Shown: positions 1 to 64,000 of the stretch, piece by piece | Layout of the letters: each line of letters starts with the position of its first letter | Numbering within the stretch: position 1 is the stretch's first letter | Assembly (NCBI GenBank): GCA_016188265.1 | Contig: JACPID010000005.1 | Coordinates: forward strand, 38,126 to 102,125 | Source: Candidatus Woesearchaeota archaeon | Lineage (GTDB): Archaea > Nanobdellota > Nanobdellia > Woesearchaeales > ARS49 | Direction: 5' to 3' | DNA length: 64,000 nucleotides | The notes under the pieces: generated by a model | Told to the model about the DNA's origin: nothing | Databases searched by the model: none | The model's input: only the letters and a program-made list of their open reading frames with translations | Program-made: the position numbers and the translations under genes

Positions 1-1189
1 AATACTTACAGGGTGCTCATCATCAAAACCTAAACTTTCAGAAGTTCCAACTCGTTCAATAACAACAGAAGTGAGAGATACATTGTCATCAATGGATGCT
101 CTTTCTAAAAATGCTTATAGTATTGAGCAAATAATTGGTAAAGGAACAGATATTATTGATTCTAATTTTATTCACAAAGCTGGAGTTTCAAGTGTAGATG
201 ATGAAATATTATTTCGATTGGGTGTTTTAGGCTTGCACTCATATACAAGTACTGTTATTTCATATGTGGCTCATGAAGCAGGGCATAATATTTCTTCAGC
301 TCAAAAAAGAAAAAGCAATATTAAATTTGATTTTTCAAGGTCTTATCATGATATTTTATTTCCTGAAGTTATTTCAAACTTTGATTCATCTGTACTGAAA
401 AATTCGAAAACTCTTAATGATGATTTTTTATTTATTATAGAGTCAGGATTAAATGTTCAGGAAAACATATCTGAATTAGTTTATCATGAATCTTTTAGGA
501 AAAAACAGCTTTCTTATGATGAATCTTTGTTTTTTTTACAAAACAAGTTTTATGAAGCTGTCTATATTTTAAGAAATAAAAAAATAAAAAGCGAAACTCT
601 GCCAGATCCTGCAGCTTATATCGAACTGCTAAAACAAAAAGAAATTAAAATAAATCGCAACAAGCTTCTCGCTGAGGAATTAACTGCAGGATTTTTTTCA
701 TTTACTACTTGGGAAAGTGTTGTTTCAATTAAAGATTATTTGTTAAATAGTAAAAATAATCATAAACCTGAATTATGGAAGATCGGAGATAATGATTTAA
801 CGCCTCCAATTATAAGTCATTTTTGGGCTCCTGATGGAACTTATTATTCAATAACTTCAATAATTAATCCCTATTCCAAGCATTCTCTGATATTAAATTT
901 AGGCGCTGATCTTGATTTTATTCAAGATGGTCGTATGAATACTCGTCGTTTAGGCGGAGAGTATGTTCTTACTATTAATCGTGCAAAAATTAAGCCTTTT
1001 GGTTATGCTAATTTTGAAAAAAGTGGTAATTGGAAAGGGGATAGTACAGGTTTAGAAATTGAAATAAATAAATCAAATCATTTTTTTTCAGCAAGGGCTG
1101 AATGGAATTATTCAGATGTTATTGAAAACACAATCAAAGGAAAAGAAGAAGGGGTTTATGGAACATTTGGCTATAGGCTGGAATTTTAA
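1..1189 (+). CDS. hypothetical protein, 5'-truncated by the window edge (frame is open from nt 2; the track's 'M' at 71 is GTG)
   Basis: Long ORF with no upstream stop within the window; no recognisable motifs; ends GYRLEF. Confidence 0.4.
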   Translation, partial: ILTGCSSSKPKLSEVPTRSITTEVRDTLSSMDALSKNAYSIEQIIGKGTDIIDSNFIHKAGVSSVDDEILFRLGVLGLHSYTSTVISYVAHEAGHNISSAQKRKSNIKFDFSRSYHDILFPEVISNFDSSVLKNSKTLNDDFLFIIESGLNVQENISELVYHESFRKKQLSYDESLFFLQNKFYEAVYILRNKKIKSETLPDPAAYIELLKQKEIKINRNKLLAEELTAGFFSFTTWESVVSIKDYLLNSKNNHKPELWKIGDNDLTPPIISHFWAPDGTYYSITSIINPYSKHSLILNLGADLDFIQDGRMNTRRLGGEYVLTINRAKIKPFGYANFEKSGNWKGDSTGLEIEINKSNHFFSARAEWNYSDVIENTIKGKEEGVYGTFGYRLEF

Positions 1190-1271
1190 TATAAATATAT
1201 ATTAATAAATATATTAAAGATATAAATGTATATACACAAATTATTTAAATAATGAGTTACCTATTGAGAAA

Positions 1272-1409
1272 ATGTCAAAACAGTTATTATTGACATTACA
1301 TGAAGGAGTTCATAAAGAACTGAAAAAACTTGCAGAAAAAAAATACATGACTCTGCAAGAATACATTCGATACATATTAAGAGAACATGCGCTTAGAGAG
1401 AAAAAATGA
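1272..1409 (+). CDS. small ribbon-helix-helix (CopG/Arc-like) protein, 45 aa
   Basis: MSKQLLLTLHEGVHKELKKLAEKKYMTLQEYIRYILREHALREKK has a beta-strand followed by two helices, typical of RHH. It overlaps the next ORF by ATGA. It is absent from the ORF track because it is under 60 aa. Confidence 0.4.
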   Translation: MSKQLLLTLHEGVHKELKKLAEKKYMTLQEYIRYILREHALREKK

Positions 1410-1681
1410 ATCCGATTTTATTAGCAGCAATTTTAGGTTTTTTAGGAGGCTTAGTGAGAAGTTTAGTCGGGTTATCCAAGGCTATGGCTCAAAAGAAAAA
1501 AATAATGCCAGCTTATTGGACAGCTACTATCATAACATCAAGCATTATAGGTATTTTCACAGGAATAATATTTGATTTTGATCATAGATTAAGCCTACTG
1601 GCGGGCTATGCAGGGACAGATTTATTAGAAGGAATATACAAATCATTTGCAGTGTCAAAGATTTATGTAAGAACAAAATAA
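1406..1681 (+). CDS. small membrane protein (2 TM)
   Basis: Hydrophobic segments LLAAILGFLGGLV and IITSSIIGIFTGIIF; translationally coupled to the upstream RHH ORF. Confidence 0.4.
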   Translation: MNPILLAAILGFLGGLVRSLVGLSKAMAQKKKIMPAYWTATIITSSIIGIFTGIIFDFDHRLSLLAGYAGTDLLEGIYKSFAVSKIYVRTK

Positions 1682-1847
1682 AATCAATCAAGAGACTGTT
1701 AGTGCATAAAAGTTTAAATGTCGAAAATCAAAGATTTTCAGGATCCCAAAAATGCAAAACATTTTTGTGATGATCAAAAACTACACGCTACCTACTTCAG
1801 TAGGTAGTTTTTGACAAATAGTTTTGTAAGTGTGTTGAAGAAGCATT

Positions 1848-3140
1848 ATGGCTTTTTTTGAAGAAAAAGGAAAAATAGCGCTTAAAATTCCAGGTGGACG
1901 TTATAAGCAGGTATATTTTGCTTTTGGTTCTGTTAAAGCGTATTTAGAAAATACGCCTATAAAGCTTCATGGTGGGAAGTGCACTGAAAAAAAGATTTTG
2001 CAACCTGCTACAGTATCAATTTATATTGGTTCAAGCGCAGGAGCAATAAATGCAACAGTTCATGCATGCGGTTATAGTTTACAAGAAATGGAAGATTGCT
2101 TTTTTGGAAAATATGATAATACTCCTTTAAAAATGCCTACAAAACAGGATTTAAAAAGAAGGCCTAATAATCGTTGGAATATTTTAAAGCACCCGATAAA
2201 TCATTTTTTAGGACAGTATACAACTCAAGGAATAAAAGAACATGTTGAGAAATGGATATTAAGAGATATAACTTATTTCAGTGATCTTGATCCTGAATTG
2301 TATATTTTTGCTGTTGAAGCAAATAGGTCTCGAACAGTTGTTTTTGGAAAACAAGAATCAAAACAAATTAATGATCACCAATATAGAAATCATGCGACAA
2401 TAAGCCAGGCAATAGCTGCATCAACAGCATTGCCTGGATTATATCTTAATTACCCTATTTTTGATCCGGCTAGTAACAAAATAAGATATTACGAGGATGG
2501 TGATATTCGTGATTTTTTTGACACAGATGTTGCGCAAAATGCAAAATGTGATCTTGTGCTAATACCTTGTATTTATCTTCCAACAGATGAAGAAACATTT
2601 AGAGAATGTACAGAGCCTGGATTAAAAACTTTATTGCGTGCTTATTCTCATGTACTGGATCATTCATTAGATACTAGGCTGAAGAAAGCAATGTATAATC
2701 GTGCTGAAAAAAAGAATACATTATTAAATTTTAGAAAGGATGCTAATGAATTATTAAATCCCTTTGCAGGTTTATTTGAAACAATTGAGTCAAGCATTAA
2801 ATTACAGATATTAAAGCGCGTAGAGGGAGAAGATAATGCTGAATTAAGAAAAAATCTTGAGCTTTATGTTATGCCAGTTGTTCATGATGCAATTAAAGAT
2901 GTGAAAAAACAGGTTCCTGTTTTAAAAGATGCAATTGATGCTCTTGAAGAAAGATTAATTAAAAATTTAAATTATTTTCCACAAAACGTGATTTATGTTC
3001 TTCCAAAAGAAGGGAGTGAAGAAGCAAAAATATTAAATAAAATTGCTCCTTTTACACAAGATAAAAAAGATGTGAAATTTTGCATTGATCTTGGATATAA
3101 TAGGACAATAGAAGTGTTGAAAGAAAGAAAACTATTATGA
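1848..3140 (+). CDS. patatin-like phospholipase domain protein
   Basis: GGxR/K-like oxyanion motif (KIPGGRYK) about 30 aa before a GxSxG serine motif (IGSSAGAIN); later YEDGDI resembles the DG[GA] aspartate motif. Confidence 0.4.
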   Translation: MAFFEEKGKIALKIPGGRYKQVYFAFGSVKAYLENTPIKLHGGKCTEKKILQPATVSIYIGSSAGAINATVHACGYSLQEMEDCFFGKYDNTPLKMPTKQDLKRRPNNRWNILKHPINHFLGQYTTQGIKEHVEKWILRDITYFSDLDPELYIFAVEANRSRTVVFGKQESKQINDHQYRNHATISQAIAASTALPGLYLNYPIFDPASNKIRYYEDGDIRDFFDTDVAQNAKCDLVLIPCIYLPTDEETFRECTEPGLKTLLRAYSHVLDHSLDTRLKKAMYNRAEKKNTLLNFRKDANELLNPFAGLFETIESSIKLQILKRVEGEDNAELRKNLELYVMPVVHDAIKDVKKQVPVLKDAIDALEERLIKNLNYFPQNVIYVLPKEGSEEAKILNKIAPFTQDKKDVKFCIDLGYNRTIEVLKERKLL

Positions 3141-3820
3141 TTTCAATAATTCTAGTTGAACCAGAACAAGAAGGCAATGTTGGCGCTATTGCACGGGTAA
3201 TGAAAAATTTGGGTTTTAGCAAACTTATTCTCGTAAATCCAAAATGCAATCACTTGTCTGAAGAAGCCCGTAAAAGAGCGAAAAATGCGCAAGATGTATT
3301 AAAAAAAGCAAAAATTTGTTCATGGGCCAAAATTAATTTTGATTTTCTTATTGGAACAACTGCAAAAATAGGAACTGATTTCAACATTCCACGCTCGCCG
3401 CTAACTCCTAATGACTTAAGAAATGCACTGCAGCACAAAGGAAGAAATGTCGGATTAATATTTGGCAGGGAAAGCCATGGTTTAAACAACAAAGAAATTG
3501 AGAAATGTGATTTTGTTGTGAAAATACCAGCAAACTCAAGATATGAAACACTGAATATCAGTCATGCTGTTGCTATTATTTTGTATGAATTGCAAAAAAA
3601 AAATAAAATTACAGAAATACGCCCCATAGGCAATAAAGAAAGAACTTATTTATTTAATATGATAAATCAAACTCTTAACAAACTTAAATTTAATTCTGAA
3701 ACAAAAAAACAAACACAAAAACTAGTTTGGAAAAGAATTCTTGCAAAATCATTTCTTTCACAAAGAGAAGCTTATGCGTTATTTGGTTATTTTAGAAAAC
3801 TATTAGAAAAGTTAAAATAA
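3137..3820 (+). CDS. SPOUT (SpoU/TrmJ-like) RNA 2'-O-methyltransferase
   Basis: N-terminal VEPEQEGNVGAIARVMKNLGF and LIFGRESHGL...ISHAVAIILYEL match SpoU/TrmH-class motifs; ATGA overlap with the upstream gene. Confidence 0.6.
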   Translation: MISIILVEPEQEGNVGAIARVMKNLGFSKLILVNPKCNHLSEEARKRAKNAQDVLKKAKICSWAKINFDFLIGTTAKIGTDFNIPRSPLTPNDLRNALQHKGRNVGLIFGRESHGLNNKEIEKCDFVVKIPANSRYETLNISHAVAIILYELQKKNKITEIRPIGNKERTYLFNMINQTLNKLKFNSETKKQTQKLVWKRILAKSFLSQREAYALFGYFRKLLEKLK

Positions 3821-3833
3821 ATAATGGATATAG

Positions 3834-3873
3834 AAAAAGACAAAATTAAGTTATAGAAATAGTTTGTCTTTTT
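3834..3873 (+). terminator. hairpin (11-bp inverted repeat aaaaagacaaa/tttgtcttttt) after the SPOUT gene; a second hairpin lies at 3881-3917
   Basis: Perfect inverted repeats read directly from the sequence, followed by a T-rich stretch. Confidence 0.3.
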
Positions 3874-3986
3874 CAATATAATTGAGGATAATAATATAAT
3901 TTACTTATGTCCTCAATTAATAATCAAAAATATTTATAAATACTTGATTAGATGATTACATTTATGGTTTTGACATGTTGTGAGAG

Positions 3987-5834
3987 GTGGCAAATGTTAT
4001 GGTAGCCGTAGGGCCATTAAATTTTGGCAACTTATTTGGCTTGTATGCGCTTCTTACTATTGTGCCTCTGATTTTATTGTATTTAATTCGTCCAAAGCCT
4101 AAAATGATGACTATTCCTTCTTTGATGTTTTTTCTTAAAATGAGCGGCGCTAACAGAATAACTTCTTTTTTTAAGCAATTAACAAGAGACTGGCTTTTGT
4201 TTATTCAGCTTTTAATCTTGCTTTTACTAGCTCTTGCATTTACTGAACCGTTTACATATTACACGCATGATGTTTCTTCAGCAAATACTATTATTGTTTT
4301 AGATGTTAGCGCCAGCATGCAGGCAAAAGAAGGTTCACTTACAAGATTTGAAAAAGCAAAAAGTTTTGCAAAAGAATTATTAGGAGCTTCAAATACAATT
4401 GTTCTTGCAAAATATTATAGTGAAGTCGGTGTGCAGGATGTTAGTAGAAGTGATGCTGTTAAATATCTTAACACATTACAGCCTTATGAATCTCCAACCA
4501 GGCTTGGAGACGCTATATTAACTGCAGGAGGAATTCTTGAAAAAAAAGGAACTAGTGAAGGAAGAATTATTGTTATTTCTGATTTTTTAAATACTGAAGG
4601 CCAAGACGCAACAACTACGCGCGCTGTGCTTCAATCAAAAAACATGCTTATTGATTTTATTAATGTAGCAGAGCAGGGTGAAAAAGAAAATGTTGGCTTT
4701 ATTGATCTTTTTATTGATAGAGATTCAACAACAGCGTACATCAAGAATTTTGCTGGTAAAGAAAAAACAATAACTTTAACAGTCGGTAATCTTACTAAAA
4801 ACATTAATATGGCTGCCAAGGCTGTTGAGCCGTTTTCTTTCCAGACAGTTGGCGGAGTAACAAAACTGCAAATAACTCCCTTTGATGAGTTTCCAGTTGA
4901 TAATGAGTTATTTGTTAGCGCTCCTAAAACTCTTAAAGTTCCTGTTCAGTTTATATCAAATGATAAATCAGAATTTTTGTACCAAGCATTAGAAGCATCG
5001 AGAATAGCTCAGGTTGATGTTGCAGAACCTCCGATTGTTCCAAAAGGGGGTTATCAGATATTTATATTAAATAATGTTGATCCTAGAGAAATTCTTACAG
5101 GAACAATGGAGGAGTTGTCAAGAGAAGTTGAAAATGGCGCAAGCATTATAATAACTGCTCAGAAAAACATGAATGAAATTGATTACTCGCCAATTCTCCC
5201 ACTAACTTCAAAAGGATTGGGAAAGGCAAAAGATCTTTTAATTCAGCAAATTAATAGGTTTACAAAAAATATTGAGTTTGGAAGTGTTAAAGAGTTTATT
5301 CAATTATCTGAAGAGCATGGATTAACACCCATCATAAGCGCTGATAGTGATGTTATAGTTGGGCTTGCGAAAAAAGGAAGTGGAAAAATATTATATTATG
5401 GAATTCTTGAATCAGCAAATGAATTTCATTTTAGCCCAGGCTACCCTATTTTTTGGACTGAGATTATTAAATTTCTTACAGAAAAACAAGATTTAGAAAG
5501 TTTAAATGACAGGACAAAAAACACAATATTTCCAGGAGTTAAAATGCCAGTGGATTCTCCGCGTGGAAGGCTTCCTCCTGCACCTGCAGTTTTTTTAGAA
5601 AATCAAGGCTTATACCATTTGGGTGATGTAACTATTGCAGTAAATCTTCTTAATGAACAAGAAAGTGAAGTTTCTGTATTAGAAAAAGGAGAATATGAAT
5701 TAACTCCTAAAAGTTATGAATTAATGCCTGTAGAAGAAAAGCGTAAATTTGAAATTGATATGATTTTAATTATTTTAGGAAGTTTAATTTTGTTTTTTGA
5801 ATTAGTGTATGTTAAGCAAAGGGGTGATTTTTAG
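3987..5834 (+). CDS. BatA-like membrane protein with vWA domain
   Basis: Two N-terminal TM helices, a vWA MIDAS motif (IIVLDVSASM), and a C-terminal TM. GTG start at 3987 or ATG at 3999. Confidence 0.6.
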   Translation: MANVMVAVGPLNFGNLFGLYALLTIVPLILLYLIRPKPKMMTIPSLMFFLKMSGANRITSFFKQLTRDWLLFIQLLILLLLALAFTEPFTYYTHDVSSANTIIVLDVSASMQAKEGSLTRFEKAKSFAKELLGASNTIVLAKYYSEVGVQDVSRSDAVKYLNTLQPYESPTRLGDAILTAGGILEKKGTSEGRIIVISDFLNTEGQDATTTRAVLQSKNMLIDFINVAEQGEKENVGFIDLFIDRDSTTAYIKNFAGKEKTITLTVGNLTKNINMAAKAVEPFSFQTVGGVTKLQITPFDEFPVDNELFVSAPKTLKVPVQFISNDKSEFLYQALEASRIAQVDVAEPPIVPKGGYQIFILNNVDPREILTGTMEELSREVENGASIIITAQKNMNEIDYSPILPLTSKGLGKAKDLLIQQINRFTKNIEFGSVKEFIQLSEEHGLTPIISADSDVIVGLAKKGSGKILYYGILESANEFHFSPGYPIFWTEIIKFLTEKQDLESLNDRTKNTIFPGVKMPVDSPRGRLPPAPAVFLENQGLYHLGDVTIAVNLLNEQESEVSVLEKGEYELTPKSYELMPVEEKRKFEIDMILIILGSLILFFELVYVKQRGDF

Positions 5835-8269
5835 TGGCCTTTCACCACACGATTCAATTATTTTATGTTAAAGTTAATAATGCATTAAGTGTGAAATATT
5901 CTTGGATTTTACTGCTAATAATTCCTTTATTCTTTTTTTTCAGATGGCTTGTAAAAAAGGATTTTGTTAAATTAAAAGAAGAAGAACATATTGTAAGAAG
6001 GCGTTTAGTTCTTCAAAATGTTATAATTGCAACAAGAACTGTGATGTTCTTTTTTATTCTTCTTGCGCTTGCTGCGTATTATGCTGAAAAGCCTGTAGAA
6101 GTTAAAGGTGATCTTTTCTTAAAGATTTTAGTAGATAATTCAACAAGTATGGGTGTTTTTAAGCCAGTGTCTGAAAACTTGTTCACTGAATTAAAAAAAA
6201 ATATTAATGTTGAAATTGCTGAGATCGGAAAACCAGAGGAAAGCAATATAGGTGATGCTTTATTAAACAATCTTGCTCCTCAAGAAAGCATTCTTTTGAT
6301 AAGCGATGGCAATGCAAACTCAGGAATTCAATTAGGAGATGTTGTTTTATTTGCAACCACACTAAACAGCACTGTTAATGCATTAAAACTTGAACCTGAT
6401 AAAACAGATGTTAGTGTTTCAATTGCTGGCCCTGAAAAAACAACAGAAGATGTTGAAAGCACATTTACAGTTGTGTTAGAAAAAACAGGCCTTATTGACA
6501 GAGTTCCTTTAAAAGTAAAAATAGATGACAAAGTAGTATTAGAAACAGTTACAAGTGATTTACGCATTCAAGTTACAACAAAGCTTTCAGAGGGATTTCA
6601 CAGAATTAGTGCAGAAATAACTTTAACTGATTATTTTGAGAAAAACAATAAATTTTACAAAACAGTTCAGGTAGTGCCTCCGCCAAGAATTTTGTTTTAC
6701 ACAAAAAAAACAAATTCACCGCTTATTGAACTTTTAAAACAAGTTGTTCAAGTTGATGTTGTAATGTCGCTTCCTGACAATGCAGCTGATCTTAAGAAAT
6801 TATTAAATAAATATTATACTATTATAATAAATGATATACCTGCTAAGCATCTTAACAAGCATGTTAATACTTTGTTTGAGTATTTAAGCGATGGAAATGG
6901 CATGATTGTTTTTGGCGGATATGAAAGCTATAGCGAAGGGCTATATAGAGGGTCATCTTTTGAACAATTATTAATGCCTGTTTTTGTAGGAAAAGCAGGA
7001 AGAAAAGAAAGCGATACAAATGTTGTTCTTTTAATTGATATTTCTGCAAGCACTGGAGCAGCAATTGTTGAAGGCGGTCAAAAAGCTGTTGATATTGAAA
7101 AGGCGCTTGCGTTAGGAGTCATGAAAACATTGCGCCCAAATGTTCTTGTTGCTGTTTTTGCATTTAATACTCGGGCTATTCCAATAACGCCATTAACACG
7201 CTTGTTAGAAAAAAAAGCTGAAGTAGAAGATATGATCAGCCGTTTAGTTGATGTTGGAGGAACTGCAATAAGCTCTGGGTTGTTTGCAGCTAATGCAGTG
7301 CTTGACTCAGCTTCTGGCAGTAAAAACATAATAATTATTTCAGATGGAAAAACTCATGATGGCGGTGCGTGGAAAGATGCTGCTAAAAGATCAGCTCAAA
7401 AAGGAATAAAAATTTATACTGTTGGAGTTGGAGAAAAAACAAATGAAGAGGTAATGCTTGAACTTGCAAGAATTGGCAGAGGCATTTATTTTAGAGCAAA
7501 CCAATTGTCTCGTTTAAAAATATTATTCGGAGAAGTTGAAGAAACAGGAGCTGAACACCCTTCTCTTTCTTTGCTTGATAGCAATCATTTTATTACTCAA
7601 GATCTTGAAGATATAAGCGCCACTATTTACGGCTATAATGATGTTGTTCAAAAAACCTCAGCACAGCTTCTTGCTACAAGCAGTTCTGGTGATCCGTTGT
7701 TAGCAGTGTGGCGTGTTGGTTTGGGAAGAATTGCTGCATTTGCAACTGATGATGGCACTGTGTGGTCTGGAGATTTGATGAGCAAGAAAAATTCAAAATT
7801 ATTAATAAGATCCGCCAATTGGGCAATAGGCGAGCCAGATAGAAAAAATGAAGAAGCAAGAACATACAAGGATAGTAGAATAGGTGTTCCAACAATTATT
7901 CAAGTAAAATCACTTAAGCAGCCTATTTCAGAAAAATATACTTTTTATAAAACTGAAGAAAATACATATCAAGCAGCAGTTACTCCTGTAGAAACAGGCT
8001 TTTTATCAATTCTTGATGGAATTATTGCAAGCAATTATCCAGAAGAATACCAGCATCTTGGCATGAATCCTGAACTAGAAGGAGTGGTTCTTTCAACAGG
8101 CGGGAATGTATTTGATCAAGATGATATAGAAAGTATTCTTGATCATGTAAAATCGCATTCTAAAAGAGTTGTTACACAAAAGGTTATTATTCGCTGGCCA
8201 TTTATATTAATTGCACTCATAATTTTCCTTATGGAAATATTTATAAGGAGATATTTAAGAAATGTATAG
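5834..8269 (+). CDS. BatB-like membrane protein with two vWA-like domains
   Basis: N-terminal TM; DxSxS motifs at LVDNSTSMG and VVLLIDISASTG, with downstream T and D residues (ISDGKTHDG); C-terminal TM. GTG start overlaps the upstream stop. Confidence 0.55.
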   Translation: MAFHHTIQLFYVKVNNALSVKYSWILLLIIPLFFFFRWLVKKDFVKLKEEEHIVRRRLVLQNVIIATRTVMFFFILLALAAYYAEKPVEVKGDLFLKILVDNSTSMGVFKPVSENLFTELKKNINVEIAEIGKPEESNIGDALLNNLAPQESILLISDGNANSGIQLGDVVLFATTLNSTVNALKLEPDKTDVSVSIAGPEKTTEDVESTFTVVLEKTGLIDRVPLKVKIDDKVVLETVTSDLRIQVTTKLSEGFHRISAEITLTDYFEKNNKFYKTVQVVPPPRILFYTKKTNSPLIELLKQVVQVDVVMSLPDNAADLKKLLNKYYTIIINDIPAKHLNKHVNTLFEYLSDGNGMIVFGGYESYSEGLYRGSSFEQLLMPVFVGKAGRKESDTNVVLLIDISASTGAAIVEGGQKAVDIEKALALGVMKTLRPNVLVAVFAFNTRAIPITPLTRLLEKKAEVEDMISRLVDVGGTAISSGLFAANAVLDSASGSKNIIIISDGKTHDGGAWKDAAKRSAQKGIKIYTVGVGEKTNEEVMLELARIGRGIYFRANQLSRLKILFGEVEETGAEHPSLSLLDSNHFITQDLEDISATIYGYNDVVQKTSAQLLATSSSGDPLLAVWRVGLGRIAAFATDDGTVWSGDLMSKKNSKLLIRSANWAIGEPDRKNEEARTYKDSRIGVPTIIQVKSLKQPISEKYTFYKTEENTYQAAVTPVETGFLSILDGIIASNYPEEYQHLGMNPELEGVVLSTGGNVFDQDDIESILDHVKSHSKRVVTQKVIIRWPFILIALIIFLMEIFIRRYLRNV

Positions 8270-8279
8270 TAAATAGAAG

Positions 8280-8789
8280 ATGGCATTTATTACGAAAAAC
8301 GCAAATTTGTTTTTATTATTTTTAATAGTATTAGCTTCTATTGGTTTAGTTGCAGCAACTATTTTTTTTCAGTATAAATTTCAGAATGTAAATCAGAAAC
8401 TGCTTCAAAAAGCAGTTGAATTACAAGATATTAGTAAAGAACTTGAGCAAAAACGCACATTGTTAGAAGGCATTCAACTTGATTTAAGTAAAAAAGAAAA
8501 AAGAGAAGAAGAATTATCAAGTAAGTATGTAGAAGTTGAAGAAGAAAAACAAAAAGTTCAAGAAAAAGCTCAAAGTTTAGAGCAAAAAACAGATATTTTA
8601 GAAGGAAAAGTCGGAGATCTTCAAATAGTTAATCAAAGATTAGAAGCAGTCAATCAAGACCAGGCAAAAGCAATACTTTCTCTAAATAATGATGTTGGCA
8701 TATTAAAAACTCAGAATTTACAATATCAGGCTCAAATTGCAAGATTAGCAAGTGACTTAGCAACTTGCCAAAGCCAGCAAGGAGCTTAA
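8280..8789 (+). CDS. membrane-anchored coiled-coil protein
   Basis: One N-terminal TM followed by about 130 aa of heptad-rich K/E/Q sequence. Confidence 0.4.
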   Translation: MAFITKNANLFLLFLIVLASIGLVAATIFFQYKFQNVNQKLLQKAVELQDISKELEQKRTLLEGIQLDLSKKEKREEELSSKYVEVEEEKQKVQEKAQSLEQKTDILEGKVGDLQIVNQRLEAVNQDQAKAILSLNNDVGILKTQNLQYQAQIARLASDLATCQSQQGA

Positions 8790-8791
8790 TA

Positions 8792-9568
8792 ATGAAAAAA
8801 ATTGAACAAGCGCTAAGGGAATTAAAAAGTACAGTAACTCTTATGGCTTTGTTTAGCAGTATAATTGATTCTTTTGTTGTTTTTCTTGCATCATTTCTTT
8901 TATGCATAATACTTCTTATTCCTTGGTTTTACTCATTTATTCCTCTTTTTCTTTATGGAATCATCCATATATATTCAGAACTTAAAACAGCAAGGTTTTT
9001 GTATATAGAGAAAAAATTGCCTTTTTTATATGAACAGCTTCGAACAGTTGCAGATAATATTCGCAAAGAACATGAAGTTATTGAAGCGCTTAATGAAGAA
9101 GTTCTTATTAAGTTGCGTGCAGTTAAAAATTCTGTATTCTTAAGATTTGGCAAAATTACTAACAGAATCACAACTCTTGTTATTCTTTCATTTCTTATAA
9201 TTATTCTTTCAGCAATGAATATTCAATTATTTGATGTTCCTAAAGCACTTAAAAATGTTCAAAAACAAATTGAGCAGCCTGAGCCAGAAGAACAATACCA
9301 GCAATTAATAACTGGCGGTGAAGATATTATTTTTGGAAATAAATCTGTTGCAGAATTAGGATATCAAGAATTAGAAATTAAGCTTAATCCAATTCAGAGT
9401 GAGATTGATATTGATAAAATTAAAGAACCTGAAAAACTTTCTTTTGAATCAAAATACAGGCCTAAAGAGATTATTGCAACTACAGATATTAGTTATGAAG
9501 AAAACATACCTAAAGATTATCAAAATATTGTTAGGGATTATTTTAGCGGAATAACAACTGCAAGATAA
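8792..9568 (+). CDS. membrane protein (probable ATG start at 8792 with GGAG RBS; the track start at 8765 is TTG)
   Basis: Multiple hydrophobic helices; part of the Bat-like operon. Confidence 0.4.
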   Translation: MKKIEQALRELKSTVTLMALFSSIIDSFVVFLASFLLCIILLIPWFYSFIPLFLYGIIHIYSELKTARFLYIEKKLPFLYEQLRTVADNIRKEHEVIEALNEEVLIKLRAVKNSVFLRFGKITNRITTLVILSFLIIILSAMNIQLFDVPKALKNVQKQIEQPEPEEQYQQLITGGEDIIFGNKSVAELGYQELEIKLNPIQSEIDIDKIKEPEKLSFESKYRPKEIIATTDISYEENIPKDYQNIVRDYFSGITTAR

Positions 9569-9653
9569 ATTGTGTTATAATAAGATTTTATGCCAAAAGA
9601 TATAAATAATACAGCAAATAAAAAGATATGTAAATCATGAAAAGGAGGGATGA

Positions 9654-12155
9654 ATGATGCGTGTTGAAGATGCAAAAAAAGCGTTGGATAAAGTATTTTC
9701 AGAGATGCAGAAAGTAATAGTAGGCCAGGAAGAGCTGCTTGGTGAAATGCTTATATCATTATTGTGCAACAGCCATGCGCTCTTGGAAGGTTATCCTGGA
9801 CTGGCTAAAACATTGGCAGTTAAAACATTATCAGAATTAATGGAATTAAAATTCACTCGTGTACAAAACACTCCTGATTTAATGCCTTCAGATATCACAG
9901 GAACTTATATTATTGAAGAAACAGGTTCAGGCAAAAGAAATTTTAAATTTCAGCCAGGGCCTGTTTTCACAAACATTCTCCTTGCAGACGAGATTAACAG
10001 AGCAACACCAAAAACTCAGTCTGCTTTATTAGAAGCAATGCAGGAAAGGCAAGTTACTGTTGGAAACATGACTTACAAGCTTGAACATCCTTTTTTTGTT
10101 TTAGCCACACAAAACCCTATTGAGCAAGAAGGAAGCTTGGCTTTGAGCGAGTCTGTATTTGTCAATGGGCAATTAAGAACTGGCAAGGAATTATTTGAAA
10201 TTGCTAAAGATAAGTGCATTGCAGAGGATGAAAAAGGAATAAAGTTATATGATTTAAATGCTTGGACTTTTGCATTGAACACATCTGGGAAATTAGAAAA
10301 ACAAAAATGTATGTTGTATACACTGCCTTATAAAGATGAACTGATAGCATTAACAACAAAGACAGGTAAACGATTGATTGTTACAAAAAACCACCTGTTC
10401 TTAATTAACGAAAATGGAATTATTTCTTGGAAGAAAGCTGAAGAGTTAACAAAAAAAGATTACCTTGTTAATCCAAAAAAACTCCCCCCTATAACTCCTT
10501 TAAATGTTATTTCACACGATGAAGCAATTTTGAGGATGAAAAATAAACAAGTTCCAAGTGAAATAACATTTGATGAAGATTTCGCGTTTTGGATTGCATT
10601 TTTGCTATCTGATGGGTACATCGGAGAAAAATGTGTGGAAGCTGTGCAAAAGAATTACCCGGAAGCTCTTGATAGATTTGTTGAAATATCAAAGAAGTAT
10701 GGATTTAACCCGAATGTGTTTACTAATAGAGGTTGCAGGTATGCTAGAATTTATTCAAAACCTCTTGTTGAGTATTTAAGCATTCGCTTCGGGGTAACTG
10801 GAGGAAAAGATAAAGAAATTCCTTCTTGGTTCTTGAGATTCTCTTCAGAAATGACTAAAGAATTCTTGAAAACATTTATTTCTTTAGAGTCTTCACTCAG
10901 AGATAATAGAATAGTTTTCACACAAAAAAGTGAGAAAAATACCAGCATAATATCGTACATGTTATTGCGTGAAGGAATTATTTCTTGGATAAAACACGAC
11001 GGAAGAGTTTTTAGGCTTAAGATTCAAGGTGAAGACTTCCTGAAGTTTATTAAACAATTTGGTTGGATATCTAATGACAAAATAAGGATGATTGATTTAA
11101 ACAGAGCGATTAAGTCAAGTTTTAGGGTTGTTCCAGTTGATAGAAAAGCAATTTTAAGATCAGTTGAACTTCTAGGGCTTAATAGCTTCCATACATTAAG
11201 CGGACATAAAAGTATTACTTCAAGAACTTGGTATGGAAGTTATAAAGGAATAAAAGAAGGAGAGACTGTGATGTCTGTTGATTCATTAAGAGATTTTGTT
11301 AATGATTTAAGAAATGAATTAAACAGCAGATACACTCTGGATTTCTCGAATTTATTGGAAAGTGATCCTAGAACATTTGCTGCAGGCATAGGAATGCCTA
11401 TGACTGAAATTTCACAACATCTTGAGATCTCAAAAAATCAAGTTTGGAGATTATACAGCGAAAACCATTCTTCAAGTGCAGTGCAAATCAAAACCTTCCT
11501 TAAAGAACAACAAACAATTTGCTTAGAAGAAGCTGAAAAACTCCTTCACTATTGTGAAGCATTGCTTAGCGAAGATGTATATTACGATGGGATTAAATCT
11601 ATTGAGTATGTTGAGCCGCAAGGAATGGCTTTTGGTTTAACTGTTCCGGGTTTACAAAACTATCTTGCAGGTTTTGGCGGATGTGGAATAAATCATAATA
11701 CATATCCTTTACCAGAAGCGCAGAGTGATCGTTTTCTGCTTAAAATAAAAGTTACTTATCCAAGCACTCAAGAGGAAATAGAAATTGTTAATCGAGTTGC
11801 TGAAGGAGCAGAAAATCCTGAACTAAAAACAGTTCTTAAGAAACAAGATTTGCTTGCAATGCAGAATTTAACAAAAAAAATTCCTTTGGCAAATGATATT
11901 AAAAAATATGCTGTTGATCTGGTTGTAGCAACTAGAGCGAAAAAAGATTTAATTGAATATGGAGCTTCACCAAGAGCATCTATTGGTCTTGTTTTAGCTG
12001 CAAAAGCGCGAGCTCTTCTTAATGGAAGAAAATATGTCAGCAAAGATGATATTAAAAATATGGCTTTTCCAATTTTAAGGCATAGAATTGTTCCAACTTT
12101 TGAAGCTGAACGCCAAGGACTTAGTGTAGAAGATATTATTAAAAATCTACTATGA
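9654..12155 (+). CDS. MoxR-family AAA+ ATPase interrupted by an intein (extein about 311 aa)
   Basis: Walker A GYPGLAKT and LLADEINRA (Walker B/sensor) in the N-extein; TYPLPEAQSDRF plus the conserved MoxR C-terminal region (VSKDDIKN...ILRHRI) in the C-extein; strong AGGAGG RBS. Confidence 0.8.
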   Translation: MMRVEDAKKALDKVFSEMQKVIVGQEELLGEMLISLLCNSHALLEGYPGLAKTLAVKTLSELMELKFTRVQNTPDLMPSDITGTYIIEETGSGKRNFKFQPGPVFTNILLADEINRATPKTQSALLEAMQERQVTVGNMTYKLEHPFFVLATQNPIEQEGSLALSESVFVNGQLRTGKELFEIAKDKCIAEDEKGIKLYDLNAWTFALNTSGKLEKQKCMLYTLPYKDELIALTTKTGKRLIVTKNHLFLINENGIISWKKAEELTKKDYLVNPKKLPPITPLNVISHDEAILRMKNKQVPSEITFDEDFAFWIAFLLSDGYIGEKCVEAVQKNYPEALDRFVEISKKYGFNPNVFTNRGCRYARIYSKPLVEYLSIRFGVTGGKDKEIPSWFLRFSSEMTKEFLKTFISLESSLRDNRIVFTQKSEKNTSIISYMLLREGIISWIKHDGRVFRLKIQGEDFLKFIKQFGWISNDKIRMIDLNRAIKSSFRVVPVDRKAILRSVELLGLNSFHTLSGHKSITSRTWYGSYKGIKEGETVMSVDSLRDFVNDLRNELNSRYTLDFSNLLESDPRTFAAGIGMPMTEISQHLEISKNQVWRLYSENHSSSAVQIKTFLKEQQTICLEEAEKLLHYCEALLSEDVYYDGIKSIEYVEPQGMAFGLTVPGLQNYLAGFGGCGINHNTYPLPEAQSDRFLLKIKVTYPSTQEEIEIVNRVAEGAENPELKTVLKKQDLLAMQNLTKKIPLANDIKKYAVDLVVATRAKKDLIEYGASPRASIGLVLAAKARALLNGRKYVSKDDIKNMAFPILRHRIVPTFEAERQGLSVEDIIKNLL
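10134..11699 (+). mobile_element. intein (522 aa) with LAGLIDADG homing-endonuclease domain inside MoxR
   Basis: The host sequence NPIEQEG|TYPLPEA is split by the insert. The insert begins with Ser (SLALSESVFVNG, block A), has TxxH (IVTKNHLFL, block B), a LAGLIDADG-like block (FWIAFLLSDGYIGEK), and ends GINHN followed by a +1 Thr. Boundaries are in frame (10134 and 11699). Confidence 0.75.
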
Positions 12156-13024
12156 TTGACATATCATTCCTTAAACAGCTTGATCGTTTGAGCTTGGTAA
12201 TCAACAAAAGAATAACTTCACAATATACTGGAGAACGCGCAACAAAATATACTGGCCAAGGCTTAATCTTTAAAGATTACACTATTTATGCTCCTGGTGA
12301 AGATTTTCGCGCAATTGACTGGAAAGTATTTGGAAGAACTGATAAACTATTTATTAAAAGATTTGAAGAAGAGAGAAATCTAACAATACACATAATAATT
12401 GATTTTAGCGCAAGTATGGATTTTAAAACTAGCAAGTTTAAAAAATCAGAATATGCAGCCATGCTTGCAATTGGATTTGCGTATATGGCTTTAAAGAATA
12501 ATGAAAGATTTGTTGTTTCTACTTTTGCAGAAGGTCTTGACATGTTCAGGCCTAGAAGAGGCAAAAGGCAATTAATGATTTTACTAGACCATTTGAATAA
12601 AAGAACAGCTCAGGGAATTACTAATTTTGAAAAATCAATTTCACAATATAAAGCATTAATTAATACAAAAAGCATGATTGTAGTGATTTCCGATTTTCTC
12701 TATGATGTAGAACAAGTTAAAAATACTTTAGCTAAATTTAAGAATCATAAAGTAAAGCTTATTCAAGTTCTTGACCCTATGGAAGTTGATTTGAATGTTG
12801 AAGGTGATTTTCGTTTAAGAGATCTTGAGACTAAAGAACAATTAAGAACATATATTTCTGGTTTTATGAGAAAAGAGTATGGGAAAAAATTAAGCCAGCA
12901 CCAGATTAATATCAATAATGCAGTAGATCAAATAGGCGCTGAATTTTATTCTTTTTCAACAGAAAAACCTATTTTTGATGCTTTTTATGAAGTCAGCCAG
13001 CACCAACACATGCATTTAGGTTAA
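12152..13024 (+). CDS. DUF58 protein (MoxR partner, vWA-like)
   Basis: FKDYTIYAPGEDFRAIDWKVFGRTDKLFIKRFEEE and IIDFSASMDF are DUF58 hallmarks; ATGA overlap with moxR. Confidence 0.7.
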   Translation: MIDISFLKQLDRLSLVINKRITSQYTGERATKYTGQGLIFKDYTIYAPGEDFRAIDWKVFGRTDKLFIKRFEEERNLTIHIIIDFSASMDFKTSKFKKSEYAAMLAIGFAYMALKNNERFVVSTFAEGLDMFRPRRGKRQLMILLDHLNKRTAQGITNFEKSISQYKALINTKSMIVVISDFLYDVEQVKNTLAKFKNHKVKLIQVLDPMEVDLNVEGDFRLRDLETKEQLRTYISGFMRKEYGKKLSQHQININNAVDQIGAEFYSFSTEKPIFDAFYEVSQHQHMHLG

Positions 13025-13059
13025 TTCAAATCAATTTAATCACCAATTTATTCTTGTTT

Positions 13060-13809
13060 TCAGGATGAAGATGCACATTCTTGCCTTTTTGCAAATCCAT
13101 AAACTGGGCGATTTGTTTGCTTATAGTTACAGCAATTGATGATCCTGTTTTGATTACATATTTTGTTTTTGCAGGATCGATACCCAATAGTGCTAGGCCC
13201 TCTTCTTCCAATTTCAGGACCGTTTTTCACAATAAATCCTGCTTTTTGCATATTTTCCTGCACAGTTCTTGCACAAGAGTATGTTGTCAAAACTCCTCCT
13301 TTGTTCATTATTTTGTAAACAGATCTGAAACATTTTTCTGTCCAAAGTCCAGGCTCTACGCTTGGCGAAAACGGGTCGTAAAAGCAAATATCAATTCTTT
13401 CTTGAATCTTTTTTATTTGTTTTCTTGCATCACCAAAAATTAATTGAAGTTTTAATTTATCTTGTATTAGTGGATTTTGATTAATTAATTTTTTTATTAA
13501 ATTATAATGCCTGAATTGGTCTGGCAAGTCCTGAATTTTATTCAAAAGTGTTTTATCAATTTCAAGCCCATAAATAATTAACTTTTTTTCATTAATTCCT
13601 AATACATCAAGCAAGCACGCTGTTTTGTATCCAAAACCAAAACAAAAATCCAGAATAACTAATTTGTCTTTCTTAAGCAGTTCAGTTGTTAATGCAGGCT
13701 TAACAAATTTAAGAAGAGCTTCCTGCCTTGCTCCTGCTATAGAATGATAGTGCCCTTTAGAATCATGCTTCAAAGTATAACTGCCGTCTAATGTTTGTAT
13801 AAGCTGCAT
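13060..13809 (-). CDS. MnmC2/DUF752-like SAM-dependent tRNA methyltransferase; the C-terminal tail looks like read-through
   Basis: ILDFCFGFGY, FGDAR and FYDPFSPSVEPGLWT match DUF752 (F-D-G-F-S-P...E-L-W). The last ~40 aa are Cys-rich low complexity and overlap the ORF at 13026-13211 in another frame. Confidence 0.5.
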   Translation of the reverse strand: MQLIQTLDGSYTLKHDSKGHYHSIAGARQEALLKFVKPALTTELLKKDKLVILDFCFGFGYKTACLLDVLGINEKKLIIYGLEIDKTLLNKIQDLPDQFRHYNLIKKLINQNPLIQDKLKLQLIFGDARKQIKKIQERIDICFYDPFSPSVEPGLWTEKCFRSVYKIMNKGGVLTTYSCARTVQENMQKAGFIVKNGPEIGRRGPSTIGYRSCKNKICNQNRIINCCNYKQTNRPVYGFAKRQECASSS

Positions 13810-13853
13810 AAAAAAAGAAAAATAAAAAGATTATTTAAGCATAACGCTAAAAT

Positions 13854-14054
13854 TCATCTAATTTTATTCAAAGGATTTTTTGTTTGAGGAATAAAATTTT
13901 CAAACAAAGCAGAATCTTCATAATAACGTCTGCCTCTGCCACCTAAAGAAAATTGGCCACTAACACTGCTTGCTTCAACCAAAACCAATCCAACCAATGC
14001 AACAATAGCAACTAATGCCAATAAAACAAGTCCAAAACCTTTTTCATTATTCAT
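13854..14054 (-). CDS. small pilin/archaellin-like protein with class III (type IV prepilin-like) signal peptide
   Basis: MNNEKGF|GLVLLALVAIVALVGLVLVEA has a [KR]G[FA] prepilin-peptidase-type site followed by a hydrophobic helix. Confidence 0.45.
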   Translation of the reverse strand: MNNEKGFGLVLLALVAIVALVGLVLVEASSVSGQFSLGGRGRRYYEDSALFENFIPQTKNPLNKIR

Positions 14055-14198
14055 TTAAAATCACCTCATTTTAACAGTAAAAAGGCATTATTCTATATAA
14101 AATATTCTGGCAAATTCAAGATAAATCACTGAAACAAAATTCAAGAAAAGCTAATCAAAACAGATAAAGAGAAATTTTCCACTACTAAATTTGTTAAT

Positions 14199-14552
14199 GA
14201 TTTTAATTTAGGCATTGGAGAGGCAGAAGCATTAGCATTTGCTTTCAGGGAAAAAACAATATTAGCAACAGATGATTGGCTTGCAATAAAAACTTGCAAA
14301 ATATTGAATGTAAGATTTATAACCGCAATTCATTGTTTAATTTATTTATATAAAAAAGGAAAATTAACTAAAGAGATTGCTTTAGAAAAGCTCAAAAATC
14401 TTGAAAAATATGGAAGATATAATATAGATATATTAAAAGATGCTAAAGAACTTCATACATCAATAAGCGAGGTTATAGATATGCTTGCTGAATTTGGAAT
14501 CAAATCACCAATAATCTATGATGATTATTTAGAATCATTAAATAATATATAA
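14199..14552 (+). pseudogene. C-terminal remnant of a DUF3368 (PIN-like) protein lacking its N-terminal half
   Basis: GEAEALAFAFREKTILATDDWLAIKTCKIL... matches the DUF3368 C-terminal consensus (GEAEAIALA...DD..AR). The frame opens at a stop at 14196 with no in-frame ATG, and the upstream 140 nt has stops in all frames. Confidence 0.5.
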
Positions 14553-14562
14553 AGTAAATTAT

Positions 14563-16083
14563 TTACCGTAATTGCTGGAATTTTTTTATTCCATGAATAA
14601 GTTCAAATAATGTTTGTCTTAAATCAGAGATTTTCACTCTTTTTTGATCAGTTGTGTTGCAGTCGCGTATAGTAGCACTGTCTTTTTTTAAAGAATCAAA
14701 ATCAACAGTTATACAATAAGGAGTTCCTATTTCATCCATTCTTGCATATCTTTTGCCTATGCTTCCACTTTGATCATATTGAACTGTATAGCATGTGCGG
14801 AGATCTTCATAAATCTCTTTTGCTTTCTGCAATAATTCAGGTTTGTTGCTAAGCAAAGGAAACACTCCTGCTTTAATCGGAGCAAGCGCTGGATGAAGAT
14901 TTAGCACAACATTTTCTCTTTTTTTATCATACATGTATGCATCAAATAATACAACTAAAAATGCGCGATCAACTCCTTGGCTTGGTTCTGCAACAACATG
15001 AGGAATGTACTTTTCTTTAGTTTCTTCGTCAAAAAGCATTAAATCTTTCCCTGAATATTTCATGTGCTGTTTTAAATCATAATCTCCCCTGTTAGCTATG
15101 CCTGTAAGTTCTTTGAAACCAAAAGGAAATTCATATTCCAAATCCCATGTATCTGTTGCATAATGGCTTTTTTCATCTGGCAAGTGCTGGCGTATTCTGA
15201 ACTTTTTCGGATTAACACCCAAAGAAATAAACCATTGATGCTCTTTAGCCAGCCAATAAGCATGCCAAGGCAAAGCTATTATTTTTTTATCAAGAACTTC
15301 TTTTATACTCATTTCTTTTGGTTTTTGATTTTTTTGCTGCATTTCTGCTGAATAAACAAAAAGAGAATGAGTAAGAACTTCTTTAATATAAAAGCACTCT
15401 TTTGCTTGTTTTGGATGAATAAAATACTCTATTTCCATTTGTTCAAATTCTCTGCATCGAAATAAGAAATTTCTTGGCGCGATTTCATTTCTAAAAGCTC
15501 TGCCTATTTGCGCAATGCCAAAAGGAGGTTTTAATCGCATAGTTTCTGCAACGTGCTTAAAATTTGTAAAAATTACTTGAGCAGTTTCTGGCCTTAAATA
15601 AGCTATATTTTCAGCAGTTTGTTTTGGACCAACATAAGTTTGCAACATCATGTTAAATGGAGCAGCTTCACTAAGTTCTGATTTACATTTATAGCATACT
15701 ATTTTATTTTGCTTAATTAGTTTTGTAAAATCTTCTGCATGCAAGCCTTCTGTTTTTATTTTCAAAATTTCTTCAATTAAATGATCTGCTCTGTAGCGTT
15801 CATGGCATTTTTTGCACTCTACAAGAACATCTGTAAAAGAAGCAACATGTCCTGAAGCTTCCCATATTTTTTTATGATTGACTACACTCCCATCTATGCC
15901 TACAACATCAGAACGATCATGAACATGAGTTTTCCACCAAGAATTTTTTATATTATTTTTTAGTTCAACTCCTAAAGGCCCATAATCAAAAAACCCGCTT
16001 AATCCATTATAAATTTCTGCACTTGGAAAAACAAAACCTTTTCTTTTGCAAAATGCAGCTATTTCTTCAATTGTAATAGTCAT
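14563..16083 (-). CDS. glyS: glycyl-tRNA synthetase (archaeal/eukaryotic-type class II)
   Basis: N-terminal GFVFPSAEIYNGLSGFFDYGPLG and the overall class II motif order; length 506 aa. Confidence 0.8.
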   Translation of the reverse strand: MTITIEEIAAFCKRKGFVFPSAEIYNGLSGFFDYGPLGVELKNNIKNSWWKTHVHDRSDVVGIDGSVVNHKKIWEASGHVASFTDVLVECKKCHERYRADHLIEEILKIKTEGLHAEDFTKLIKQNKIVCYKCKSELSEAAPFNMMLQTYVGPKQTAENIAYLRPETAQVIFTNFKHVAETMRLKPPFGIAQIGRAFRNEIAPRNFLFRCREFEQMEIEYFIHPKQAKECFYIKEVLTHSLFVYSAEMQQKNQKPKEMSIKEVLDKKIIALPWHAYWLAKEHQWFISLGVNPKKFRIRQHLPDEKSHYATDTWDLEYEFPFGFKELTGIANRGDYDLKQHMKYSGKDLMLFDEETKEKYIPHVVAEPSQGVDRAFLVVLFDAYMYDKKRENVVLNLHPALAPIKAGVFPLLSNKPELLQKAKEIYEDLRTCYTVQYDQSGSIGKRYARMDEIGTPYCITVDFDSLKKDSATIRDCNTTDQKRVKISDLRQTLFELIHGIKKFQQLR

Positions 16084-16158
16084 AAAGATTGATCAAGAAT
16101 AACTGATTTATAAACATTATTCTTTCATTGCGCTTATTTAACTGGTGGTTCTTGACAA

Positions 16159-16635
16159 TTATTTTAGTCTGTGAAAAAAACCTTTTTTTTCAGCATCACT
16201 CAATACTTGATATCTTTCAAGCAACCAAGCACGTACTTGTTTTTCATGCTTTTTCCAGTCATATTCTTTTAATGCTTTCACAACAGCTTCAGGTACAAAA
16301 TATCCTCCAAAACCAGCTGTATTTAATTCATACAAATCTCCTTGTTTTAGTGTTTCATAATAAAAAGCTAATTCTTGCACGTGGTGAAAAGCATTTGCAT
16401 TTATCCTGAAAAAAACATTATCAATTACATTTGCTTCAAAAAAATGATTTGGATTAAATAAAGGCAAAACACAAATAATTTCTATGCTTAAAGGTTGAGT
16501 AATCTCTGAATCTAAAGGAATATCTATGCCTGCATTAAATTTTGAATTGTAATGCTTAACTGTATTTATAATTTGGTCTTTTGTATCTCCTAAAAAAGTC
16601 CAGCATAATAAATTATAAAAATAATAATTATTCAT
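16159..16635 (-). CDS. hypothetical protein (probable ATG at 16635; the track start is TTG)
   Basis: ORF only; no recognised motifs. Confidence 0.3.
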   Translation of the reverse strand: MNNYYFYNLLCWTFLGDTKDQIINTVKHYNSKFNAGIDIPLDSEITQPLSIEIICVLPLFNPNHFFEANVIDNVFFRINANAFHHVQELAFYYETLKQGDLYELNTAGFGGYFVPEAVVKALKEYDWKKHEKQVRAWLLERYQVLSDAEKKGFFHRLK

Positions 16636-17134
16636 TTTTCTCCAATATAATACTATACGTAAAAACAATTGAAAATATAAATATTTGTATTACAGGGCAC
16701 TGACGCAGTGGTTTCGCTACATTTATTAAAGTGCTAAAATTACTTATGATTATGCATGATTTAAGAAAGGATTTAATTATTATGGGTGTTGCAATCGCTG
16801 TTTTGCTTGGGTCAGGGAATTTATCATCGTCGGACTTAGGTTTTTTTGTTTTTTTATACGTTTTTCAAATACGCAAAATTATGAATTCTGCGTATTATAA
16901 AAACGCAAGATTTAGAATATGGGTTGTACTTTAATAATTGATATGAGCTTAGTTCAATTGTTAAAAAATCAGCATCAGGGTTCAATACAGACAATGACTG
17001 AACCCTAAAGAAAAACATCAGAACCGAAAAATCTGGTTTTGAAAATCAAAAACAAAAAGTTGCATAACTCCAAAATTTAAAGCCTACATGCCTTAAAACA
17101 AGAATTCAAAAAGAACAGGGTTCAATGCTCAAAA

Positions 17135-17205
17135 TGCGCCGACCGGGAATTGAACCCGGATCTCAACCTTGGCAAGGTTGTGTTCTACCGTTGAACCATC
17201 AGCGC
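17135..17205 (-). tRNA. tRNA-Gly (anticodon GCC), 71 nt, CCA not encoded
   Basis: Cloverleaf read from the reverse complement: GCGCTGA acceptor, GTTC/GAAC D-arm, CAACC-TTGCCAA-GGTTG anticodon arm, CCGGG-TTCAATT-CCCGG T-arm, discriminator A. Confidence 0.85.
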
Positions 17206-17306
17206 AGAACTTTACGAGTTCCCTGCGTTCACTCAGTAAAGTTTTTAATTGTGAAGATATTTTACGGTATTATTAAAACTTTTGCTGGCAAAAGAGGTTT
17301 ATCATT

Positions 17307-17981
17307 ATGAAAACAGTTATTGTTAGTGTTGGCGGTTCATTGATTGTTCCTAGAAGTATTGATGTTAGTTTTTTAAAAAAGTTAAGGTTATTAGTTTTAA
17401 GACATAAACAAATTCAGTTTTTGTTTGTTACAGGCGGTGGGAGTACAGCTCGTAATTATATAAATTCTGCATCAAAAGTTACAAAGCTGAAAACAGAAGA
17501 TAAAGATTGGCTTGGCATTCATGCAACAAGGCTTAATGCACATTTGTTTAAGACAATTTTTCATGATTTAGCTTATAATAGAGTTTTAAAAAACTATAAA
17601 GAGATTGTTAAAACAAATAAGAGAATAATTATAGCTTCTGGTTGGCGTCCTGGGCATAGCACTGATTATGATGCTGTTCAGTTTGCATTGTTGTACAAGA
17701 ATAGTGTGATTGTGAATTTAACTAATATAGACTATGTGTACAATAAAGATCCAAATAAGTATAGTGCTGCAAAACCATTAAAAGATTTGTTGTGGAAGGA
17801 TTACTTCAAACTCATGCCTAAAAATTGGGAGCCTGGAATGCATGTTCCTTTTGATATTCATGCTTCAAAACTTGCAGCTAAAAACAAACTTACTGTTATT
17901 CAGATAAATGGAAATAAATTAAATGAGTTTCAAAAATATTTAGAAAATAAGAAATTCATTGGTACGGTGATTCGTCCATGA
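17307..17981 (+). CDS. pyrH: UMP kinase (archaeal type)
   Basis: VSVGGSLIVP, FVTGGGSTARNYI, SGWRPGHSTDYDAV and TNIDYVYNKDP match the archaeal amino-acid-kinase/UMPK motifs. Confidence 0.75.
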   Translation: MKTVIVSVGGSLIVPRSIDVSFLKKLRLLVLRHKQIQFLFVTGGGSTARNYINSASKVTKLKTEDKDWLGIHATRLNAHLFKTIFHDLAYNRVLKNYKEIVKTNKRIIIASGWRPGHSTDYDAVQFALLYKNSVIVNLTNIDYVYNKDPNKYSAAKPLKDLLWKDYFKLMPKNWEPGMHVPFDIHASKLAAKNKLTVIQINGNKLNEFQKYLENKKFIGTVIRP

Positions 17982-19921
17982 AGAGAATTTTATTTTTTAT
18001 CATTTTATTTATTCCACTTTCATTTGCAGTTACTGAAATACAGGTTGATTTTTCCTCTGGCATTAGTTTAGAAAAAGAACAATATTTTTCAGAAATTAAT
18101 TCAGTTGTAGCTGATTTATTTCTTTTTCCAAGAGAAGAATTTGGTCAGGAAGTGCTTTCTTTGAAAACAGGCGGAAAACAGGGACTGGATGAAATAAATT
18201 ATAAGTGGGATGTTCCAAAACAAAATGTTCTGGCATACTCTTATACTTCAGTTGTGAGAACAAATCATGATTTAAGAAAAGTTTTTTCTAAAATTAATTA
18301 TCCTTATCCTAAACTTTCAGGTTCTATAGAATACTTTACTCAGCCTTCTGAACATATTGATTCGCAATATGAAACAATTAAAGATTTGGCTCAAAAAATC
18401 CGTGAACAAGAAACTGATTCTTGGAAAATTGTTAATAAAATTGGTTTATGGGTTAAAGGATCTGTAAAGTATAATCTTAGTACTTTAACTGAAGATGTAG
18501 TTCAACGTGCAAGTTGGGTTTTGCAGAATAAGTATGGTGTTTGTGATGAAATAACAACTCTATTTATCGCTCTTGTTCGTTCATTAGGCATTCCTGCAAG
18601 GTTTGTGCATGGTGTAGCGCAAACAGACGGTAATGGTTTATTTGGTTCTCATGGATGGGCTGAAGTGTATTTTCCAAATCATGGTTGGGTTCCTTTTGAT
18701 GTAACATTTGGACAGTTCGGATGGATTGATGAAACTCATGTAAGATTAATGCATACGCTTGACCCGGGAGATCCCGGGGTTAAAGTTGAATGGAGGGGAA
18801 AAAATGTTGAAGCTAAACTTGGAAAGCTTGCTTTAAATGCTAAATTCTTAAGACATGATAAAGAAGAACATGCTCTTTTGGATTATTCTATTTCTCCGCA
18901 ATTTTCTCTTGTAAAGCACGGAGGTTATAATTTAATTATTGTTAGTATTAAAAACCCCCAGTCATTTTATGTAACTGAATCTTTTACGCTTTCTTCAGTT
19001 AAAGAACTTGATATTTTAGGGCTTCAAGAACAGTGGGCTATTCTCGCCCCTGGAGAAGAAACTCGATTATTTTATATTATAAAAATAATTGACAATCTGC
19101 CTGAAAAATTCCAGTACACTGTCCCTATTGTTGTAACTTCAGGCAGAGATCAATTAAAAAAATCAATATTTAAAATAACTCCTTCAGGAGTTGCTGAAAA
19201 TTTAAGAAGTATTGAAAACACAATTATTTTATTGCGTCAAGAAAATTTAAAGCAGTATTCTTCACAAGTACTTCTTTTTTGTACACCAAAACAAGAACTT
19301 CTTTTTGAAAATGATGTTCCTGAAATAGAGTGTACTTTAGAAAATAAAGGAAATTTAATTTTAAATAATGTAGAAGTATGTGCAATAAATAAATGCAGTG
19401 AAATTGATATTTCACCAAAAAATAAGATAACTGTTATTTTAAAACTTAATTTACAGCATCCGGGCAGACAAGATGTGCTTGTAACTGCAAATAATGATCT
19501 TATTTCAAAAAATAGCATGGTTTCACTGGAAAAATATGATGATACTATTTTGGAAATTGAAGAAGTTTCTTTTCCTGAAAAAATAGTTAGTGAAACAAGT
19601 TTAAAATTAAAATTAGTTCAGAAATCATATTCATCGCCTGCAAAAGTGTCCTTGATTGTAAGAACCCCTAAAAGAAAGATAATTAGTGAAATTAAAGAAT
19701 TTTTATATGAACAAGAATTAGAAGTTTCAATCAAACCTGAGGATTTTGCTTATGGAAAAAATGATTTGAAAATAGAGCTTGATTATAAAACACTTTTAGG
19801 TGAAGATAAGAATGATTTAAAAATATTGTCAGTTGAACGTGGAGCAGGAGGTTTTTTAAAATCATTATTATTAAACATTCAAGAGTTTTTTACTAAAGTA
19901 TGGGAAGTTATTTGGCAATAA
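17978..19921 (+). CDS. secreted transglutaminase-like domain protein
   Basis: Signal peptide; Cys-His-Asp core YGVCDEITTLF...GSHGWAEVYFPNHGWVPFD. Confidence 0.65.
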   Translation: MKRILFFIILFIPLSFAVTEIQVDFSSGISLEKEQYFSEINSVVADLFLFPREEFGQEVLSLKTGGKQGLDEINYKWDVPKQNVLAYSYTSVVRTNHDLRKVFSKINYPYPKLSGSIEYFTQPSEHIDSQYETIKDLAQKIREQETDSWKIVNKIGLWVKGSVKYNLSTLTEDVVQRASWVLQNKYGVCDEITTLFIALVRSLGIPARFVHGVAQTDGNGLFGSHGWAEVYFPNHGWVPFDVTFGQFGWIDETHVRLMHTLDPGDPGVKVEWRGKNVEAKLGKLALNAKFLRHDKEEHALLDYSISPQFSLVKHGGYNLIIVSIKNPQSFYVTESFTLSSVKELDILGLQEQWAILAPGEETRLFYIIKIIDNLPEKFQYTVPIVVTSGRDQLKKSIFKITPSGVAENLRSIENTIILLRQENLKQYSSQVLLFCTPKQELLFENDVPEIECTLENKGNLILNNVEVCAINKCSEIDISPKNKITVILKLNLQHPGRQDVLVTANNDLISKNSMVSLEKYDDTILEIEEVSFPEKIVSETSLKLKLVQKSYSSPAKVSLIVRTPKRKIISEIKEFLYEQELEVSIKPEDFAYGKNDLKIELDYKTLLGEDKNDLKILSVERGAGGFLKSLLLNIQEFFTKVWEVIWQ

Positions 19922-19952
19922 ACTTTTATATACCCAATACATTGCATGATTT

Positions 19953-20126
19953 ATGAGCGGAAAAAATATTGAAAAAGACGATCCTTTTCAAGCTATTATT
20001 GAACAGCTTAAAGAGTATGATGAAGGTACTGAATTAGTTTCTCCTGTACATGAGTATTCCTGCTTTTGTGGCAAAGAAAAGGAAGATCACTGGAAAAATG
20101 AAAATTCAAACAATAATAAAGAATAG
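19953..20126 (+). CDS. small hypothetical protein (57 aa)
   Basis: ATG ORF in an intergenic gap, with a Cys pair near the C-terminus (HEYSCFC). Confidence 0.25.
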   Translation: MSGKNIEKDDPFQAIIEQLKEYDEGTELVSPVHEYSCFCGKEKEDHWKNENSNNNKE

Positions 20127-20150
20127 AGCTTTCTGTTTTTTTATGACAAT

Positions 20151-20390
20151 TTAGTAAACTTCTAATTTTGGTTTAGGTTTATCTTCAGGTTCTGTTGGTT
20201 TAGTATTATCCAAATTATCAAATAATCCTCCAAATACCCCTGTAACATTAGAAGAATCTGAAGGTTGATCATCAAACATGTTTCTATTTGATTGAGGATC
20301 TTGTGTTCGTTGAACAATTTGAGATAATAATTGAATAACTTTCTTCAAGTCATCATGGGTATCTTTTTGAGTGTCAACAGTTATTCGCAT
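20151..20390 (-). CDS. small acidic hypothetical protein
   Basis: ORF only. Confidence 0.3.
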   Translation of the reverse strand: MRITVDTQKDTHDDLKKVIQLLSQIVQRTQDPQSNRNMFDDQPSDSSNVTGVFGGLFDNLDNTKPTEPEDKPKPKLEVY

Positions 20391-20437
20391 AATACCACCT
20401 TTTTATTAAATATTATTTTAGCGGTATAAATAGTTTG

Positions 20438-21370
20438 CTATTTGAAGTGTTTATTTAAAAAAATTGATGTTTCTAGCATGACATAAGGCAGTGCAAGTAT
20501 TGCTGTATAATGTCCTGTTAGGAGAATTCCTGTTTTTGGACCGCCTATTGAGTTGTATAATTCAAATTGTTGTTTAGTTGGAACACATTGATCAAATAAT
20601 GCTATGAATAAAAGAGCATTGTCAGTGTCAATGTATTTAGCAAGTACTTTTGGATCAGATTTTATATTTTCAATTAATTCCTGCTGAAATTCTTCTAATG
20701 TTTTTTTTTTAGTTCTTTGCTCTCTATAACAAGCTATTGATGATTCTTTGCTTGTTGTTAAAATAGCAGGTATATCAGAGCCTGCAATGCTAATAACAGA
20801 ACACTTAATTCTATTATCTATGCTTGCAAGCATAGCAGTATTTATGCCTCCCATGCTTATGCCAAAGGCGCCTATTTTATTTGCATCAGTATTTGGTTGT
20901 TTTTCAAGCCAATCTATAACTCTGCGAGTATTTTGCAAATATTTAAGAGTTGTATTTTCAATATCTTTCCCGGCAGAGTATTCACTCAACAATTTTTTTG
21001 GACGTTTCATAATAACTGACGAAATGTCTTGATAAGCAAAAAATTTAGCAAAAATTTTTGAAATATCATAATTTCCTGCAAGCACTGGTGAGATAATCAT
21101 AATTGGTGTTTTCTTTTTGCTTTTTGCTTTGTAATAATAAAATTCAGTCAAGTCATCATTAATTTCAAAATTGCAGTTGTAACGAGTAAAATATTTGTTT
21201 TCTTCTCTAATAGTTTGATTTATGTTGAAATTAATTTTTTTGTAATCATAATATGTTTCAATTTCAAGAGATATATTTTGAGGCTTAATATGTGCTGGAT
21301 TTTTAGGAATAGTAACGCATCCTGACAAAGCAATTGTAATAGCTGCTGCTTTGATTATTTTCTCTAGCAT
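20438..21370 (-). CDS. alpha/beta-hydrolase (esterase/lipase-like) lipoprotein
   Basis: Lipobox-like signal IALSGC; nucleophile elbow GISMGG (GxSxG). Confidence 0.55.
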   Translation of the reverse strand: MLEKIIKAAAITIALSGCVTIPKNPAHIKPQNISLEIETYYDYKKINFNINQTIREENKYFTRYNCNFEINDDLTEFYYYKAKSKKKTPIMIISPVLAGNYDISKIFAKFFAYQDISSVIMKRPKKLLSEYSAGKDIENTTLKYLQNTRRVIDWLEKQPNTDANKIGAFGISMGGINTAMLASIDNRIKCSVISIAGSDIPAILTTSKESSIACYREQRTKKKTLEEFQQELIENIKSDPKVLAKYIDTDNALLFIALFDQCVPTKQQFELYNSIGGPKTGILLTGHYTAILALPYVMLETSIFLNKHFK

Positions 21371-21374
21371 AAAT

Positions 21375-23267
21375 TCACTCCATATGAAGTTCTTTTATTG
21401 CTTTTACAACATCCTTTGCGCTCACACTGCAGTATTCTAACATTTCACTTATTTTTCTAGAACTTTTAGGCCATCTTTTAATGTATAATTGTTTTAGTTT
21501 CCAGTTTTTATTAGCAGCAATAACTGCTATTTCACAAGCTAAACCTCCGAAATAATTGTCTTCTAGTGTTACTACTTTTTTAGATTTATCAGCTTCGCTT
21601 ATAATTCCTTGTGAATCAATTGGTTTTAATGAATACGCATCAATAACACTTACGGGAAGCCCTTGTTTTTCAAGCTCTTGAGCAGCTTCTAATGCAATAT
21701 GAATTGTGTAGCCGTGAGAAATAATAAGTCCGTGTTCTCCTTTTCTTAAAATTTTACTTCCGCCTATTTTAAATTTTTCTTTTAACTTATATAATAAAGG
21801 CATATCTGGCCTATAATTTCTTTGATAAGTTGGACCATTATGTTTTGCGCACTCTTCTGTTAGCCAGTATGACGAAACAGCATCAGATGGGCTTACGACC
21901 ACTAATCCGGGCATTGAAAGAGCATATGACAAATCTGCCAGCCCCATTTGTGATGGTCCATCAGAGTGCGGGCTTAGGCCTGTGTGTGATCCAACTACAT
22001 GAATTGGAAGCCTTGACTGTAGTGCAATATTCCATTGAGTAAAGCAGGTTTCTAAAAAACGAGCAAAAGTATTAACAAACACGATTTTGCCTTGAGATGC
22101 AAGACCAGCGCCTACACCCATCATGTTTTGTTCTGCAATTGCACATTCTACAAATCTATCAGGATATTTTTTTCTAAAAAATTCAGTCATTGTTGAATTA
22201 CTAACTTCTGCATCACAAACAACAATATTTTTATCTTTTCCCAACTCTCTTAATGCATAACCATAGGCTTTTCTTGCAGAAATTTTTTTTGTTTCTTTAT
22301 ATGCAGAATCCCAATCTGTAAATTTTGGCAGAAAAAGATTTGCCTTTAGTTTTGTTGGTTCAAGCAAGATTTTTGTTGATGCTAAATTATTATGTTCTTG
22401 AAATTGTTTTTTTTGTTGTTCAAATATTTCCAATAATGCTTTTTGCGCATCTTCTTTTAGTAATGTTTTACCATGCCAGTTTCCTTCTTGAAGTTTTTTC
22501 ACACCCCATCCTTTTACTGTATGGGCAAGAATTGCTGTTGGTTTTTTGATTTGTTTTTTTAGTATTTTGAGAATATCCAAAATTTTATGCCCGTTTATTT
22601 CATAAATTTTCCAGTGTTTTGCTTCTAATTCCTTTTTGTAATTGTATTTTACTAAATCTTTGGTTTTTGCTGACTGCCCCCACTCATTAATATTAAGAAA
22701 TAATGTTATTGGAAGCTTGTAAGTATTTGCAAATCTTAGCGCTTCATCAATTTGTCCTTCTCTAAATTCGCTATCTCCGCATATAACAAAAATATTTCTT
22801 TTTATCTTGTCAAAACAATCAGCAAGTGCTATGCCGTTGGCAATTGATAATCCTTGACCTAGCGCTCCTGTAGCGCAAGGAAATGGAAGCCTTGCTATTT
22901 TTCCATCAGGCAGTTCTGTATAAGGTGAGGGATGACCGTCAAGTACACTGTTTAAATCTCTGAGAGCTTCCAAATTTTCTGGAGATAATTTTTTAATAGA
23001 ACTGTTTTCCAAATAATGCATTCCTTGAACTGCCCATGCACTGTACAAAACTGGCACTGCATGGCCTTCTGAAAGTATAATTACATCATTTGTTTTCCTG
23101 TCAAAGGGGTTTAAAGGATTGAAATTTTTTGTTGTTATTAAAGTTGCAATAATATGCACTAAAGAAAGCGCAGAGCTTGGATGACCTGTTGCAGCCTCAG
23201 TTGTGCTTCTAACAATAAGCTCAGCATACTTATTTACTTTTTCAGTGATAATTTCCTCTTTTTTCAT
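21375..23267 (-). CDS. tkt: transketolase (fused N- and C-terminal halves)
   Basis: TPP-binding GHPSSALS, GDSEF...EGQIDEA, GALGQGLS, and pyrimidine-binding and C-terminal domains all within 630 aa. Confidence 0.8.
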   Translation of the reverse strand: MKKEEIITEKVNKYAELIVRSTTEAATGHPSSALSLVHIIATLITTKNFNPLNPFDRKTNDVIILSEGHAVPVLYSAWAVQGMHYLENSSIKKLSPENLEALRDLNSVLDGHPSPYTELPDGKIARLPFPCATGALGQGLSIANGIALADCFDKIKRNIFVICGDSEFREGQIDEALRFANTYKLPITLFLNINEWGQSAKTKDLVKYNYKKELEAKHWKIYEINGHKILDILKILKKQIKKPTAILAHTVKGWGVKKLQEGNWHGKTLLKEDAQKALLEIFEQQKKQFQEHNNLASTKILLEPTKLKANLFLPKFTDWDSAYKETKKISARKAYGYALRELGKDKNIVVCDAEVSNSTMTEFFRKKYPDRFVECAIAEQNMMGVGAGLASQGKIVFVNTFARFLETCFTQWNIALQSRLPIHVVGSHTGLSPHSDGPSQMGLADLSYALSMPGLVVVSPSDAVSSYWLTEECAKHNGPTYQRNYRPDMPLLYKLKEKFKIGGSKILRKGEHGLIISHGYTIHIALEAAQELEKQGLPVSVIDAYSLKPIDSQGIISEADKSKKVVTLEDNYFGGLACEIAVIAANKNWKLKQLYIKRWPKSSRKISEMLEYCSVSAKDVVKAIKELHME

Positions 23268-23399
23268 AAATCCTTTTTGTAGAAATTTTTACATATATAA
23301 ATCTAGCTTTTAGTACCGGTATTTCCTAAACAAACAAAATGCATTTGGAAATACTGAACTTATAGTTAGAATTATAAATACTGCTTTATTTATGAGATC

Positions 23400-23882
23400 A
23401 TGCAAGGTTCAACAAAAATAGTTCCAGTATATTGTAGTTCTTTTCAAAACCAAGATGAACAGATTTTAACTAGATTAAACATTGTCAGAGACATTAACAT
23501 AGAAAGCTTGATTTCATTTAAAAGAATTTTATTTGATAGAGAATTTAGAAAAAAAGAATCTGATAAAATAATAACTGATTTGCAGGATATTATTTCAAAA
23601 ACTGAAACAACATTAGATTATGAATGTGATGTAAGGTTTAATTTTTTTGGCCAGTATGGCAGAGATAAAAACCAGCCTACTGATAGAATAAAATCAGTTT
23701 GGTTTATTCCAAAAAATACATCATTAGGATTTGGTGAAATATTTTTAGTAGAAAATTATAATAAAAAAGAAAAGTTAGTTCCTAGACAAATTAAAATTGA
23801 ATATGGATTTTACAAAAATGCATCATTAAAACATCTTATTACAATGTATGAGGCTATAGATTCTTTTAATCCGGAAAATTAA
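23400..23882 (+). CDS. hypothetical protein
   Basis: ORF only. Confidence 0.3.
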   Translation: MQGSTKIVPVYCSSFQNQDEQILTRLNIVRDINIESLISFKRILFDREFRKKESDKIITDLQDIISKTETTLDYECDVRFNFFGQYGRDKNQPTDRIKSVWFIPKNTSLGFGEIFLVENYNKKEKLVPRQIKIEYGFYKNASLKHLITMYEAIDSFNPEN

Positions 23883-24208
23883 GTAAGCAATTGTTTTAAT
23901 CTTTCTAAAGATTGTTGTTTTAGAATATCTCTATGTTCAAATAAGTTCATTGTGTTAACATTTGATTCAATCACGTCATAAAGTGACTTAGCTTGATCGC
24001 CTTCAAAAGTTAATAGAGCTCTTTGGCCTTCAAAAACTGTAAGTTTATAATAATTATCAGTTTGTTTTCCTTCGACTACCATAGTAAATGATTTTAAACC
24101 AGTAACATATCTTCTGACATCTTTGTTACACTCGCTAGAAGTCCACATATTCGGGCGCTGTTTTTCTAAAATTCTAGCAATTGATTCCAATAATGGTTTT
24201 GTTTGCAT
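23879..24208 (-). CDS. hypothetical protein
   Basis: ORF only. Confidence 0.3.
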   Translation of the reverse strand: MQTKPLLESIARILEKQRPNMWTSSECNKDVRRYVTGLKSFTMVVEGKQTDNYYKLTVFEGQRALLTFEGDQAKSLYDVIESNVNTMNLFEHRDILKQQSLERLKQLLT

Positions 24209-24285
24209 TTTAAGATAATATTATAAAACCAGTACTTAAATGTTTCTATTTTTTAATCACTGGTCAGTAGGCATAAATACATTAA

Positions 24286-24359
24286 CTGGGATCGGGGAGA
24301 TTCGAACTCCCGACCACACGCACCCCAAGCGTGCATTCTACCAAGCTGAACTACGACCC
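24286..24359 (-). tRNA. tRNA-Pro (anticodon GGG), 74 nt
   Basis: Reverse complement GGGGTCG-TA-GTTC...GAAT-G-CACGC-TTGGGGT-GCGTG-TGGTC-GGGAG-TTCGAAT-CTCCC-CGATCCC-A; TATA-like TTTTTAAGG about 30 nt upstream on the minus strand. Confidence 0.8.
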
Positions 24360-24439
24360 CGAATTAATACAGTAATACCTGGTTGTACCTTAAAAAGTTT
24401 TACAGAAAATCACTTGAACTTACATAAATAATATTTCTA

Positions 24440-24721
24440 TTAAACTTTTTCAAGAGTTATTTCAATAGAGCTTATATTTCTTTTCTTGCCTTCTCTGTTT
24501 GTTACTTCTTCAGAATTTATAACTACATTTTTTACTTTAACTTTTCCTTCTAGAAATCGTTTGGATGCAACCATTGAAGCATCAACTGCACTGTTTATTA
24601 AATTTCCACGTGCTTTAACAACAACTTCAGAGGCGTTTTTTGTTGCAAATTGCATAACTATTGCTGTAATATAATTCATAAAAGGTTTATTACCAACAAG
24701 AATTGCATTATCTTCAGTCAT
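24440..24721 (-). CDS. albA: Alba (Sso10b-family DNA/RNA-binding protein)
   Basis: ILVGNKPFMNYITAIV...VVVKARGNLINSAVDA...RNISSIEITLEKV aligns with Alba. Confidence 0.8.
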   Translation of the reverse strand: MTEDNAILVGNKPFMNYITAIVMQFATKNASEVVVKARGNLINSAVDASMVASKRFLEGKVKVKNVVINSEEVTNREGKKRNISSIEITLEKV

Positions 24722-24728
24722 TGTAACT

Positions 24729-24926
24729 TTATTGCCAACTTTCTTTGCGCTTCATCATACGAGTAACATAACCTGCAACTGTATTTCTTAATTTTTTACT
24801 ATATCCTTCCAAGTATAATTCAACTAATTTCTTATTTGGATCAAAATCTTCTTTAAATTCTTGACCATAAAGTTTTAGCAATTGCATTGTTAATCTTTTG
24901 ATAAGTTGTGTTTTAACACGTCCCAT
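24729..24926 (-). CDS. rps17e: ribosomal protein eS17
   Basis: MGRVKTQLIKR...KKLRNTVAGYVTRMMKRK. Confidence 0.8.
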   Translation of the reverse strand: MGRVKTQLIKRLTMQLLKLYGQEFKEDFDPNKKLVELYLEGYSKKLRNTVAGYVTRMMKRKESWQ

Positions 24927-25024
24927 ATACCTAGTAAATTAGCATTATTTTATAATATTTTCGCTCATCTGAACTGCTTGATGAGGCGAAATGTTTTTAA
25001 ACAAGCAGCTTCATTCAAATTATT

Positions 25025-25591
25025 ATGGGATTATATCAACACATTGCTAAAATCTGGAAACAACCTAATAAAAATCTTGGACAAGTTTGGCACGAAAGAT
25101 TGATTAGGTGGAGAAGAGAGCCAACAACATTGCGCTTAGACAGGCCTACACGTTTAGATCGTGCAAGATCACTTGGTTATAAAGCAAAACAAGGTGTTTT
25201 TGTTGTCAGGCAACGTGTAGTTCGTGGAGGCCATATAAGGCCTAGGCCTCTTTCCAGAAAGCCTAAAAAAATGACCATTCGTTTAGCATTAAGAAAAAAT
25301 TATCAGTTAATAGCTGAAGAAAGAGCAAATAAGCACTATCCTAATTGTGAAGTTTTAAACTCGTATAATGTTGGTAGTGATGGAACATATTATTGGTATG
25401 AAATTATATTAATTGATCGTGACCATCCAGCAGTTAAAGCAGATAATGTTTTATCTTTAATTGCTAAACAAAAAGGGCGTGTTTTCAGAGGATTAACATC
25501 TGCAGGTAAACGCTCCAGAGGACTTTATTGGAAGGGTAAAGGTGTAGAAAAAGCAAGGCCAAGTAGACGCGCAAATAAAAGATTGCAGTAA
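25025..25591 (+). CDS. rpl15e: ribosomal protein eL15
   Basis: MGLYQHIAKIWKQP...RLDRPTRLDRARSLGYKAKQG is typical of L15e. Confidence 0.85.
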   Translation: MGLYQHIAKIWKQPNKNLGQVWHERLIRWRREPTTLRLDRPTRLDRARSLGYKAKQGVFVVRQRVVRGGHIRPRPLSRKPKKMTIRLALRKNYQLIAEERANKHYPNCEVLNSYNVGSDGTYYWYEIILIDRDHPAVKADNVLSLIAKQKGRVFRGLTSAGKRSRGLYWKGKGVEKARPSRRANKRLQ

Positions 25592-25592
25592 A

Positions 25593-25820
25593 ATGGCAAA
25601 AAAAAAGAAAAAAATTGTTAATAAAAAAGCAGAACCACAAAAAGTAAAAGAAGAACCTGTATTAGCACCTCCTACTAAGGAGCTTGAAGAAGAAAAAGAA
25701 GTTGATGAAGAAGAAGAGTTTTATGACAAAGAGCTTTCTGAATTTTATAAAGATGAAGAAGATCCAGATGAAGAAGGGGATTATACTCCTGAAGAAGCTT
25801 TTGAAGACGACGAATACTAA
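25593..25820 (+). CDS. small K-rich N-terminus, highly acidic C-terminus, unknown function
   Basis: Low-complexity E/D-rich ORF immediately after rpl15e. Confidence 0.3.
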   Translation: MAKKKKKIVNKKAEPQKVKEEPVLAPPTKELEEEKEVDEEEEFYDKELSEFYKDEEDPDEEGDYTPEEAFEDDEY

Positions 25821-25875
25821 AAAATATTTTTAGCACACAATACTTAAAAACAAAAGCTATTTCTTCTAAATTATT

Positions 25876-26868
25876 ATGCCTCTCTTGCCTTTTGAAAAAA
25901 TAAAACGCAATGTTTTAGTTTTATGTGAAAGCAAAACTGATCCTAAGCATGGATGTTTTCCTGAAAACTTTTCTGTTGAAACACTTCTAAATTATGGGGT
26001 TATTAATTTAAACAAGTATAAAGGCCCAACTTCACATCAAGTATCAGATATTGTTAAAAAAGTTTTAAATGTTCAAAAAGCAGGGCATGGTGGAAGTTTA
26101 GACCCTCATGTTACAGGTGTTTTACCAATTGCGCTTGGTCGTGCAACAAAAGTTGTCGAGTTCATTCTTAAAGCTGGAAAAGAATATGTTTGCTTAATGC
26201 ATTTACACAAAAAAGTTTCTAAAGATATTATTCTTACTGCTTTTAAAGGCATGATTGGAGAGATAACACAATTGCCTCCTAGAAAAAGTGCAGTTGTTAG
26301 GAGTTGGAGAAAACGTAATATTTACTACACAGAAATATTAGAAATCAACGGACAAGATGTTCTTTTAAAAATAGGATGCCAAGCAGGTACGTATATTAGA
26401 AAATATATTCATGATTTTGGAATATTAATAGGAATTGGTGCGCATATGGCTGAGTTAATAAGAACAAAAGCAGGCCCTTTTAATTATGCTAACTGGGTGA
26501 CAATTCAGGATTTAGAAGATGCTTATTATTTTTGGAAAGAAGAACATAATGAGAAACTAATAAGAAATTGCATTAAACCAGTGGAGTTTGCAGTTTCTCA
26601 TCTGCCAAAAGTTTGGGTTTTTGATTCTAGTGTTAATACATTATGTCATGGCGCTAGTCTTAAAATTCCAGGAATTTCGAAAATTCATTCTGGAATTCAA
26701 AAACAAGAAATTGTAGCAGTCATGACTCTTAAAGATGAACTAATAGCAGTAGGCATTGCTCAAATATCAAGTGAACAAATAATGTCTGAAAAAAAAGGAG
26801 TTGCTATAAAAACTCAAAAGGTTTTCATGCAGCCAGGAACTTATTTAAAACAGCAAACAAGCAGTTAA
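25876..26868 (+). CDS. cbf5: H/ACA RNP pseudouridine synthase Cbf5 (TruB family, PUA domain)
   Basis: GHGGSLDPHVTGVLPIALGRATK TruB catalytic motif; C-terminal PUA-like region. Confidence 0.85.
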   Translation: MPLLPFEKIKRNVLVLCESKTDPKHGCFPENFSVETLLNYGVINLNKYKGPTSHQVSDIVKKVLNVQKAGHGGSLDPHVTGVLPIALGRATKVVEFILKAGKEYVCLMHLHKKVSKDIILTAFKGMIGEITQLPPRKSAVVRSWRKRNIYYTEILEINGQDVLLKIGCQAGTYIRKYIHDFGILIGIGAHMAELIRTKAGPFNYANWVTIQDLEDAYYFWKEEHNEKLIRNCIKPVEFAVSHLPKVWVFDSSVNTLCHGASLKIPGISKIHSGIQKQEIVAVMTLKDELIAVGIAQISSEQIMSEKKGVAIKTQKVFMQPGTYLKQQTSS

Positions 26869-26936
26869 CTTTATAAACCCTTATAATTTCTCACTGTTAA
26901 CACACTTGTAAAAATAATATTAGGGGGTATATAAGT

Positions 26937-28214
26937 ATGGCAAAAGAAAAACCACATATTAATCTTGTAATTGTAGGACATGTTGATCATGGTAAATCTA
27001 CCACTGTTGGCAGGCTTTTATTTGATTCAGGAAATATTCCAGAGCAAGAAATGAGAAAGTTAAAAGAACTTGCTCAAGAGCTTGGTAAAGGAGGATTTGA
27101 ATTTGCATTTGTCATGGACCAGCTTGCTGAAGAAAGAAAACGTGGAGTTACTATTGATTTAGCTCATAAAAAATTTAATACACCTAAATATGAATTTACA
27201 ATTATTGATGCTCCAGGTCATAAAGATTTTATTAAAAACATGATTACAGGAGCAAGCCAAGCTGATGCTGCAGTCATTGTTGTAGGAAGCGAAGGTGTTC
27301 AAGCACAAACTAGAGAGCATGTTTTCTTATGCAAAACATTAGGAGTTAAACAAGTTATTGTTGCAGTTAATAAAATGGACTTAAGCAAATATGATCAAGC
27401 TAAATTTGAAGCTCTTAAAAAAGACGTTTCAATATTATTAAAAACATATGGCTACCCAGCTGATCAAATAACTTTTGTTCCTTTAGCGTCATTCTTGGGA
27501 GATAATGTTGTAAAGAGAAGTGCAAACATGCCTTGGTATAAAGGACCAACACTTCTTGAATCTCTGGATACTTTAAGTGTTCCAGAAAAACTAACTGCAT
27601 TTCCTTTAAGATTGCCTTTACAAGATGTTTACAACATTAAAGGAATTGGTGTTGTTCCAGTTGGAAGAGTTGAAACTGGAGTTATGAAAGTTGGAGATAA
27701 AATTACTGTTGTTCCAGCAAGAGAAGGCAAAGGGATTAGCGGTGAAGTTAAGTCAATAGAAATGCATCATGAAGCAATTCAGCAAGCAGAAGCTGGAGAT
27801 AATGTGGGATTTAATGTTCGTGGCATTGAACAAAAAGATATTGCAAAAGGAGATGTTGTTGGGCATTCAAATAAAGTGCCTCCTGTTGCAAAAGAGTTTA
27901 CTGCACGAATTGTTGTAATCAATCATCCAACAGTCATTACACAAGGTTACACGCCAGTTTTCCATATTCATACAGCACAAGTTGCATGCCAGTTTGTTGA
28001 GCTTGTTCAAAAAATTGATCCAGCAACTGGAACAGTGCTTGCTGAACATCCTGACTTTATTAAGAATGGAGATACAGCAATTGTCAAAGTAAGGCCAGTA
28101 CAGCCTGTTGTTATTGAAAAGCAGCAAGATAATCCAAAACTATCAAGATTTGCAATTCGCGATAGTGGTCAAACAGTTGCAGCAGGCATGTGTGTAGATT
28201 TAGTGCTTAAATAA
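26937..28214 (+). CDS. tuf: translation elongation factor aEF-1alpha
   Basis: [14 protein letters not shown] and NKMD GTPase motifs plus the archaeal EF1A C-terminal domains. Confidence 0.95.
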
Positions 28215-28266
28215 ATTTATTTTATTTTTTTTGTTTATCTCGCCTCCAATACCAAAAAATACAAAA

Positions 28267-28578
28267 ATGCCAAAAGCTAGAATAAAGCTTGCAAGTATAG
28301 ATATTGACAAGCTAAATCAGACTTGTGATTATATTAAAGATATTGCTGAGAAAACAGGTGTTGATATTAAAGGCCCTATTCCTTTGCCAACAAAAAAGCT
28401 CAAGGTAACAACTCGAAGATGTCCTTGTGGTGATGGCAAAGCTTCTTGGGAGCGTTTTGAAATGCGCGTTCATAAAAGACTAATTGATCTTGGTGTTGAT
28501 GAAAGAGCATTGCGTCAAGTTATGAAAGTTCCAATACCTCAAGGCCTTAACATTGAAATAGAAATGATTGATTCTTGA
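28267..28578 (+). CDS. rps10: ribosomal protein uS10
   Basis: ARIKLASIDIDKL...TRRCPCGDGKASWERFEMRVHKRLIDL; in the conserved tuf-rps10 arrangement. Confidence 0.85.
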   Translation: MPKARIKLASIDIDKLNQTCDYIKDIAEKTGVDIKGPIPLPTKKLKVTTRRCPCGDGKASWERFEMRVHKRLIDLGVDERALRQVMKVPIPQGLNIEIEMIDS

Positions 28579-29837
28579 TTATGAAGTACTTAAGTAGAAT
28601 TTTATTTGCAGGAATTCTAGCCATTATTGGTTGTGTTTCTCCTTATTTAAAAACAACAAATAGTAAACAATCGTTTTTTTCAGCAGGTTTTGCAAAGCAA
28701 GAATTTCCTGTTCATATTGGAAAACCTCTTGCAGGTTATAGATCACGAAAAGAGAATTGCACAAGTGTTCATGATCCTGTATGTGCGCGTGCAATGGTTA
28801 TTTCAGGTAAAAAAAATATCGGCCTTGTTTCTTGTGATTTGCTTTTAATAACTAATGATTTAAGAGAAAAAGTTTTAGAAAAAACAAAATTTTTAGGTTT
28901 GGATGATATTGTTCTTGGAGCAACTCACACACATTCATCCATAGGAGGTTATTGGGATAATAGCATTGGTGAATTGGCTGTTATGTCTAAATATAGCAGG
29001 CATCAAGAAGCTGAAATAGTTGACACAATTAGTTCTGCATTAAAAAAAGCAAGTAAGTGTTTACAGCCTGCAGAAATTGGTGCGGGACAATCAAGTGTTG
29101 ACTTAACAAAAAATCGCCATATTGAAAATGGTGAAGAGGCTATTGATTTAGGAGTTATTGCATTTAAAGACCAGACAGGAAAAACTATTGGTTACATAAC
29201 AACTTATGGAACTCACCCTACAATATTGGGCGCTTGTAATACCGAAGCATCAGCAGACTATCCTGGAGCTTTATCAAAATATTTAGAAATTGATGGAAAA
29301 ATTAATCTTTTTTTTTCAGGCGCTTTAGGGGATCAAGAGCCTGAAAGAATAAAGCCAAATCATAAGTTTGAAAGAATTGATCATTTTGGCAGAACACTGG
29401 CATATGAAGTGATTGAAGTAGAAAAAAAACTTGAGTTTAGCTCTGATTTAACACTTTCACTAACAACAAATAAAACAGCACTTCCTTTTTACGATTTTCT
29501 TTTAATTCCCAATGTATTATTTCCTTTGGAGATTTTCTGTGATGTTGGCATAGGATTGAAATATGTTCCAAGAGAAACAATATTACAGCTTGTCAAATTT
29601 AATAATACTTATCTTGCAGCCACGCCTTGTGATCTTGGGGTTAATGCAGGTAAAAAAATTAAAGAAACTTTTTCAGAAAATGTTTTTCCACTATCTCATT
29701 GCAATGACTATATTGGCTATGTTTTAACATCAAAAGATTACAAGCATTTTGGTTATGCAAATATACTCTCTTTTTATGGAGAAAACATAAGTGATTATTT
29801 TGCAGAAGAATTTATAGGTATGAATAACAATAAATAA
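28575..29837 (+). CDS. secreted/lipobox hydrolase-like protein (possible neutral-ceramidase-like N-terminal domain)
   Basis: Signal AIIGC; the GATHTHSSIGGY motif resembles the ceramidase THTHS motif. The assignment is weak. Confidence 0.3.
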   Translation: MIMKYLSRILFAGILAIIGCVSPYLKTTNSKQSFFSAGFAKQEFPVHIGKPLAGYRSRKENCTSVHDPVCARAMVISGKKNIGLVSCDLLLITNDLREKVLEKTKFLGLDDIVLGATHTHSSIGGYWDNSIGELAVMSKYSRHQEAEIVDTISSALKKASKCLQPAEIGAGQSSVDLTKNRHIENGEEAIDLGVIAFKDQTGKTIGYITTYGTHPTILGACNTEASADYPGALSKYLEIDGKINLFFSGALGDQEPERIKPNHKFERIDHFGRTLAYEVIEVEKKLEFSSDLTLSLTTNKTALPFYDFLLIPNVLFPLEIFCDVGIGLKYVPRETILQLVKFNNTYLAATPCDLGVNAGKKIKETFSENVFPLSHCNDYIGYVLTSKDYKHFGYANILSFYGENISDYFAEEFIGMNNNK

Positions 29838-30301
29838 TTTGTTAATAATGAAGCAATAATGCCAATTATTATTCCTCCAAGTGCATCGCTTGGATAGTGC
29901 ACTCCTGCAAAAATTCTGGAAATACCAACAAGCAATGCAATTAGTAATGCAATAATTCCTTGTTTTTTATTATAAAAAAAAAGTGCGGTTCCAAGAGCAA
30001 AGGCTCTTAATGTATGCCCGCTTGGAAAGCTTGAAGAATCACTGGGAATAACTAAAAGATTTACTTGGTTTTCTAGAAAAGGCCTTTTTACGTAAATAAA
30101 TAAATTAATTATTTGATCAATAAAAATTGCAAGCATCAATGCAGTAAATGCGTGAATTAAGCATTTTTTGTTTTTTGTTAGTATAATCATTAATGCAATT
30201 ATTAAAATGCCAAAATGTGTTATGAAAATAAAGAAATTATCTAAAACAGCATATTGTTTTGCCCATTGGTTTAGTAAAGAAAACAAGTAAATGTCTATCA
30301 T
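29795..30301 (-). CDS. PAP2-family phosphatase (membrane)
   Basis: KRP (YVKRPFL), PSGH (FPSGHT), and SR...H...D (SRIFAGVHYPSD) motifs. Confidence 0.7.
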   Translation of the reverse strand: MIDIYLFSLLNQWAKQYAVLDNFFIFITHFGILIIALMIILTKNKKCLIHAFTALMLAIFIDQIINLFIYVKRPFLENQVNLLVIPSDSSSFPSGHTLRAFALGTALFFYNKKQGIIALLIALLVGISRIFAGVHYPSDALGGIIIGIIASLLTNYLLLFIPINSSAK

Positions 30302-30337
30302 TCGAAAGGTTTATAATATCATTTTTATAAAAATCTT

Positions 30338-31297
30338 ATGATGCTTAACATTATTCATTTATTGCCTGATCAAATTAAAGAAGGTTTACAACTAGGAAAA
30401 TACATAAAATTAGATCTTCCAATTAATCATATTATCTTCACAGGAATGGGCGGAAGCGGATTGCCTGGAGAAGTGCTAAACGCCCTTATTAAAAATATGC
30501 CTTCAACAGTTATTAATGACTACCATCTGCCATTATGGGCTGATAAAAATACACTTATTGTTTGTTTTTCTTATTCAGGCAACACTGAAGAAACTATTTC
30601 TTGTTTTAAAGAAGCTTTGAAAAAAAACTTTCAAACAATTATTGTTACAACTGGCGGGAGAATTAAGCTTATAGCAGATGAAGCTGATGTTCGCAATAAA
30701 ATCATGATTCCAAGAGGCATTCCTTCACGTCAAGCCATTGGTTATTTTGTTTTTGCATTAATAACTGTTTTTCAAAATCATAAGCTGATTAATATAACAA
30801 AAAATGAAATAGATACTCTTATTGAAACACTGAAAAAGCCCGGTTTTGATGAGCAAGCAGAAAAACTGGCAGAACAGCTTAAAAATAAAATTCCAATAAT
30901 TTATACAACCAAACAGTATCAAAGTGTAGCTTTGCGCTGGAAGCAGAGTTTTAATGAAAATTCAAAATCGCATTCTTTTTTTAATATTTTGCCTGAAATG
31001 AACCACAATGAAATAATGGGTTATAGAAAAACCAATAAAGATTTTCACATTATCTTCTTAATAGATGAATCTGAAGATAAGCAGATAATTCAAAGAGTAG
31101 AACTTTCAAAAGATATTATTAAACAAGCTGGAAATACTGTTACTGAAATTAAGCTGAAAGGTTCGTCGCACTTGATAAAAGTATTCACTGCAATTTTTTT
31201 AGGAGATCTTACTTCAGTATATCTTGCAAAACATTATGCGATTGATCCTCTTGAAACTAATCTTATTGAACAATTAAAAAAGAGGCTGAAATCATGA
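30338..31297 (+). CDS. bifunctional phosphoglucose/phosphomannose isomerase (SIS-domain, archaeal PGI/PMI type)
   Basis: GMGGSGLPGEVL SIS motif and a length of about 320 aa. Confidence 0.5.
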   Translation: MMLNIIHLLPDQIKEGLQLGKYIKLDLPINHIIFTGMGGSGLPGEVLNALIKNMPSTVINDYHLPLWADKNTLIVCFSYSGNTEETISCFKEALKKNFQTIIVTTGGRIKLIADEADVRNKIMIPRGIPSRQAIGYFVFALITVFQNHKLINITKNEIDTLIETLKKPGFDEQAEKLAEQLKNKIPIIYTTKQYQSVALRWKQSFNENSKSHSFFNILPEMNHNEIMGYRKTNKDFHIIFLIDESEDKQIIQRVELSKDIIKQAGNTVTEIKLKGSSHLIKVFTAIFLGDLTSVYLAKHYAIDPLETNLIEQLKKRLKS

Positions 31298-32226
31298 TGA
31301 TTAAAAGACAAAGGCAATTATTAGTTGATTTTGTACAAAGTGCAAAAGGTTTTGAACATATTGGCAAATTAAAGTTAATTCTTATTGCTGCAGGTGTTAA
31401 ACCAGCAACATATGTTGCGCTTAAAATAAACAAAGAAAATCTAGGGGAACTTACTCATTTTAGGACTCATTTGAAAAAATCAGGTTTATTATTTGCAGAA
31501 AGCACTCCTAAATCTTATGAAGTTATTAAGAAAATCAAAGACGGAGTTGTTGAGTGGGAATTAGGAGGCACTTGGTATGGATTTGATATTTTTCAAAATA
31601 AAAGATCGCAGGATTTATTTAAAGAATACCAGCAAACAGTTAGGCAGAATCATGAAAAAGCAGATGAAATGGGCGGGAAAGCCTATGGTTATCCTGATTG
31701 TTGTATTAAGCAATATGTTAAGGAGCACAATCTCAGATTTCTAAAGAAAAACTATACGTATTACAAGTATTATTTTTCTATAAGAGAACGTGAACGTTCA
31801 TTTCCTTTTCTAACACATACCCCTTGCAGTAAAGCGTGTAAGAGCTGTAAACAATGGAATAAGCATCATCAAGTTCTTTTGAAAAAAATAGCTCCAAAAT
31901 TTTTAAAAGAATATACTAAAAAAAGAAAAATAAAAACAGAGTGTATTGTGGATAATGAATCAGATGTTTATGAAAATAAATTGCAGGAAACAAAATCTCT
32001 TTGGCCGAAAAAAGATGGTTATGAATTTTCTTTTATAACAAGAAAAGCAATTGAAGGCCAGCATTATCTTATTGCTTATTTAACTAAAAAGAAATTTGAA
32101 AGAGGAGCTGTTGTTGATTCAATACTTACACTTCAGTACAGGTTTGCAGATGTTAAAATAAGTAAAGCAAAAAAATCATTGCCTTTTTTAGAACATAGAA
32201 GATATTTGCCTTTGCTTAAAAAATAA
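31294..32226 (+). CDS. conserved hypothetical protein with Cys motifs (YGYPDCC, CSKACKSCK)
   Basis: ORF coupled by ATGA to its neighbours; possible metal-binding Cys clusters. Confidence 0.35.
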   Translation: MMIKRQRQLLVDFVQSAKGFEHIGKLKLILIAAGVKPATYVALKINKENLGELTHFRTHLKKSGLLFAESTPKSYEVIKKIKDGVVEWELGGTWYGFDIFQNKRSQDLFKEYQQTVRQNHEKADEMGGKAYGYPDCCIKQYVKEHNLRFLKKNYTYYKYYFSIRERERSFPFLTHTPCSKACKSCKQWNKHHQVLLKKIAPKFLKEYTKKRKIKTECIVDNESDVYENKLQETKSLWPKKDGYEFSFITRKAIEGQHYLIAYLTKKKFERGAVVDSILTLQYRFADVKISKAKKSLPFLEHRRYLPLLKK

Positions 32227-33165
32227 ATGAGCTCTATTGTTGTTATTGGCGGAGGAACTGGAAGTTATACTGTATTAAGGGGCCTTAAAAAGTATACAGA
32301 CCAGCTTACTGCAATTGTTTCTATGTTTGACAGCGGAGGAAGCACTGGAAAATTAAGAGATGAATTTGGCTATCTTCCTCCTGGGGATATTAGAAGATGT
32401 TTGATTGCTTTAAGCCCTGAATCTACAGATAATTTGTTTTTAAGAAGGCTATTTGAGCACCGTTTTGGCAATGGAGAAGGATTAAAAGGGCATAGTTTTG
32501 GGAATTTGTTTCTTACTGCACTAAGAGACATAACTGGCAGTGATTTAGAAGCTATTAAGCAGGCTGCAAGAATTCTTAATATCAAAGGAAAAGTTCTTCC
32601 AGTTACTTTGAATAATTGCACTCTTTGCGCTGAATTAGAAGATGGGCAGATTGTTAAAGGAGAAACAAATATTGATATTCCAAAACACAATCCTTCATTG
32701 AGAATAAAAAGAGTTTTTCATGAGCCTGCAGCGCTTGCTCATCATGAATGTATTGAATCAATTAAAAATGCTAAAGCGATTATAATAGGTCCAGGTGATT
32801 TATATACATCAATAGTTTCAACACTTTCTGTTGAAGGAATATCAGAAGCAATTCAAGAAAGCAGTGCGAAAAAAATATATATTTGCAATATAATGACTAA
32901 ACATGGTGAAACAACGGGTTTTAGAGTGTCAGATCATGTCAGCATAGTTAATGAGTATATGCCTATTGATTATGTGCTTTGCAATAATAAAAGAGGAAAT
33001 CCTATGTTAATGAAAAAGTATGAGGAAGAAAATGCATTTTTTGTTGAGATTGATTATGAAAATCTTAAAAGCTTCAACATTATTGAGCGCAATTTAATAA
33101 CAGAGCCAATATTGTTGCGTCATGATTCTGTAAAACTTGCAAAAACAGTTATGGAGCTGCTATGA
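32227..33165 (+). CDS. UPF0052 (YvcK/CofD-like) family protein
   Basis: VVIGGGTGSYTVLRGLK...AIVSMFDSGGSTGKLRDEFGYLPPGDIRRCLIAL matches YvcK/CofD. Confidence 0.7.
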   Translation: MSSIVVIGGGTGSYTVLRGLKKYTDQLTAIVSMFDSGGSTGKLRDEFGYLPPGDIRRCLIALSPESTDNLFLRRLFEHRFGNGEGLKGHSFGNLFLTALRDITGSDLEAIKQAARILNIKGKVLPVTLNNCTLCAELEDGQIVKGETNIDIPKHNPSLRIKRVFHEPAALAHHECIESIKNAKAIIIGPGDLYTSIVSTLSVEGISEAIQESSAKKIYICNIMTKHGETTGFRVSDHVSIVNEYMPIDYVLCNNKRGNPMLMKKYEEENAFFVEIDYENLKSFNIIERNLITEPILLRHDSVKLAKTVMELL

Positions 33166-33851
33166 AGACATTAGTATTTGATGCTGGGCCAATAATTAGT
33201 TTTACTACAAATAATTTATTGCATTTATTTCCAAAATTAAAAGAAGCATATGGGGGAAAGTTTGTTATTACTTCTGCTGTAAAAAAAGAATTAATTGATA
33301 AACCTTTAATTACAAAAAAATTTAAATTTGAAGCTCTTCAAGTTGAAAAAATTATTGATGAAAACATACTTAGTGTTGTTAAAGATAAAACTGTTGAAAA
33401 AAAAGGAGAAAAATTGCTTGCACTTGCTAACAAGTGTTTTAATGCACAAAACACTCCTGTGAAAGCATTTCAGCAGGGTGAAATAGAAAGCTTGGCATAT
33501 GCCTGTGATAACAATGCAGAAGCTATTGTTATTGATGAATTTCTTACAAGAGCTCTTATTGAAAATCCAGATGCAATAAAAGAAGTCATGGAAAAAAGAT
33601 TGCATACTAAAGTTGATGTTGATGAAAATGCTCTTAAAGAGTTTCAAACACAAATCTGCAAGATAAAAATAATAAGAAGCATTGAATTGGTTACTATTGC
33701 ATTTGAAAAAGGACTCTTAAACGAGTATGTTGTGAATCTTCCAAAAGCAAAAAAAACACTTCTTGAAAGTTTATTATGGGGTCTTAAATTAAATGGTTGT
33801 TCTGTTACAGAAAACGAAATAAAAGAAATAATTAAGTTAGAAAAAATGTAG
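33162..33851 (+). CDS. PIN-like (DUF3368-related) protein
   Basis: N-terminal LVFDAGPIISF and C-terminal QGEIESLAYACDNNAEAIVIDEFLTRAL fit the DUF3368 pattern; ATGA overlap with the upstream gene. Confidence 0.5.
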   Translation: MKTLVFDAGPIISFTTNNLLHLFPKLKEAYGGKFVITSAVKKELIDKPLITKKFKFEALQVEKIIDENILSVVKDKTVEKKGEKLLALANKCFNAQNTPVKAFQQGEIESLAYACDNNAEAIVIDEFLTRALIENPDAIKEVMEKRLHTKVDVDENALKEFQTQICKIKIIRSIELVTIAFEKGLLNEYVVNLPKAKKTLLESLLWGLKLNGCSVTENEIKEIIKLEKM

Positions 33852-33886
33852 TCAATACATTATTAAGAACTGCTTCTTTTAGAGTC

Positions 33887-34186
33887 TCAACTAAATTGTT
33901 TTATTATTTCTAGTGATTTTTTCTGTGTATCATATTGAATATTTCCTAATATTCCGTGATCTGCCAATATGTCTAACATATCTCGCACACTCAGTTCATT
34001 AAGTTCAGCAGCCTCTCTAAGTGTTATTTTTCCTTCAGAATATAGTTTAATTGTATATTCTTGTACTCCGAGATGCAATAGTTGTCTTAGTGCTGTAGAT
34101 TCATCAACTTTTTCTTTTTTAGTGCGAAATTTTATTGCTCGCACCAATCTTGCCGGCAAACGTGTGGTTTTTGCTATTGATTTCAT
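33887..34186 (-). CDS. UPF0175-family small protein (antitoxin-like partner of DUF3368)
   Basis: LYSEGKITLREAAELNELSVRDMLDILADHGIL is the UPF0175 signature. Confidence 0.65.
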   Translation of the reverse strand: MKSIAKTTRLPARLVRAIKFRTKKEKVDESTALRQLLHLGVQEYTIKLYSEGKITLREAAELNELSVRDMLDILADHGILGNIQYDTQKKSLEIIKQFS

Positions 34187-34192
34187 TTTTCA

Positions 34193-34684
34193 TCACTTTA
34201 TTTCATTCATGCATGATTCATATTCTTGGCAACTAATATTTTGTTGTAAGTTTTTTATTGTTGTAATTGCTTTTTCTTTGCTTATTTTTTTCTGCATATA
34301 CATTAAAACTATAAGTGATCCTGGAGTTACTGCTTTTTTGTTAATGTTTTGCAGTAATCTCAAAAACTTTTGGTCATCGCTTGACAACAAATCATATTTT
34401 ACTTGAGTGCTTATTCGATACACATCTTGTTCTCCACCCATCAGCCCTAATTCTAGTATTTCTTTTTCTACTTTTGGTTCTTTTTTTGTTTTAATAATCT
34501 TTATCTTATTTTTTTCAACATTCTTTTTAATTATTAACGCATCAGGTTTTCCTTCTGCTTTATCTATGCATTCTTCTTTAACGCAAGTTGGTATTAACAC
34601 CTCAAAAGCATTCACTATGTGTTCTTTTGCTCCTGCTTTTGTTATCTTAATTAAACTATCTGTATCAAACAACAATACTGTCAT
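34193..34684 (-). CDS. DUF3368 PIN-like protein (toxin-like)
   Basis: MTVLLFDTDSLIKITKAG...LIPTCVKEE matches the N-terminal DUF3368 motif; the C-terminal GGEQDV...LLSSDD region also fits. Confidence 0.6.
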   Translation of the reverse strand: MTVLLFDTDSLIKITKAGAKEHIVNAFEVLIPTCVKEECIDKAEGKPDALIIKKNVEKNKIKIIKTKKEPKVEKEILELGLMGGEQDVYRISTQVKYDLLSSDDQKFLRLLQNINKKAVTPGSLIVLMYMQKKISKEKAITTIKNLQQNISCQEYESCMNEIK

Positions 34685-34792
34685 ACGTAATATAATAATG
34701 TACACATATATAAATGTTCACAAAATCTCTTTTTCTTTGCTTCATTTTTTACAATAAAGTACATTTAGTGAACCAAGCATTTAAATATTCAT

Positions 34793-35020
34793 ATGATTAT
34801 TCATATGATAAAAGAGGGATTTTTATTGAAGAGAAAGCTTCAGAAAACAAATAAAGACCAGTACATACTTACAATTCCTAAAGCATTAGTTGAAGTTCTA
34901 AACTGGAAAGATAAAGAAGTAATAGAATTTATTTTTGATGCAGATAAAATAGTCTTGCACAATAATCATTCAAACAATAAATTTTCTAGTTCTAAAAGAG
35001 GCGGTAAAAATCAAACTTAA
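34793..35020 (+). CDS. AbrB/SpoVT-like small DNA-binding protein
   Basis: YILTIPKALVEVLNWKDKEVIEF fits the swapped-hairpin beta motif. Confidence 0.4.
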   Translation: MIIHMIKEGFLLKRKLQKTNKDQYILTIPKALVEVLNWKDKEVIEFIFDADKIVLHNNHSNNKFSSSKRGGKNQT

Positions 35021-35027
35021 AACTACC

Positions 35028-38000
35028 TTGCTGCTTGTTTTATTGGCTGTTGTTATTTCATCAATTATTTTTGTTTATGCTGTTAATTTTGGAGATTCAA
35101 GCCCTGACACTGGCGAAGCAGACGGAGGAGCAAACAGAGGAACATTTGCTGTAGGAACAGGAACATTTACAGATACTAGATCTGATAATGATATTTATTT
35201 TGGCATTGAAAGAGCTATTGGAACTGCAGCAGCAGCTAATCAGACAGTAGAGTTTAACATTAGTATATTAAGCACTAATTCTTCTATTAGAATTACTGAA
35301 ATTAATCTAAGCGTTAAGTATTGTCATGCTAGAAGGGTTAGTAATATTTGTAATAGTGGAGCAGGATCTGCTCCTCAAGGAACTAATGGGTCTATGAGTA
35401 TTTTTATTTTTAACTCTACTGCTTTTGAAAAAATTGGAAGTCTTAATTCTACAACAACTGCTACTGAAATAGAAATAAGAGCTAATGCTTCTGGGAGAAA
35501 TAATTATGGCATTTACAATAATTCTCAAGGATATGTTAATATTAGCTTTGAGTTTGCATGGAGTGGTGCAGGAAGAAGCGCTTTTTTAAATGATCATACT
35601 AATTTAACGATTTCTTATGACAGGGCTCCTGTTGTTAATTTAGTTTCTCCTGTAAATAATAGTTTAGTAAATCCTGGTGAGATAAACTTTACTTGTAGTG
35701 CTACAGATGATTTTGGTTTAGCTAATATAACTTTATTTCATAATTTAAATGGTAGTTTTGTTGCTAATCAAACAAACACGAGTTTTGGAGGAACAAGCAA
35801 TTCAACAACTTTTACTTTAACAAATGTTTCTGAAAGAGTGAATGGTTTGTGGAATTGTTTTGCTTTTGATAATGCTAATTTATCAAGTTTTGCTGGTTCA
35901 AATTTTACAATAGATACTAGTTTCTTGAATATTAGTGTTGTTGGATGTAATCCTAGCAACACTGATATTAACCAAAGTACTATTTGTAATGCTACAATAA
36001 CAGATAATACTGGAGTTAGTGTTGTTCAAGCTAATGTAACAATGCCTAATGGCACTATTCTAGTTCAGACTCTTTCTAATACAACCAGTAACTATTTTTT
36101 TAATTTTACAGATACTAACTTAACTGGAAGGTATAATATTACTTGGATTGCTAATGATTCTTTAAATAATAACAAAACTGATGTAACGGGTTTTTTTACA
36201 GCTGGCAATGTAGTTCCTAATGTAACGCTCATTAATCCAGTTAATGGTTTTAATACAAGTGTGATTAATCAAACCTTTACTTTTAATGTTACAGATGATT
36301 TTGATAGTTCAGTGTCTTGTTCATTGATATTTAATGATATTACTAATCAAACTAATTCGTCTGTTGGTGTTAATGCTAATAGAACATTTGTTCTTAATAA
36401 TATTGTTGATGGCCAGAATAATTGGAGTGTTTCTTGTGCTGATAGTGGTGGAAAATCAGATCAGCCGGGAAATAGAAGAATTAATATTGATACAAAATCT
36501 CCGGAATTTATTAGTTTAACAACAGTTCCTGATGATGCTGATGGTCTTGATAACGGTGTTGATATTCTTGTTAGGGCTAATGTTACTGATAATACAACTG
36601 CTGTTAATAATAGTCTTGTTTTTTTAGATTTTAAAAGATCAACTCAAACTAAATTCACTCAAAAGCAAATGACTTTTAATTCTAGCACAGGATTTTTTGA
36701 AGCAATATTCAATCAAAATCAAGCAGCAACTTATAATTTAAGAATTAATGCAACAGATATAGTTAGAAATTCAGGCATAAGCAATACTATTGATATTACT
36801 TTAGATACTGAACGTACTTGGGTTGATAGGCCAACTCAGTTGGTATTGCCCGCACCTAATTTTAATCTTAATGGAAGCGATCTTTATACAGTAAATAATA
36901 CTGGTGATTTTAATCAACAATTTACTTTAGCCTCAAATTATTCACTTACATTCTTTAATGAAAGTGCAACTTTTATTTTAACAGCTAAAGAAATAAAAAC
37001 AATAAATGTTACAGCAACTGCCACTGATCAAACATTCACTAGATTTACACTTAACACAAGCACGAATAATGCAGAGCCTCTTTCTAGAACAACTAAAGCA
37101 ACAATTGTTGTTGCTCCTAATCAGCCAATACTTGTTGCAGAAATTACATCTGCACCAGATGTTGTAACACAAGGACAAATTGGCGTAAGCCTTATTGCTG
37201 AGCTAGAAAATGTTGGTGAAGGCAATGCAACAGATGTTGTTTTTAGTTTTGATTTACCTAGTGACTGGTTGATAAGAGCAGGTAATCAAAGCTCAAATAT
37301 AGGCAATATGACTTCAGGAGATCTTGCTACATTAGTTTTAGAAGTTAACATATCTAACAATGCTGTAGTTGCTAATCAGACAATTGTTGCTAATGCTACT
37401 GGAAATAATCAAACAGGAAGTAATATCGCTCCTTTAGGATTAATTTTTGAAGATACTAAAATAGTTGAAGTAAGAGGAAAACCTGGAATTCTCGGAGCAG
37501 GTGGTGCAGCAGCAGGAGCAGCTGCAGCAGCAGGAGCAGCAGCTGCAGCAGCAGGTGGCCAGCCTTTTCCTACGCCTCCTCTTGTTAGAAGTTTGTTTAC
37601 TGAAGAGTTTTTAGAAACAGAAGAAGTAGTTCACTTGACTAGAGGGGAAGAAACAAGTTTTCCTTTAAAAATTACTAATGTTTTTGGCAACACTACATTG
37701 TTTGATGTTAAATTAAGTATTCAAGGATTTTTAGCTCAATACTTAGATCATACTCCTGAAAAGCTTGATGATATTAAGTATGGTTTTAGCAAGTCATTTA
37801 TTATTAATGTTGCTAGTCCTGCTTATAGAAAAAGAGGGGTTCATAATTTAGTATTTAACATTAAAGGTTTTGCTACTGGCAGGTTTATTATTGATAGAAA
37901 TGGAACTCCTGAAGAAATTAATGCAGTTATTGATTTTACTGAAAAAAGAAATGTTACACTTTATATTCATGAAATCAATCCATTAATAGCAGAACAAGCA

Positions 38001-38984
38001 TATAATACATCAATAAAAAAATTTATTGAATTAAAAGAAGCTGGTTTTCCTGCTAAAAAAGCTTCAAAACTATTTGAAAAAATAAACAATTCTTATTTTA
38101 GTTTTGATTATTTGCAAGTTAAAATATTAAGTGAAGAGCTTCAAGAATTGCATAAAACTGCATTTAGTGCTAATAACATAATTAAAGAACTGCAAGAAAA
38201 GATTAAAAAATCTGAGCAAGCGGGCCTTGATGTTAGTTCTACACAAAAACTTGTTGATTTAGCTCTTATTGCTTTTGAAAGAGAAGATTTTATTTTAGCT
38301 AAAAAAAGAGCTGAAGAAGGACGGCTTATTGAGTTTTTAGAAGTTAAAGGGGCATTTAATATTGTTAGGTTTGTAGAACGATTTTGGTGGGCAATTATAC
38401 TGGTGATATTATTTGTTAGTGTAAGCAGTTATGTTGTTTATAGAAGAATGCTTGTTCAAATTATTAATCAGCGTATTGAAAATCTTATGATCGAAGAAGT
38501 TAACATTGTTAGTTTAATTAAAGAAGTTAAAGAGCAGTGTTTTATTAAAAAAGAAATGTCTCTTGAAAGATATCATAAGTTGATGTATAATTATGAAAAA
38601 AGAATAGAACAAATTAAAACTATTATTTCTCAATTAAGAACAAAAAGAATTGGAATGTTAAGCATTCAAGATGAGCTGGCTGCGTTGATGGAAGAAAAGA
38701 AGAGAATTGAGCAATTAATAAAAGATACTCAGGAAATGTATTATGTTAAGAAGACCGTTAATTATTCTGATTATCTTTCAAGAATTGATGAATATAATGT
38801 TCGTAAATCAGAGATTGAAAAAGAGCTTGCAATTCTGGAAGCAAAAAGCATAAGAGACATTCAACAAGAGTTAGAAATGCATAAGCACATAGAACATCCT
38901 GATTGGGAGAAAAAGATCGCAGTATGGAAATTAAAATTTAGAAAATATTTGGAGAATATTATTCGTTACGTGCATAGAATATGA
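35028..38984 (+). CDS. giant surface glycoprotein (1318 aa): N-terminal signal anchor, about 1100-aa sequon-rich ectodomain, Ala/Gly linker, TM, cytoplasmic coiled-coil tail
   Basis: Dozens of N-x-S/T sequons, an AGGAAAGAAAAAGAAAAAAGG linker, a TM (WWAIILVILFVSVSSYVVY), then a conserved tail. It starts with TTG; there is no in-frame ATG after the upstream stop at 34950. Confidence 0.6.
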   Translation: MLLVLLAVVISSIIFVYAVNFGDSSPDTGEADGGANRGTFAVGTGTFTDTRSDNDIYFGIERAIGTAAAANQTVEFNISILSTNSSIRITEINLSVKYCHARRVSNICNSGAGSAPQGTNGSMSIFIFNSTAFEKIGSLNSTTTATEIEIRANASGRNNYGIYNNSQGYVNISFEFAWSGAGRSAFLNDHTNLTISYDRAPVVNLVSPVNNSLVNPGEINFTCSATDDFGLANITLFHNLNGSFVANQTNTSFGGTSNSTTFTLTNVSERVNGLWNCFAFDNANLSSFAGSNFTIDTSFLNISVVGCNPSNTDINQSTICNATITDNTGVSVVQANVTMPNGTILVQTLSNTTSNYFFNFTDTNLTGRYNITWIANDSLNNNKTDVTGFFTAGNVVPNVTLINPVNGFNTSVINQTFTFNVTDDFDSSVSCSLIFNDITNQTNSSVGVNANRTFVLNNIVDGQNNWSVSCADSGGKSDQPGNRRINIDTKSPEFISLTTVPDDADGLDNGVDILVRANVTDNTTAVNNSLVFLDFKRSTQTKFTQKQMTFNSSTGFFEAIFNQNQAATYNLRINATDIVRNSGISNTIDITLDTERTWVDRPTQLVLPAPNFNLNGSDLYTVNNTGDFNQQFTLASNYSLTFFNESATFILTAKEIKTINVTATATDQTFTRFTLNTSTNNAEPLSRTTKATIVVAPNQPILVAEITSAPDVVTQGQIGVSLIAELENVGEGNATDVVFSFDLPSDWLIRAGNQSSNIGNMTSGDLATLVLEVNISNNAVVANQTIVANATGNNQTGSNIAPLGLIFEDTKIVEVRGKPGILGAGGAAAGAAAAAGAAAAAAGGQPFPTPPLVRSLFTEEFLETEEVVHLTRGEETSFPLKITNVFGNTTLFDVKLSIQGFLAQYLDHTPEKLDDIKYGFSKSFIINVASPAYRKRGVHNLVFNIKGFATGRFIIDRNGTPEEINAVIDFTEKRNVTLYIHEINPLIAEQAYNTSIKKFIELKEAGFPAKKASKLFEKINNSYFSFDYLQVKILSEELQELHKTAFSANNIIKELQEKIKKSEQAGLDVSSTQKLVDLALIAFEREDFILAKKRAEEGRLIEFLEVKGAFNIVRFVERFWWAIILVILFVSVSSYVVYRRMLVQIINQRIENLMIEEVNIVSLIKEVKEQCFIKKEMSLERYHKLMYNYEKRIEQIKTIISQLRTKRIGMLSIQDELAALMEEKKRIEQLIKDTQEMYYVKKTVNYSDYLSRIDEYNVRKSEIEKELAILEAKSIRDIQQELEMHKHIEHPDWEKKIAVWKLKFRKYLENIIRYVHRI
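37493..37557 (+). repeat. GCA/GCT-rich simple-sequence repeat encoding the poly-Ala/Gly linker
   Basis: The stretch gcagcagcaggagcagctgcagcagcagga... stands out against AT-rich flanks. Confidence 0.6.
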
Positions 38985-40252
38985 AAAAATCAATAATAAC
39001 AATATGTTGCACAGTATTTTTTTTAGTTATGTTTACTGTATTTGCTCAAGAAGATATTGCTGAAGCTGAGCTGACGCAAAAGTATACTGGAATTAATGAA
39101 ATAGGTGCTGAAGAATATTTAGAAAATTCTGAGAAAATAATTCAAGCCATGGGAAATGCTAATTTAAGTATAGATAAAATGAAGGTTTTGCTTCAGGAAG
39201 TTGATGAAGCGTTTAATCAAAAAAAGTATGCTGAAGTAAAAGCAGGGTATTTTAATATAAAACAGCATTATGAAAGCGCTTTTGCTGCTCGTGAACGTTT
39301 TAAAATAGTGGATGAGTTGATTAAAACTGCTGAACAAAAATGGAGAGATCCGAAACAAGCAAAAAACATGCGGGCATTAGCGCAGGCAGCTTTTGAAAGA
39401 GAAGATTATGTTGAAGCTGTGGATAGGGCTGTACAAGCGCAAACAATTGTTGTATCAGAAGCTAAAGCAGTAAGCTGGAGATATATTTTTTATTATTATT
39501 GGTGGGCTTTTTTACTTGCAACAACAATCTTAATTATTATTTTAATAATTCTTTACTATCGCAAAAAATTAATCTTGCTAAGCCAGAGAATTGAAGACTT
39601 ATCTAAAGAAGAGCTGAATATTATGAATTTGATTCAAGAAAATCAGCAGAGTTATTATGAAAAAAAAGAAATATCCCCTTCACAATATCATAAAGCAATG
39701 TATGAGTACGAAAAAAGGCTTAATCAGATTAGAAGAGAGCTGGCAGGGTTGAGAACAAAACGCATAAAATTAGTTGGAATTAAAAAAGAACTTGAAAATC
39801 TTGAGAGAGAAAAAAAGCATTTGTTAGGATTGATAAATAAAGTTCAAGAACAGTTTTATGTTAAGAAAACATTAAGTTATAACAAGTACAGATTTAAAAT
39901 AGAAGAGTTTTATAATCGTCTGGCAGAAGTTGAGGAGAGTTTTGCTTTATTAAGTGGGAAAAAAGAAAATGAGCTGGATAAAAACTTGCATAATTACTTA
40001 ATAAATAGGAGAAAGCCCGTTAAAAAAAGCAAGTTAGTTGAAATGCTTATTTTACCTGAGAAGGATATGGCAAAGTATAAGAAGTTTAACAAGTTAAGAA
40101 CAGTATACGAAACAGAAGGTAAAAAGCAATTATCAAAAAAAATTACAAAAATACAATCATTAAAAGAATTAAAGCCTTCTGAAAAAGTTAAAAGCGAGGG
40201 ATCTAAAGAAAACAGATTAAAAAAATTAAGCATTATTTACAAAAATGGCTGA
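38981..40252 (+). CDS. paralog of the C-terminal module of the giant protein (signal peptide, short ectodomain, TM, coiled-coil tail)
   Basis: AQAAFEREDYVEA...WWAFLL(TM)...RIEDLSKEELNIMNLI...SQYHKAMYEYEKRLNQI...LRTKRIKL...YVKKTLSY aligns with residues about 1090-1260 of the giant protein. Confidence 0.55.
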   Translation: MKKSIITICCTVFFLVMFTVFAQEDIAEAELTQKYTGINEIGAEEYLENSEKIIQAMGNANLSIDKMKVLLQEVDEAFNQKKYAEVKAGYFNIKQHYESAFAARERFKIVDELIKTAEQKWRDPKQAKNMRALAQAAFEREDYVEAVDRAVQAQTIVVSEAKAVSWRYIFYYYWWAFLLATTILIIILIILYYRKKLILLSQRIEDLSKEELNIMNLIQENQQSYYEKKEISPSQYHKAMYEYEKRLNQIRRELAGLRTKRIKLVGIKKELENLEREKKHLLGLINKVQEQFYVKKTLSYNKYRFKIEEFYNRLAEVEESFALLSGKKENELDKNLHNYLINRRKPVKKSKLVEMLILPEKDMAKYKKFNKLRTVYETEGKKQLSKKITKIQSLKELKPSEKVKSEGSKENRLKKLSIIYKNG

Positions 40253-41003
40253 AACTATTGGTTTTATTGCAATCAAAGGAGGTGTTGGAAAAACTACTTG
40301 CACTGCAAACATAGGAGCGAGTCTGGCGTATAAATTTAATAAAAAGGTTTTATTGGTTGATGCTAATTTTACAGCTCCAAATCTTGGTTTTTATTTTGAT
40401 ATTTTTGATACTAAAAAAACCATTCATGATGTTTTGCAAAATAAAGTAAAAATCGAAGATGCTATAGTTGAGTATAATGAAAAAATTCATATTATTCCAG
40501 GAGCGCTTTGCCAAGGCGCTATCAAAAAACCCCTTGTACTTGATGCTGTGCTGAAAAAAGTAAAAGATGCGTATGATATTATATTGATTGATTCTTCGCC
40601 AAATATAGAAAATGAGATTTTATTCACTATTAATGCCAGTGATGTTGTTTATACTGTAACTACTCCTGATTTTCCAACATTAAGCACAACATTGCGCTTG
40701 CTTAAATTAACTCATCAAAAAAAGAATTATGTTAATGGATTGATATTAAATAAAGTAAAGTACAAAAAATATGAGTTAGAAAAAAGAGAAATTGAAAAAA
40801 CTGCAGAAGCTCCTGTTATTGGGGTTATTCCTAATGATTGGAAAGTTGAAGAATCACTGAGCATTCCAAAACCATTGCCATTGTACGCTCCTAAAAGCAA
40901 TGCTGCTGTTGCTTTTAATTCAATTGCTGCAATGATTATTGATGAAGATTACAAAGATCCAAGATTTTTAGCCAGGTTGAAAAATTTATTTATGAGAAGA
41001 TGA
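40245..41003 (+). CDS. ParA/MinD-family ATPase
   Basis: Deviant Walker A AIKGGVGKTT, LLVDAN (Walker A'), and ILIDSSP (Walker B). Confidence 0.75.
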   Translation: MAETIGFIAIKGGVGKTTCTANIGASLAYKFNKKVLLVDANFTAPNLGFYFDIFDTKKTIHDVLQNKVKIEDAIVEYNEKIHIIPGALCQGAIKKPLVLDAVLKKVKDAYDIILIDSSPNIENEILFTINASDVVYTVTTPDFPTLSTTLRLLKLTHQKKNYVNGLILNKVKYKKYELEKREIEKTAEAPVIGVIPNDWKVEESLSIPKPLPLYAPKSNAAVAFNSIAAMIIDEDYKDPRFLARLKNLFMRR

Positions 41004-42511
41004 ATGGAAAAAATATAGAGCAACAAACAAAAGAAGCATTGTTAAAAAAGAGAAGTAAGTTTAAGTTTATTAGGAAAGTATTTGATAAGAAATTAAAGCT
41101 TGACAAAGCAACAGCAAAAACTAAAATAGTGCCTAAAGAAAATACCTCTAAAATAATTATTCAAAAAAGTTCTACACAAAAAACAGAACAACAAACAAAA
41201 GAAGCATTGTTAAAAAAACGTAGTCAAAATAAATTACGTCTTATACTAAAAAATGCGTACTTAACAAGCAAAAGCATATTCAACACTTTTAAAAAAACCA
41301 TCCAACAACACTTAAGAAACAGAGCATTAAAAAATAAGGAAGCAAAGCTAAATCAACTAAAAAAATGGACAGAAAAATATTATGAAGAAGAAATTCCAAT
41401 AAAAAAAGAACATCATACTTATATTGCAATAACATTAATAGTTATTCTTGCAGCATTAAGCTTTGTTGCAATTCAATCAAATTCTGCATTAATAGGCGAG
41501 TATATCTCTTCTATAACTGCGGCAGTTATTAATGTTCAACCAGCGCAAATTGCAAAAACAACCAGAGATCCTTTATTATTGGGAATGGTTGAAAATGAAA
41601 CATCAGAAATCATAATTACAGAAGCAATGGCTGAAGAAGCTCTGCTGAAAGCTAATAAAACAATTCTTGAACTGAAGGTGTTGAATTTTAGCACGCAGTA
41701 CATGCTGGATGCTTATTTAGAAGCTAAAAAAGCCTTTGATGGAAAAAATGTAGCTGAACTTTCTGAAAAAATCAAGTCAATAAAAAATGAGACTGAAAAG
41801 CAAGCATTTCTTAATGCATTAAACACAACTTTCACTAGTGAAGAAATTAAAAGGCTTGCTGCTGGCGATGAAAAAATTAGAGAAAACTATACAAGAACAT
41901 TGATTTATACTTCTTTAATAGAACAAAGAAAAGAATTAACTTTTGAAATAAATGATGAAATAACCTTGTTAGAAGAAGTTCTTTCAGGGCTTAATAGAAC
42001 AGAATATAATTTTACAGAAGTGGATTTAATGCACGCTGAAATAAAAGAAAAATTTGAAAAAGAACAGCTGGACGAGATTAAGCCTATAATTGAAGAAGCT
42101 TACAGAAAAATTGAAGAAGTACAATTAGAATCTGCACGTTTAAGGGCTTTTTTTAAAGCTGCAAGGCAAAATATTGGAAGCTTTATCAAAAGACACTGGC
42201 TTGCAATTATAATAACTTCAGTTATTCTAAGTTTTATTGCATGGATAACTTATAATGAAGTAATGATAACTATTTTAAGAAAAAGAATTAGTGATATGAG
42301 AATAGAGCAAAATGTTTTGAAAGATTTAACAAAAAAAATTCAAAAAAATTATTTTGGTGAAGGCAGTATTCCTAAAAGTGTTTATGAAATTAGAAAGCTT
42401 AAGTATGAAGAAAGAAATTTGCAAATAAAAGAACAGCTTCCTGTTGTTGAAGCTAATTTAGAAAAAAAAGAAAATAAAAGATTTTATCTTTTGCATTTTT
42501 GGAGGAAATAA
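41000..42511 (+). CDS. coiled-coil membrane protein sharing the TM + tail module
   Basis: An internal TM and a C-terminal WLAIIITSVIL(TM)...RISDMRIEQNVLKDL...YFGEGSIPKSVYEIRKLKYEERNLQI homologous to the tails of 35028 and 38981. Confidence 0.5.
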   Translation: MNGKNIEQQTKEALLKKRSKFKFIRKVFDKKLKLDKATAKTKIVPKENTSKIIIQKSSTQKTEQQTKEALLKKRSQNKLRLILKNAYLTSKSIFNTFKKTIQQHLRNRALKNKEAKLNQLKKWTEKYYEEEIPIKKEHHTYIAITLIVILAALSFVAIQSNSALIGEYISSITAAVINVQPAQIAKTTRDPLLLGMVENETSEIIITEAMAEEALLKANKTILELKVLNFSTQYMLDAYLEAKKAFDGKNVAELSEKIKSIKNETEKQAFLNALNTTFTSEEIKRLAAGDEKIRENYTRTLIYTSLIEQRKELTFEINDEITLLEEVLSGLNRTEYNFTEVDLMHAEIKEKFEKEQLDEIKPIIEEAYRKIEEVQLESARLRAFFKAARQNIGSFIKRHWLAIIITSVILSFIAWITYNEVMITILRKRISDMRIEQNVLKDLTKKIQKNYFGEGSIPKSVYEIRKLKYEERNLQIKEQLPVVEANLEKKENKRFYLLHFWRK

Positions 42512-43075
42512 ATGATTGCAATAGAAACTGTTCAGGCTTTTAGAATAAAAGATATTATAGCTCTTTTCTCATTAGCTTTGCTTTTAACTTTTATTACACT
42601 AATTTTACAGTATTTTGAGATTTATTTTTTGTTTTATTTTATAATGTTTTTATTATCTTTTTTCTTAACAATTACAGTATTTCTAGTTAGAAAAGCTGGA
42701 AGCGCAACATTATTTTTTATTATTACTTCTTTAATCTCATATTATTTTCCACTGTTAGGTATTCTATCAGAACTGAATAAGTTTCTTGTTCTTACAAGCA
42801 TAGGTATAATATTTGAATTGTTTTTTTTGGTATTAAAACTTGAAATTAAAAACATACCTATTGATGTTGTTTTTGGAGCTGGTTTTTCTATTGCAAGTTT
42901 TCCCTGGCTTATTTTGTTTTTAACAAAAATAGAATACACTTACCAACTTTTAATAAAAACTTTAAATGTTAGTTTAAGCGCATTTTTTATAGCATTAATT
43001 GCCAGTTGTTTAGCATTTCTTTTATGGTATGAAATTAAGAAAACAAAGATTATTTTAAGATATGAATTTTTATAA
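42512..43075 (+). CDS. polytopic membrane protein (about 5-6 TM)
   Basis: Hydrophobic throughout. Confidence 0.45.
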   Translation: MIAIETVQAFRIKDIIALFSLALLLTFITLILQYFEIYFLFYFIMFLLSFFLTITVFLVRKAGSATLFFIITSLISYYFPLLGILSELNKFLVLTSIGIIFELFFLVLKLEIKNIPIDVVFGAGFSIASFPWLILFLTKIEYTYQLLIKTLNVSLSAFFIALIASCLAFLLWYEIKKTKIILRYEFL

Positions 43076-44164
43076 CTAACCGCCTCCGACTTGGCCAAAT
43101 ACTTCTTGTTCTGGATATACAACAATTCCTTGATCTGTAATTTTCATCGCTACAACCTTTTTCTCAAACTTAGCTCCTCTGATTTTTAATATTTCAATTG
43201 CACTTTCCCTTACTGTTCCTCTTTGAACATTATATAAAATAATAACTCCGTCTGCTAAGAATTCCTCAACACCAGCAGTTGTTAATCTATTTAATCCATA
43301 AGTTCTTTCAGATACTAAAAAACTTGTGACATTGCTTTCTTCCAATAAATTAAATAATTGCTCAATATAAATCCTATAATTTTCTTCTTTGCCATAAAAT
43401 GCACTTGAAATAGCTGTCAAAGAATCAATAATTACTCTATCAGGAGTAAATCCTTTTGGAAATATTAAAGGCTTGATATCAATTAATAGCTCGCCTTTGG
43501 CTCTTTCAAGCATTGCAGTTACTTGCCTTGTTATGTCAAAAGGATTAACTTTCTGAAGAACCAGCAATCCTTTTTTTTCAAGTTCTTCAACATTAAACCC
43601 AAAATCTTTCATATGTTTTTTTAATCGTTCAGGGCTTTCTTCAAAAGTCATGTATAAGCATTTTTCACCTTTGTTTGCTGCATAATTACAAATTTGCAAT
43701 CCCATTATTGTTTTTCCAGTTCCAGGCCCTCCGCATAAAAGTGATGATGTCCCTCTAGGAAATCCTTTATCTAGAAGATCATCAAAACCAGTTACACCTG
43801 TTAATGCCCATTCTTTTGTATCACTTTTTTTTTCTTTTATTGCTTCAGCAACAGTAAACTCAATTCTTTTAGCTGGCGCTTCTAAAAATGGCGCTGGTTT
43901 TATTTTTCTAGCATGATAAAAACTTCTTAAATCTTTAAAAAGCTCATTTTCAGAGTTGGCTTTATAAAAGTCATGGCGCCTTTCTTTTCTACTAGTTAAT
44001 ATGCCTAAATTTGCAAATTTTTTAAGTTCTTTGCTTGCTGTAGCAGGGGCTATTTTAATTAATCTAGCAACTTCCCTAACATTAAACTCTCTGCTAGCTT
44101 CTTCTATAAAAACCCGAAGAATGTTTAATTCTTTAAACACATGTTTGTTTATAGTTTCAAACAT
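43076..44164 (-). CDS. wHTH-fused KaiC/RecA-superfamily ATPase (intact P-loop)
   Basis: N-terminal HTH region (REVARLIKIAPATASKELKKF), then GFDDLLDKGFPRGTSSLLCGGPGTGKT Walker A, and VIIDSLT Walker B-like. Confidence 0.7.
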   Translation of the reverse strand: MFETINKHVFKELNILRVFIEEASREFNVREVARLIKIAPATASKELKKFANLGILTSRKERRHDFYKANSENELFKDLRSFYHARKIKPAPFLEAPAKRIEFTVAEAIKEKKSDTKEWALTGVTGFDDLLDKGFPRGTSSLLCGGPGTGKTIMGLQICNYAANKGEKCLYMTFEESPERLKKHMKDFGFNVEELEKKGLLVLQKVNPFDITRQVTAMLERAKGELLIDIKPLIFPKGFTPDRVIIDSLTAISSAFYGKEENYRIYIEQLFNLLEESNVTSFLVSERTYGLNRLTTAGVEEFLADGVIILYNVQRGTVRESAIEILKIRGAKFEKKVVAMKITDQGIVVYPEQEVFGQVGGG

Positions 44165-44223
44165 ATGTTTAATAATATGAACATAAGTTTAAAAAGATTT
44201 CTATAGCGTAGAATTGAATAATA

Positions 44224-44784
44224 TCACACTGTAATTAATTTGTCACAAAATTGAGAAATAGTTGCTATTAATAATTTAGAAGCATCATCTTCAACAAATA
44301 TAAATAATCCAGCAACACTGCTTGTTCTAATTTGGTTGTTTATTATATAATGTAAGAATTTTGCAGTTAATTCAAGATCATTATAAATAAACAAAGTAGA
44401 TACAGAATCAAAAAGCAAAAAACTAAAATCACCACAATTTAAAGCAGAGGATATTGCAAGAGATAGTTCAGTTAATGACTGAGGCCCTTTTACAAAAGAG
44501 CAATTAACATGTGACAAATCTGTTAAACCAGAATGTTTGCTTATACAATCAATAAAAAACAATTTAGAAATATCTATTTTATTTTGTTTCAAAATGTTTT
44601 TTAAAAAAAAACAAGGAGTATTTAGAGTTACATAAATGCCTTTTAATTTAAGTTTTTCAACTAAAAACTTGATTATTGAAATAGTTGTTTGTTTGTAATT
44701 TTCAGCAGAGGTTGCAATACCATAAACTTTGTTTTTAGAAAATTCATTTAATTCTTTAGTTAAATTCTTGCTATTGTTGTTCAT
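44224..44784 (-). CDS. KaiC-like RecA-fold protein lacking the Walker A P-loop (paralog 1)
   Basis: Retains the KaiC-like blocks FIDCISK, LLFDSVSTLFIYND, FLHYIIN and LFIFVED but has no GxxxxGK[ST]. Confidence 0.5.
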   Translation of the reverse strand: MNNNSKNLTKELNEFSKNKVYGIATSAENYKQTTISIIKFLVEKLKLKGIYVTLNTPCFFLKNILKQNKIDISKLFFIDCISKHSGLTDLSHVNCSFVKGPQSLTELSLAISSALNCGDFSFLLFDSVSTLFIYNDLELTAKFLHYIINNQIRTSSVAGLFIFVEDDASKLLIATISQFCDKLITV

Positions 44785-45345
44785 TTATAATTTGATGCAT
44801 TTATCAGAAAACTGTGAAGTTACTGACATTAGCGCTTCTGAATTTTTTTCATCAACATATAAAAAAAAACCAGCAATATTTAAAGTTCTGATTTGGCTGT
44901 TAATCAAGTAATGTAAGAATTTACCGGTTGTATTTACATCATTATATATTAAAAATGTTGATACAGAATCAAAAAGCAAAAAATCAAATTTTTTTGTATT
45001 AAGCGCAGAAGATATTGCAAGAGATAAATCTGTCAAGCTCTGCGGATTTGAAAAAGAAACTGAAAGATTTGAATTAGGGTTTTCAAATTGCTTGCTAACA
45101 CAATCAATAAAATGCAGATTAGATAGATTAATTTTTCTTTCTTTAAGCTGTTCATGTAATGTTGAACAGGGGGTATTAAGTGAAACATACACTCCTTTAA
45201 AGCCTAAATTATTTATAAAATGTTCAAGTAAAACAAAGATTACCGTATGATAATAATTAGCATCTGTAAGTATCTCATATACTTTTTTTGAATCAATGTC
45301 TTTTAACTCTTTTAATATTTGTTTTTTAATCATTGATACTTCCAT
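44785..45345 (-). CDS. KaiC-like RecA-fold protein lacking the P-loop (paralog 2; probable ATG at 45345, the track start is GTG at 45396)
   Basis: FIDCVSK, LLFDSVSTFLIYND, FLHYLIN; in tandem with paralog 1 and directly abutting it. Confidence 0.5.
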   Translation of the reverse strand: MEVSMIKKQILKELKDIDSKKVYEILTDANYYHTVIFVLLEHFINNLGFKGVYVSLNTPCSTLHEQLKERKINLSNLHFIDCVSKQFENPNSNLSVSFSNPQSLTDLSLAISSALNTKKFDFLLFDSVSTFLIYNDVNTTGKFLHYLINSQIRTLNIAGFFLYVDEKNSEALMSVTSQFSDKCIKL

Positions 45346-45370
45346 AAAAACCCCCCTTGCTTGTTGTTTT

Positions 45371-45423
45371 AGTACGCGCCATAATTTGTAGTACACTCTT
45401 AATGGCGCGTACTATTTAGAAAA
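45371..45423. promoter_or_regulatory. perfect 12-bp inverted repeat (agtacgcgccat ... atggcgcgtact, 29-nt spacer) upstream of the KaiC-like operon, in the divergent region
   Basis: Read directly; the GC-rich palindrome is conspicuous in AT-rich DNA. It sits between the minus-strand KaiC-like operon and the plus-strand RHH genes. Confidence 0.45.
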
Positions 45424-45691
45424 CGAAACTATTGTCTCATTATTTATTTCGTTTTCTATTTGTTCAAAAAAAAATAATTATTTTCAACAATTACGAAAAA
45501 AACAGGTAAATTAATAAACTTTTCTCATTTCAAATAACATGTTATTTTAAAAATCTCTTAAATATGTCTTAGAAATATCTTATATAAATCATAAAAGAAT
45601 CATATACGTTATAAGTATATCGCTTATTGAACATGAATGCAATACTCAGATATCACAAAGTTTATATATTAGATAAAAAAATATAAAGTCA

Positions 45692-45865
45692 ATGAAAAGA
45701 ATTTTAGTAAGCATTCCCGAAGGAACTTGGGGGTTAATAGAAAAATATTTTAAAGGCAAAATTGGTGAAAAAGAATCAGAAATAATAAGAAACATAGTTA
45801 TCGCATATTTAAGTGAAAAAGGCTATCTTAAAAACAATGTCAAAAACAAACTCCATCAAAATTAA
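45692..45865 (+). CDS. small RHH/CopG-like protein (57 aa), tandem copy 1
   Basis: MKRILVSIPEGTWGLIEKYFKGKIGEKESEIIRNIVIAYLSEKGYL; not in the ORF track because it is under 60 aa. Confidence 0.45.
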   Translation: MKRILVSIPEGTWGLIEKYFKGKIGEKESEIIRNIVIAYLSEKGYLKNNVKNKLHQN

Positions 45866-45965
45866 TAAATGATCAATTCTTTTTCTGAAGATATCTCATA
45901 ATATGTATTTAAGTCATATAAAAGTATCATAAGATTTATATATAAGCAATACTGTAAAATAAGTG

Positions 45966-46133
45966 ATGAAGCGAATATTAGTGAGCATTCCTGACGGTAC
46001 TTGGAGAATTATCAAAAAGCATCTGATGGGTAAAATTGGTGAAAAAGAATCAGAAATAATAAGAAACATAGTGCTAGCATACTTAAGTGAAAAAGATTTC
46101 CTTAAAAAAAATAATAATAATAACAATCATTAA
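45966..46133 (+). CDS. small RHH/CopG-like protein (55 aa), tandem copy 2
   Basis: MKRILVSIPDGTWRIIKKHLMGKIGEKESEIIRNIVLAYLSEKDFL; about 80% identical to copy 1, with a similar upstream region. Confidence 0.45.
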   Translation: MKRILVSIPDGTWRIIKKHLMGKIGEKESEIIRNIVLAYLSEKDFLKKNNNNNNH

Positions 46134-46141
46134 AAGATAAC

Positions 46142-46540
46142 ATGCACACTGCACAACTTATTCAGTACTTGTTTGAAATAAGCACAATTATATTACTTTT
46201 ACTTCCAATTGCTATATTGCTAAATCTTTTAAAAAAATCAAAAGGTGATATTCCAAGATCTTTCACATGGTTGACTCTTGGTTTTACTCCATTTTTAGCT
46301 TTTAATTTAATAGACAGCTTAGCGGTGTTTGGCATAGAATTATTGCCTGATGAAGGAACATTAAGCAATGTTTTACTATATCACAGTGTAATACTAATAA
46401 CTATTATAACTGTAGCAGCTTTCTTTTTATGGTTCGACAGAAAATATGTTCAGCCAATTTATTCATTCACAAAAACACAGGATAAAAAAGTAAAAAAAAA
46501 AATTTTCTCCCCCCCCCCAAAAAAAAAACTTTTTTTTTGA
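46142..46540 (+). CDS. small membrane protein (3 TM) whose 3' end runs through homopolymer tracts
   Basis: Three hydrophobic helices; the C-terminus KKVKKKIFSPPPKKKLFF is encoded by A11-C10-A10-T9. Confidence 0.4.
   Translation: MHTAQLIQYLFEISTIILLLLPIAILLNLLKKSKGDIPRSFTWLTLGFTPFLAFNLIDSLAVFGIELLPDEGTLSNVLLYHSVILITIITVAAFFLWFDRKYVQPIYSFTKTQDKKVKKKIFSPPPKKKLFF
46492..46538 (+). repeat. consecutive homopolymer tracts A(11) ttttct C(10) A(10) c T(9)
   Basis: Read directly from 46491-46540. Confidence 0.9.
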
Positions 46541-46679
46541 ATTTTCTGAACAAACAAAGTAAAATGCTAAAGTTATCCGGTTGCGTAGATGCTGAAATAG
46601 CCAACTCTGATGCAATCCTTTCTTATAAGCTAAATTGAAAAAAATTTATAAACTTCATTATATATTAAGGAGTGTATAA

Positions 46680-47237
46680 ATGAAAGAAGTTCAAAAAATA
46701 AAAAAAGAGTTGAGCAATCTGCCTGTTGGAAGTATTGTTCTTTTGGAAACAAGCGCAGAAAATATTTTAACAGTAAGCATTCACTCAATTAAATCATTAA
46801 TAGAACAAGGTTACAATGTTATTATTTTGTCTGTAAGCAGGCCTTGTTTTAATCTTATGAATATCTACGAGAAAAGCAGGATAAACACAGAAAATGTTTT
46901 TATTCTAGACTGTATTTGTAAAAGTCAAGGAATTAAAAGTGAAGAAAAGAAAAATGTAATTCATTTGAAAAGTGTTTCTGCACTAACTGAAATATCTCTT
47001 GCAATTAATGAATGCATTACTAGAATTCCTGGCAAAAAACTAGTTTTTATTGATTCTATAACAACAATGCTGATTTATAATGACCAAAATATATTTTCAA
47101 GATTCTTGCATTACTTATTGACAAAGTTAAGAATTCAAAAAATAAGCGGTTTAATGCTTTCCTTAGAAACAGAAGCTGATAAAGAAGTAATGGCTCAAAT
47201 TGCGCAGCTTTGTGATAGAATAATAAAAATAAAATAA
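46680..47237 (+). CDS. KaiC-like RecA-fold protein lacking the P-loop (paralog 3)
   Basis: FILDCICK, LVFIDSITTMLIYND, FLHYLLT, LMLSLETE; the same architecture as paralogs 1 and 2. Confidence 0.5.
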   Translation: MKEVQKIKKELSNLPVGSIVLLETSAENILTVSIHSIKSLIEQGYNVIILSVSRPCFNLMNIYEKSRINTENVFILDCICKSQGIKSEEKKNVIHLKSVSALTEISLAINECITRIPGKKLVFIDSITTMLIYNDQNIFSRFLHYLLTKLRIQKISGLMLSLETEADKEVMAQIAQLCDRIIKIK

Positions 47238-47248
47238 AATTTTTTAAA

Positions 47249-47352
47249 AGATCTCCTGCATGTCAAAAACTGCTAATCCTATCTACAGACTGAAGTTTAT
47301 AGCGTACATCATAGCAGTTTTTGACATGTAAACTTAACTATTTCTGGAGATA
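47249..47352 (+). other. large structured element: 17-bp perfect stem (catgtcaaaaactgcta / tagcagtttttgacatg) with a 36-nt loop, flanked by an imperfect outer stem; a terminator or small RNA
   Basis: Inverted repeats read directly; located between the paralog 3 stop and the tRNA promoter. Confidence 0.4.
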
Positions 47353-47502
47353 TTCTAAAAACCAGTGAATTGCCAGATTTTGCAATACTAATCTGTTTTT
47401 CCAGACCAAAAACCTTTCTTGAACAACCGAGAATGAACCTCCCTTACTTGAACTGTACGTTGCAAAAGTTTTTAAAACGAAAACAACCACTTCTAAAAAA
47501 GC

Positions 47503-47676
47503 GGGCCTGTAGCTTAGCTTGGTGGAGCAACGGTCTTATATGACGTTGTTTCGCACAACGATCGAAGCTAGCCGTAGGTCGGGGGTTCAAAATGGTTTGT
47601 GGTTAGTGGTTCGTGGTTTGAGGACTGCAAACTACCCACTACAAACTATAAACCATAGAAAGTCCCCTCAGGCCCA
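47503..47676 (+). tRNA. tRNA with two introns (29 nt at 37/38 and about 71 nt in the T-loop); mature 74 nt, anticodon UAU (putative tRNA-Ile)
   Basis: Exons: GGGCCTG-TA-GCTT-AGCTTGGTG-GAGC-A-ACGGT-CTTATA | intron 47541-47569 | A-GCCGT-AGGTC-GGGGG-TTCAAA(A) | intron about 47593-47663 | CCCCT-CAGGCCC-A. All stems pair and the acceptor is a perfect 7 bp. TATA-like tttttaaaa lies about 30 nt upstream. Confidence 0.6.
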
Positions 47677-47777
47677 CTTTTTTTATTCTATAGAAAATAA
47701 CACTAATTTTCATAATTTTTGTTATTTCCTATATTCGACAAACTTTACTATTAATATATGATTATTAAAGTTTGTCG

Positions 47778-48791
47778 CTATAATTCTTCTTCTGGTGGTG
47801 TTAATTCTTCTTCTGAAATTTCTTCAGGCTCTTCTTTTTTTTTATTTATTGCTTCTCTGACTCTTGGATGCAACTCTTCAGGCCCTAAGTCTTCCTTTTC
47901 ATGGAAAGTTTTTCTGTGAATATAATAACCTATTCCTACAATCATTATTATTAAAGCAAGAATAATCATTACAACAGACATGATTGGAAGCCCAAAAATA
48001 TTTTTTTTGTAAACATCAACTAGTTCTGGTTTTTTGTTAGGGCATTTTTCTCTTTCTGATTCAAAAATTTGCCGCCACGAATCTATGCTGCAAGTTAAAA
48101 TATCTTTATCAAGGATGTTTTCAAGTTCTGTTGTTTTTTGAATCTCACTTGAAAATTTTATTAGTGAAAATTGTGAATCACAGTATTGTTGTTGTCCTAA
48201 TCTTGCTAATGTTTTTTTAGCTAGATTGTTACATTCTTCAGGCGTCATTTCTTTTTTTTCAGCAACAGGAGGCTTTTCCGGAGGCTGTGGTGGAAGTTCT
48301 AGCGGTTTTATAAGTTCAGGTGTTGGTGCAATTTCAGGTAGTTTTACTTCAGGTAATTTTTCTTCTTTTGGTTTTTCAGGCTGTACTTTTATAGGTTGGG
48401 TGTATTTAAGATCTAAGGTGTTTTCACAATAGTTTTTAATACAGCTTTCAAAACAATTTGAAAAGTGTTGTTCTGTTCTAAACGGTCCTGTTGCAAGACA
48501 ACTTCTAGTGCATTCTTGATTTGATTTTATTTTTTTTGATTGCGGGCTTTCACAATGAGTGCATGCTAGAGTGCAAAGTTTTCCAACTCCTAATTTATCA
48601 AGCTCAGGATTTCTTAATTTAACAACTGATTCAATACCATTAAAACAATTGCATGCATTGTCATTGCGCCAGTTATTAAGTTTTGAATCTTCCCATGAAC
48701 TTACTTTATCAAATACTTCATGGCTTGCAAATACAATATTTATTGTTATAAGAAAAACAATGAGCGTGCTTATTTTTTTCATTAATAACAC
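47778..48791 (-). CDS. secreted Cys-rich, Pro-rich protein with C-terminal TM anchor and acidic tail
   Basis: Signal peptide, about 14 Cys in the N-terminal domain, PEKPKEEKLPEVKLPEIAPTPELIKPLELPPQPPEKPP linker, and TM LPIMSVVMIILALIIMIVGIGYY. Confidence 0.45.
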   Translation of the reverse strand: MLLMKKISTLIVFLITINIVFASHEVFDKVSSWEDSKLNNWRNDNACNCFNGIESVVKLRNPELDKLGVGKLCTLACTHCESPQSKKIKSNQECTRSCLATGPFRTEQHFSNCFESCIKNYCENTLDLKYTQPIKVQPEKPKEEKLPEVKLPEIAPTPELIKPLELPPQPPEKPPVAEKKEMTPEECNNLAKKTLARLGQQQYCDSQFSLIKFSSEIQKTTELENILDKDILTCSIDSWRQIFESEREKCPNKKPELVDVYKKNIFGLPIMSVVMIILALIIMIVGIGYYIHRKTFHEKEDLGPEELHPRVREAINKKKEEPEEISEEELTPPEEEL

Positions 48792-48914
48792 CTTTTTTAA
48801 TGTCTACTGTTAATTTGGCTTTTTAAAAATTTGTATAGTTGACTTATTCTTTGCCTAAAAGGGCTTTTGTATTGTTAGAAAGTTTTTTAAATAATAAGTA
48901 TTATTATAGATGTA

Positions 48915-50921
48915 ATGAAGCATTCAAGAAAGTTAAGCAAGCGCAATGTTAAAAGTTTAAATTTTTCTTGGAAAAGATCACACTTGTATTTTCTTGCAGT
49001 TGTTGTTGTAGCTTCACTTGTTCTTGTTCTTCCATTACAACCACAATCTAATACTTTAACAGGTTCTCAGACTATTGATACTACTGCTAGAACTGAAACT
49101 GTAGATTGTTCTATTGCTCCGACAAGTGTAAAACAAAACTGTATGAGCAGGCATGGTACTCCACAATTTCAAAGTTTACCTGTTAGCGAGGGTGTTTGTC
49201 AACGTCAAATCACACACCAGACTGTACTTTATCAATGTAAGTATAGAGCAGTAGCTACTACAGCAACATGGACTTGTCCAAACATTGATATGATGCGTAC
49301 TTATTGCTCGCCTGATTTGTACAGAGCAAATAATCCTGGCATAAATGCAGATTTATGGAATGCACTTTTAAGTAAAACAAGATACTGGTGTGATTCAAAC
49401 TATCCACAATCTACTGTTGGAACTTATGTTTGTGATATGCCTGAAGAAATTTGGAACGTAGCTGGTGGAGCACAAAAATGCAGTACTGATGCTTGGTCTG
49501 GAGGAGGCGCATTCTACATATCACAACCATTATCTGTTCAATATACTGAGACTGGTCAGAAATATGCTTGTATGTTTTATGTTCCAGAGCTTATTGTTGA
49601 TAAAGCTGAACAAGCCAGTTCTGCTTATGGACGTTTGTTATTTAGTTGGCGTGAAGCTGATGGCCATCAAGTAACTTTGAAATTTTTAAGCGGAGGAACA
49701 GTATTTCACCAATCGTCTCTTGGAACTTCACAAGTTTTGTTAAGAGGAGAAACAACCTTTCCATTACCAGCTACTCAAACAATAACTGTTCAGGCATGTG
49801 ATCAATATAATGATTGCAGTAATCTGCAAAATATTCAAATCCAGCAAGTAACAGCTCCAGCGCCTAGTCCAGCACCTACACCGCCACCATCTGCACCTGC
49901 TTGCCCTGATGGTATGTATTTGGCAAGTGCAAGTAAGTGTTGTCCTATTGGCACTGCTTTAACACCTGAAGGAACATGTCAAGCTCCTACATCAGCACCG
50001 CCAGCTCCTGCACCTGCTGAAACTTGTCCTAATCCTGCAACTCAATATTTAGTTGCTCCAGGCCAGTGTTGTCCTAAAGGAACTATTTTTGATGGTACAA
50101 ATTGCAGACCGCCGCCAACTGCACCGCCTGCACCAGCTCCAATTATTGTTCAAGCTCCATCACCTGCACCAACATATTATCAGCCTTATGTTCCTACAAG
50201 CGGAGGTGCACGTTGGCAGCCCAAAGTACAGCAAACAATTTCTAGTCCTATTCCTCAAGTTCCAGCAAGACCTCCAAGTATTGAACTGCCTCAAGTTGTT
50301 GAAAAACCTCCTGAATGGGGAGACTGCTTATACCAGCTTGTTTTAATTGAAGGCAAGCCTCAAAAAGGTTATTATCAAGTCAGTACTACTGGAGAAAGCA
50401 AAGAGTGTAGTTTGCTGCCAAAATATGATTCTTTCACAAAATCATTAACTACTGATTTTAAAAAAGAAGAATCTAGCGGATTGCTTGATCGTGTTAAAAA
50501 TGTTCAGTTAGGTAAAGAAGGTTTAGGAATTATAACTTTTGAAGGCGTTATGGATGTTAGAAATCTTGATTTTGATAAAAATGTTGATGTTCAAAAAAGT
50601 TCAGTTATTATAAGAGATGTTCCTCAATTAAGCAGATCTGCTGTTGTCAGATTAGTAAGCCTTGATTTAGAAGAGCCTTTAGTACTTAAAGATGAAAGTC
50701 CTTGTGTTACTTGCAACATATTATCTTATGAAGATGGTGTTCTTGAATTTAGTGTTCCGCGTTCAGGAAGATATGATGTTGTTGAAAGATCTCAAGTATT
50801 TCCTGAAAAAACAAATTGGTTAATGATTATTTTAGCAATTCTTTTGATTTTATTAATTGTCGGCGGAGCTGTTTATTATTACCAGTACGTTTATAAGAAA
50901 AAACAAAAAGAAAAAAGTTAA
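48915..50921 (+). CDS. surface protein with Cys-rich domain, Pro/Ala linkers, repeated CCP-G-T motifs, C-terminal TM anchor
   Basis: Signal anchor; repeats KCCPIGTALTPEGTCQ and QCCPKGTIFDGTNCR separated by APAPSPAPTPPP-type linkers; TM WLMIILAILLILLIVGGAVYYY. Confidence 0.45.
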   Translation: MKHSRKLSKRNVKSLNFSWKRSHLYFLAVVVVASLVLVLPLQPQSNTLTGSQTIDTTARTETVDCSIAPTSVKQNCMSRHGTPQFQSLPVSEGVCQRQITHQTVLYQCKYRAVATTATWTCPNIDMMRTYCSPDLYRANNPGINADLWNALLSKTRYWCDSNYPQSTVGTYVCDMPEEIWNVAGGAQKCSTDAWSGGGAFYISQPLSVQYTETGQKYACMFYVPELIVDKAEQASSAYGRLLFSWREADGHQVTLKFLSGGTVFHQSSLGTSQVLLRGETTFPLPATQTITVQACDQYNDCSNLQNIQIQQVTAPAPSPAPTPPPSAPACPDGMYLASASKCCPIGTALTPEGTCQAPTSAPPAPAPAETCPNPATQYLVAPGQCCPKGTIFDGTNCRPPPTAPPAPAPIIVQAPSPAPTYYQPYVPTSGGARWQPKVQQTISSPIPQVPARPPSIELPQVVEKPPEWGDCLYQLVLIEGKPQKGYYQVSTTGESKECSLLPKYDSFTKSLTTDFKKEESSGLLDRVKNVQLGKEGLGIITFEGVMDVRNLDFDKNVDVQKSSVIIRDVPQLSRSAVVRLVSLDLEEPLVLKDESPCVTCNILSYEDGVLEFSVPRSGRYDVVERSQVFPEKTNWLMIILAILLILLIVGGAVYYYQYVYKKKQKEKS

Positions 50922-50963
50922 TTTAGAACTCTCAACTGTCCAAATACTATTAATAGTGTTTTT

Positions 50964-51377
50964 TCATTTTAACAATTTTTCTATTTTCTTTATTATTTTT
51001 TCAGCAAATTCAATTGCTAATTTAGCTTCAGATTCATCACAATTCTCACCATAATATTTTATAGAATTTCTTATTTTTCTCAATCTATCAAACTCAGCAA
51101 TATCACTCTCACTAAATCCTCTACCCATAAGATAAACTATTGAAGCTTCATGAGAAAATGATTTAAATCCATTTAAATACAATAAAGAATCTGCTGCTTC
51201 TCTCATTGCTTCATAAGCATTTTCAAGAACATATTTTGGTTTTTCTTTTCTAAAAATATTCTTAGCTAAGTTAATTCTTTCTACACTATCGATAAATGCT
51301 GCTTTGGATAAATTTATATCTGGACTTTGTTTTTTAACTTCACCTTTTTTTAAAAAAAATTCAAATTCTTTCACCAA
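50964..51377 (-). CDS. HEPN-domain protein
   Basis: ...NAYEAMREAADSLLYLNGFKSFSHEASI... and a RNSIKY (R-x4-Y) motif; the gene overlaps the upstream MNT by 7 nt. Confidence 0.55.
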   Translation of the reverse strand: MVKEFEFFLKKGEVKKQSPDINLSKAAFIDSVERINLAKNIFRKEKPKYVLENAYEAMREAADSLLYLNGFKSFSHEASIVYLMGRGFSESDIAEFDRLRKIRNSIKYYGENCDESEAKLAIEFAEKIIKKIEKLLK

Positions 51378-51889
51378 TATCCCCCCATGATGATTCCATT
51401 ATAAAGATTATGCTGAAATTCTTGACTTATTTTTTTAATTTCTATTTCATGAATATTTATTCTCTTCTTTAAAAATTTTTCATATTTTAAAATGTCAAGA
51501 TTTATATTTTTATTTGTTATTATTGCTATATCAACATCTGATTTTTCTATATCTTCCCCTCTTGAGAAACTGCCAAACAAAATTATAATTTTAGGATTGT
51601 TATACTGTTTAGTTAAATAATCAATAATACTTGAACTATATATTTTTTTTATATTATTTACTCGTTTTAATCTTATAAAAGTAACATTATCTCTATTAGC
51701 CATAACTACCGTCATAATCTTGCCCTTTTTTTTGATTATTAACCCAAGTTCTGCTAATTGATCAGTAGTAGATACTATAGTAGGCATTGATAGTTTAAGT
51801 TTTCTTGATAATTCTCTGAGATGAAATTGTGTAGTTGGATTATCAAAAAACAATTCTAGAATTTTTTCATTGGTAGATTTTTCTAACAT
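51371..51889 (-). CDS. wHTH plus minimal nucleotidyltransferase (MNT) domain protein
   Basis: GSFSRGEDIEKSDVDIAI (GSx9-13DxD); N-terminal HTH LRELSRKLKLSMPTIVSTTDQLAELGLI. Confidence 0.65.
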   Translation of the reverse strand: MLEKSTNEKILELFFDNPTTQFHLRELSRKLKLSMPTIVSTTDQLAELGLIIKKKGKIMTVVMANRDNVTFIRLKRVNNIKKIYSSSIIDYLTKQYNNPKIIILFGSFSRGEDIEKSDVDIAIITNKNINLDILKYEKFLKKRINIHEIEIKKISQEFQHNLYNGIIMGGYW

Positions 51890-51982
51890 CTGATAGATAA
51901 AAATAACATTTGGTATTTAAATCTATCTCTAAATTTCTTACATAAATTCTTGCATTTTCATTAAAGATTACTTGAAGTTAAT

Positions 51983-52705
51983 TTAGAAACTTCTTCCATA
52001 GCTTACAAATGTAAGCCACTCATTTTTTTTGTCTGTATTATGCTCGTATCTGTATTCAAAACGTAATGATTCAAAGTTTATTCTTAATGTTGTCTTGAGT
52101 GCGTGTTCATAATCTCCTTTTAAGACAGATGTGTCTGGTTTATAATTAAATCTTAAAGTTCCTGTCCAGTGCGGTTTTGATAAATTTTCTGCAACAGGTT
52201 TATACATTGTTGATATTGATGGAGCAATAGTAGAATCTTCAGGAGGCTCGATTAAATAATAATGAACATCTTTAAAATATTCATGAATGTTTTTTTCAAG
52301 TTTTTTTGGAACAATCTCATAAGCTTCAAAGCCTTTATCAACAAATTTGCCAATATCGCCTCGTTCATAAATAAATGCTTGATGAAATGCTCTTGTTATT
52401 TCTACTTTTTCTCTAGTATTTAAACGAGTACTTTTGTAAGGATCATCCCGTAGTGTTCTGAGAATAGAATCTTGAGAGTAACGTTCGTAATCATAAATTA
52501 ATCCAAATCTGGAATCAAAATATAGTCTTTGTCTTCTAAATTCAGGCATCTCATCATAAATGTATTGAACTTTTTCTCCATTTATTATTCTTCTAGCATG
52601 CTGGTGTAATGGTTCTTGTTTTTTTTGCGCATTGGAGCACCCTGCAAGTAGCATAAATATTTCTATTAACTTAATTGTTTTTTTTGCTATTTTAGTTATT
52701 TTCAT
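51983..52705 (-). CDS. lipoprotein (lipobox LLAGC), unknown function
   Basis: K-rich n-region, hydrophobic core, then the LAGCS lipobox. Confidence 0.45.
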   Translation of the reverse strand: MKITKIAKKTIKLIEIFMLLAGCSNAQKKQEPLHQHARRIINGEKVQYIYDEMPEFRRQRLYFDSRFGLIYDYERYSQDSILRTLRDDPYKSTRLNTREKVEITRAFHQAFIYERGDIGKFVDKGFEAYEIVPKKLEKNIHEYFKDVHYYLIEPPEDSTIAPSISTMYKPVAENLSKPHWTGTLRFNYKPDTSVLKGDYEHALKTTLRINFESLRFEYRYEHNTDKKNEWLTFVSYGRSF

Positions 52706-53360
52706 TTTGGTTGGGTAATAATCCTAATTGTTTTAGTTTTCTGTATAATGTTTCAAATCTTAATCCAATTCTGCGGGCTGTTTGAGATATATTTTGTTTA
52801 TTTTCTTCAAGAGCTTTTCTAAGATATGTTTTTTCAAAATATTCTTCTGCTTCTTTTAAAGAAAGTTCAGAGTCTGGCAGTTCTTTTACTATATCTTTTG
52901 AAATACCTGGTGCGTTTTCGTATAATTTTTTGAATTTATTAGGATGTATTGCTTCTTTATACTGTTCTAAAGTTTTTTCTATTAATCCTTTAATAGCAAT
53001 TTCTTTGATATAATCTGCTTTCAGTAATTCTTTTCTATATGTTTCTACATCAATTTTTAATTCTTTAATAAGTCTGTGAAGTGTTTCGCGTTCAATTTGA
53101 GCAATTCTAGAAACTTCACTGACATTTCCAAAATGTAATCTTAATAGTTTTGACAAATAAAATTTTTTAAATGATTTTTTACATATTTTAAAAGAAATTC
53201 TTGTATCTATTATGAAGTCTAAAACAGGGGCTTTTTTTAGTTTATCAGAAATATCGCTTTTTATTTCACTAACAGTTATTCCAAGAATTTTATGCATGGC
53301 TTGATCTAGTAAAGGTTTTATCTTAAATTCCAAAGCCTGCTCAAAAACTTCTTTCTTCAT
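52692..53360 (-). CDS. protein with two Fis-type (HTH_8) DNA-binding domains
   Basis: FGNVSEVSRIAQIERETLHRLIKEL and NISQTARRIGLRFETLYRKLKQLGL both match the Fis/NtrC C-terminal HTH consensus. Confidence 0.55.
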   Translation of the reverse strand: MKKEVFEQALEFKIKPLLDQAMHKILGITVSEIKSDISDKLKKAPVLDFIIDTRISFKICKKSFKKFYLSKLLRLHFGNVSEVSRIAQIERETLHRLIKELKIDVETYRKELLKADYIKEIAIKGLIEKTLEQYKEAIHPNKFKKLYENAPGISKDIVKELPDSELSLKEAEEYFEKTYLRKALEENKQNISQTARRIGLRFETLYRKLKQLGLLPNQNENN

Positions 53361-53368
53361 TATGATTT

Positions 53369-53953
53369 TTATAACTTCTTTTTTATCTTAATGTAAACAA
53401 TATATATTGTTATTAAAATAATTGTTGTTATAATTGTTAGAATGCCAAAATATTCTTTGATAAAACTTAATATTTCTTTCCCTTTCCAGCCAAGCAAGCC
53501 TGCAATTAAGAAAAATCTCAATCCTCTGCCAATTAAAGAAGCTATTGTAAATCGTTTTAATTCAATATTGAAAACTCCTGCTGAAATAGTAAATACTTTG
53601 TAAGGTATTGGAGTAAATGCTGATATGAAAATTGCCCATGCATCATATTTGTGGAAATAATTGTGAACTTGGTCTATTTTTTCTTGTTTTACAAATCTTT
53701 GCAATACTTTAATTTTACCAACATAACCTATCAAGTACCCAAATAAGCCTCCTAAAGTTGAACCTATTGTGCATACTAATGCATACCAAATCCAAGAATG
53801 TGGTTCTGAAAGCACTAAAGATATAAGCAATAAATCCGGAGGAATTGGAAAAAAACTAGATTCAATAAAAGCAAGAATAAATAAACCAGTAGCTCCTAAA
53901 TATGAAAAAGTACGTAATGTTTCATCAATTAAATTTTGAAAAATTGCCATCAT
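53369..53953 (-). CDS. DedA/TVP38-family membrane protein
   Basis: The ESSFFPIPPD hallmark and multiple TM helices. Confidence 0.65.
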   Translation of the reverse strand: MMAIFQNLIDETLRTFSYLGATGLFILAFIESSFFPIPPDLLLISLVLSEPHSWIWYALVCTIGSTLGGLFGYLIGYVGKIKVLQRFVKQEKIDQVHNYFHKYDAWAIFISAFTPIPYKVFTISAGVFNIELKRFTIASLIGRGLRFFLIAGLLGWKGKEILSFIKEYFGILTIITTIILITIYIVYIKIKKKL

Positions 53954-54615
53954 AATTTTCCTAACTCTGAATGTTCATATTCTTTTACTAGTGTAGACCA
54001 TATAAAATAAAGTTCTTTTCTTAATATATCTTCACTGCTATTATTTGTAATAATATATGGATTATAGCCTTTTTCTTCTAGTTCTTTAACTTTCCTAATT
54101 TTTTCATAGTCTGGTAATTGTGATTGCAATCTTTTGGTTATATCTTCATCGCTTAATTCAGGATTTCTTTTTTTTATTCTTTTAAATTGAACTTCTGGAC
54201 GCACGCTGATAAGAACAATTCTATTATCAACAAAATCCATCCAGTTTTTTTCAATAAATAAAGCAGCATTTAGGCAGTGCATTCCTGGTTTTTTGAATTT
54301 TTCTAGAAAATAATCCTTAATGTATGGATAAACTGTTTGCTCTAATTTTTCTCTTTTTAATGGATCTGAAAAAACAAGATCGCCTAATTTAGTCGTATTA
54401 ATTTTTTGATCATGTTGCAAAATGCTGTTGCTGAAAATATTCAAAACTGATGAATAGGCCGGTGATTTTGGAGTACAATACGTGTTTTTCGCGATATAAT
54501 CTAAGTCGTGATGGTGAAAACTCATATTACTTTCTTTTGCAAATTTTTCAAGAATAGAAACAGCAGTATTTTTTCCTGAAGCAATTCCTCCTGTTATGCC
54601 AAATTTAAAAACCAT
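53950..54615 (-). CDS. P-loop kinase, dephospho-CoA kinase (CoaE)-like
   Basis: GITGGIASGKNT Walker A at the extreme N-terminus with CoaE-like spacing. Confidence 0.5.
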   Translation of the reverse strand: MVFKFGITGGIASGKNTAVSILEKFAKESNMSFHHHDLDYIAKNTYCTPKSPAYSSVLNIFSNSILQHDQKINTTKLGDLVFSDPLKREKLEQTVYPYIKDYFLEKFKKPGMHCLNAALFIEKNWMDFVDNRIVLISVRPEVQFKRIKKRNPELSDEDITKRLQSQLPDYEKIRKVKELEEKGYNPYIITNNSSEDILRKELYFIWSTLVKEYEHSELGKL

Positions 54616-54678
54616 GATAGATCACTAAATTCTATATTATTTATAATAATAGTATTTTTATATGATAATTTTTAAATT

Positions 54679-55944
54679 ATGCGTATGAAAGTTATTACAG
54701 ACTTACACATTCACAGCAGGTATGCAAGAGCTTGTTCTAAAGATTTGTCAATAAAAACATTGTCAAAATATGCTAAAATTAAAGGAGTTGATATTCTTGG
54801 AACAGGAGATTTTCAGCATCCTGAATGGATTAAAGAATTAAAAAAAGAATTAACAGAAGTTTCTCAAGGAATATTTGAATCTAAGGATAAAATGAAGTTC
54901 ATGCTTACAACAGAAATATCATTAATGTATTCTCAAGAAGGCAAAGGCAGAAGAATTCATCTTGTAACCTTAGCGCCTAGTTTTGAAGTTGTTGACCAAA
55001 TAATAGACACGCTTAGTAAAAAAGGAAGGCTAGATTACGATGGCAGGCCTATTTTTGGAATGAGCTGCATTGATTATGTTGATATGATGATGAAAATTAG
55101 TAAAGATATTGAAATAATTCCAGGACATGCATGGACTCCTTGGTTTGGAGTTTTTGGAAGCAAGTCTGGTTTTGATTCATTAAAAGAATGTTTTCAGGAA
55201 AAAACAAAACATATTCATGCTATAGAAACTGGAATTTCATCAACTCCTGATATGAATTGGAGGTTATCTAAATTAGATAATATTTCTATTGTTAGTTTTT
55301 CTGATTTGCACAGTTACTGGCCTCATAGGTTAGGCAGAGAAGCTACTGTTTTTGATATTGATAATTTAAGTTACAATGAGCTACTTGAAAGAATAAGAAA
55401 TAATGAAAAATTTGAAACTATTGAGTTTTTTCCAGAAGAAGGCAAGTATCATTATGATGGCCATAGAAACTGCGGAGTTGTTGCTTCACCTGCAGAATGT
55501 AAAAAATTAAAAGGTATCTGTCCTAATTGCAAAAAACCATTAACTATTGGAGTAGCTCATAGAATTGAAGAGCTTGCTGACAGACCTGAAGGTTATAAAC
55601 CTAAAAACGCAAAACCATTTACAAGGCTTATTCCTCTTTTAGAATTAATAAGCGCTTCAATAGGTACTGGTGTTTCTTCAAAAAAAACCTTTGAAGTTTA
55701 CTATAAACTAATTAAAGCGTTTAGCAACGAGTACAATATATTGTTAAATGTAAAAGAACATGAATTAGAAAATGTTGTTGATAAAAAAATTATTGATTTA
55801 ATAATTAAAAACAGAAGCGGAAAAATAAACTTTATTCCGGGCTATGATGGTGTTTATGGGCATCCAGTATTTGAGGGAGTTGAAGTTAATAAAAAAGAAA
55901 TAAAACCAGTTAAAAAAGAACAAAAATCATTAGAAGAATTTTAA
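54679..55944 (+). CDS. PHP-domain metal-dependent phosphoesterase with C-terminal Cys-cluster
   Basis: The DLHIHS motif at the N-terminus; CPNCKK zinc-ribbon-like region. Confidence 0.5.
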   Translation: MRMKVITDLHIHSRYARACSKDLSIKTLSKYAKIKGVDILGTGDFQHPEWIKELKKELTEVSQGIFESKDKMKFMLTTEISLMYSQEGKGRRIHLVTLAPSFEVVDQIIDTLSKKGRLDYDGRPIFGMSCIDYVDMMMKISKDIEIIPGHAWTPWFGVFGSKSGFDSLKECFQEKTKHIHAIETGISSTPDMNWRLSKLDNISIVSFSDLHSYWPHRLGREATVFDIDNLSYNELLERIRNNEKFETIEFFPEEGKYHYDGHRNCGVVASPAECKKLKGICPNCKKPLTIGVAHRIEELADRPEGYKPKNAKPFTRLIPLLELISASIGTGVSSKKTFEVYYKLIKAFSNEYNILLNVKEHELENVVDKKIIDLIIKNRSGKINFIPGYDGVYGHPVFEGVEVNKKEIKPVKKEQKSLEEF

Positions 55945-55947
55945 TTA

Positions 55948-56445
55948 CTATACTACAGGCGTTTCATAACTGACTGCTTTCACATTTTTTTGAAACGTAT
56001 CTTCTATTTTTTCAACAATATTATTTGAAGAAGTTAATAATGGATAAGCAATAGCTAATTTAATTGCAGGGGGTTGTGCTTCATCATCTGGAAGTGTTGG
56101 TTGAATAATAACAAAACCTATAACTCTTTTGTCTTCCTTTGTTGCGTATTCTTCTTTTATGGCATAAATATTTCCCAAGTCTTGAATTAAGTAACGTTCA
56201 AGTCGTGAAAAGAACTGGCTCGGTTTATTGGTTTTTAATTCACTTCTACTATCACAAACTGGAAGATGGTTTTTAATATTGTCTGCTAAAATGCATGGAA
56301 AAGTATGTTCACCACTTTCATTAATCACAATCGGTCCAATTGGCGCCAGTCCATATCTGTATAAGATATATTGGTCAACCATTGAAATAACTTCACTTCT
56401 ATCTTCAGAGTTCAGAGGAGTTATTTCAATTTTATCTTCGATCAT
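55948..56445 (-). CDS. hypothetical protein
   Basis: ORF only; it occupies the position of eIF6 in the conserved cluster but does not resemble it. Confidence 0.3.
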   Translation of the reverse strand: MIEDKIEITPLNSEDRSEVISMVDQYILYRYGLAPIGPIVINESGEHTFPCILADNIKNHLPVCDSRSELKTNKPSQFFSRLERYLIQDLGNIYAIKEEYATKEDKRVIGFVIIQPTLPDDEAQPPAIKLAIAYPLLTSSNNIVEKIEDTFQKNVKAVSYETPVV

Positions 56446-56921
56446 TTTTTCTTTTCAGATTCTTTTTGTAATTTTTCTAATTCTTTTTTAATTTTTACTT
56501 CGCCTTTTTTAACTGCTTTGTCTTTTGTTTTTTCTTTTATTACTTCTTTAACTTGCTGTTCTATGTTTTCTGCTTTTTTATCTTCAGATACTTGTATTTT
56601 TGCAGTGGTTTTCTTTGGCTCTGCTTTTGGTTTTTCCTTTTTATCTTCAACAACTTTTACACCAACTAAATTAGCTTTTACATTGCCATCTTCTGCCTTA
56701 ATTGCTGTAATCTTAATCCATGACGGAGGGTTTTTAATGCCCTTTGACCATAATTCTTCATTTAGTTCTTTTCCAATTAATACTACTTTGTCTCTTGCTT
56801 TCATGTGCCGTGAAAGAAATCTTTTAACTGCTATTACTGCTTTTTTTGCTCGTTTGTATTTTGGTACTTTAAGCCATTCTTTTCTGAGTGGAATTGTGTA
56901 TGTTCTTTCAAGTGTTGCCAT
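56442..56921 (-). CDS. rpl31e: ribosomal protein eL31 with a long K/E-rich C-terminal extension
   Basis: ERTYTIPLRKEWLKVPKYKRAKKAVIAVKRFLSRH; about 70 extra lysine-rich residues. Confidence 0.75.
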   Translation of the reverse strand: MATLERTYTIPLRKEWLKVPKYKRAKKAVIAVKRFLSRHMKARDKVVLIGKELNEELWSKGIKNPPSWIKITAIKAEDGNVKANLVGVKVVEDKKEKPKAEPKKTTAKIQVSEDKKAENIEQQVKEVIKEKTKDKAVKKGEVKIKKELEKLQKESEKKK

Positions 56922-56932
56922 TTTTTCTCACC

Positions 56933-57106
56933 TTATGCTTTAATCTTTGTTCTTCTCCAGGATCGTTTAATTACAGTATGTCTTCCAGGATGTATTTTCC
57001 TTCCTTTGCCATATTTTTTTGGAACTGTCCAGACGGGCGCCCATCTAGTTTGCCTGCCTTTTTTGCTTAATCTTTTCTTTCTTGATAAGTGTTTATATCT
57101 TGCCAT
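56933..57106 (-). CDS. rpl39e: ribosomal protein eL39 (57 aa)
   Basis: The reverse-strand translation MARYKHLSRKKRLSKKGRQTRWAPVWTVPKKYGKGRKIHPGRHTVIKRSWRRTKIKA matches L39e; absent from the ORF track (under 60 aa). Confidence 0.75.
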   Translation of the reverse strand: MARYKHLSRKKRLSKKGRQTRWAPVWTVPKKYGKGRKIHPGRHTVIKRSWRRTKIKA

Positions 57107-57112
57107 TTTTTT

Positions 57113-57373
57113 TTAAAATGTTATTTTTGTTTTTCTTTTTCCAGCATCAATCAATTTAAGCAGTTCTTTAAATTGATCATCACTTATAATTGTTATATTT
57201 TGCTTTTCTATTACTTGTGCTATTATTGCCAATGATTTTATTGCAATATCAGGATGTGCAATCTTAAGATTGCTATACCGCACAAGTGCTTCTTTGCTTA
57301 AGTGCGGCTTGATAAATGCTTCAAGTGCGTTTATTTGTTTTTGAATACTTTGTTGTTCTTCAAGATCGCTCAT
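57113..57373 (-). CDS. PDCD5/TFAR19-like dsDNA-binding protein
   Basis: Its size and its position between rps19e and rpl39e match the conserved archaeal cluster; helical K/E-rich sequence. Confidence 0.5.
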   Translation of the reverse strand: MSDLEEQQSIQKQINALEAFIKPHLSKEALVRYSNLKIAHPDIAIKSLAIIAQVIEKQNITIISDDQFKELLKLIDAGKRKTKITF

Positions 57374-57795
57374 CTTTTTTTAAGCTGATTGCTTGCTTTA
57401 TCAAGTAAAGATAATCCTTTAGGCGATATTATTCTTCCTTTATGTGTTTCTTTTTTCTTTTGCACTGCAAGTCCTGCTTTTTCTAGTTGTTGTAATATTT
57501 TTCGTGCAATACTTCCGCTTCCAGCATAACGGTGCTCTGGCTTATGCCCTCTGTTTTTATTTCCGCCATATTTTTTACGAAGTTTTGAAACACCAATTGG
57601 TCCAACTTCATTTAATCTTCTAAGTATTGCAGCTGATCTAACATACCACCAGTCTTTTCTTGTGGGAGGTTTTTCTTTAAAATGTCCTGTTTTTGCAAAG
57701 CTTCCCCATTCAGGCTGCTGAATTTCTTTGAAATTTTTTAGTTCTTCAGCTACTTTTTCTATAAGCTGAGTTTTTGATACATCTGTTATTCCCAT
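57370..57795 (-). CDS. rps19e: ribosomal protein eS19
   Basis: PEWGSFAKTGHFKEKPP...WWYVRSAAILRRL...GGNKNRGHKPEHRYAGSGSIARKILQQLE. Confidence 0.8.
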   Translation of the reverse strand: MGITDVSKTQLIEKVAEELKNFKEIQQPEWGSFAKTGHFKEKPPTRKDWWYVRSAAILRRLNEVGPIGVSKLRKKYGGNKNRGHKPEHRYAGSGSIARKILQQLEKAGLAVQKKKETHKGRIISPKGLSLLDKASNQLKKR

Positions 57796-57884
57796 TATAT
57801 TCGGAAGAATAGTATCTTATTTAAAAAGATTTCGTCGAATAATATACCTCAACAATTAAAAACTTTTGTATATTTAGCAATAAA

Positions 57885-58661
57885 ATGAAGATAATAAGTA
57901 TTCCTTGTTCAGAGGGAGGGCTAATGCCTGGCAGAGGCAGTGAAAAGGCTCCTGAGAAAATTGTTCCTCTGCTTAAACAGTTTTATGCAAATGAAGAAGG
58001 CCAAACTCATTCATGGAGTGAAGAAAAAATAACGGTTGTTAAAAATAATATTCAAGAAACATTTTCAAACATTAAAAAAAATATTCCAGATGATAAATTC
58101 ATTGTAATCGGAGGCGATCATTCCATTACTTATCCTGTTTTTGCTAAATTTCTGCAAGCAAATCCAAATTCAGCTATTATTATTTTTGATGCTCATCCTG
58201 ATATGATGCAATCATTTGAAGTGCCAACTCATGAAAATTGGTTGCGCATGTTAGTTGAAGAAAATAAAATTAAGCCAGAACAATTATTTTTAGTTGGCTT
58301 AAGAAATTGGGATAAAGAAGAGTACAATTTTCTTTTTAAACATAAAATTCAAATTTATCCTATGAATATAATTTCTCAAGACGGTATTATAGACGTTTGT
58401 GATCATTTGATGAGTAAAGTAAAAGAATTTCCAGCATTGTATGTTTCAATTGATATTGATGTATTAGACTGCGCTTTTGCACCTGGAACAGGATACCCTG
58501 AGCCCGGAGGATTAACTACAAGAGAATTACTTTATTTTTTACAACGATTAAAAAAATTAAAGAATTTTCATTCTTGCGATTTAGTGGAAGTTAACCCAGA
58601 TAAAGATATGAATGATCTAACTTCAAAAACTGCTGCTAAAATAGTCTTTGAACTATTATAA
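57885..58661 (+). CDS. arginase/agmatinase-family ureohydrolase
   Basis: GGDHS, DAHPD and SIDIDVLDCAFAPGTGYPEPGGL motifs. Confidence 0.6.
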   Translation: MKIISIPCSEGGLMPGRGSEKAPEKIVPLLKQFYANEEGQTHSWSEEKITVVKNNIQETFSNIKKNIPDDKFIVIGGDHSITYPVFAKFLQANPNSAIIIFDAHPDMMQSFEVPTHENWLRMLVEENKIKPEQLFLVGLRNWDKEEYNFLFKHKIQIYPMNIISQDGIIDVCDHLMSKVKEFPALYVSIDIDVLDCAFAPGTGYPEPGGLTTRELLYFLQRLKKLKNFHSCDLVEVNPDKDMNDLTSKTAAKIVFELL

Positions 58662-58742
58662 ACACAAAATAATTTTTCATAGAAACATTTATATACAACC
58701 TATTTCATCTTAGTTGTTATTCATTCTTGAAGGGTTTAATTT

Positions 58743-59381
58743 ATGAATAAAGAAGCACTGCTTAAAACAGGAACAACTACTGTTGGACTTGTATGCAAAG
58801 ACGGTATTGTACTTGCAGCAGATAAGAGAGCAAGTACAGATATGATTTCAAGTAAGAAAGAAGTAAAAATTGTTGAAATTACAGATAATGCTGCAATTAC
58901 AACTGCAGGATTAGTTTCTGATATTCAATTATTAACCAAACTTGTTAAAGCAGAAGTTAAGCTTAAAGATTTGCAAGTTAATAGAAAAGCAACAATCTCT
59001 GAAATTGCAAATTTATTGGGAGGTTTGATGTATTCAAATATAAGAAAATTTTCCACTATTCCGGGAATTGTTGGATTTTTGCTTGGAGGAAAAGATGATG
59101 AAGGAAATCATCTTTATGACTTAGGGCCTGATGGTTCTGTCACAAAACATGATGATTATTCTTCAGAAGGTTCAGGAAGCGTGTTTGCACTTGGTGTTTT
59201 AGAAAGCACTTATAAAAAAGGCTTAAGTGTTGATGAAGGAGTAAAGCTTGCAGTTAAATCAATCAATACTGCTATTCAAAGAGATTATCATTCAGGAAAT
59301 GGTGTTGATGTTATTACTATTACAGAAAAAGGCATTCAATGGGTTGTTAGAAAAGAATTAAATCCAGTTCTTGAAGCCTGA
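58743..59381 (+). CDS. psmB: proteasome beta subunit
   Basis: Propeptide, then TTTVGLVCKDGIVLAADKRAS with the catalytic Thr at the processing site. Confidence 0.85.
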   Translation: MNKEALLKTGTTTVGLVCKDGIVLAADKRASTDMISSKKEVKIVEITDNAAITTAGLVSDIQLLTKLVKAEVKLKDLQVNRKATISEIANLLGGLMYSNIRKFSTIPGIVGFLLGGKDDEGNHLYDLGPDGSVTKHDDYSSEGSGSVFALGVLESTYKKGLSVDEGVKLAVKSINTAIQRDYHSGNGVDVITITEKGIQWVVRKELNPVLEA

Positions 59382-59423
59382 TTAAATCATGTTCTAGTAT
59401 TAAATTATTTTTTTAGAAGAAAT

Positions 59424-61319
59424 ATGGTATCACAAATCATTAAAGAAATACTAAAGCAGTTACCAGCAGAAAAAATATCAGATACAGCTTTTGAAGCTGC
59501 GAACATTGTCTTGTATACAAAATATAAAGATTATTTTCTTGATAATGAAGGCACTATTAGGAATGTTGTTGCTGAGTTTAAGAAAAGAGTAGAATTAAGG
59601 CCTGATCCTAGTATTGTTGAAGATCCTGAAAAAGCTGAAAAGAAAATCAAAGAAATAATTCCTGAAGAAGCAGGCGTCACAAGTGTACATTTTGATGTTC
59701 CAAGAAGTATTGTTGTTATTGAAGCAGAAAAACCAGGACTTGCTATTGGAAAACAAGGAGCATTACTGCGTGAGATAAGAGAAAAGGTTTTATGGGTTCC
59801 CTTTATTAGAAGAACACCGCCTATTCGTTCTATTTTAATTGAAAACATCAGAGAAGTATTATATCGTGCCAGTACTGAAAGAAAAAAATTTTTGGATAAA
59901 GTAGGGCATAGAATTTATGACGGTTGGATGCGTGAAAAGAAAAATGAATGGGTTAGGCTTACATTTTTAGGAGGTGGACGCCAAGTTGGAAGAAGTTGTT
60001 TGTTCTTGCAAACTCCTGAATCAAGAATTTTAATGGATTGTGGAATTAATGTAGCAGCATTAGGGCAAGAACAGTTTCCATATCTAGATGCTCCTGAATT
60101 AGATATCAAACAATTAGATGCAGTCATTGTAACACATAGCCATGTAGATCATTCTGGATTTGTTCCATATCTTTTCAAGTTCGGTTATGATGGCCCTGTG
60201 TATTGCACTGCACCCACTAGAGACGTTATGAGTTTGCTTCTTCTTGACTATGTTAAAATTATGAAAGGAGAAAATAAAGAAGCAATTTTTGATACTGATG
60301 ATATAAAAAATATGGTTAAAAACACTATCTGCGTAAACTGGGAAGAAGTTACAGATATAACTCCAGATGTACGCATGACTCTATATAACAGCGGCCACAT
60401 ATTAGGTTCTTCAATGGTTCATTTACATATAGGCAATGGACTTCATAATTTTCTTTATACTGGAGATATGAAATTTGGACGCTCTCAACTATTAGAACCT
60501 GCACATACTCAATTTCCAAGGCTAGAAACAGTTGCTATTGAAAGTACTTATGGTGGAAGAACAAACATTCTGCCCCCTACAAAAGAACAAGATGAAATAT
60601 TAGCAAGCATTATTAAAGAAACTGTTGCTAAAGGCGGCAAAGTTCTTATGCCTGTACTTGGCAGTGGAAGAGCCCAAGATGTTATGGTAATGGTAGAACA
60701 GTTAATTAGAAATAAAGATCTTGATCCAATACCAGTGTATGTTGATGGAATGGTATGGGATGTTACAGCAATTCACACAGCTTATCCTGAATTCTTGAAT
60801 AGAGAATTAAGAAAGCTTATTTTCCACAAAGATCAAAATCCGTTTTTATCAGAAATATTCAAACGTATTGGAAGCCAAAAAGAACGAATGCAAGTTATTG
60901 AAGAATCAGGGCCTTGCATTATTCTTGCGACTAGCGGCATGTTAGTTGGAGGGCCATCAGTTGAATACTTAAAGCATTTAGCAGATAATCCTAGAAACAC
61001 ATTAATATTTAGCTGTTATCAAGGCGAGGGAAGCCTTGGACAAAGAATACAACAAGGAGAAAGAGAGATTATTCAAAAGACAGGTAATAGGCAAGAAGTT
61101 ATTCCAATAAAAATGAATGTTGAAAGAATTGAGATAAGTGATCATTCAGATAGAAAACAATTAATGAATTTTATGTTTAAATGCACTCCGAAACCAAAAA
61201 AAGTAATTGTTAATCATGGAGAGAATACTAGAGTTCTTGATTTAGCATCGAGCATTCACAAACAAAACAGAATAGAAACAGTAGCTCCAAGAAATTTAGA
61301 AACTTTAAGATTAAAATAA
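59424..61319 (+). CDS. aCPSF1 (KH-domain beta-CASP metallo-beta-lactamase RNase)
   Basis: N-terminal KH region, the HSHVDHSG MBL motif, beta-CASP motifs; 631 aa. Confidence 0.85.
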   Translation: MVSQIIKEILKQLPAEKISDTAFEAANIVLYTKYKDYFLDNEGTIRNVVAEFKKRVELRPDPSIVEDPEKAEKKIKEIIPEEAGVTSVHFDVPRSIVVIEAEKPGLAIGKQGALLREIREKVLWVPFIRRTPPIRSILIENIREVLYRASTERKKFLDKVGHRIYDGWMREKKNEWVRLTFLGGGRQVGRSCLFLQTPESRILMDCGINVAALGQEQFPYLDAPELDIKQLDAVIVTHSHVDHSGFVPYLFKFGYDGPVYCTAPTRDVMSLLLLDYVKIMKGENKEAIFDTDDIKNMVKNTICVNWEEVTDITPDVRMTLYNSGHILGSSMVHLHIGNGLHNFLYTGDMKFGRSQLLEPAHTQFPRLETVAIESTYGGRTNILPPTKEQDEILASIIKETVAKGGKVLMPVLGSGRAQDVMVMVEQLIRNKDLDPIPVYVDGMVWDVTAIHTAYPEFLNRELRKLIFHKDQNPFLSEIFKRIGSQKERMQVIEESGPCIILATSGMLVGGPSVEYLKHLADNPRNTLIFSCYQGEGSLGQRIQQGEREIIQKTGNRQEVIPIKMNVERIEISDHSDRKQLMNFMFKCTPKPKKVIVNHGENTRVLDLASSIHKQNRIETVAPRNLETLRLK

Positions 61320-61373
61320 TTCATTCGATTATAATCGAAAGATTTATATAATTCACTCGATTATACTCTAGTA

Positions 61374-62657
61374 ATGAAAGATCTTCTTTTCGAATGGAAC
61401 CCTTGGTGGACAGAACAGTATTCATTTAAAGGAATTGCCAGAACCAAACTTAGTGACGTTCTTCCATGGATCCACAGAAAAGAAATCGTATCCATAGTAG
61501 GAGTGCGAAGAGCAGGAAAGACTACTTTACTGTTTGAAATCATCAGCCACTTAATCAAAGAAAACAAAATAAGTCCAAAGAACATTCTTTTCATCAAAGC
61601 AGATGACGACCGAGTTACCAAAAATGGAATTATAGATCAAGCTCTCGACGAGTACCACAAATGGATCAATCCCTCTTCTAAAATCTTTATGTTCATCGAC
61701 GAAATACAAGAAATAACCAACTGGCAAAAAACCCTCAAGAGAATATACGACCTTCAACCAGACCTCAAAATATTCATCTCCGGAAGCAACGCATCACTCC
61801 TAAAAGAAGATCTGGGTTCTTCTCTTGCGGGAAGATTTGCTTCATTTGAAGTCTTTCCATTTAGCTTTTCTGAATACCTCCGAGCAAAAGGAATAAAAAT
61901 AGAAAACAACACGTTAGTTAAACACAAAAACACCATACGACATCTTCTCTTAGAATACATCAGTACAAGCGCTTTTCCTGAAGTCATCCTAGAAGCAAAC
62001 GAAAAAATGAAAAAAGAACTCATAACCTTCTATTTTGATTCAATATTTTACAGAGATGTCATCAAAAGAAAAGAAATACGAAACCCCGCCAAACTCGAAA
62101 AACTCATAAAATACTTCCTACAAAACATATCTAGTCCCGCCAACTTCACCAAAATCGCAAAACTACTCGATCTAACAACAGACAGCGTCGTCGAATACAC
62201 AAAAGCACTAGAAGACGCATACCTTATATTCCAAATAAACCTCCTTGAATTTTCCTATAAAAAACAAATAATAAATCCTAAAAAAATCTACTGTATTGAC
62301 ACGGGAATACGAAATATTATAGGCTTCAAATTCTCAGAAGACATAGGAAAATTATACGAAAACACTGTTTTCATTCAACTGAAAAGAACAATAAAAGAAA
62401 TCCACTATTGGAAAAATAAATACGAATGCGACTTCATCACAAAAGAAGGCAAAAAACTAAGCGCAATACAAGTCTGTTACGATATTACCAACGCTAAAGA
62501 AAGAGAACTAAAAGGACTCTTAGAAGCAATGCAACAATTCAAACTAACCACAGGGCATATCATAACAGAAAACTACGAAACAGAAGAAAAAATAGAAGGC
62601 AAAAAAATAAAATACACCCCTTTGTGGAAATGGCTGATAACAAGTGATAAAAAATGA
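61374..62657 (+). CDS. COG1373-type AAA+ ATPase (AAA_14 / DUF4143)
   Basis: N-terminal NPWW motif and Walker A GVRRAGKTT; codon usage is clearly C-ending, unlike the rest of the window. Confidence 0.65.
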   Translation: MKDLLFEWNPWWTEQYSFKGIARTKLSDVLPWIHRKEIVSIVGVRRAGKTTLLFEIISHLIKENKISPKNILFIKADDDRVTKNGIIDQALDEYHKWINPSSKIFMFIDEIQEITNWQKTLKRIYDLQPDLKIFISGSNASLLKEDLGSSLAGRFASFEVFPFSFSEYLRAKGIKIENNTLVKHKNTIRHLLLEYISTSAFPEVILEANEKMKKELITFYFDSIFYRDVIKRKEIRNPAKLEKLIKYFLQNISSPANFTKIAKLLDLTTDSVVEYTKALEDAYLIFQINLLEFSYKKQIINPKKIYCIDTGIRNIIGFKFSEDIGKLYENTVFIQLKRTIKEIHYWKNKYECDFITKEGKKLSAIQVCYDITNAKERELKGLLEAMQQFKLTTGHIITENYETEEKIEGKKIKYTPLWKWLITSDKK

Positions 62658-63766
62658 CTCAAATACTTCACTCTCTTTCCGAGAAGAACATACAGTCCCT
62701 TTGCGGAAATGTGATCTATCAAAGGGGAAAAGAATATTTCATAGATAAAAGAGTTAGGAGGATCCGCTTTGACGGCAATACAGTTATCGCAGAAGTTGTT
62801 GGCAACGACGTTTATGAAGTCGAGATCAGCGGTTTGAATAGCGTAAAAAAACTTCAGGAATTGAACTGTTCCTGCTCCTGTCCCTATGAAGGCCTGTGCA
62901 AACATGTTGTTGCAGTTCTCATCCATCTTTACAAGAATAAGACCAAACGCGGCGTAAAAAATATTGGTCTTGATTCTGTTACAAAAGACGAGCTTGTACA
63001 GATTATCAGCACTCTTATCAAAGAAAGCCCATCGCTTGCAAACCGGATTAACATTCTTACTCAGACAAGGATCCTCAATCAAAAAGAAATAGATAAAAAA
63101 CTACGATCTCTTTTCTCAGACTCAATTGACTACAAATCGATGAACTCCTTCATAAAGGAACTGAACAGTTTGAAACGAGTCATTCTCCTCGCAGCCAAAC
63201 AAGACTACAAAAGAGCAAGATCGATAGCTGAACAGATCATTACGCACATTTTAAACCCGAACAATTACGTTGATGATTCAAGCGGGAAACTAGGTGATTA
63301 TCTCTACGAGTTGCTAGAGCTTACTACCACGTTAGTCAAAACTGACCAAGAACGCGAGGAATTCACCAACACATTTTTCCCCATATACATCAACGAAGAC
63401 ACAGGATACGGCGATACACTGGGAGAGATACTTATCAAAATTAATAAACAAAACCTTACTTTTCTTGAAACATATTGTCTCCGACATCTTAATCAAATAA
63501 AAACATCCAAAACCAAAAATAAAAAACAGAACCTGTACAGAATCGTCTCGTTATTGTTAGGCATCTATGACGAGACAAACGACCCAGACAAATACATTGA
63601 ATTATGCAAACAAAATCTCTCCGAATACGACAATATGCATCTTGTCGATAAACTCATCGAACTTGGAAGAACTAAGGAAGCACTCCAAACCTGTCTCGAG
63701 ATAAAAAAGACCAGAAAAGTATCTCCCTATATTCTCAAGAAGATTGAGGAACTGAAAAACAGCTAA
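62654..63766 (+). CDS. SWIM zinc-finger domain protein
   Basis: CSCSCPYEGLCKHVVAV matches CxCxnCxH; ATGA-coupled to the ATPase; the same atypical codon usage. Confidence 0.55.
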   Translation: MTQILHSLSEKNIQSLCGNVIYQRGKEYFIDKRVRRIRFDGNTVIAEVVGNDVYEVEISGLNSVKKLQELNCSCSCPYEGLCKHVVAVLIHLYKNKTKRGVKNIGLDSVTKDELVQIISTLIKESPSLANRINILTQTRILNQKEIDKKLRSLFSDSIDYKSMNSFIKELNSLKRVILLAAKQDYKRARSIAEQIITHILNPNNYVDDSSGKLGDYLYELLELTTTLVKTDQEREEFTNTFFPIYINEDTGYGDTLGEILIKINKQNLTFLETYCLRHLNQIKTSKTKNKKQNLYRIVSLLLGIYDETNDPDKYIELCKQNLSEYDNMHLVDKLIELGRTKEALQTCLEIKKTRKVSPYILKKIEELKNS

Positions 63767-64000
63767 AAAACCATTGGAGAAATCTGCAGATACTTCAAAC
63801 TCTTAGCACAAAAAGGAGTACATTGGTTAAAAAAAAAGCAAAAAACCTAATACAACTCAAAGAAATACTAAACAAATATGTTCTAGTAAAAAACGCAAAA
63901 GTCTAGGAAACGGTCAACATCAACTAAAGGTAGCTTTTTTTTTCGAAAGTTTTAAATATACATACGTATAATAATGTATAATAATGTTGAAGCTTGTGTT

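What the first reader, a model, noticed from the sequence alone, without database searches (positions are those of the whole stretch)
3987..13024. Bat-like vWA/MoxR/DUF58 operon in a small archaeal genome
Two membrane vWA proteins (the second with two MIDAS-like motifs), a membrane coiled-coil protein, a polytopic membrane protein, MoxR and DUF58 form a single co-directional block with coupled start/stop overlaps. MoxR-vWA-DUF58 sets are known from the bacterial Bat aerotolerance operon. They have also been proposed as NTP-dependent chaperone-like or conflict systems. A complete, intein-bearing version in a reduced archaeal genome is notable, and one hypothesis is that it acts in cell-envelope or host-interaction assembly.
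Basis: partly seen in the sequence, partly recalled or inferred. Interest (0 to 1): 0.5.

Follow-up and report, generated by a model that had tools for sequence, protein, structure and literature searches.

The report
Conserved archaeal MoxR–vWA envelope operon
This six-gene operon in a Woesearchaeota genome encodes two surface-exposed metal-binding membrane proteins, two small membrane proteins and a cytoplasmic ATPase with its adaptor; it is real, but it is an ordinary, already annotated copy of a cluster found in many DPANN archaea and in a haloarchaeon, and its function has never been tested.

Summary
Positions 3987-13024 carry six co-directional, tightly coupled genes:
- g1: BatA_N + vWA + DUF7407 + DUF7408.
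- g2: a double-vWA, GATase1-like paralog of g1.
- g3: a membrane-anchored coiled-coil protein.
- g4: a 3-TM DUF7502 protein.
- g5: MoxR, split by a 522-aa LAGLIDADG intein.
- g6: DUF58.

All four MIDAS motifs are conserved in orthologs. g1 and g2 are predicted to expose their large domains outside the cell.

The claim that this copy is notable does not hold.
- The same gene order occurs in 39 of 47 Woesearchaeota/Nanoarchaeia loci with enough sequence. In the loci lacking a BLAST-detectable g3, the slot holds a diverged ORF of the same kind in 7 of 8 checked.
- It also occurs in an Aenigmarchaeota-labelled MAG and in the free-living haloarchaeon Halorientalis salina.
- The intein sits at one conserved MoxR site in all 15 intein-bearing proteins read, out of about 110 listed.
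- GenBank already annotates the genes (MBI2564648-53), and Pfam has families for the parts.

It is Bat-like only in its core (MoxR, DUF58, BatA_N, BatB-like vWA). No TPR, BatD or SH3 component is present, and no defence signature was found.

Best reading: a cell-surface MIDAS/scaffold complex assembled or switched by the cytoplasmic MoxR-DUF58 pair. The function is inferred, not shown. Classification: new member of a known kind. Interest is low to moderate.

The parts
3934..3943 (+). TATA-like box (TTTATAAATA) in the 166-nt intergenic region upstream of g1. Candidate operon promoter; inferred only.
   Evidence: Sequence read. An SD-like GAGGTGG at 3983-3989 precedes ATG 3999.
3987..5834 (+). 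g1: 3-TM membrane protein (probable start ATG 3999, 611 aa). Layout: BatA_N TM hairpin aa 12-88; vWA with MIDAS D106-x-S108-x-S110...D199; Ig-like beta-sandwich DUF7407 aa 236-309; GATase1/ThuA-like DUF7408 aa 322-491; second beta-sandwich; C-terminal TM aa 590-608.
4248..4676 (+). g1 vWA domain (aa 88-230), predicted to be extracytoplasmic.
   Evidence: topology.
5834..8269 (+). g2: 3-TM paralog of g1 (811 aa). Layout: TM hairpin aa 23-79; shortened vWA aa 82-185; beta-sandwich aa 192-281; GATase1-like domain split by an inserted canonical vWA; beta-sandwich aa 675-785; C-terminal TM aa 788-810.
6077..6388 (+). g2 N-terminal shortened vWA-like domain with the first MIDAS motif (D101-N-S103-T-S105; S157-D158-G159).
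   Evidence: Conserved in 28 homologs. Aligned to g1's vWA. Not seen by Pfam in this protein, but bacterial homologs show two VWA hits.
7016..7528 (+). g2 canonical vWA domain (aa 395-565) with a full MIDAS: D402, S404, S406, T477, D504.
8280..8789 (+). g3: 169-aa protein with one N-terminal TM helix (aa 10-28) followed by a coiled coil. No family assignment.
   Evidence: The slot between g2 and g4 holds a TM + coiled-coil ORF in 56 BLAST-detected orthologs and in 7 of 8 loci where BLAST failed. Halorientalis has a 220-aa analogue.
8792..9568 (+). g4: DUF7502, 258 aa (mechanical ORF starts at TTG 8765). Predicted 3 TM helices. K/R-rich N-tail and a 63-aa helical TM2-TM3 region are predicted cytoplasmic. 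The acidic C-terminal domain is predicted outside, with conserved motifs IYGxKSIAELG and IPKxYQxIVKxYFxEI.
   Evidence: Pfam. 62-sequence alignment. Charge bias. GenBank start. Family size: 409 representatives at 50% identity.
9654..12155 (+). g5: MoxR AAA+ ATPase precursor, 833 aa. The spliced extein is 311 aa.
   Evidence: Pfam. The extein matches C. hutchinsonii MoxR 2r44 at E 8e-90 in one stretch. ATPase motifs are conserved in 55 orthologs.
10134..11699 (+). Intein (aa 161-682, 522 aa) with a LAGLIDADG homing-endonuclease domain, inserted between QNPIEQEG and TYPLPEAQSDRF. Splicing features: Ser1, TKNH block B, terminal HN, Thr+1.
   Evidence: Same site in all 15 intein-bearing MoxR proteins read. 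Absent from the 54 MoxR genes of the GTDB-representative loci.
12152..13024 (+). g6: DUF58, 290 aa. Soluble vWA-fold protein with conserved MIDAS (D84-F-S-A-S88; S180-D181-F). No TM helix and no signal peptide.
   Evidence: PF01882 at 4.4e-42 and VWA_2 at 1.2e-6. No TM. Conservation in 53 orthologs.

Best explanation
This is one copy of a conserved archaeal six-gene envelope module.

Membrane part:
- g1 and g2 are paralogous three-pass membrane proteins.
- Each has a BatA-type N-terminal TM hairpin with a short, very basic loop on the cytoplasmic side, and a C-terminal TM anchor.
- Between them lies a large extracytoplasmic domain: vWA (MIDAS), Ig-like sandwich, non-catalytic GATase1/ThuA/GldG-like scaffold, and a second sandwich.
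- Together they display three metal-ion-dependent adhesion sites outside the cell.
- g3 (membrane-anchored coiled coil) and g4 (DUF7502) complete the membrane complex. g4 has a cytoplasmic helical segment and an acidic external domain.

Cytoplasmic part:
- MoxR must first excise its intein, because the intein splits the AAA+ core just before the arginine-finger segment.
- MoxR then works with DUF58, its soluble vWA/MIDAS adaptor, as an ATP-driven assembly or remodelling chaperone.
- This is by analogy with other MoxR-vWA pairs (RavA-ViaA, CbbQ-CbbO, NorQ-NorD; author's own knowledge).
- Its likely targets are the conserved cytoplasmic loops of g1 and g2 and the cytoplasmic segment of g4. Through these it would control assembly or the state of the surface complex.

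Status of each step:
- Shown here: gene content, domain identities, MIDAS conservation, g1/g2 paralogy, synteny, and intact intein splice motifs.
- Inferred: topology (positive-inside rule plus an experimental precedent), all protein-protein contacts, and the biological output (surface adhesion or envelope organisation).
For: Domains.

MIDAS conservation:
- g1: D106/S108/S110/D199 invariant.
- g2: both sites conserved.
- DUF58: D.S.SM and SDFLYd conserved at >=90%.

Paralogy and the inserted vWA: hhalign probability 98.4%; AF2 mean pLDDT 81 and 86.

Folds: BatB, GATase1-like STM3548/3rht, ThuA-like, GH42 middle domain and IFT52 N-domain. No invariant Cys or His in the GATase1-like part, so it is treated as non-catalytic.

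Topology:
- TM1-TM2 loop net charge is +7.0 (g1) and +4.1 (g2) across orthologs.
- N-tails are about -0.3 and -0.8. C-tails are positive.
- The same 3-TM layout with the vWA outside was mapped experimentally for the Borrelia BatA homolog BB0173 (PMC5700661).

The g1 cytoplasmic loop is the most conserved stretch of the protein, with 11 invariant positions in aa 35-68.

Synteny as a unit:
- 39 of 47 loci have all six genes in order.
- 5 more lack only a BLAST-detectable g3. Of the 8 loci checked for this, 7 hold a TM + coiled-coil ORF in the g3 slot.
- The same order occurs in Halorientalis and in L088, at only 27-35% identity for g1, g2 and g6. The linkage is therefore old and maintained.

A natural g1-like/g2-like fusion protein of 1382 aa exists.

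The extein is a bona fide MoxR (2r44, E 8e-90).
Against: - No experiment or co-fold prediction links MoxR/DUF58 to g1-g4.
- There is a topological gap. The ATPase and DUF58 are cytoplasmic, while nearly all the mass of g1-g4 is predicted to be outside.
- In 3 of 47 loci MoxR-DUF58 is not adjacent to g1-g4.
- The two bacterial g2-like proteins examined are stand-alone, without MoxR or DUF58 nearby. Such membrane proteins can therefore work without an adjacent ATPase.
- The topology of g3 rests on a weak charge bias.
- Phenotypes of the related bacterial Bat loci are inconsistent. There was none in Leptospira (PMC3557215), but stress and virulence effects in Riemerella (PMC11834572). The analogy therefore gives little functional guidance.
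Confidence: 0.5

Rival explanations
1. Secretion or membrane-remodelling machine. The six proteins would form a transport apparatus energised or gated by MoxR, as Makarova et al. proposed for the archaeal arCOG01314 (DUF4350)/MoxR/vWA neighbourhoods.
For: That proposal rests on the same logic: MoxR plus a vWA protein plus membrane-anchored proteins with flavodoxin/GldG-like ectodomains (PMC5898192). g1 and g2 carry a GATase1/GldG/IFT52-like fold. The complex would have ten predicted TM helices in total.
Against: No channel-forming or polytopic (>3 TM) component is present. No candidate cargo gene is conserved next to the block; the flanks differ between relatives. DUF4350 is not detected in g1 or g2. 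MoxR ATPases are known as chaperone or cofactor-insertion ATPases, not translocation motors (author's own knowledge).
Confidence: 0.15
2. Adhesin system for attachment of the DPANN cell to its host or to surfaces. The three external MIDAS sites would bind host S-layer or glycan ligands, and MoxR-DUF58 would tune adhesion.
For: External vWA/MIDAS domains with structural neighbours that are adhesins or receptors: Mfa5 pilus tip, CMG2/TEM8, TRAP and LapA vWA. The Borrelia paralog BB0172 binds an integrin (PMC5700661). The cassette occupies 9 kb of a small genome and is kept across Woesearchaeota.
Against: The same cassette is present in the free-living haloarchaeon Halorientalis salina. The function is therefore not specific to episymbiosis. 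The ectodomains are strongly conserved (invariant positions listed). No hypervariable ligand-binding region was noticed, but none was looked for.
Confidence: 0.15
3. Bat-type aerotolerance or oxidative-stress function, as first described for the Bacteroides fragilis BatI operon.
For: Shared core: MoxR, DUF58, BatA_N domain and BatB-like vWA fold. A batA mutant of Riemerella is more sensitive to oxidative stress (PMC11834572).
Against: The TPR/SH3 (BatC/BatE) and BatD components are absent from the block. Deletion of all bat genes in Leptospira gave no oxidative-stress phenotype (PMC3557215). No redox domain or conserved Cys is present in g1-g4.
Confidence: 0.08
4. NTP-dependent conflict or defence system of the MoxR-vWA type.
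For: A weak hit of MoxR to the bpMoxR model (8.6e-10). HicA toxin genes bracket MoxR-DUF58 in one relative.
Against: AAA_3 scores far higher (1e-57). PADLOC gives only two weak matches, a coiled-coil and an AAA one. No effector, VMAP, beta-propeller or nuclease gene is present. The cluster is conserved as one unit across deeply diverged lineages (27-35% identity for g1, g2 and g6) rather than patchy and variable.
Confidence: 0.03

Closest known systems
Orthologous six-gene cluster in Halorientalis salina (SOSC01000003.1; WP_136716819 vWA protein, WP_136716816 DUF7502 family protein) and in Woesearchaeota/Nanoarchaeia/Aenigmarchaeota MAGs
   Same: Identical order and domain content: BatA_N/DUF7406-7408 protein, double-vWA protein, TM + coiled-coil protein, DUF7502, MoxR, DUF58. 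In Halorientalis and L088 the MoxR also carries an intein at the same site.
   Different: Sequence identity to the haloarchaeal genes is only 27-35% for g1, g2 and g6. Some relatives have insertions (a HAD hydrolase in L088). Some have MoxR-DUF58 relocated (3 of 47). None of the 54 MoxR genes found in the GTDB-representative loci carries the intein.
Bacteroides aerotolerance (BatI) operon and its spirochaete homologs (Borrelia BB0170-BB0176, Leptospira bat)
   Same: MoxR of the classical (MRP) type next to DUF58. BatA_N double-TM domain. Two paralogous vWA membrane proteins with a 3-TM layout and the vWA outside (PMC5700661). BatB is among the closest solved vWA structures.
   Different: No TPR/SH3 (BatC/BatE) or BatD proteins. 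MoxR-DUF58 lie at the end rather than the front of the operon (compare PMC11834572). The archaeal vWA proteins are about twice as long, with Ig-like and GATase1-like domains. DUF7502 and the coiled-coil protein are additional. The host is an archaeon with no periplasm or outer membrane.
Predicted archaeal secretion/membrane-remodelling complex around arCOG01314 (DUF4350) with MoxR and a vWA protein (Makarova, Galperin, Koonin 2015, PMC5898192)
   Same: An archaeal MoxR plus DUF58-like vWA module linked to membrane-anchored proteins whose ectodomains have a flavodoxin/GldG/beta-galactosidase-middle-domain-like fold.
   Different: Different membrane components: no DUF4350, DUF4129 or S-layer-like Ig proteins here. 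That other system appears as a separate MoxR paralog locus in a haloarchaeon (L089).
MoxR-vWA chaperone pairs (RavA-ViaA, CbbQ-CbbO, NorQ-NorD)
   Different: Their clients are soluble or respiratory enzymes. Here the only linked candidates are membrane proteins with external domains. No client has been demonstrated.
Bacterial double-vWA + GATase1_like (PF07090) membrane proteins (Chloroflexota, Armatimonadota, Phycisphaerales)
   Same: Same architecture as g2 at about 25% identity. Pfam sees two VWA domains plus GATase1_like in them.
   Different: In the two loci examined they are stand-alone genes, not linked to MoxR, DUF58 or BatA_N proteins.

Membership tests
MoxR AAA+ ATPase, classical (MRP) type | AAA_3 core with Walker A/B, sensor-1 and Arg-finger segments, plus the AAA_lid_2 domain | tested here: met
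   AAA_3 1e-57 and AAA_lid_2 1.4e-20. The extein matches 2r44 at E 8e-90 in a single stretch. GYPGLAKT, LADEINR, ATQNP, EAQxDRF and GASPRA are conserved in 55 orthologs.
MoxR AAA+ ATPase, classical (MRP) type | Encoded next to DUF58 and vWA proteins | tested here: met
   g6 (DUF58) overlaps g5 by ATGA. g1 and g2 are vWA proteins in the same operon.
DUF58 (PF01882) | Profile match above the gathering score, with a vWA-like MIDAS | tested here: met
   144 bits against a cutoff of 23.4. DxSxS and SDF are conserved in 53 orthologs.
Bat aerotolerance operon (BatI) | BatA: N-terminal double-TM BatA_N domain followed by vWA | tested here: met
   PF07584 2.5e-12 and TIGR02226 1.8e-6 in g1.
Bat aerotolerance operon (BatI) | Second vWA membrane protein (BatB) | tested here: met
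Bat aerotolerance operon (BatI) | TPR/SH3 proteins BatC and BatE, and BatD | tested here: not met
   No TPR, SH3 or BatD family hit in any of the six proteins at E<=0.01. The g3 and g4 slots are a coiled coil and DUF7502.
Bat aerotolerance operon (BatI) | Contribution to aerotolerance or oxidative-stress survival | not testable with these tools
   Needs genetics. The literature on bacterial homologs is itself contradictory.
Archaeal DUF7406-7408 / DUF7502 six-gene cluster | g1 architecture: BatA_N + vWA + DUF7407 + DUF7408 | tested here: met
   All of the 120 best homologs have the same architecture.
Archaeal DUF7406-7408 / DUF7502 six-gene cluster | DUF7502 membrane protein between the vWA genes and MoxR | tested here: met
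   PF24334 1.8e-13. Same position in L084 and L088 and in 61 loci.
Archaeal DUF7406-7408 / DUF7502 six-gene cluster | Colinear order g1-g2-g3-g4-MoxR-DUF58 | tested here: met
   39 of 47 loci, plus 5 that lack only a BLAST-detectable g3. Also Halorientalis.
MoxR-vWA ternary conflict systems (bpMoxR / VMAP / beta-propeller or effector) | bpMoxR-type ATPase with a VMAP-vWA protein and an effector or beta-propeller gene | tested here: not met
   The bpMoxR hit is only 8.6e-10 against AAA_3 at 1e-57. No such partner genes are present. PADLOC is negative.
arCOG01314 predicted secretion complex | DUF4350 (PF14258) membrane-anchored protein | tested here: not met
   No PF14258 hit in g1-g4. Only the fold class (GATase1/GldG-like) is shared.
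Class 1 intein with LAGLIDADG homing endonuclease | Nucleophile at residue 1, TxxH block B, C-terminal (H)N, and a nucleophile at +1 | tested here: met
   Ser161 (SLALSE), TKNH, GINHN, then Thr683. Intein_splicing 1.6e-17, intein_Nterm 1.7e-6 and LAGLIDADG_3 4.2e-7.
Class 1 intein with LAGLIDADG homing endonuclease | Actual protein splicing and endonuclease activity | not testable with these tools
   Needs an expression and splicing assay.

The most novel reading that the evidence does not exclude
The cassette could be a prokaryotic 'inside-out' adhesion switch. Cytoplasmic MoxR-DUF58 would use ATP to pull on or rearrange the conserved basic BatA_N loops and the DUF7502 cytoplasmic segment. 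That would change, across the membrane, the affinity state of the three external MIDAS sites. This would be functionally analogous to integrin activation, and would be used by DPANN cells to attach to and release hosts or surfaces. A further layer could be control of MoxR activity by conditional intein splicing.
Probability: 0.08. Interest if true: 0.7.

Novelty: new member of a known kind. Interest (0 to 1): 0.28.

Why it matters
As a finding in this window it matters little. The genes are already deposited and named, every part except the coiled-coil protein has a Pfam family, and the arrangement is the rule in the clade.

The module as a whole is more interesting:
- It is about 9 kb, a sizeable investment for a small DPANN genome. 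(Genome size was not measured here; only a 109.8-kb contig is on record.)
- It has been kept intact across lineages that share only 27-35% identity in g1, g2 and g6.
- It has never been studied experimentally.

Because a cultivated haloarchaeon carries the same cluster, a haloarchaeal model could be used to learn what this module does for uncultivated DPANN archaea. That work could also address an old open question about Bat-like loci: how a cytoplasmic MoxR ATPase relates to vWA domains that lie outside the membrane.

Tried and rejected
1. Conflict/defence reading. The PADLOC scan gave only a coiled-coil match and a weak AAA match. Rejected.
2. Uniqueness of the intein. Most of the 120 best hits to g5 are intein-bearing MoxR proteins, and all 15 read carry the intein at the same site. 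These include a mini-intein and a paralogous haloarchaeal MoxR. Rejected as a novelty.
3. Link to the nearby transglutaminase gene (17978-19921). Only 1 of 80 related loci (L004) has a TGase homolog in its flanks. Not part of the module.
4. Conserved flanks. Homologs of the window's upstream and downstream genes were not found in the relatives' flanks at E<1e-5. The block moves as a unit.
5. Pfam at E<=10 on the g2 N-terminal domain, the g4 C-terminal domain and g3. No extra family was found.
6. PDB sequence search with DUF58. No solved relative.
7. Sigma-70 promoter and terminator scan. Not above the shuffled expectation, and not relevant to an archaeon.
8. Bacterial g2-like proteins as a bridge to Bat operons. 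The two loci examined are not linked to MoxR or DUF58.
9. Foldseek against afdb50, intended for taxonomic breadth. The library was not available.
10. Literature:
  - No paper mentions DUF7502, DUF7407 or DUF7408.
  - No paper was found that describes this cluster in Woesearchaeota, DPANN or Haloferax.
  - The only MoxR + intein papers concern phages.
  - A 'DUF58' hit in a 2026 preprint turned out to be DUF5819.


Full report
**1. What is there**

Positions 3987-13024 hold six + strand ORFs with no significant ORF-free gaps.

Gene junctions read from the DNA:
- g1's TAG stop shares its G with g2's GTG start (TAGTG, 5832-5836).
- g3 starts 10 nt after g2.
- g4's ATG (8792) lies 2 nt after g3's stop, behind a GGAG.
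- g5 follows g4 after 85 nt, behind a GGAGG.
- g5 and g6 overlap as ATGA.

A TATA-like TTTATAAATA (3934-3943) sits in the 166-nt upstream spacer. The next gene downstream is on the opposite strand.

All six proteins are 100% identical to GenBank entries MBI2564648.1-MBI2564653.1 from a Candidatus Woesearchaeota MAG contig of 109,812 nt. Their names there are BatA domain-containing protein, VWA domain-containing protein, hypothetical, hypothetical, AAA family ATPase and DUF58 domain-containing protein. GenBank's starts suggest g1 begins at ATG 3999 and g4 at ATG 8792.

**2. Domains**

| Gene | Pfam result |
|---|---|
| g1 | BatA_N 2.5e-12, VWA_2 5.3e-10, DUF7407 2.4e-10, DUF7408 1.9e-37 |
| g2 | VWA 8.5e-17, GATase1_like 1.8e-7 |
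| g3 | nothing above cutoff (one TM helix plus coiled coil) |
| g4 | DUF7502 1.8e-13 |
| g5 | AAA_3 1e-57, AAA_lid_2 1.4e-20, Intein_splicing 1.6e-17, LAGLIDADG_3 4.2e-7 |
| g6 | DUF58 4.4e-42 |

NCBIfam adds the TIGR02226 'N-terminal double-transmembrane domain' for g1 and intein_Nterm for g5.

AlphaFold2 models built with alignments of database homologs are confident: g1 mean pLDDT 81, g2 mean pLDDT 86.
- g1 reads as: TM hairpin, vWA, beta-sandwich, Rossmann-like domain, beta-sandwich, TM.
- g2 has the same plan, but with a shortened first vWA and a canonical vWA (aa 395-565) inserted into the Rossmann-like domain.

A profile-profile comparison shows g1 and g2 are paralogs: probability 98.4%, E 1e-14, g1 63-412 aligned to g2 57-389, with the MIDAS motifs in register.

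**3. The MIDAS claim**

- g1's D106-x-S108-x-S110 and D199 are invariant in 23 homologs.
- In g2, both D101/S103/S105/D158 and D402/S404/S406/T477/D504 are invariant or at least 90% conserved in 28 homologs.
- DUF58 keeps DxSxS and SDF in 53 orthologs.

One caveat: Pfam does not recognise g2's first domain as vWA even at E<=10. Its identity rests on homology to g1, on the model, and on bacterial homologs in which Pfam does report two VWA domains.

**4. Topology**

g1 and g2 each have three hydrophobic helices, two at the N-terminus and one at the C-terminus.

Charge bias across orthologs:
- TM1-TM2 loop net charge: +7.0 (g1) and +4.1 (g2).
- N-tails: -0.3 and -0.8.
- C-tails: positive.

By the positive-inside rule the loop and the C-terminus are cytoplasmic and the large domains lie outside. 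The Borrelia BatA homolog BB0173 has the same three-helix layout, and its vWA domain was mapped experimentally to the periplasmic side (PMC5700661).

g4 is predicted N-in, with a cytoplasmic 63-residue helical segment and an acidic external C-domain (net -10.6). g3's orientation is only weakly indicated (N-in, coiled coil out). MoxR and DUF58 have no hydrophobic helix.

The g1 loop is the most conserved stretch of that protein, with 11 invariant residues in aa 35-68. This suits a docking site for a cytoplasmic partner.

**5. Synteny and spread**

A scan of one genome per GTDB species found 104 loci encoding a g1 relative, and 80 were kept. Of the 47 with at least 7.2 kb downstream of g1:
- 39 have g1-g2-g3-g4-MoxR-DUF58 colinear on one strand.
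- 5 lack only a BLAST-detectable g3.
- 3 have g1-g4 with MoxR-DUF58 elsewhere.

In 7 of the 8 loci checked where BLAST found no g3, the g2-g4 gap holds a 142-199-aa ORF with an N-terminal TM helix and a charged tail, often with the KxNVNLFLL...YYQ motif.

The flanking genes of the window are not conserved in the relatives, so the block behaves as a unit.

The free-living haloarchaeon Halorientalis salina has exactly the same order. Identity is only 27% (g1), 31% (g2), 35% (DUF58) and 49-63% (MoxR extein). An Aenigmarchaeota-labelled MAG has it too, with a HAD hydrolase gene inserted.

g4 alone recovers 409 representatives at 50% identity among 1.84 billion proteins. In the best 150 listed, almost all are about 260 aa with full-length matches.

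A 1382-aa protein that joins a g1-like half to a g2-like half exists. This is a Rosetta-stone hint that g1 and g2 work together.

**6. The intein**

Residues 161-682 of g5 (nt 10134-11699) interrupt QNPIEQEG | TYPLPEAQSDRF. This is the most conserved stretch of MoxR and lies just before the arginine-finger segment.

Ser1, the TKNH block B, the terminal HN and Thr+1 are all present. Removing the insert gives a 311-aa protein that matches the Cytophaga MoxR structure 2r44 in one stretch at E 8e-90.

The intein is not special to this genome:
- Most of the 120 best hits to g5 in the 5.8-billion-protein collection carry intein domains.
- All 15 sequences read have the intein at the same site.
- These include a mini-intein without endonuclease (P0225), the Halorientalis ortholog, and a paralogous haloarchaeal MoxR that sits in a different DUF58/DUF4129 locus.
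- None of the 54 MoxR genes in the GTDB-representative loci has it.

This sporadic pattern is what a mobile homing intein gives.

**7. Comparison with known systems**

The core (classical MoxR, DUF58, a BatA_N protein and a second vWA membrane protein) is that of the bacterial Bat loci. The differences are:
- No TPR/SH3 proteins or BatD.
- MoxR-DUF58 come last rather than first (compare PMC11834572).
- The vWA proteins carry Ig-like and GATase1-like domains.
- DUF7502 and a coiled-coil protein are added.

Makarova et al. (PMC5898192) predicted a secretion or membrane-remodelling complex for a different archaeal MoxR/vWA neighbourhood, built around DUF4350. The idea is related and the fold class of the ectodomain is shared, but the components differ.

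No paper found mentions DUF7502, DUF7407 or DUF7408 or describes this cluster.

Defence signatures are absent.

Experimental evidence on Bat loci is inconsistent: no phenotype in Leptospira, but stress and virulence effects in Riemerella.

**8. Verdict**

The best-supported mechanism is a surface MIDAS/scaffold complex (g1-g4) that is assembled or switched by cytoplasmic MoxR-DUF58 once the intein has spliced out. The parts list is solid. The coupling and the biological output are inferred.

This is a new member of a known, annotated but experimentally unstudied kind. Interest for this window is low to moderate. The module itself would be worth studying in a haloarchaeal model.

Noticed in passing
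window 17307-19921: A Transglut_core protein (647 aa, 17978-19921) is translationally coupled to an amino-acid-kinase-family gene (17307-17981), about 5 kb downstream of the operon. In the closest GTDB relative (L004) a TGase homolog sits directly upstream of g1. Only 1 of 80 loci shows this, so a link to the MoxR/DUF58 module is unlikely.
   Followed up: partly
window 1848-3820 and 28575-29837: A patatin-like phospholipase (1848-3140, coupled to a SpoU methyltransferase gene) and a protein with a neutral/alkaline ceramidase N-terminal domain (28575-29837). These are lipid hydrolases of bacterial or eukaryotic type in a DPANN archaeon.
   Followed up: no
window 35028-42511: A co-directional block: a 1318-aa protein with a Big_7 Ig domain, a 423-aa protein with no family, a ParA/MinD-like ATPase (40245-41003), and a 503-aa protein with no family. 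It may be another surface-structure locus.
   Followed up: no
window 59424-61319: An aCPSF1/FttA-type KH + beta-CASP ribonuclease (transcription termination factor), an ordinary archaeal housekeeping gene.
   Followed up: no
L084 2345-4273 (Halorientalis salina): Directly upstream of the haloarchaeal six-gene cluster lies a 642-aa repeat-rich, Thr/Pro-linker secreted protein with a PGF-CTERM-like tail. It could be a surface glycoprotein partner of the module in haloarchaea.
   Followed up: no
L085 170-4624 and L031: In MAG JACQMZ01 the cluster is split over two contigs (g1-g3 on one, intein-MoxR + DUF58 on the other). There, MoxR-DUF58 is bracketed by two HicA-toxin gene pairs.
   Followed up: no
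P0225, P0166, L089 (relatives of g5): Variants of the MoxR intein allele: a mini-intein lacking the endonuclease (505-aa precursor); one with KN instead of HN at the C-terminal junction; and the same insertion site used in a paralogous haloarchaeal MoxR linked to DUF58/DUF7269/DUF4129 genes.
   Followed up: partly
P0334 (ENA metagenome protein, 1382 aa): A natural fusion of a g1-like half (BatA_N, vWA, DUF7408) and a g2-like half (residues 786-1373 match g2 253-807, E 6e-31).
   Followed up: partly

What the first reader, a model, noticed from the sequence alone, without database searches (positions are those of the whole stretch)
10134..11699. 522-aa LAGLIDADG intein inside the MoxR AAA+ ATPase
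The MoxR extein is contiguous across NPIEQEG|TYPLPEAQSDRF, a conserved MoxR block, and is split by an in-frame 1566-nt insert. The insert has an N-terminal Ser and a TxxH block B, a homing-endonuclease-like block, and a terminal HN with a +1 Thr. Inteins usually sit in replication, recombination or nucleotide-metabolism proteins. A MoxR chaperone-like ATPase host, and a +1 Thr nucleophile, are both uncommon. The insert sits in the catalytic core, so splicing is required for function.
Basis: seen in the sequence. Interest (0 to 1): 0.6.

Follow-up and report, generated by a model that had tools for sequence, protein, structure and literature searches.

The report
Homing intein splitting a MoxR ATPase
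The 1566-base insert is a genuine self-splicing protein element (an intein with a homing endonuclease) in the ATP-binding core of a MoxR chaperone-like ATPase of a Woesearchaeota archaeon; I found no paper describing this host protein as an intein host, but the same element is common in archaeal sequence databases, so it is a solid, fairly ordinary new member of a known kind.

Summary
ORF 9654-12155 (+) encodes an 833-aa MoxR precursor. Residues 161-682 (nt 10134-11699) form an in-frame 522-aa insert between NPIEQEG and TYPLPEAQSDRF.

The insert passes the curated cut-offs for Pfam Intein_splicing, Pfam LAGLIDADG_3 and NCBIfam intein_Nterm. It has Ser1, block B T84xxH87, H521-N522 and Thr+1. 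Its AlphaFold model (pLDDT 94) matches solved archaeal endonuclease-bearing inteins (TliVMA, PI-PkoII, PI-PfuI).

With the insert removed, the 311-aa extein is a complete MoxR. It aligns without a gap to PDB 2R44 and to 120 intein-free Woesearchaeota MoxR proteins of 309-312 aa, one of them in a syntenic operon.

The allele is not rare. At least 103 protein clusters and 42 species-representative genomes carry an intein at the same site (DPANN archaea, haloarchaea). All have Ser1 and Thr+1, and the set includes five mini-inteins. Inteins are often more alike than their host exteins, which points to horizontal homing.

I found no paper on MoxR inteins. Thr+1 is simply the conserved extein Thr, and Ser1/Thr+1 inteins are a known minority.

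Verdict: a new member of a known kind, of modest interest. Minor oddities are the missing 'NX' histidine, Gly at the block F Asp position and an extra Xre-like HTH region.

The parts
9654..12155 (+). MoxR-family AAA+ ATPase precursor gene (833 aa plus stop), identical to NCBI MBI2564652.1 'AAA family ATPase [Candidatus Woesearchaeota archaeon]'
9654..10133 (+). N-extein, aa 1-160. Contains Walker A GYPGLAKT (nt 9789-9812), Walker B LLADEINR (9978-10001) and the sensor-1 region LATQN (10101-10115). It ends NPIEQEG.
   Evidence: Motif names come from general AAA+/MoxR knowledge.
10134..11699 (+). Intein, 522 aa, class 1 type: Ser1 (AGC, nt 10134-10136) to Asn522 (AAT, nt 11697-11699)
10134..10487 (+). 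N-terminal splicing (Hint) lobe, intein aa 1-118. Block A is SLALSES. Block B is VTKNH at nt 10380-10394 (T84, H87).
   Evidence: TIGR01445 match. S1 and H87 are invariant and T84 is T or S in 102 of 103 homologs.
10569..11063 (+). LAGLIDADG homing-endonuclease domain, intein aa 146-310. Motif 1 is FWIAFLLSDGYIG (nt 10587-10625, acidic D160). Motif 2 is FLKTFISLESSL (nt 10863-10898, acidic E252).
   Evidence: Pfam LAGLIDADG_3. PDB sequence alignment to the VMA intein 7qss/7qsu. Foldseek hits to I-DmoI, PI-PfuI and PI-PkoII. Conservation of the acidic residues.
11064..11567 (+). Extra, mostly helical region between the endonuclease and the C-terminal splicing lobe, intein aa 311-478. It includes an Xre/lambda-repressor-like helix-turn-helix module and is probably an accessory DNA-binding region.
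11568..11699 (+). C-terminal splicing lobe, intein aa 479-522. Block F is AFGLTVPGLQNYLAG (nt 11628-11672). Block G is GGCGINHN (nt 11676-11699).
   Evidence: (alignment to DnaB and TFIIB mini-inteins)
11700..12155 (+). C-extein, aa 683-833 plus stop. It starts with Thr+1 (ACA, nt 11700-11702) in TYPLPEAQSDRF (the putative Arg finger is the R of DRF). It also holds sensor 2 GASPRAS (nt 11961-11981) and the AAA lid.
3987..13024 (+). Surrounding Bat-like operon: BatA/VWA (3987-5834), VWA (5834-8269), small coiled-coil ORF (8280-8789), DUF7502 (8765-9568), MoxR with the intein, and DUF58 (12152-13024).
   Evidence: The same gene order with an intein-free 311-aa MoxR is seen in L001.

Best explanation
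The insert is a full-length class 1 intein that carries a LAGLIDADG homing endonuclease. It sits in the second region of homology of a MoxR AAA+ ATPase, six residues after the sensor-1 Asn (N154) and ten residues before the putative Arg finger (the R of DRF).

Inferred mechanism, by analogy with characterised Ser1 inteins:
1. After translation, Ser1 makes an N-O acyl shift, assisted by block B T84/H87.
2. The Thr+1 hydroxyl attacks the resulting oxyester.
3. Asn522 cyclises, assisted by H521, and releases the intein.
4. An O-N shift leaves the native peptide bond G160-T161. The product is a normal 311-aa MoxR that works with the neighbouring DUF58 and VWA proteins.

The freed intein, or the precursor, is predicted to act as a site-specific endonuclease. 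It would cut intein-free moxR alleles at the conserved ...GAGCAAGAAGGA|ACNTATCCTTTACCAGAAGC... site, so that repair copies the intein in (homing). An extra helical/HTH region probably adds DNA contacts.

What is shown: the anatomy, homology, fold, conservation of catalytic residues, the existence of empty and mini-intein alleles, and the intein/extein decoupling. What is inferred: that splicing and endonuclease cleavage actually occur.
For: - **Exact in-frame insert** with Ser1, TxxH, HN and Thr+1.
- **Curated profile matches above cut-off:** Intein_splicing, LAGLIDADG_3 and intein_Nterm.
- **Sequence hits to solved inteins:** VMA 2e-9, DnaB and TFIIB mini-inteins, PI-PkoII.
- **Structure:** the AF2 model (pLDDT 94.2, pTM 0.90) gives Foldseek top hits to TliVMA (5.5e-25), PI-PkoII, PhoVMA and PI-PfuI.
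- **Spliced extein is a complete MoxR:** AAA_3 matches 1-131/131, 2R44 matches at 8e-90 with no gap at the junction, and 120 of 120 closest intein-free homologs read NPxEQEGTYxLPEAQxDRF and are 309-312 aa long.
- **Syntenic empty allele:** L001 has a CDS of identical length (936 nt). Identity is 84% (76 of 90) over the 90 nt around the site, counted from the alignment, against 73% for the whole gene.
- **Same-site inteins elsewhere:** 103 homologous inteins at the same site have S1, H87 and N522 invariant and H521 in 102 of 103. Five are mini-inteins of 190-197 aa.
- **Endonuclease under selection:** the HE domain is as conserved as the splicing lobes (70% against 65% and 74%). The acidic residues are kept: D/E in 93 of 97 and E in 95 of 98.
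- **Horizontal movement:** intein identity exceeds extein identity for many pairs (P0015 73% against 60%, P0050 60% against 42%). The nearest exteins to this one are intein-free.
- **Breadth:** 42 species-representative genomes carry the allele.
Against: - There is no experimental evidence of splicing or DNA cleavage for any member of this family.
- The positions that align with the block F Asp and His of DnaB-type inteins are Gly (invariant) and Gln here.
- The 'NX' histidine reported as a signature of Ser1 oxyester inteins (PMC10189870) is absent. By HMM alignment it falls on L64, and no His is conserved between positions 40 and 80 in any of the 103 homologs. The catalytic environment therefore differs from the best-studied cases.
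- The sets of intein-bearing and intein-free homologs were collected by different queries, so the nearest-neighbour comparison is biased and is not a formal phylogenetic test.
Confidence: 0.9

Rival explanations
1. The intein splices, but its endonuclease is no longer active in this lineage. The element persists only by vertical descent because precise deletion is rare. This is the late stage of the homing cycle.
For: Mini-inteins without an endonuclease exist at the same site, so the endonuclease is lost in this family. A few homologs have non-acidic residues at D160 or E252. The closest intein relative is only 73% identical, so no very recent transfer is visible. GC content is 33.5% for the intein, 35.4% for the exteins and 31.3% for the window, which shows no compositional anomaly.
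Against: In this copy both LAGLIDADG motifs keep their acidic residues. The endonuclease domain is as conserved across the family as the splicing lobes, which implies selection on it. Inteins are more similar than their host exteins in many pairs.
Confidence: 0.3
2. The intein has been co-opted as a conditional switch. Splicing is held back until some signal (temperature, redox, metal or partner binding) arrives, and this controls the supply of active MoxR for the VWA/DUF58 system.
For: The insertion lies between sensor 1 and the Arg finger, so the precursor should be inactive. Two non-nucleophilic cysteines, C59 and C517, are present in 99 of 103 homologs. Regulatory roles have been proposed for inteins at ATPase sites (PMC4760082).
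Against: Nothing specific supports it. In related inteins of other hosts, the residues aligned to C59 are mostly small ones (A, S, T), which suggests an ordinary core-packing position. Closely related genomes do without the intein, so it is not needed for MoxR regulation.
Confidence: 0.08
3. The insert is a splicing-dead, permanently retained insertion domain (a degenerate intein or Hint-like domain) in a MoxR paralog.
For: The block F Asp position is Gly and the NX His is absent.
Against: Ser1, H87 and N522 are invariant and H521 and Thr+1 nearly so across 103 homologs spanning 30-73% intein identity. A retained domain of 522 aa between sensor 1 and the Arg finger would break the AAA+ fold. 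Intein-free orthologs occupy the same operon.
Confidence: 0.03
4. The insert is an assembly or binning artefact: a chimeric contig that joins an intein-bearing gene fragment to moxR.
For: The source is a metagenome-assembled genome.
Against: The reading frame is seamless. The same architecture recurs on more than 100 independent contigs and in complete genomes of cultured haloarchaea (Salinirubellus litoreus NZ_CP147841).
Confidence: 0.01

Closest known systems
Archaeal endonuclease-bearing class 1 inteins with solved structures: Thermococcus litoralis and Pyrococcus horikoshii VMA inteins (7qss, 7qst), PI-PkoII (2cw7), PI-PfuI (1dq3)
   Same: The overall architecture is the same: a Hint splicing domain split by a two-motif LAGLIDADG endonuclease, plus an extra domain. 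Foldseek E-values are 5.5e-25 to 2e-18 with TM-scores of about 0.6-0.76. The sequence match to the VMA intein is 2e-9. The host is also a P-loop NTPase.
   Different: Sequence identity is only 15-17%. The host protein and insertion site differ. The nucleophiles are Ser1/Thr+1. The extra region is an Xre-like HTH/helical module that has no Foldseek match in the PDB.
Ser1/Thr+1 (oxyester) class 1 inteins, e.g. the Methanocaldococcus TFIIB mini-inteins (5o9i, 5o9j) and the cysteine-less PolB inteins (PMC10189870; 9hth)
   Same: The nucleophile pair is Ser1/Thr+1 and the block B His is invariant. The C-terminal lobe matches the TFIIB mini-inteins 5o9i/5o9j over intein aa 474-519 (E 3.8e-6 and 6.3e-6).
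   Different: The NX-motif [K/R]-His described for this subgroup is absent family-wide. L64 aligns with it and Tyr62 is invariant nearby. This intein is not cysteine-free. It also carries an endonuclease.
Inteins of other archaeal P-loop proteins: aIF2-gamma and MCM (CDC21) inteins
   Same: These are the nearest non-MoxR relatives of the intein in a search of 1.84 billion representatives (E 1e-29 to 1e-18, 22-31% identity). Some MCM inteins also carry an HTH domain (HTH_3 in P0257). They likewise target conserved NTPase motifs (PMC4760082, PMC10643990).
   Different: The host and site differ. Of about 35 MCM proteins in that set, none has an intein between sensor 1 and the Arg finger.
MoxR AAA+ ATPases of MoxR-DUF58-VWA (Bat-like) operons, e.g. 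Cytophaga hutchinsonii MoxR (PDB 2R44)
   Same: The spliced extein matches 2R44 at E 8e-90 over residues 11-311, with all AAA+ motifs present. The operon context includes DUF58 and VWA proteins.
   Different: The gene is interrupted by the intein. The 120 closest intein-free relatives (72-77% identity) are not.

Membership tests
Class 1 intein | N-terminal nucleophile (Cys, Ser or Thr) at intein position 1 | tested here: met
   Ser1 (AGC, nt 10134-10136). It is invariant in 103 of 103 same-site homologs.
Class 1 intein | Block B TxxH | tested here: met
   T84-K-N-H87. H87 is invariant and T84 is T or S in 102 of 103.
Class 1 intein | C-terminal His-Asn followed by a Cys, Ser or Thr at +1 | tested here: met
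   H521-N522 then Thr+1. N522 is in 103 of 103 and H521 in 102 of 103. Thr+1 is in all.
Class 1 intein | Hint fold and profile match | tested here: met
   PF14890 scores 65.2 bits against a cut-off of 35.8. TIGR01445 scores 30 against 24.5. The AF2 model gives Foldseek matches to solved inteins.
Class 1 intein | The extein is contiguous and functional-looking after removal, and intein-free alleles exist | tested here: met
Class 1 intein | Protein splicing demonstrated | not testable with these tools
   This needs expression and mass analysis.
Class 1 intein | Block F Asp and His as in DnaB-type inteins (common but not universal) | tested here: not met
   G501 (invariant) and Q508 (Q 63, H 30, K 10) align with the Asp and His of the DnaB mini-intein. 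This feature is not strictly defining.
Class 3 intein (considered) | No N-terminal nucleophile, plus the Trp(B:12)-Cys(F:4)-Thr(G:5) triplet | tested here: not met
   Ser1 is invariant. Position B:12 is F89, the F:4-equivalent is G501 and G:5 is H521.
Ser1 oxyester intein subgroup with the NX motif (Pasch et al. 2023, PMC10189870) | Ser1 with Ser+1 or Thr+1 | tested here: met
Ser1 oxyester intein subgroup with the NX motif (Pasch et al. 2023, PMC10189870) | Conserved [K/R]-His about 20 residues upstream of the block B Thr | tested here: not met
   The [KR]H of related inteins aligns with T63-L64. No His is conserved at positions 40-80 in the 103 homologs. This rests on sequence alignment only and was not checked in 3D.
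LAGLIDADG homing endonuclease (double-motif, intein-borne) | Two LAGLIDADG helices, each ending in an acidic residue | tested here: met
   LLSD160G and SLE252S. PF14528 scores 32 bits against a cut-off of 22.5. D/E is kept in 93 of 97 and E in 95 of 98 endonuclease-bearing homologs.
LAGLIDADG homing endonuclease (double-motif, intein-borne) | Alpha-beta-beta-alpha-beta-beta-alpha fold duplicated | tested here: met
   Secondary structure of the model over aa 148-309. Foldseek hits to I-DmoI, I-Tsp061I and PI-PfuI.
LAGLIDADG homing endonuclease (double-motif, intein-borne) | Site-specific cleavage of the intein-free allele | not testable with these tools
   This needs an in vitro cleavage assay. 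Indirect support is that intein identity exceeds extein identity.
MoxR family AAA+ ATPase (host) | AAA_3 core plus AAA_lid_2, with Walker A/B, sensor 1, Arg finger and sensor 2 | tested here: met
   PF07726 scores 209.9 bits over 1-131/131 and PF17863 scores 75 bits on the spliced extein. 2R44 matches at 8e-90.
MoxR family AAA+ ATPase (host) | Genomic association with VWA or DUF58 partners | tested here: met
   DUF58 lies immediately downstream and two VWA proteins lie upstream. The arrangement is syntenic in L001.

The most novel reading that the evidence does not exclude
MoxR-site inteins could be a distinct mechanistic variant of oxyester (Ser1/Thr+1) inteins. They would activate Ser1 without the NX histidine and without the block F Asp, perhaps through the invariant Tyr62 and/or the near-invariant Cys59 and Cys517. 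Their splicing might also be conditional, gating the MoxR-VWA chaperone system in DPANN and halophilic archaea.
Probability: 0.07. Interest if true: 0.6.

Novelty: new member of a known kind. Interest (0 to 1): 0.3.

Why it matters
It adds a chaperone-like AAA+ ATPase, which is not a replication or repair protein, to the list of intein hosts. It also defines a new insertion point, between sensor 1 and the Arg finger. This fits the idea that inteins home to the most conserved nucleotide-binding motifs whatever the cellular pathway.

The family is large, at over 100 sequence clusters. It is naturally Ser1/Thr+1, includes mini-inteins of about 190 aa, and occurs in cultured haloarchaea. It could therefore supply new cysteine-independent inteins for protein engineering. 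It could also serve as a marker of gene flow among DPANN archaea and between DPANN and haloarchaea. None of this changes how inteins are understood.

Full report
**Observation**

The window has a single uninterrupted ORF at 9654-12155 on the + strand, encoding 833 aa. The heptapeptide NPIEQEG ends at residue 160 and TYPLPEAQSDRF starts at residue 683.

The segment starts SLALSES (Ser1, AGC). It contains VTKNH (T84xxH87) and two LAGLIDADG-type helices, FWIAFLLSDGYIG and FLKTFISLESSL. It ends GGCGINHN and is followed by Thr (ACA). GC content is 33.5% for the insert, 35.4% for the flanking coding sequence and 31.3% for the window, so nothing stands out compositionally.

**Is it an intein?**

Every test says yes.
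- **Profiles.** Pfam Intein_splicing scores 65.2 bits (cut-off 35.8) and LAGLIDADG_3 scores 32 bits (cut-off 22.5). NCBIfam intein_Nterm scores 30 bits (cut-off 24.5). The other NCBIfam hits are to the intein-containing models of RFC, RNA polymerase A'', DnaB, V-ATPase and IF-2.
- **Solved structures by sequence.** The insert matches the VMA intein of entries 7qss/7qsu (2e-9, across the splicing lobe and endonuclease), the DnaB and TFIIB mini-inteins, and PI-PkoII.
- **Predicted structure.** An AlphaFold2 model built on 58 homologs is confident (mean pLDDT 94.2, pTM 0.90). It shows a beta-rich N lobe (1-114), a duplicated alpha-beta-beta-alpha-beta-beta-alpha endonuclease core (148-309), a helical region (314-477) and a beta-rich C lobe (482-521).
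- **Fold search.** Foldseek against the PDB returns, in order, the TliVMA intein (E 5.5e-25), PI-PkoII, the PhoVMA intein and PI-PfuI. PI-SceI, mini-inteins and free LAGLIDADG enzymes such as I-DmoI follow.

**Is the host a bona fide MoxR once the insert is removed?**

In the precursor the AAA_3 domain is cut at profile position 124. In the spliced sequence it matches 1-131/131 at 209.9 bits, and AAA_lid_2 follows. The 311-aa extein aligns to the Cytophaga hutchinsonii MoxR structure 2R44 at E 8e-90, and the stretch ATQNPvEQEGTYPLPEAQ is read through without a gap.

A search with the extein alone returned 120 best hits that are all intein-free. They are 309-312 aa long (103 are exactly 311 aa) and 72-77% identical. 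They come mostly from Woesearchaeota and Nanoarchaeia, and all read NPxEQEG-TYxLPEAQxDRF contiguously.

One of them (P0122, GCA_016213425.1, locus L001) lies in the same operon as in the window: BatA/VWA, VWA, a small ORF, DUF7502, MoxR and DUF58. Its CDS is 936 nt, identical in length to the spliced window CDS. Ungapped identity is 73% overall and 84% (76 of 90) in the 90 nt around the insertion point. That is what a conserved homing site should look like.

From general knowledge of AAA+ and MoxR proteins, the insertion point is six residues after the sensor-1 Asn (ATQN154) and ten residues before the Arg of DRF. I did not test those motif assignments beyond the alignments. A 522-aa insertion there should prevent formation of the inter-subunit ATPase site. 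'Splicing is needed for activity' is therefore a sound inference, but it remains an inference.

**How common is it?**

The exact protein is NCBI MBI2564652.1, annotated only as 'AAA family ATPase [Candidatus Woesearchaeota archaeon]'.

Among the 120 best whole-protein homologs, 103 allowed both junctions to be extracted.
- All carry an insert at the same site that starts Ser-Leu and is followed by Thr.
- 102 of 103 end in His-Asn. One ends in Lys-Asn.
- Sizes are 190-197 aa (five mini-inteins) and 452-637 aa.

Some IMG entries are already named 'MoxR-like ATPase/intein/homing endonuclease'.

A scan of one genome per GTDB species with two intein peptide patterns confirmed 42 loci with the same C-terminal junction (HN|T..LP..Q.DRF). 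Thirty-five of them also hold the N-terminal junction (G|SL); in the other seven it lies outside the locus. They come from Woesearchaeota, Nanoarchaeota, Aenigmatarchaeota, Nanohaloarchaeota and Halobacteria. The Halobacteria include the complete genome of Salinirubellus litoreus and Halorussus sp. AFM4. Halorientalis salina also has the allele (WP_136716815.1). Because only two patterns were used, 42 is a lower bound.

**Evidence about activity and mobility**

Across the 103 inteins, S1, L2, H87, W99, Y62, G501 and N522 are invariant. H521 is present in 102 of 103 and T84 is T or S in 102 of 103. This holds although intein identity to the window copy falls to 30%.

Among inteins of 500-540 aa, the endonuclease domain is as conserved (70% mean identity to the window copy) as the two splicing lobes (65% and 74%). 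The two catalytic acidic positions are kept: D/E in 93 of 97 and E in 95 of 98 endonuclease-bearing sequences.

Intein and extein histories are decoupled.
- The intein of P0015 is 73% identical while its extein is 60% identical.
- For P0050 the figures are 60% and 42%.
- The 25 exteins closest to the window's extein (75-77%) all lack the intein.

Empty, full-length and mini alleles co-occur within Woesearchaeota. Together this is the classic signature of a homing cycle with horizontal transfer. The caveat is that the two homolog sets were gathered with different queries, and I did not build trees.

**Relatives of the intein outside MoxR**

A full HMMER scan of 1.84 billion representatives gave 565 hits at E up to 0.001. 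After the MoxR inteins, the next best are inteins in aIF2-gamma and in MCM, at 22-31% identity. This is an ordinary member of the archaeal intein pool.

**Details that differ from textbook inteins**

1. The residues aligned to the block F Asp and His of DnaB-type inteins are Gly501 (invariant) and Gln508 (Q, H or K).
2. Pasch et al. (PMC10189870) reported that Ser1/Ser+1 and Ser1/Thr+1 inteins share an 'NX' motif, [K/R]-His, which is critical for splicing. Their set was 58 InBase sequences in 16 alleles. In an HMM alignment with related inteins that show RH or KH at that place, the motif falls on T63-L64 of this intein. None of the 103 MoxR inteins has a conserved His between positions 40 and 80, while Tyr62 is invariant and Tyr66 and Cys59 nearly so. 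This rests on alignment only.

**Comparison with what is known**

I found no paper that describes an intein in a MoxR ATPase. The searches cover open-access full text only, and supplements of the main survey were unavailable. The kind of element, its mechanism class, its endonuclease family and its preference for a conserved P-loop ATPase motif are all well established (PMC4760082, PMC10643990).

Thr+1 is not an adaptation of the intein. It is the conserved Thr of the MoxR motif TYPLPEAQ, which is present in all intein-free alleles. The site does not coincide with the MCM intein sites in my sample, because 34 MCM proteins have an uninterrupted sensor-1 to Arg-finger stretch.

**Verdict**

The finding is real and correctly interpreted. 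It is a new, or at least undescribed, host and insertion site for a known kind of mobile element, and it is widespread in DPANN and halophilic archaea. Interest is modest at 0.3. It is useful for intein catalogues, as a possible source of Ser/Thr-nucleophile inteins and mini-inteins, and as a gene-flow marker, but it is not surprising in principle.

The most novel reading still open has about 7% probability. It is that this family activates Ser1 in a non-canonical way, or splices conditionally to gate the MoxR-VWA system.

Noticed in passing
[not shown]
   Followed up: partly
window 10305-10334 (intein aa 58-67) and 11634-11657 (aa 501-508): The family lacks the NX-motif histidine reported for Ser1 oxyester inteins; L64 aligns with it and Tyr62 is invariant. 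It also has an invariant Gly where DnaB-type inteins have the block F Asp.
   Followed up: partly
window 10308-10310 (Cys59) and 11682-11684 (Cys517): Two non-nucleophilic cysteines are conserved in 99 of 103 MoxR-site inteins, although the splicing nucleophiles are Ser and Thr. Related inteins have A, S or T at the Cys59 position, so it is probably a core-packing residue. The distance between the two cysteines could not be measured.
   Followed up: partly
window 3987-13024; L001 1320-8815: The intein-bearing moxR sits in a conserved Bat-like operon: BatA/VWA with DUF7407 and DUF7408, a VWA protein with a GATase1-like domain, a small coiled-coil ORF, DUF7502, MoxR and DUF58. The intein-free relative in L001 has the same gene order.
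   Followed up: yes
L025 (JACQKJ010000027.1) and L035 (JACQRE010000087.1): Contigs binned as bacteria (Candidatus Komeilibacteria, Candidatus Omnitrophota) carry the same MoxR-site intein, at 62% and 38% identity. This is either mis-binning of archaeal contigs or cross-domain spread.
   Followed up: no
L003, L007, L014, L017, L026, L027, L036: Several species-representative MAGs titled 'uncultured Methanosarcinales archaeon' carry inteins 60-73% identical to this Woesearchaeota copy, with Woesearchaeota-like junction sequences. The record titles may be unreliable.
   Followed up: no
P0046 / L023 (JASMHM010000002.1): One lineage has Lys instead of His as the penultimate intein residue (CGINKN|T). 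Everything else is conserved.
   Followed up: no
window 35028-38984 and 48915-50921: Two large ORFs have little or no annotation. The 1318-aa protein has only a weak Big_7 Ig-like hit, and the 668-aa protein has no Pfam match.
   Followed up: no
window 25876-28214, 59424-61319, 17134-17206, 24287-24360: Archaeal housekeeping genes fit the Woesearchaeota assignment: a Cbf5/TruB-PUA pseudouridine synthase, EF-1 alpha and FttA/aCPSF1 (KH plus beta-CASP). tRNA-Gly(GCC) and tRNA-Pro(GGG) are also present. None of the protein genes is interrupted by an intein.
   Followed up: partly

What the first reader, a model, noticed from the sequence alone, without database searches (positions are those of the whole stretch)
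34793..43075. Surface-protein module sharing a conserved TM plus cytoplasmic coiled-coil tail, linked to a ParA/MinD ATPase
The 1318-aa glycoprotein, the 423-aa protein and the 503-aa coiled-coil protein all end with a TM helix followed by a homologous cytoplasmic domain. That domain carries RI(E/S)D(L/M)..E(E/Q)(L/V)NI..LI, S..YHK.MY.YEKR..QI and LRTKRI-type blocks. The membrane-proximal segment just outside the membrane (FEREDF/YV...WWA) is also conserved between the first two. They are co-transcribed, with ATGA overlaps, with a deviant-Walker-A ParA/MinD ATPase and a polytopic membrane protein, and are preceded by an AbrB-like regulator. A shared cytoplasmic tail tethering large extracellular glycoproteins next to a positioning ATPase suggests a dedicated envelope, attachment or S-layer-like apparatus that I do not recognise as a described family.
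Basis: seen in the sequence. Interest (0 to 1): 0.65.

Follow-up and report, generated by a model that had tools for sequence, protein, structure and literature searches.

The report
Undescribed archaeal surface-protein anchor module
Three neighbouring membrane proteins of this archaeon share a conserved, so far unannotated membrane anchor with a cytoplasmic four-helix tail. The same module ends hundreds of giant archaeal surface proteins and sits beside KaiC-like and, in one lineage, MinD-like ATPases, which suggests a link between the cell surface and the cytoplasm.

Summary
A (1318 aa), B (423 aa) and D (503 aa) share homologous extracellular helices, a TM helix and a basic cytoplasmic domain. 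A vs B gives BLASTP E=7e-50. The D-like family vs the B-like family gives hhalign E=2.5e-32.

The tail is not a generic coiled coil. It is a tandem duplication of a ~60-aa helix-loop-helix unit, present twice in A and B and once in D, and it models as four helices at pLDDT 95.

The module has no Pfam or NCBIfam model. An exhaustive search still finds 488 protein clusters at E<=1e-30, mostly at the C-terminus of 1000-5000-aa Ig-like surface proteins from DPANN, Thermoplasmatota and Hydrothermarchaeota.

The gene order is conserved: large protein, then a D-like paralogue, with KaiC-like ATPases nearby. MinD and the polytopic protein are accessories of sub-lineages. MinD presence tracks a C-terminal peptide (LKEVYKNG type) on the upstream protein.

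The tail's best match among solved structures is the ribosome-binding cytoplasmic domain of Asgard OST1/ribophorin I (E=4.9e-5; hhalign 61%). That homology is possible but unproven.

The function is inferred: a heteromeric anchor whose tails dock cytoplasmic ATPases.

The parts
34780..34787 (+). TATA-like element TTTAAATA, directly upstream of the first gene of the cluster
   Evidence: Read from the sequence. Its role as a promoter is inferred, not tested.
34793..35020 (+). Small AbrB/SpoVT (MazE-type) DNA-binding protein, 75 aa, 7 nt upstream of A
   Evidence: Pfam PF04014, E=3.4e-6, 27.3 bits against a cut-off of 24.7. In related loci the same slot holds an unrelated 66-83-aa protein with weak winged-helix hits.
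35028..38984 (+). A: 1318-aa surface protein. N-terminal hydrophobic signal/anchor, Ig-like/CARDB-type ectodomain with 63 sequons, Ala/Gly linker (aa 820-844), then the C-terminal anchor module
   Evidence: Weak Big_7 and NPCBM_assoc hits. Glycosylation is inferred from the sequons.
37974..38846 (+). Anchor module of A (aa 983-1273): two extracellular helical repeats (AFEREDF at 38271-38291), TM helix 38382-38441, cytoplasmic repeat 1 at 38469-38651, repeat 2 at 38652-38846
   Evidence: BLASTP vs B, E=7e-50. Profile A2 hits it at 5e-145. Coordinates.
38981..40252 (+). B: 423-aa copy of the anchor module without the large ectodomain. Signal peptide, helical stalk (aa 38-165), TM 39497-39559, repeat 1 at 39584-39766, repeat 2 at 39767-39961, basic linker, C-terminal peptide
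   Evidence: AF2 model pLDDT 85, all helical.
40211..40249 (+). C-terminal peptide of B (NRLKKLSIIYKNG), a candidate MinD-binding motif
   Evidence: The motif class I[LI]xxLKEV[YH]K[NH]G co-occurs with an adjacent MinD gene in 10 of 11 loci. It is absent from all MinD-less loci examined. Binding is inferred.
40245..41003 (+). C: MinD/ParA-type ATPase, 252 aa, with deviant Walker A KGGVGKT and a C-terminal amphipathic stretch FLARLKNLF
   Evidence: Pfam AAA_31 7.8e-22, CbiA, ParA. TIGR01969 minD_arch scores 171 bits, below its cut-off of 201.75. 47% identical to the MinD in the syntenic locus L001.
41000..42511 (+). D: 503-aa paralogue. Basic cytoplasmic N-terminus (net +26), TM1 41420-41476, extracellular helical domain, TM2 42197-42253, a single cytoplasmic repeat 42281-42460 ending in the LPV motif
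42512..43075 (+). E: 187-aa polytopic membrane protein, distantly similar to ECF-transporter S components
   Evidence: 35% identical to the syntenic 200-aa protein. For the family: PF09819 in 2 of 9 members (best 2.3e-6), and PDB 5EDL YkoE at E=0.017.
43076..44164 (-). KaiC-like single-domain ATPase with an N-terminal winged-helix region (362 aa). Walker A GGPGTGKT, FEES, Walker B VIIDS
   Evidence: Pfam PF06745, 1.6e-54. 65% identical to the KaiC of the syntenic locus, where the tail proteins are only about 30% identical. Motifs.
44224..45396 (-). Two short KaiC-like proteins without a Walker A motif (DUF7504; 186 and 203 aa)
   Evidence: The same kind of gene recurs in related loci.
46680..47237 (+). 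Third short KaiC-like (DUF7504) protein, 185 aa

Best explanation
The cluster encodes a conserved archaeal membrane-anchor system for large surface proteins.

A is a giant, probably N-glycosylated Ig-like ectodomain. B is a copy without that ectodomain. Both end in the same roughly 300-aa module: two extracellular helical repeats, one TM helix, and a basic cytoplasmic four-helix domain built from a tandem-duplicated helix-loop-helix unit.

D is a shorter paralogue with the same stalk and TM helix but only one unit.

I propose that A and B pair with D through these homologous stalk, TM and cytoplasmic segments to form a membrane-spanning hetero-oligomer. I further propose that the cytoplasmic bundle is a docking site for cytoplasmic P-loop ATPases.

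One such ATPase is the KaiC-like ATPase. It is the cross-phylum neighbour, here fused to a winged-helix domain, and is accompanied by inactivated KaiC-like proteins. It would read or set the state of the complex and feed into regulation.

The other, in the sub-lineage of this window, is a membrane-binding MinD-type ATPase. It would be captured by the C-terminal LKxxYKNG-type peptide at the end of a long basic linker, and would distribute or cluster the complexes on the membrane.

Shown here: the homology, the domain anatomy, the conserved synteny and the peptide-MinD co-occurrence.

Inferred: the topology, hetero-oligomerisation, ATPase docking, and the positioning or regulatory output.
For: - Homology of A, B and D.
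- Tandem repeat within the tail: hhalign 99%, E=1e-18.
- Confident helical models: pLDDT 85 for whole B and pLDDT 95, pTM 0.79 for the tail alone.
- Family size: 1518 cluster representatives at E<=1e-3, 848 at <=1e-10 and 488 at <=1e-30. Most carry the module at the C-terminus of 1000-5000-aa proteins with Ig-like, CARDB or LamG domains.
- Synteny in 18 distinct loci from Nano-, Woese- and Aenigmatarchaeota, Thermoplasmatota and Hydrothermarchaeota: the large protein is followed by a D-like paralogue wherever the contig continues, KaiC-like genes occur in 14 of 18, MinD in 8, E-like in 9.
- The KaiC is far better conserved (65% identity) than the tail proteins (about 30%).
- Reciprocal test: starting from KaiC orthologues, 10 of 16 loci with at least 5 kb on both sides hold a tail-family gene, usually directly downstream.
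- The peptide and MinD co-occur in 10 of 11 loci. MinD is adjacent in 0 of 11 curated loci without the peptide, and was not detected on the 14 metagenome contigs with a complete peptide-less C-terminus.
- MinD carries the deviant Walker A motif and a C-terminal amphipathic stretch.
- Response regulators and histidine kinases also recur in the neighbourhood.
Against: - No interaction was tested.
- KaiC-like genes are abundant in archaea, and 6 of 16 KaiC-orthologue loci lack a detectable tail gene within 9 kb.
- One locus (L024) has a variant peptide but no MinD on its 9.5-kb contig.
- Conserved adjacency could reflect co-regulation rather than physical docking.
- The ectodomains are so variable that no single extracellular function can be inferred.
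Confidence: 0.5

Rival explanations
1. Purely structural coat or S-layer-like protein with a stalk anchor. A is the coat or adhesin subunit. B and D are SlaB- or tetrabrachion-like stalk anchors. The cytoplasmic domain only stabilises oligomers or the membrane anchor. The KaiC and MinD genes merely regulate expression or are unrelated neighbours.
For: - Heavy sequon load, Ig-like domains and a C-terminal TM helix.
- DPANN surface proteins of this general kind have been proposed as S-layer anchors (bioRxiv 10.1101/2023.10.27.564410).
- The helical stalk is conserved.
Against: - No known S-layer domain is detected.
- The cytoplasmic domain is the best-conserved part of otherwise hypervariable proteins, and it carries lineage-specific C-terminal peptides that track a neighbouring ATPase. 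A passive anchor would not be expected to show this.
- Ectodomain length ranges from none (B-like, about 400 aa) to about 5000 aa, which is unlike a lattice subunit.
Confidence: 0.2
2. Ribophorin-like ribosome or translocon docking. The four-helix tail is homologous to the cytoplasmic domain of OST1/ribophorin I. It would tether ribosomes at the membrane to support co-translational export and N-glycosylation of the giant glycoproteins.
For: - The tail profile's best match among solved structures is 8WHN, the Asgard OST1 cytoplasmic domain: E=4.9e-5, covering profile positions 7-122 of 131. The next hit is at 0.014.
- hhalign against 37 Asgard OST1 C-termini gives 61% probability, E=8e-5, over 105 collinear columns.
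- Foldseek's top hit is 8WHN (probability 0.99). Rank 3 is a 580-residue chain of the human Sec61-TRAP-OSTA translocon, probably RPN1.
- Both domains follow a single TM helix at the C-terminus and both are basic, pI about 9.5.
- The 8WHN domain pulls down ribosomes (PMC11417166).
Against: - The statistics are marginal for helical, charge-rich sequences.
- TM-scores are only about 0.4.
- No Ribophorin_I luminal domain is present.
- No translocon or OST gene was found among the neighbouring genes scanned.
- The conserved neighbours are KaiC and MinD, not translation factors.
Confidence: 0.15
3. Outside-in contact sensor. The ectodomain detects a host cell or a surface. The signal passes through the stalk and TM helix to the tail, which sequesters or releases the KaiC-winged-helix protein and so changes transcription. 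Anchoring is secondary.
For: - Recurrent neighbourhood of KaiC-like and inactivated KaiC-like proteins, response regulators, HAMP histidine kinases and small DNA-binding proteins.
- KaiC-like ATPases have been proposed as archaeal signalling hubs (cited in PMC5847659).
Against: - B-like members have no sensory ectodomain.
- No ligand-binding domain is conserved.
- The two-component genes occur in only 4-5 of 18 loci.
Confidence: 0.1
4. Composition artefact. The tails resemble each other only because they are Lys/Glu-rich coiled coils.
For: The tails are charge-rich and helical. The single-pair scores of D against A or B are modest, z=3.6-4.5.
Against: - Composition-corrected E=7e-50.
- z=31.6 against shuffles.
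- Family-level E of 1e-25 to 1e-32.
- Conserved non-heptad motifs (YHK.MY.YE.R, AFEREDF, WWA) across 28-56 sequences.
Confidence: 0.01

Closest known systems
Cytoplasmic four-helix domain of OST1/ribophorin I (PDB 8WHN from Ca. Prometheoarchaeum; human RPN1 in 8B6L)
   Same: It lies C-terminal to a single TM helix, has four helices arranged as two hairpins, and is basic. It is the best sequence and Foldseek match of the tail.
   Different: The similarity is marginal (26 bits; hhalign 61%; TM about 0.4). There is no ribophorin luminal domain and no OST gene context. Here the domain ends giant adhesin-like proteins and has a one-hairpin paralogue.
Stalk-anchored archaeal surface proteins: SlaB of Sulfolobales, tetrabrachion of Staphylothermus, and DPANN Ig-like glycoproteins with a C-terminal TM helix
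   Same: Large glycosylated ectodomain, membrane-proximal helical stalk, and a C-terminal TM anchor. This rests on my own knowledge and on bioRxiv 10.1101/2023.10.27.564410.
   Different: No sequence relationship was detected. Those proteins have no conserved cytoplasmic domain, no paralogous partner gene, and no linked KaiC or MinD genes.
Archaeal MinD-type positioning ATPases (for example Haloferax MinD4) and bacterial MinD/ParA with peptide partners (MinE, ParB N-terminus)
   Same: Deviant Walker A ATPase with a C-terminal amphipathic stretch. A short partner peptide is a plausible recruiter or activator. The family facts are from my own knowledge.
   Different: It scores below the trusted cut-off of minD_arch (171 against 201.75 bits). 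No MinC or MinE is present. The proposed partner peptide sits at the C-terminus of a membrane protein.
KaiC-like ATPase signalling hubs of archaea, including ArlH/FlaH and inactivated KaiC domains
   Same: A single RecA-like KaiC domain with intact Walker A and B motifs, accompanied by Walker-A-less paralogues (DUF7504), response regulators and winged-helix domains (PMC4858521 and PMC5847659).
   Different: I found no report that links a KaiC subfamily to surface-protein tails. No archaellum or type IV pilus genes are nearby.
ECF-transporter S components (YkoE, PF09819)
   Same: Protein E is a small polytopic protein with a weak profile similarity to this family.
   Different: The similarity is weak (E=0.017 to PDB; 2 of 9 members hit Pfam). 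No ECF T or A components are present in the cluster.

Membership tests
MinD/ParA deviant Walker A ATPases | Deviant Walker A motif xKGGxGK[ST] with the signature lysine | tested here: met
   IKGGVGKTT at residues 10-18. Pfam AAA_31, CbiA and ParA hits.
MinD/ParA deviant Walker A ATPases | Score above the curated cut-off of the archaeal MinD model TIGR01969 | tested here: not met
   171 bits against a cut-off of 201.75. It is MinD-like rather than a certified MinD.
MinD/ParA deviant Walker A ATPases | C-terminal amphipathic membrane-targeting helix | tested here: inconclusive
   The sequence ends ...DPRFLARLKNLFMRR. The syntenic orthologue has a similar ending.
KaiC-like ATPases | PF06745 domain with Walker A, the catalytic EE and Walker B | tested here: met
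   E=1.6e-54. GGPGTGKT, FEES and VIIDS are present.
KaiC-like ATPases | Double-domain (CI+CII) clock-type KaiC | tested here: not met
   A single KaiC domain at residues 122-353, preceded by a winged-helix region. All curated KaiC equivalog models score below their cut-offs.
OST1/ribophorin I | Cytoplasmic four-helix domain directly after a single C-terminal TM helix | tested here: inconclusive
OST1/ribophorin I | Luminal/extracellular Ribophorin_I domain (PF04597) | tested here: not met
   No Pfam hit in A, B, D or in 8 homologues.
OST1/ribophorin I | Ribosome binding by the cytoplasmic domain | not testable with these tools
   This needs co-sedimentation or a pull-down, as was done for 8WHN (PMC11417166).
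Archaeal S-layer proteins | A recognised S-layer domain, or lattice formation | tested here: not met
   Only generic Ig-like, CARDB or LamG hits were found. Lattice formation cannot be tested here.
AbrB/SpoVT (MazE-type) DNA-binding proteins | PF04014 above the gathering score | tested here: met
   27.3 bits against 24.7. TIGR01439 gives only 13.6 bits.
ECF S component (PF09819/YkoE) | Significant profile match | tested here: inconclusive
   The window protein itself has no hit. 2 of 9 family members reach 2.3e-6. PDB 5EDL is at E=0.017.
Type IV pilus/archaellum loci | Pilin/archaellin, ArlI/PilB ATPase and ArlJ/TadC genes nearby | tested here: not met
   None was found among the window ORFs scanned or among the called genes of related loci.

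The most novel reading that the evidence does not exclude
The cytoplasmic four-helix tail is an ancient homologue of the ribosome-binding domain of ribophorin I/OST1.

If so, this docking module is not confined to TACK and Asgard archaea and eukaryotes. It would be widespread in DPANN, Thermoplasmatota and Hydrothermarchaeota, attached to giant surface glycoproteins and to a one-hairpin partner. There it would couple membrane-bound ribosomes, or another large cytoplasmic machine, to the site where these proteins are exported and glycosylated.

KaiC- and MinD-type ATPases would control where and when this happens.
Probability: 0.15. Interest if true: 0.85.

Novelty: categorically new. Interest (0 to 1): 0.7.

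Why it matters
Archaeal surface proteins are usually treated as passive coats held by a TM helix or a lipid anchor. Here the best-conserved part of hundreds of hypervariable giant surface proteins is a cytoplasmic domain.

That domain has a dedicated paralogous partner, lineage-specific C-terminal peptides, and linked KaiC- and MinD-type ATPases. This points to a physical line of communication between the archaeal cell surface and the cytoplasm, for positioning, regulation or export.

In DPANN archaea such proteins are the prime candidates for host attachment, so the module gives a concrete handle on that process: a domain model, partner genes and a testable peptide.

If the link to ribophorin I holds, it also bears on the origin of the eukaryotic ribosome-translocon-OST assembly.

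Tried and rejected
- Pfam and NCBIfam scans of A, B, D and of the isolated tails, up to E=10, gave no family. My impression from memory that the repeat resembles SHOCT was not borne out.
- The word-indexed protein search with B found only one relative. The exhaustive profile search was needed.
- Foldseek with the whole-B model gave nothing significant.
- The afdb50 library was not available.
- The 2017 mBio paper on KaiC hubs is not held. I used papers that cite it instead.
- The type IV pilus/archaellum accessory reading was rejected: no such genes are nearby.
- A toxin-antitoxin reading of the AbrB-like gene was considered. A UPF0175 protein plus a 170-aa ORF (no Pfam hit; PIN-like is my impression from the sequence) lies just upstream on the other strand. 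But the AbrB-like gene is 7 nt from A, in the slot that small winged-helix proteins occupy in other loci.
- The sigma-70 promoter/terminator scanner was not used, because the organism is an archaeon.
- Six KaiC-orthologue loci without a tail hit were inspected. Some have other large ORFs beside the KaiC gene. I did not follow these up.

Full report
**Observation**

- AbrB/MazE-like, 34793-35020
- A, 35028-38984 (1318 aa)
- B, 38981-40252 (423 aa)
- a MinD-like ATPase, 40245-41003
- D, 41000-42511 (503 aa)
- polytopic E, 42512-43075

A/B and C/D overlap by ATGA, B/C overlap by 8 nt, and D/E abut.

Composition-corrected BLASTP gives 34% identity over 300 residues for A vs B (E=7e-50). The match spans about 120 extracellular residues, the TM helix and about 190 cytoplasmic residues. 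A vs D and B vs D align over the TM helix plus about 60-80 cytoplasmic residues (E=1e-7 and 3e-7).

Shuffling the cytoplasmic segments alone gives z=31.6 for A vs B, 4.5 for B vs D and 3.6 for A vs D.

At family level the D relationship is unambiguous. An HMM of 16 D-like proteins hits A at 2.8e-28 and B at 5.7e-25. hhalign of the D-like family against the B-like family gives 99.9% probability and E=2.5e-32 over 227 columns, covering stalk, TM helix and the first cytoplasmic repeat.

**Anatomy**

Hydropathy and sequon counts give the following topology:
- A has an N-terminal hydrophobic segment, 63 N-x-S/T sequons in the ectodomain, and one TM helix (aa 1119-1138).
- B has a signal peptide and one TM helix (aa 173-193).
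- D has two TM helices (aa 141-159 and 400-418), so both of its ends are cytoplasmic.

The cytoplasmic tail of A and B is a tandem duplication of a roughly 60-aa unit (hhalign 99%, E=1e-18). D carries one unit, followed by a conserved LPV motif.

AlphaFold2 with 28 homologues models B as all-helical (pLDDT 85). It shows two extracellular helical repeats, the second carrying the AFEREDY motif seen in the alignment. The TM helix runs on into the first cytoplasmic helix. The two loops are KKEISP and KKTLSY. A low-confidence basic linker and a short C-terminal helix follow.

The tail alone, modelled with 56 homologues, gives four helices at pLDDT 95 and pTM 0.79. The tails are basic: median pI 9.5, mean net charge +6.5.

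**Identity of the other genes**

C has the deviant Walker A motif KGGVGKT and matches AAA_31, CbiA and ParA. Its best NCBIfam model is archaeal MinD, but it scores below the cut-off (171 against 201.75 bits).

E has no Pfam hit itself. Its family weakly matches PF09819 and the ECF S component YkoE.

On the minus strand directly after E lies a KaiC-like ATPase with an N-terminal winged-helix region and intact Walker motifs (43076-44164). Three short Walker-A-less KaiC-like (DUF7504) genes accompany it.

The window is archaeal: it encodes FttA/aCPSF1 and ribosomal protein L31e.

**A large, unannotated family**

The tails have no Pfam or NCBIfam model, even at E=10.

A word-indexed search found only one relative. 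An exhaustive HMMER search of 1.84 billion cluster representatives, using a 293-position profile, found 1518 proteins at E<=1e-3, 848 at <=1e-10 and 488 at <=1e-30. Most are 1000-5000 aa with the module at the C-terminus.

Their N-terminal parts carry Ig-like, CARDB/NPCBM_assoc or LamG domains. Where a source gives a name, it is 'hypothetical protein'.

GTDB genomes holding the module include Nanoarchaeota, Woesearchaeota, Aenigmatarchaeota, Hydrothermarchaeota, Thermoplasmatota, and MAGs labelled Methanosarcinales.

**Conserved neighbourhood**

Eighteen distinct loci were examined.
- The large tail protein is followed by a D-like paralogue wherever the contig continues.
- KaiC-like genes, often together with short inactivated copies, occur in 14 of 18 loci.
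- The E-like protein occurs in 9.
- MinD occurs in 8.
- A small protein overlapping the start of the large gene, with weak winged-helix hits, occurs in 5.
- Response regulators occur in 5 and histidine kinases in 4.

Between the window and locus L001 the identities are about 32% for the tail proteins, 29% for D, 35% for E, 47% for MinD and 65% for KaiC.

The reciprocal test started from 80 metagenomic loci with KaiC orthologues. Of the 16 with at least 5 kb on both sides, 10 contain a tail-family gene, usually directly downstream. Only 1 contains MinD.

MinD is therefore an accessory of one sub-lineage. The D-like paralogue and the KaiC subfamily are the broadly conserved partners.

**A peptide that tracks MinD**

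In loci with MinD, the protein just upstream carries a long basic extension. It ends in I[LI]xxLKEV[YH]K[NH]G; in window protein B it reads NRLKKLSIIYKNG.

In MinD-less loci of Thermoplasmatota, Hydrothermarchaeota and others, the protein stops right after repeat 2.

I used this to make predictions, which held:
- P0003, P0043 and P0032 carry the peptide and have MinD directly downstream.
- P0044, P0065, P0074 and P0077 lack the peptide and have no MinD.

Overall, 10 of 11 peptide-bearing loci have an adjacent MinD. The exception is L024, which has a variant peptide. None of the 11 curated peptide-less loci has an adjacent MinD, and none was detected on the 14 metagenome contigs with a complete peptide-less C-terminus.

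Other C-terminal peptide classes exist: ELKKWFPGAFK, REIYKMLKE..IDV and LIAKLRLKVS. This suggests that the tail is a modular docking platform.

**Link to ribophorin I**

The tail-only profile's best hit among 177,635 distinct PDB sequences is 8WHN, at E=4.9e-5. It covers profile positions 7-122 of 131, and the next hit is at 0.014.

8WHN is the cytoplasmic four-helix domain of OST1/ribophorin I from the Asgard archaeon Ca. Prometheoarchaeum. That domain pulls down ribosomes (PMC11417166).

hhalign against 37 Asgard OST1 C-termini gives 61% probability and E=8e-5 over 105 collinear columns. Both hairpin loops align.

Foldseek with the tail model ranks 8WHN first (probability 0.99) and a 580-residue chain of the human Sec61-TRAP-OSTA translocon third. 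That chain is probably RPN1. The TM-scores, however, are only about 0.4.

I treat the homology as possible, not established.

**Interpretation**

The evidence fits best a heteromeric membrane anchor, made of a large or B-like protein together with a D-like protein. Its cytoplasmic helical hairpins would form a docking platform for P-loop ATPases. KaiC-like proteins would be the general regulatory partner, and MinD, through the C-terminal peptide, a lineage-specific positioning partner.

What is shown: the homology, the anatomy, the synteny and the co-occurrence. What is inferred: the interactions and the outputs.

The rivals are a passive S-layer-like anchor, ribophorin-like ribosome docking, and an outside-in contact sensor. 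None can be excluded. The composition-artefact and pilus-accessory readings are rejected.

**Novelty**

Literature searches found general descriptions of DPANN glycosylated Ig-like surface proteins with a C-terminal TM helix. They also found KaiC-like ATPases described as archaeal signalling hubs. They found no description of this tail domain, its paralogous partner, or its ATPase-linked cluster.

The searchable library is incomplete, so prior description elsewhere cannot be ruled out.

Noticed in passing
window 9654-12155 (+), with 3987-8269 (+): A MoxR-type AAA_3 ATPase is interrupted by an intein with a LAGLIDADG domain. It lies downstream of BatA/VWA/DUF7408 proteins, forming a MoxR-vWA-BatA type cluster.
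   Followed up: no
window 33887-34705 (-): A UPF0175 protein (99 aa) and a 170-aa ORF lie directly upstream of the cluster on the other strand. The 170-aa ORF has no Pfam hit, but its sequence looks PIN-like to me, so this may be a toxin-antitoxin pair.
   Followed up: partly
window 41018-41056 and 41186-41224 (D aa 7-19 and 63-75): The strongly basic cytoplasmic N-terminus of D (net +26 over 137 aa) contains an exact 13-aa duplication, EQQTKEALLKKRS. This N-terminal extension is absent from D-like proteins of other loci.
   Followed up: partly
window 37485-37559 (A aa 820-844): An Ala/Gly-only linker, GILGAGGAAAGAAAAAGAAAAAAGG, separates the Ig-like array from the last beta-rich domain and the stalk. 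A Gly-rich stretch sits at the equivalent place in the L024 homologue.
   Followed up: no
family-wide (P0050, P0069, P0074, P0076, P0087, P0096, P0098, P0106, P0123; P0041, P0060, P0065, P0077, P0089, P0110; P0046, P0049, L009, L010): At least three further conserved C-terminal peptide classes end the tails of other family members..EL[KR]K[WL][FY]PGAF[KE], R[KR]E[VI]YKMLKE..IDV.., and LI[AG]K[LI][RK]LKV[SAG]. Each may recruit a different cytoplasmic partner.
   Followed up: partly
L022 15422-18610; L023 20707-23423: In some related loci a response regulator, a short KaiC-like protein and a HAMP histidine kinase sit between the E-like gene and the KaiC gene.
   Followed up: partly
window 32227-33165 (+): A CofD-family (2-phospho-L-lactate transferase-like) gene, E=2.6e-93, in what looks like a small-genome DPANN-type archaeon.
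   Followed up: no
window 48915-50921 (+) and 54679-55944 (+): Large ORFs of 668 and 421 aa have no significant Pfam match.
   Followed up: no
window 34780-34812: The TATA-like TTTAAATA lies only 6-13 nt before the annotated ATG. A second in-frame ATG at 34805 would fit a leaderless transcript better.
   Followed up: no
Foldseek hits 9s9g: The helical region of the Sulfolobus CdvA filament is the second-best Foldseek match of the tail (probability 0.77). The sequence profile gives only E=2.8, so this is probably generic hairpin similarity.
   Followed up: no
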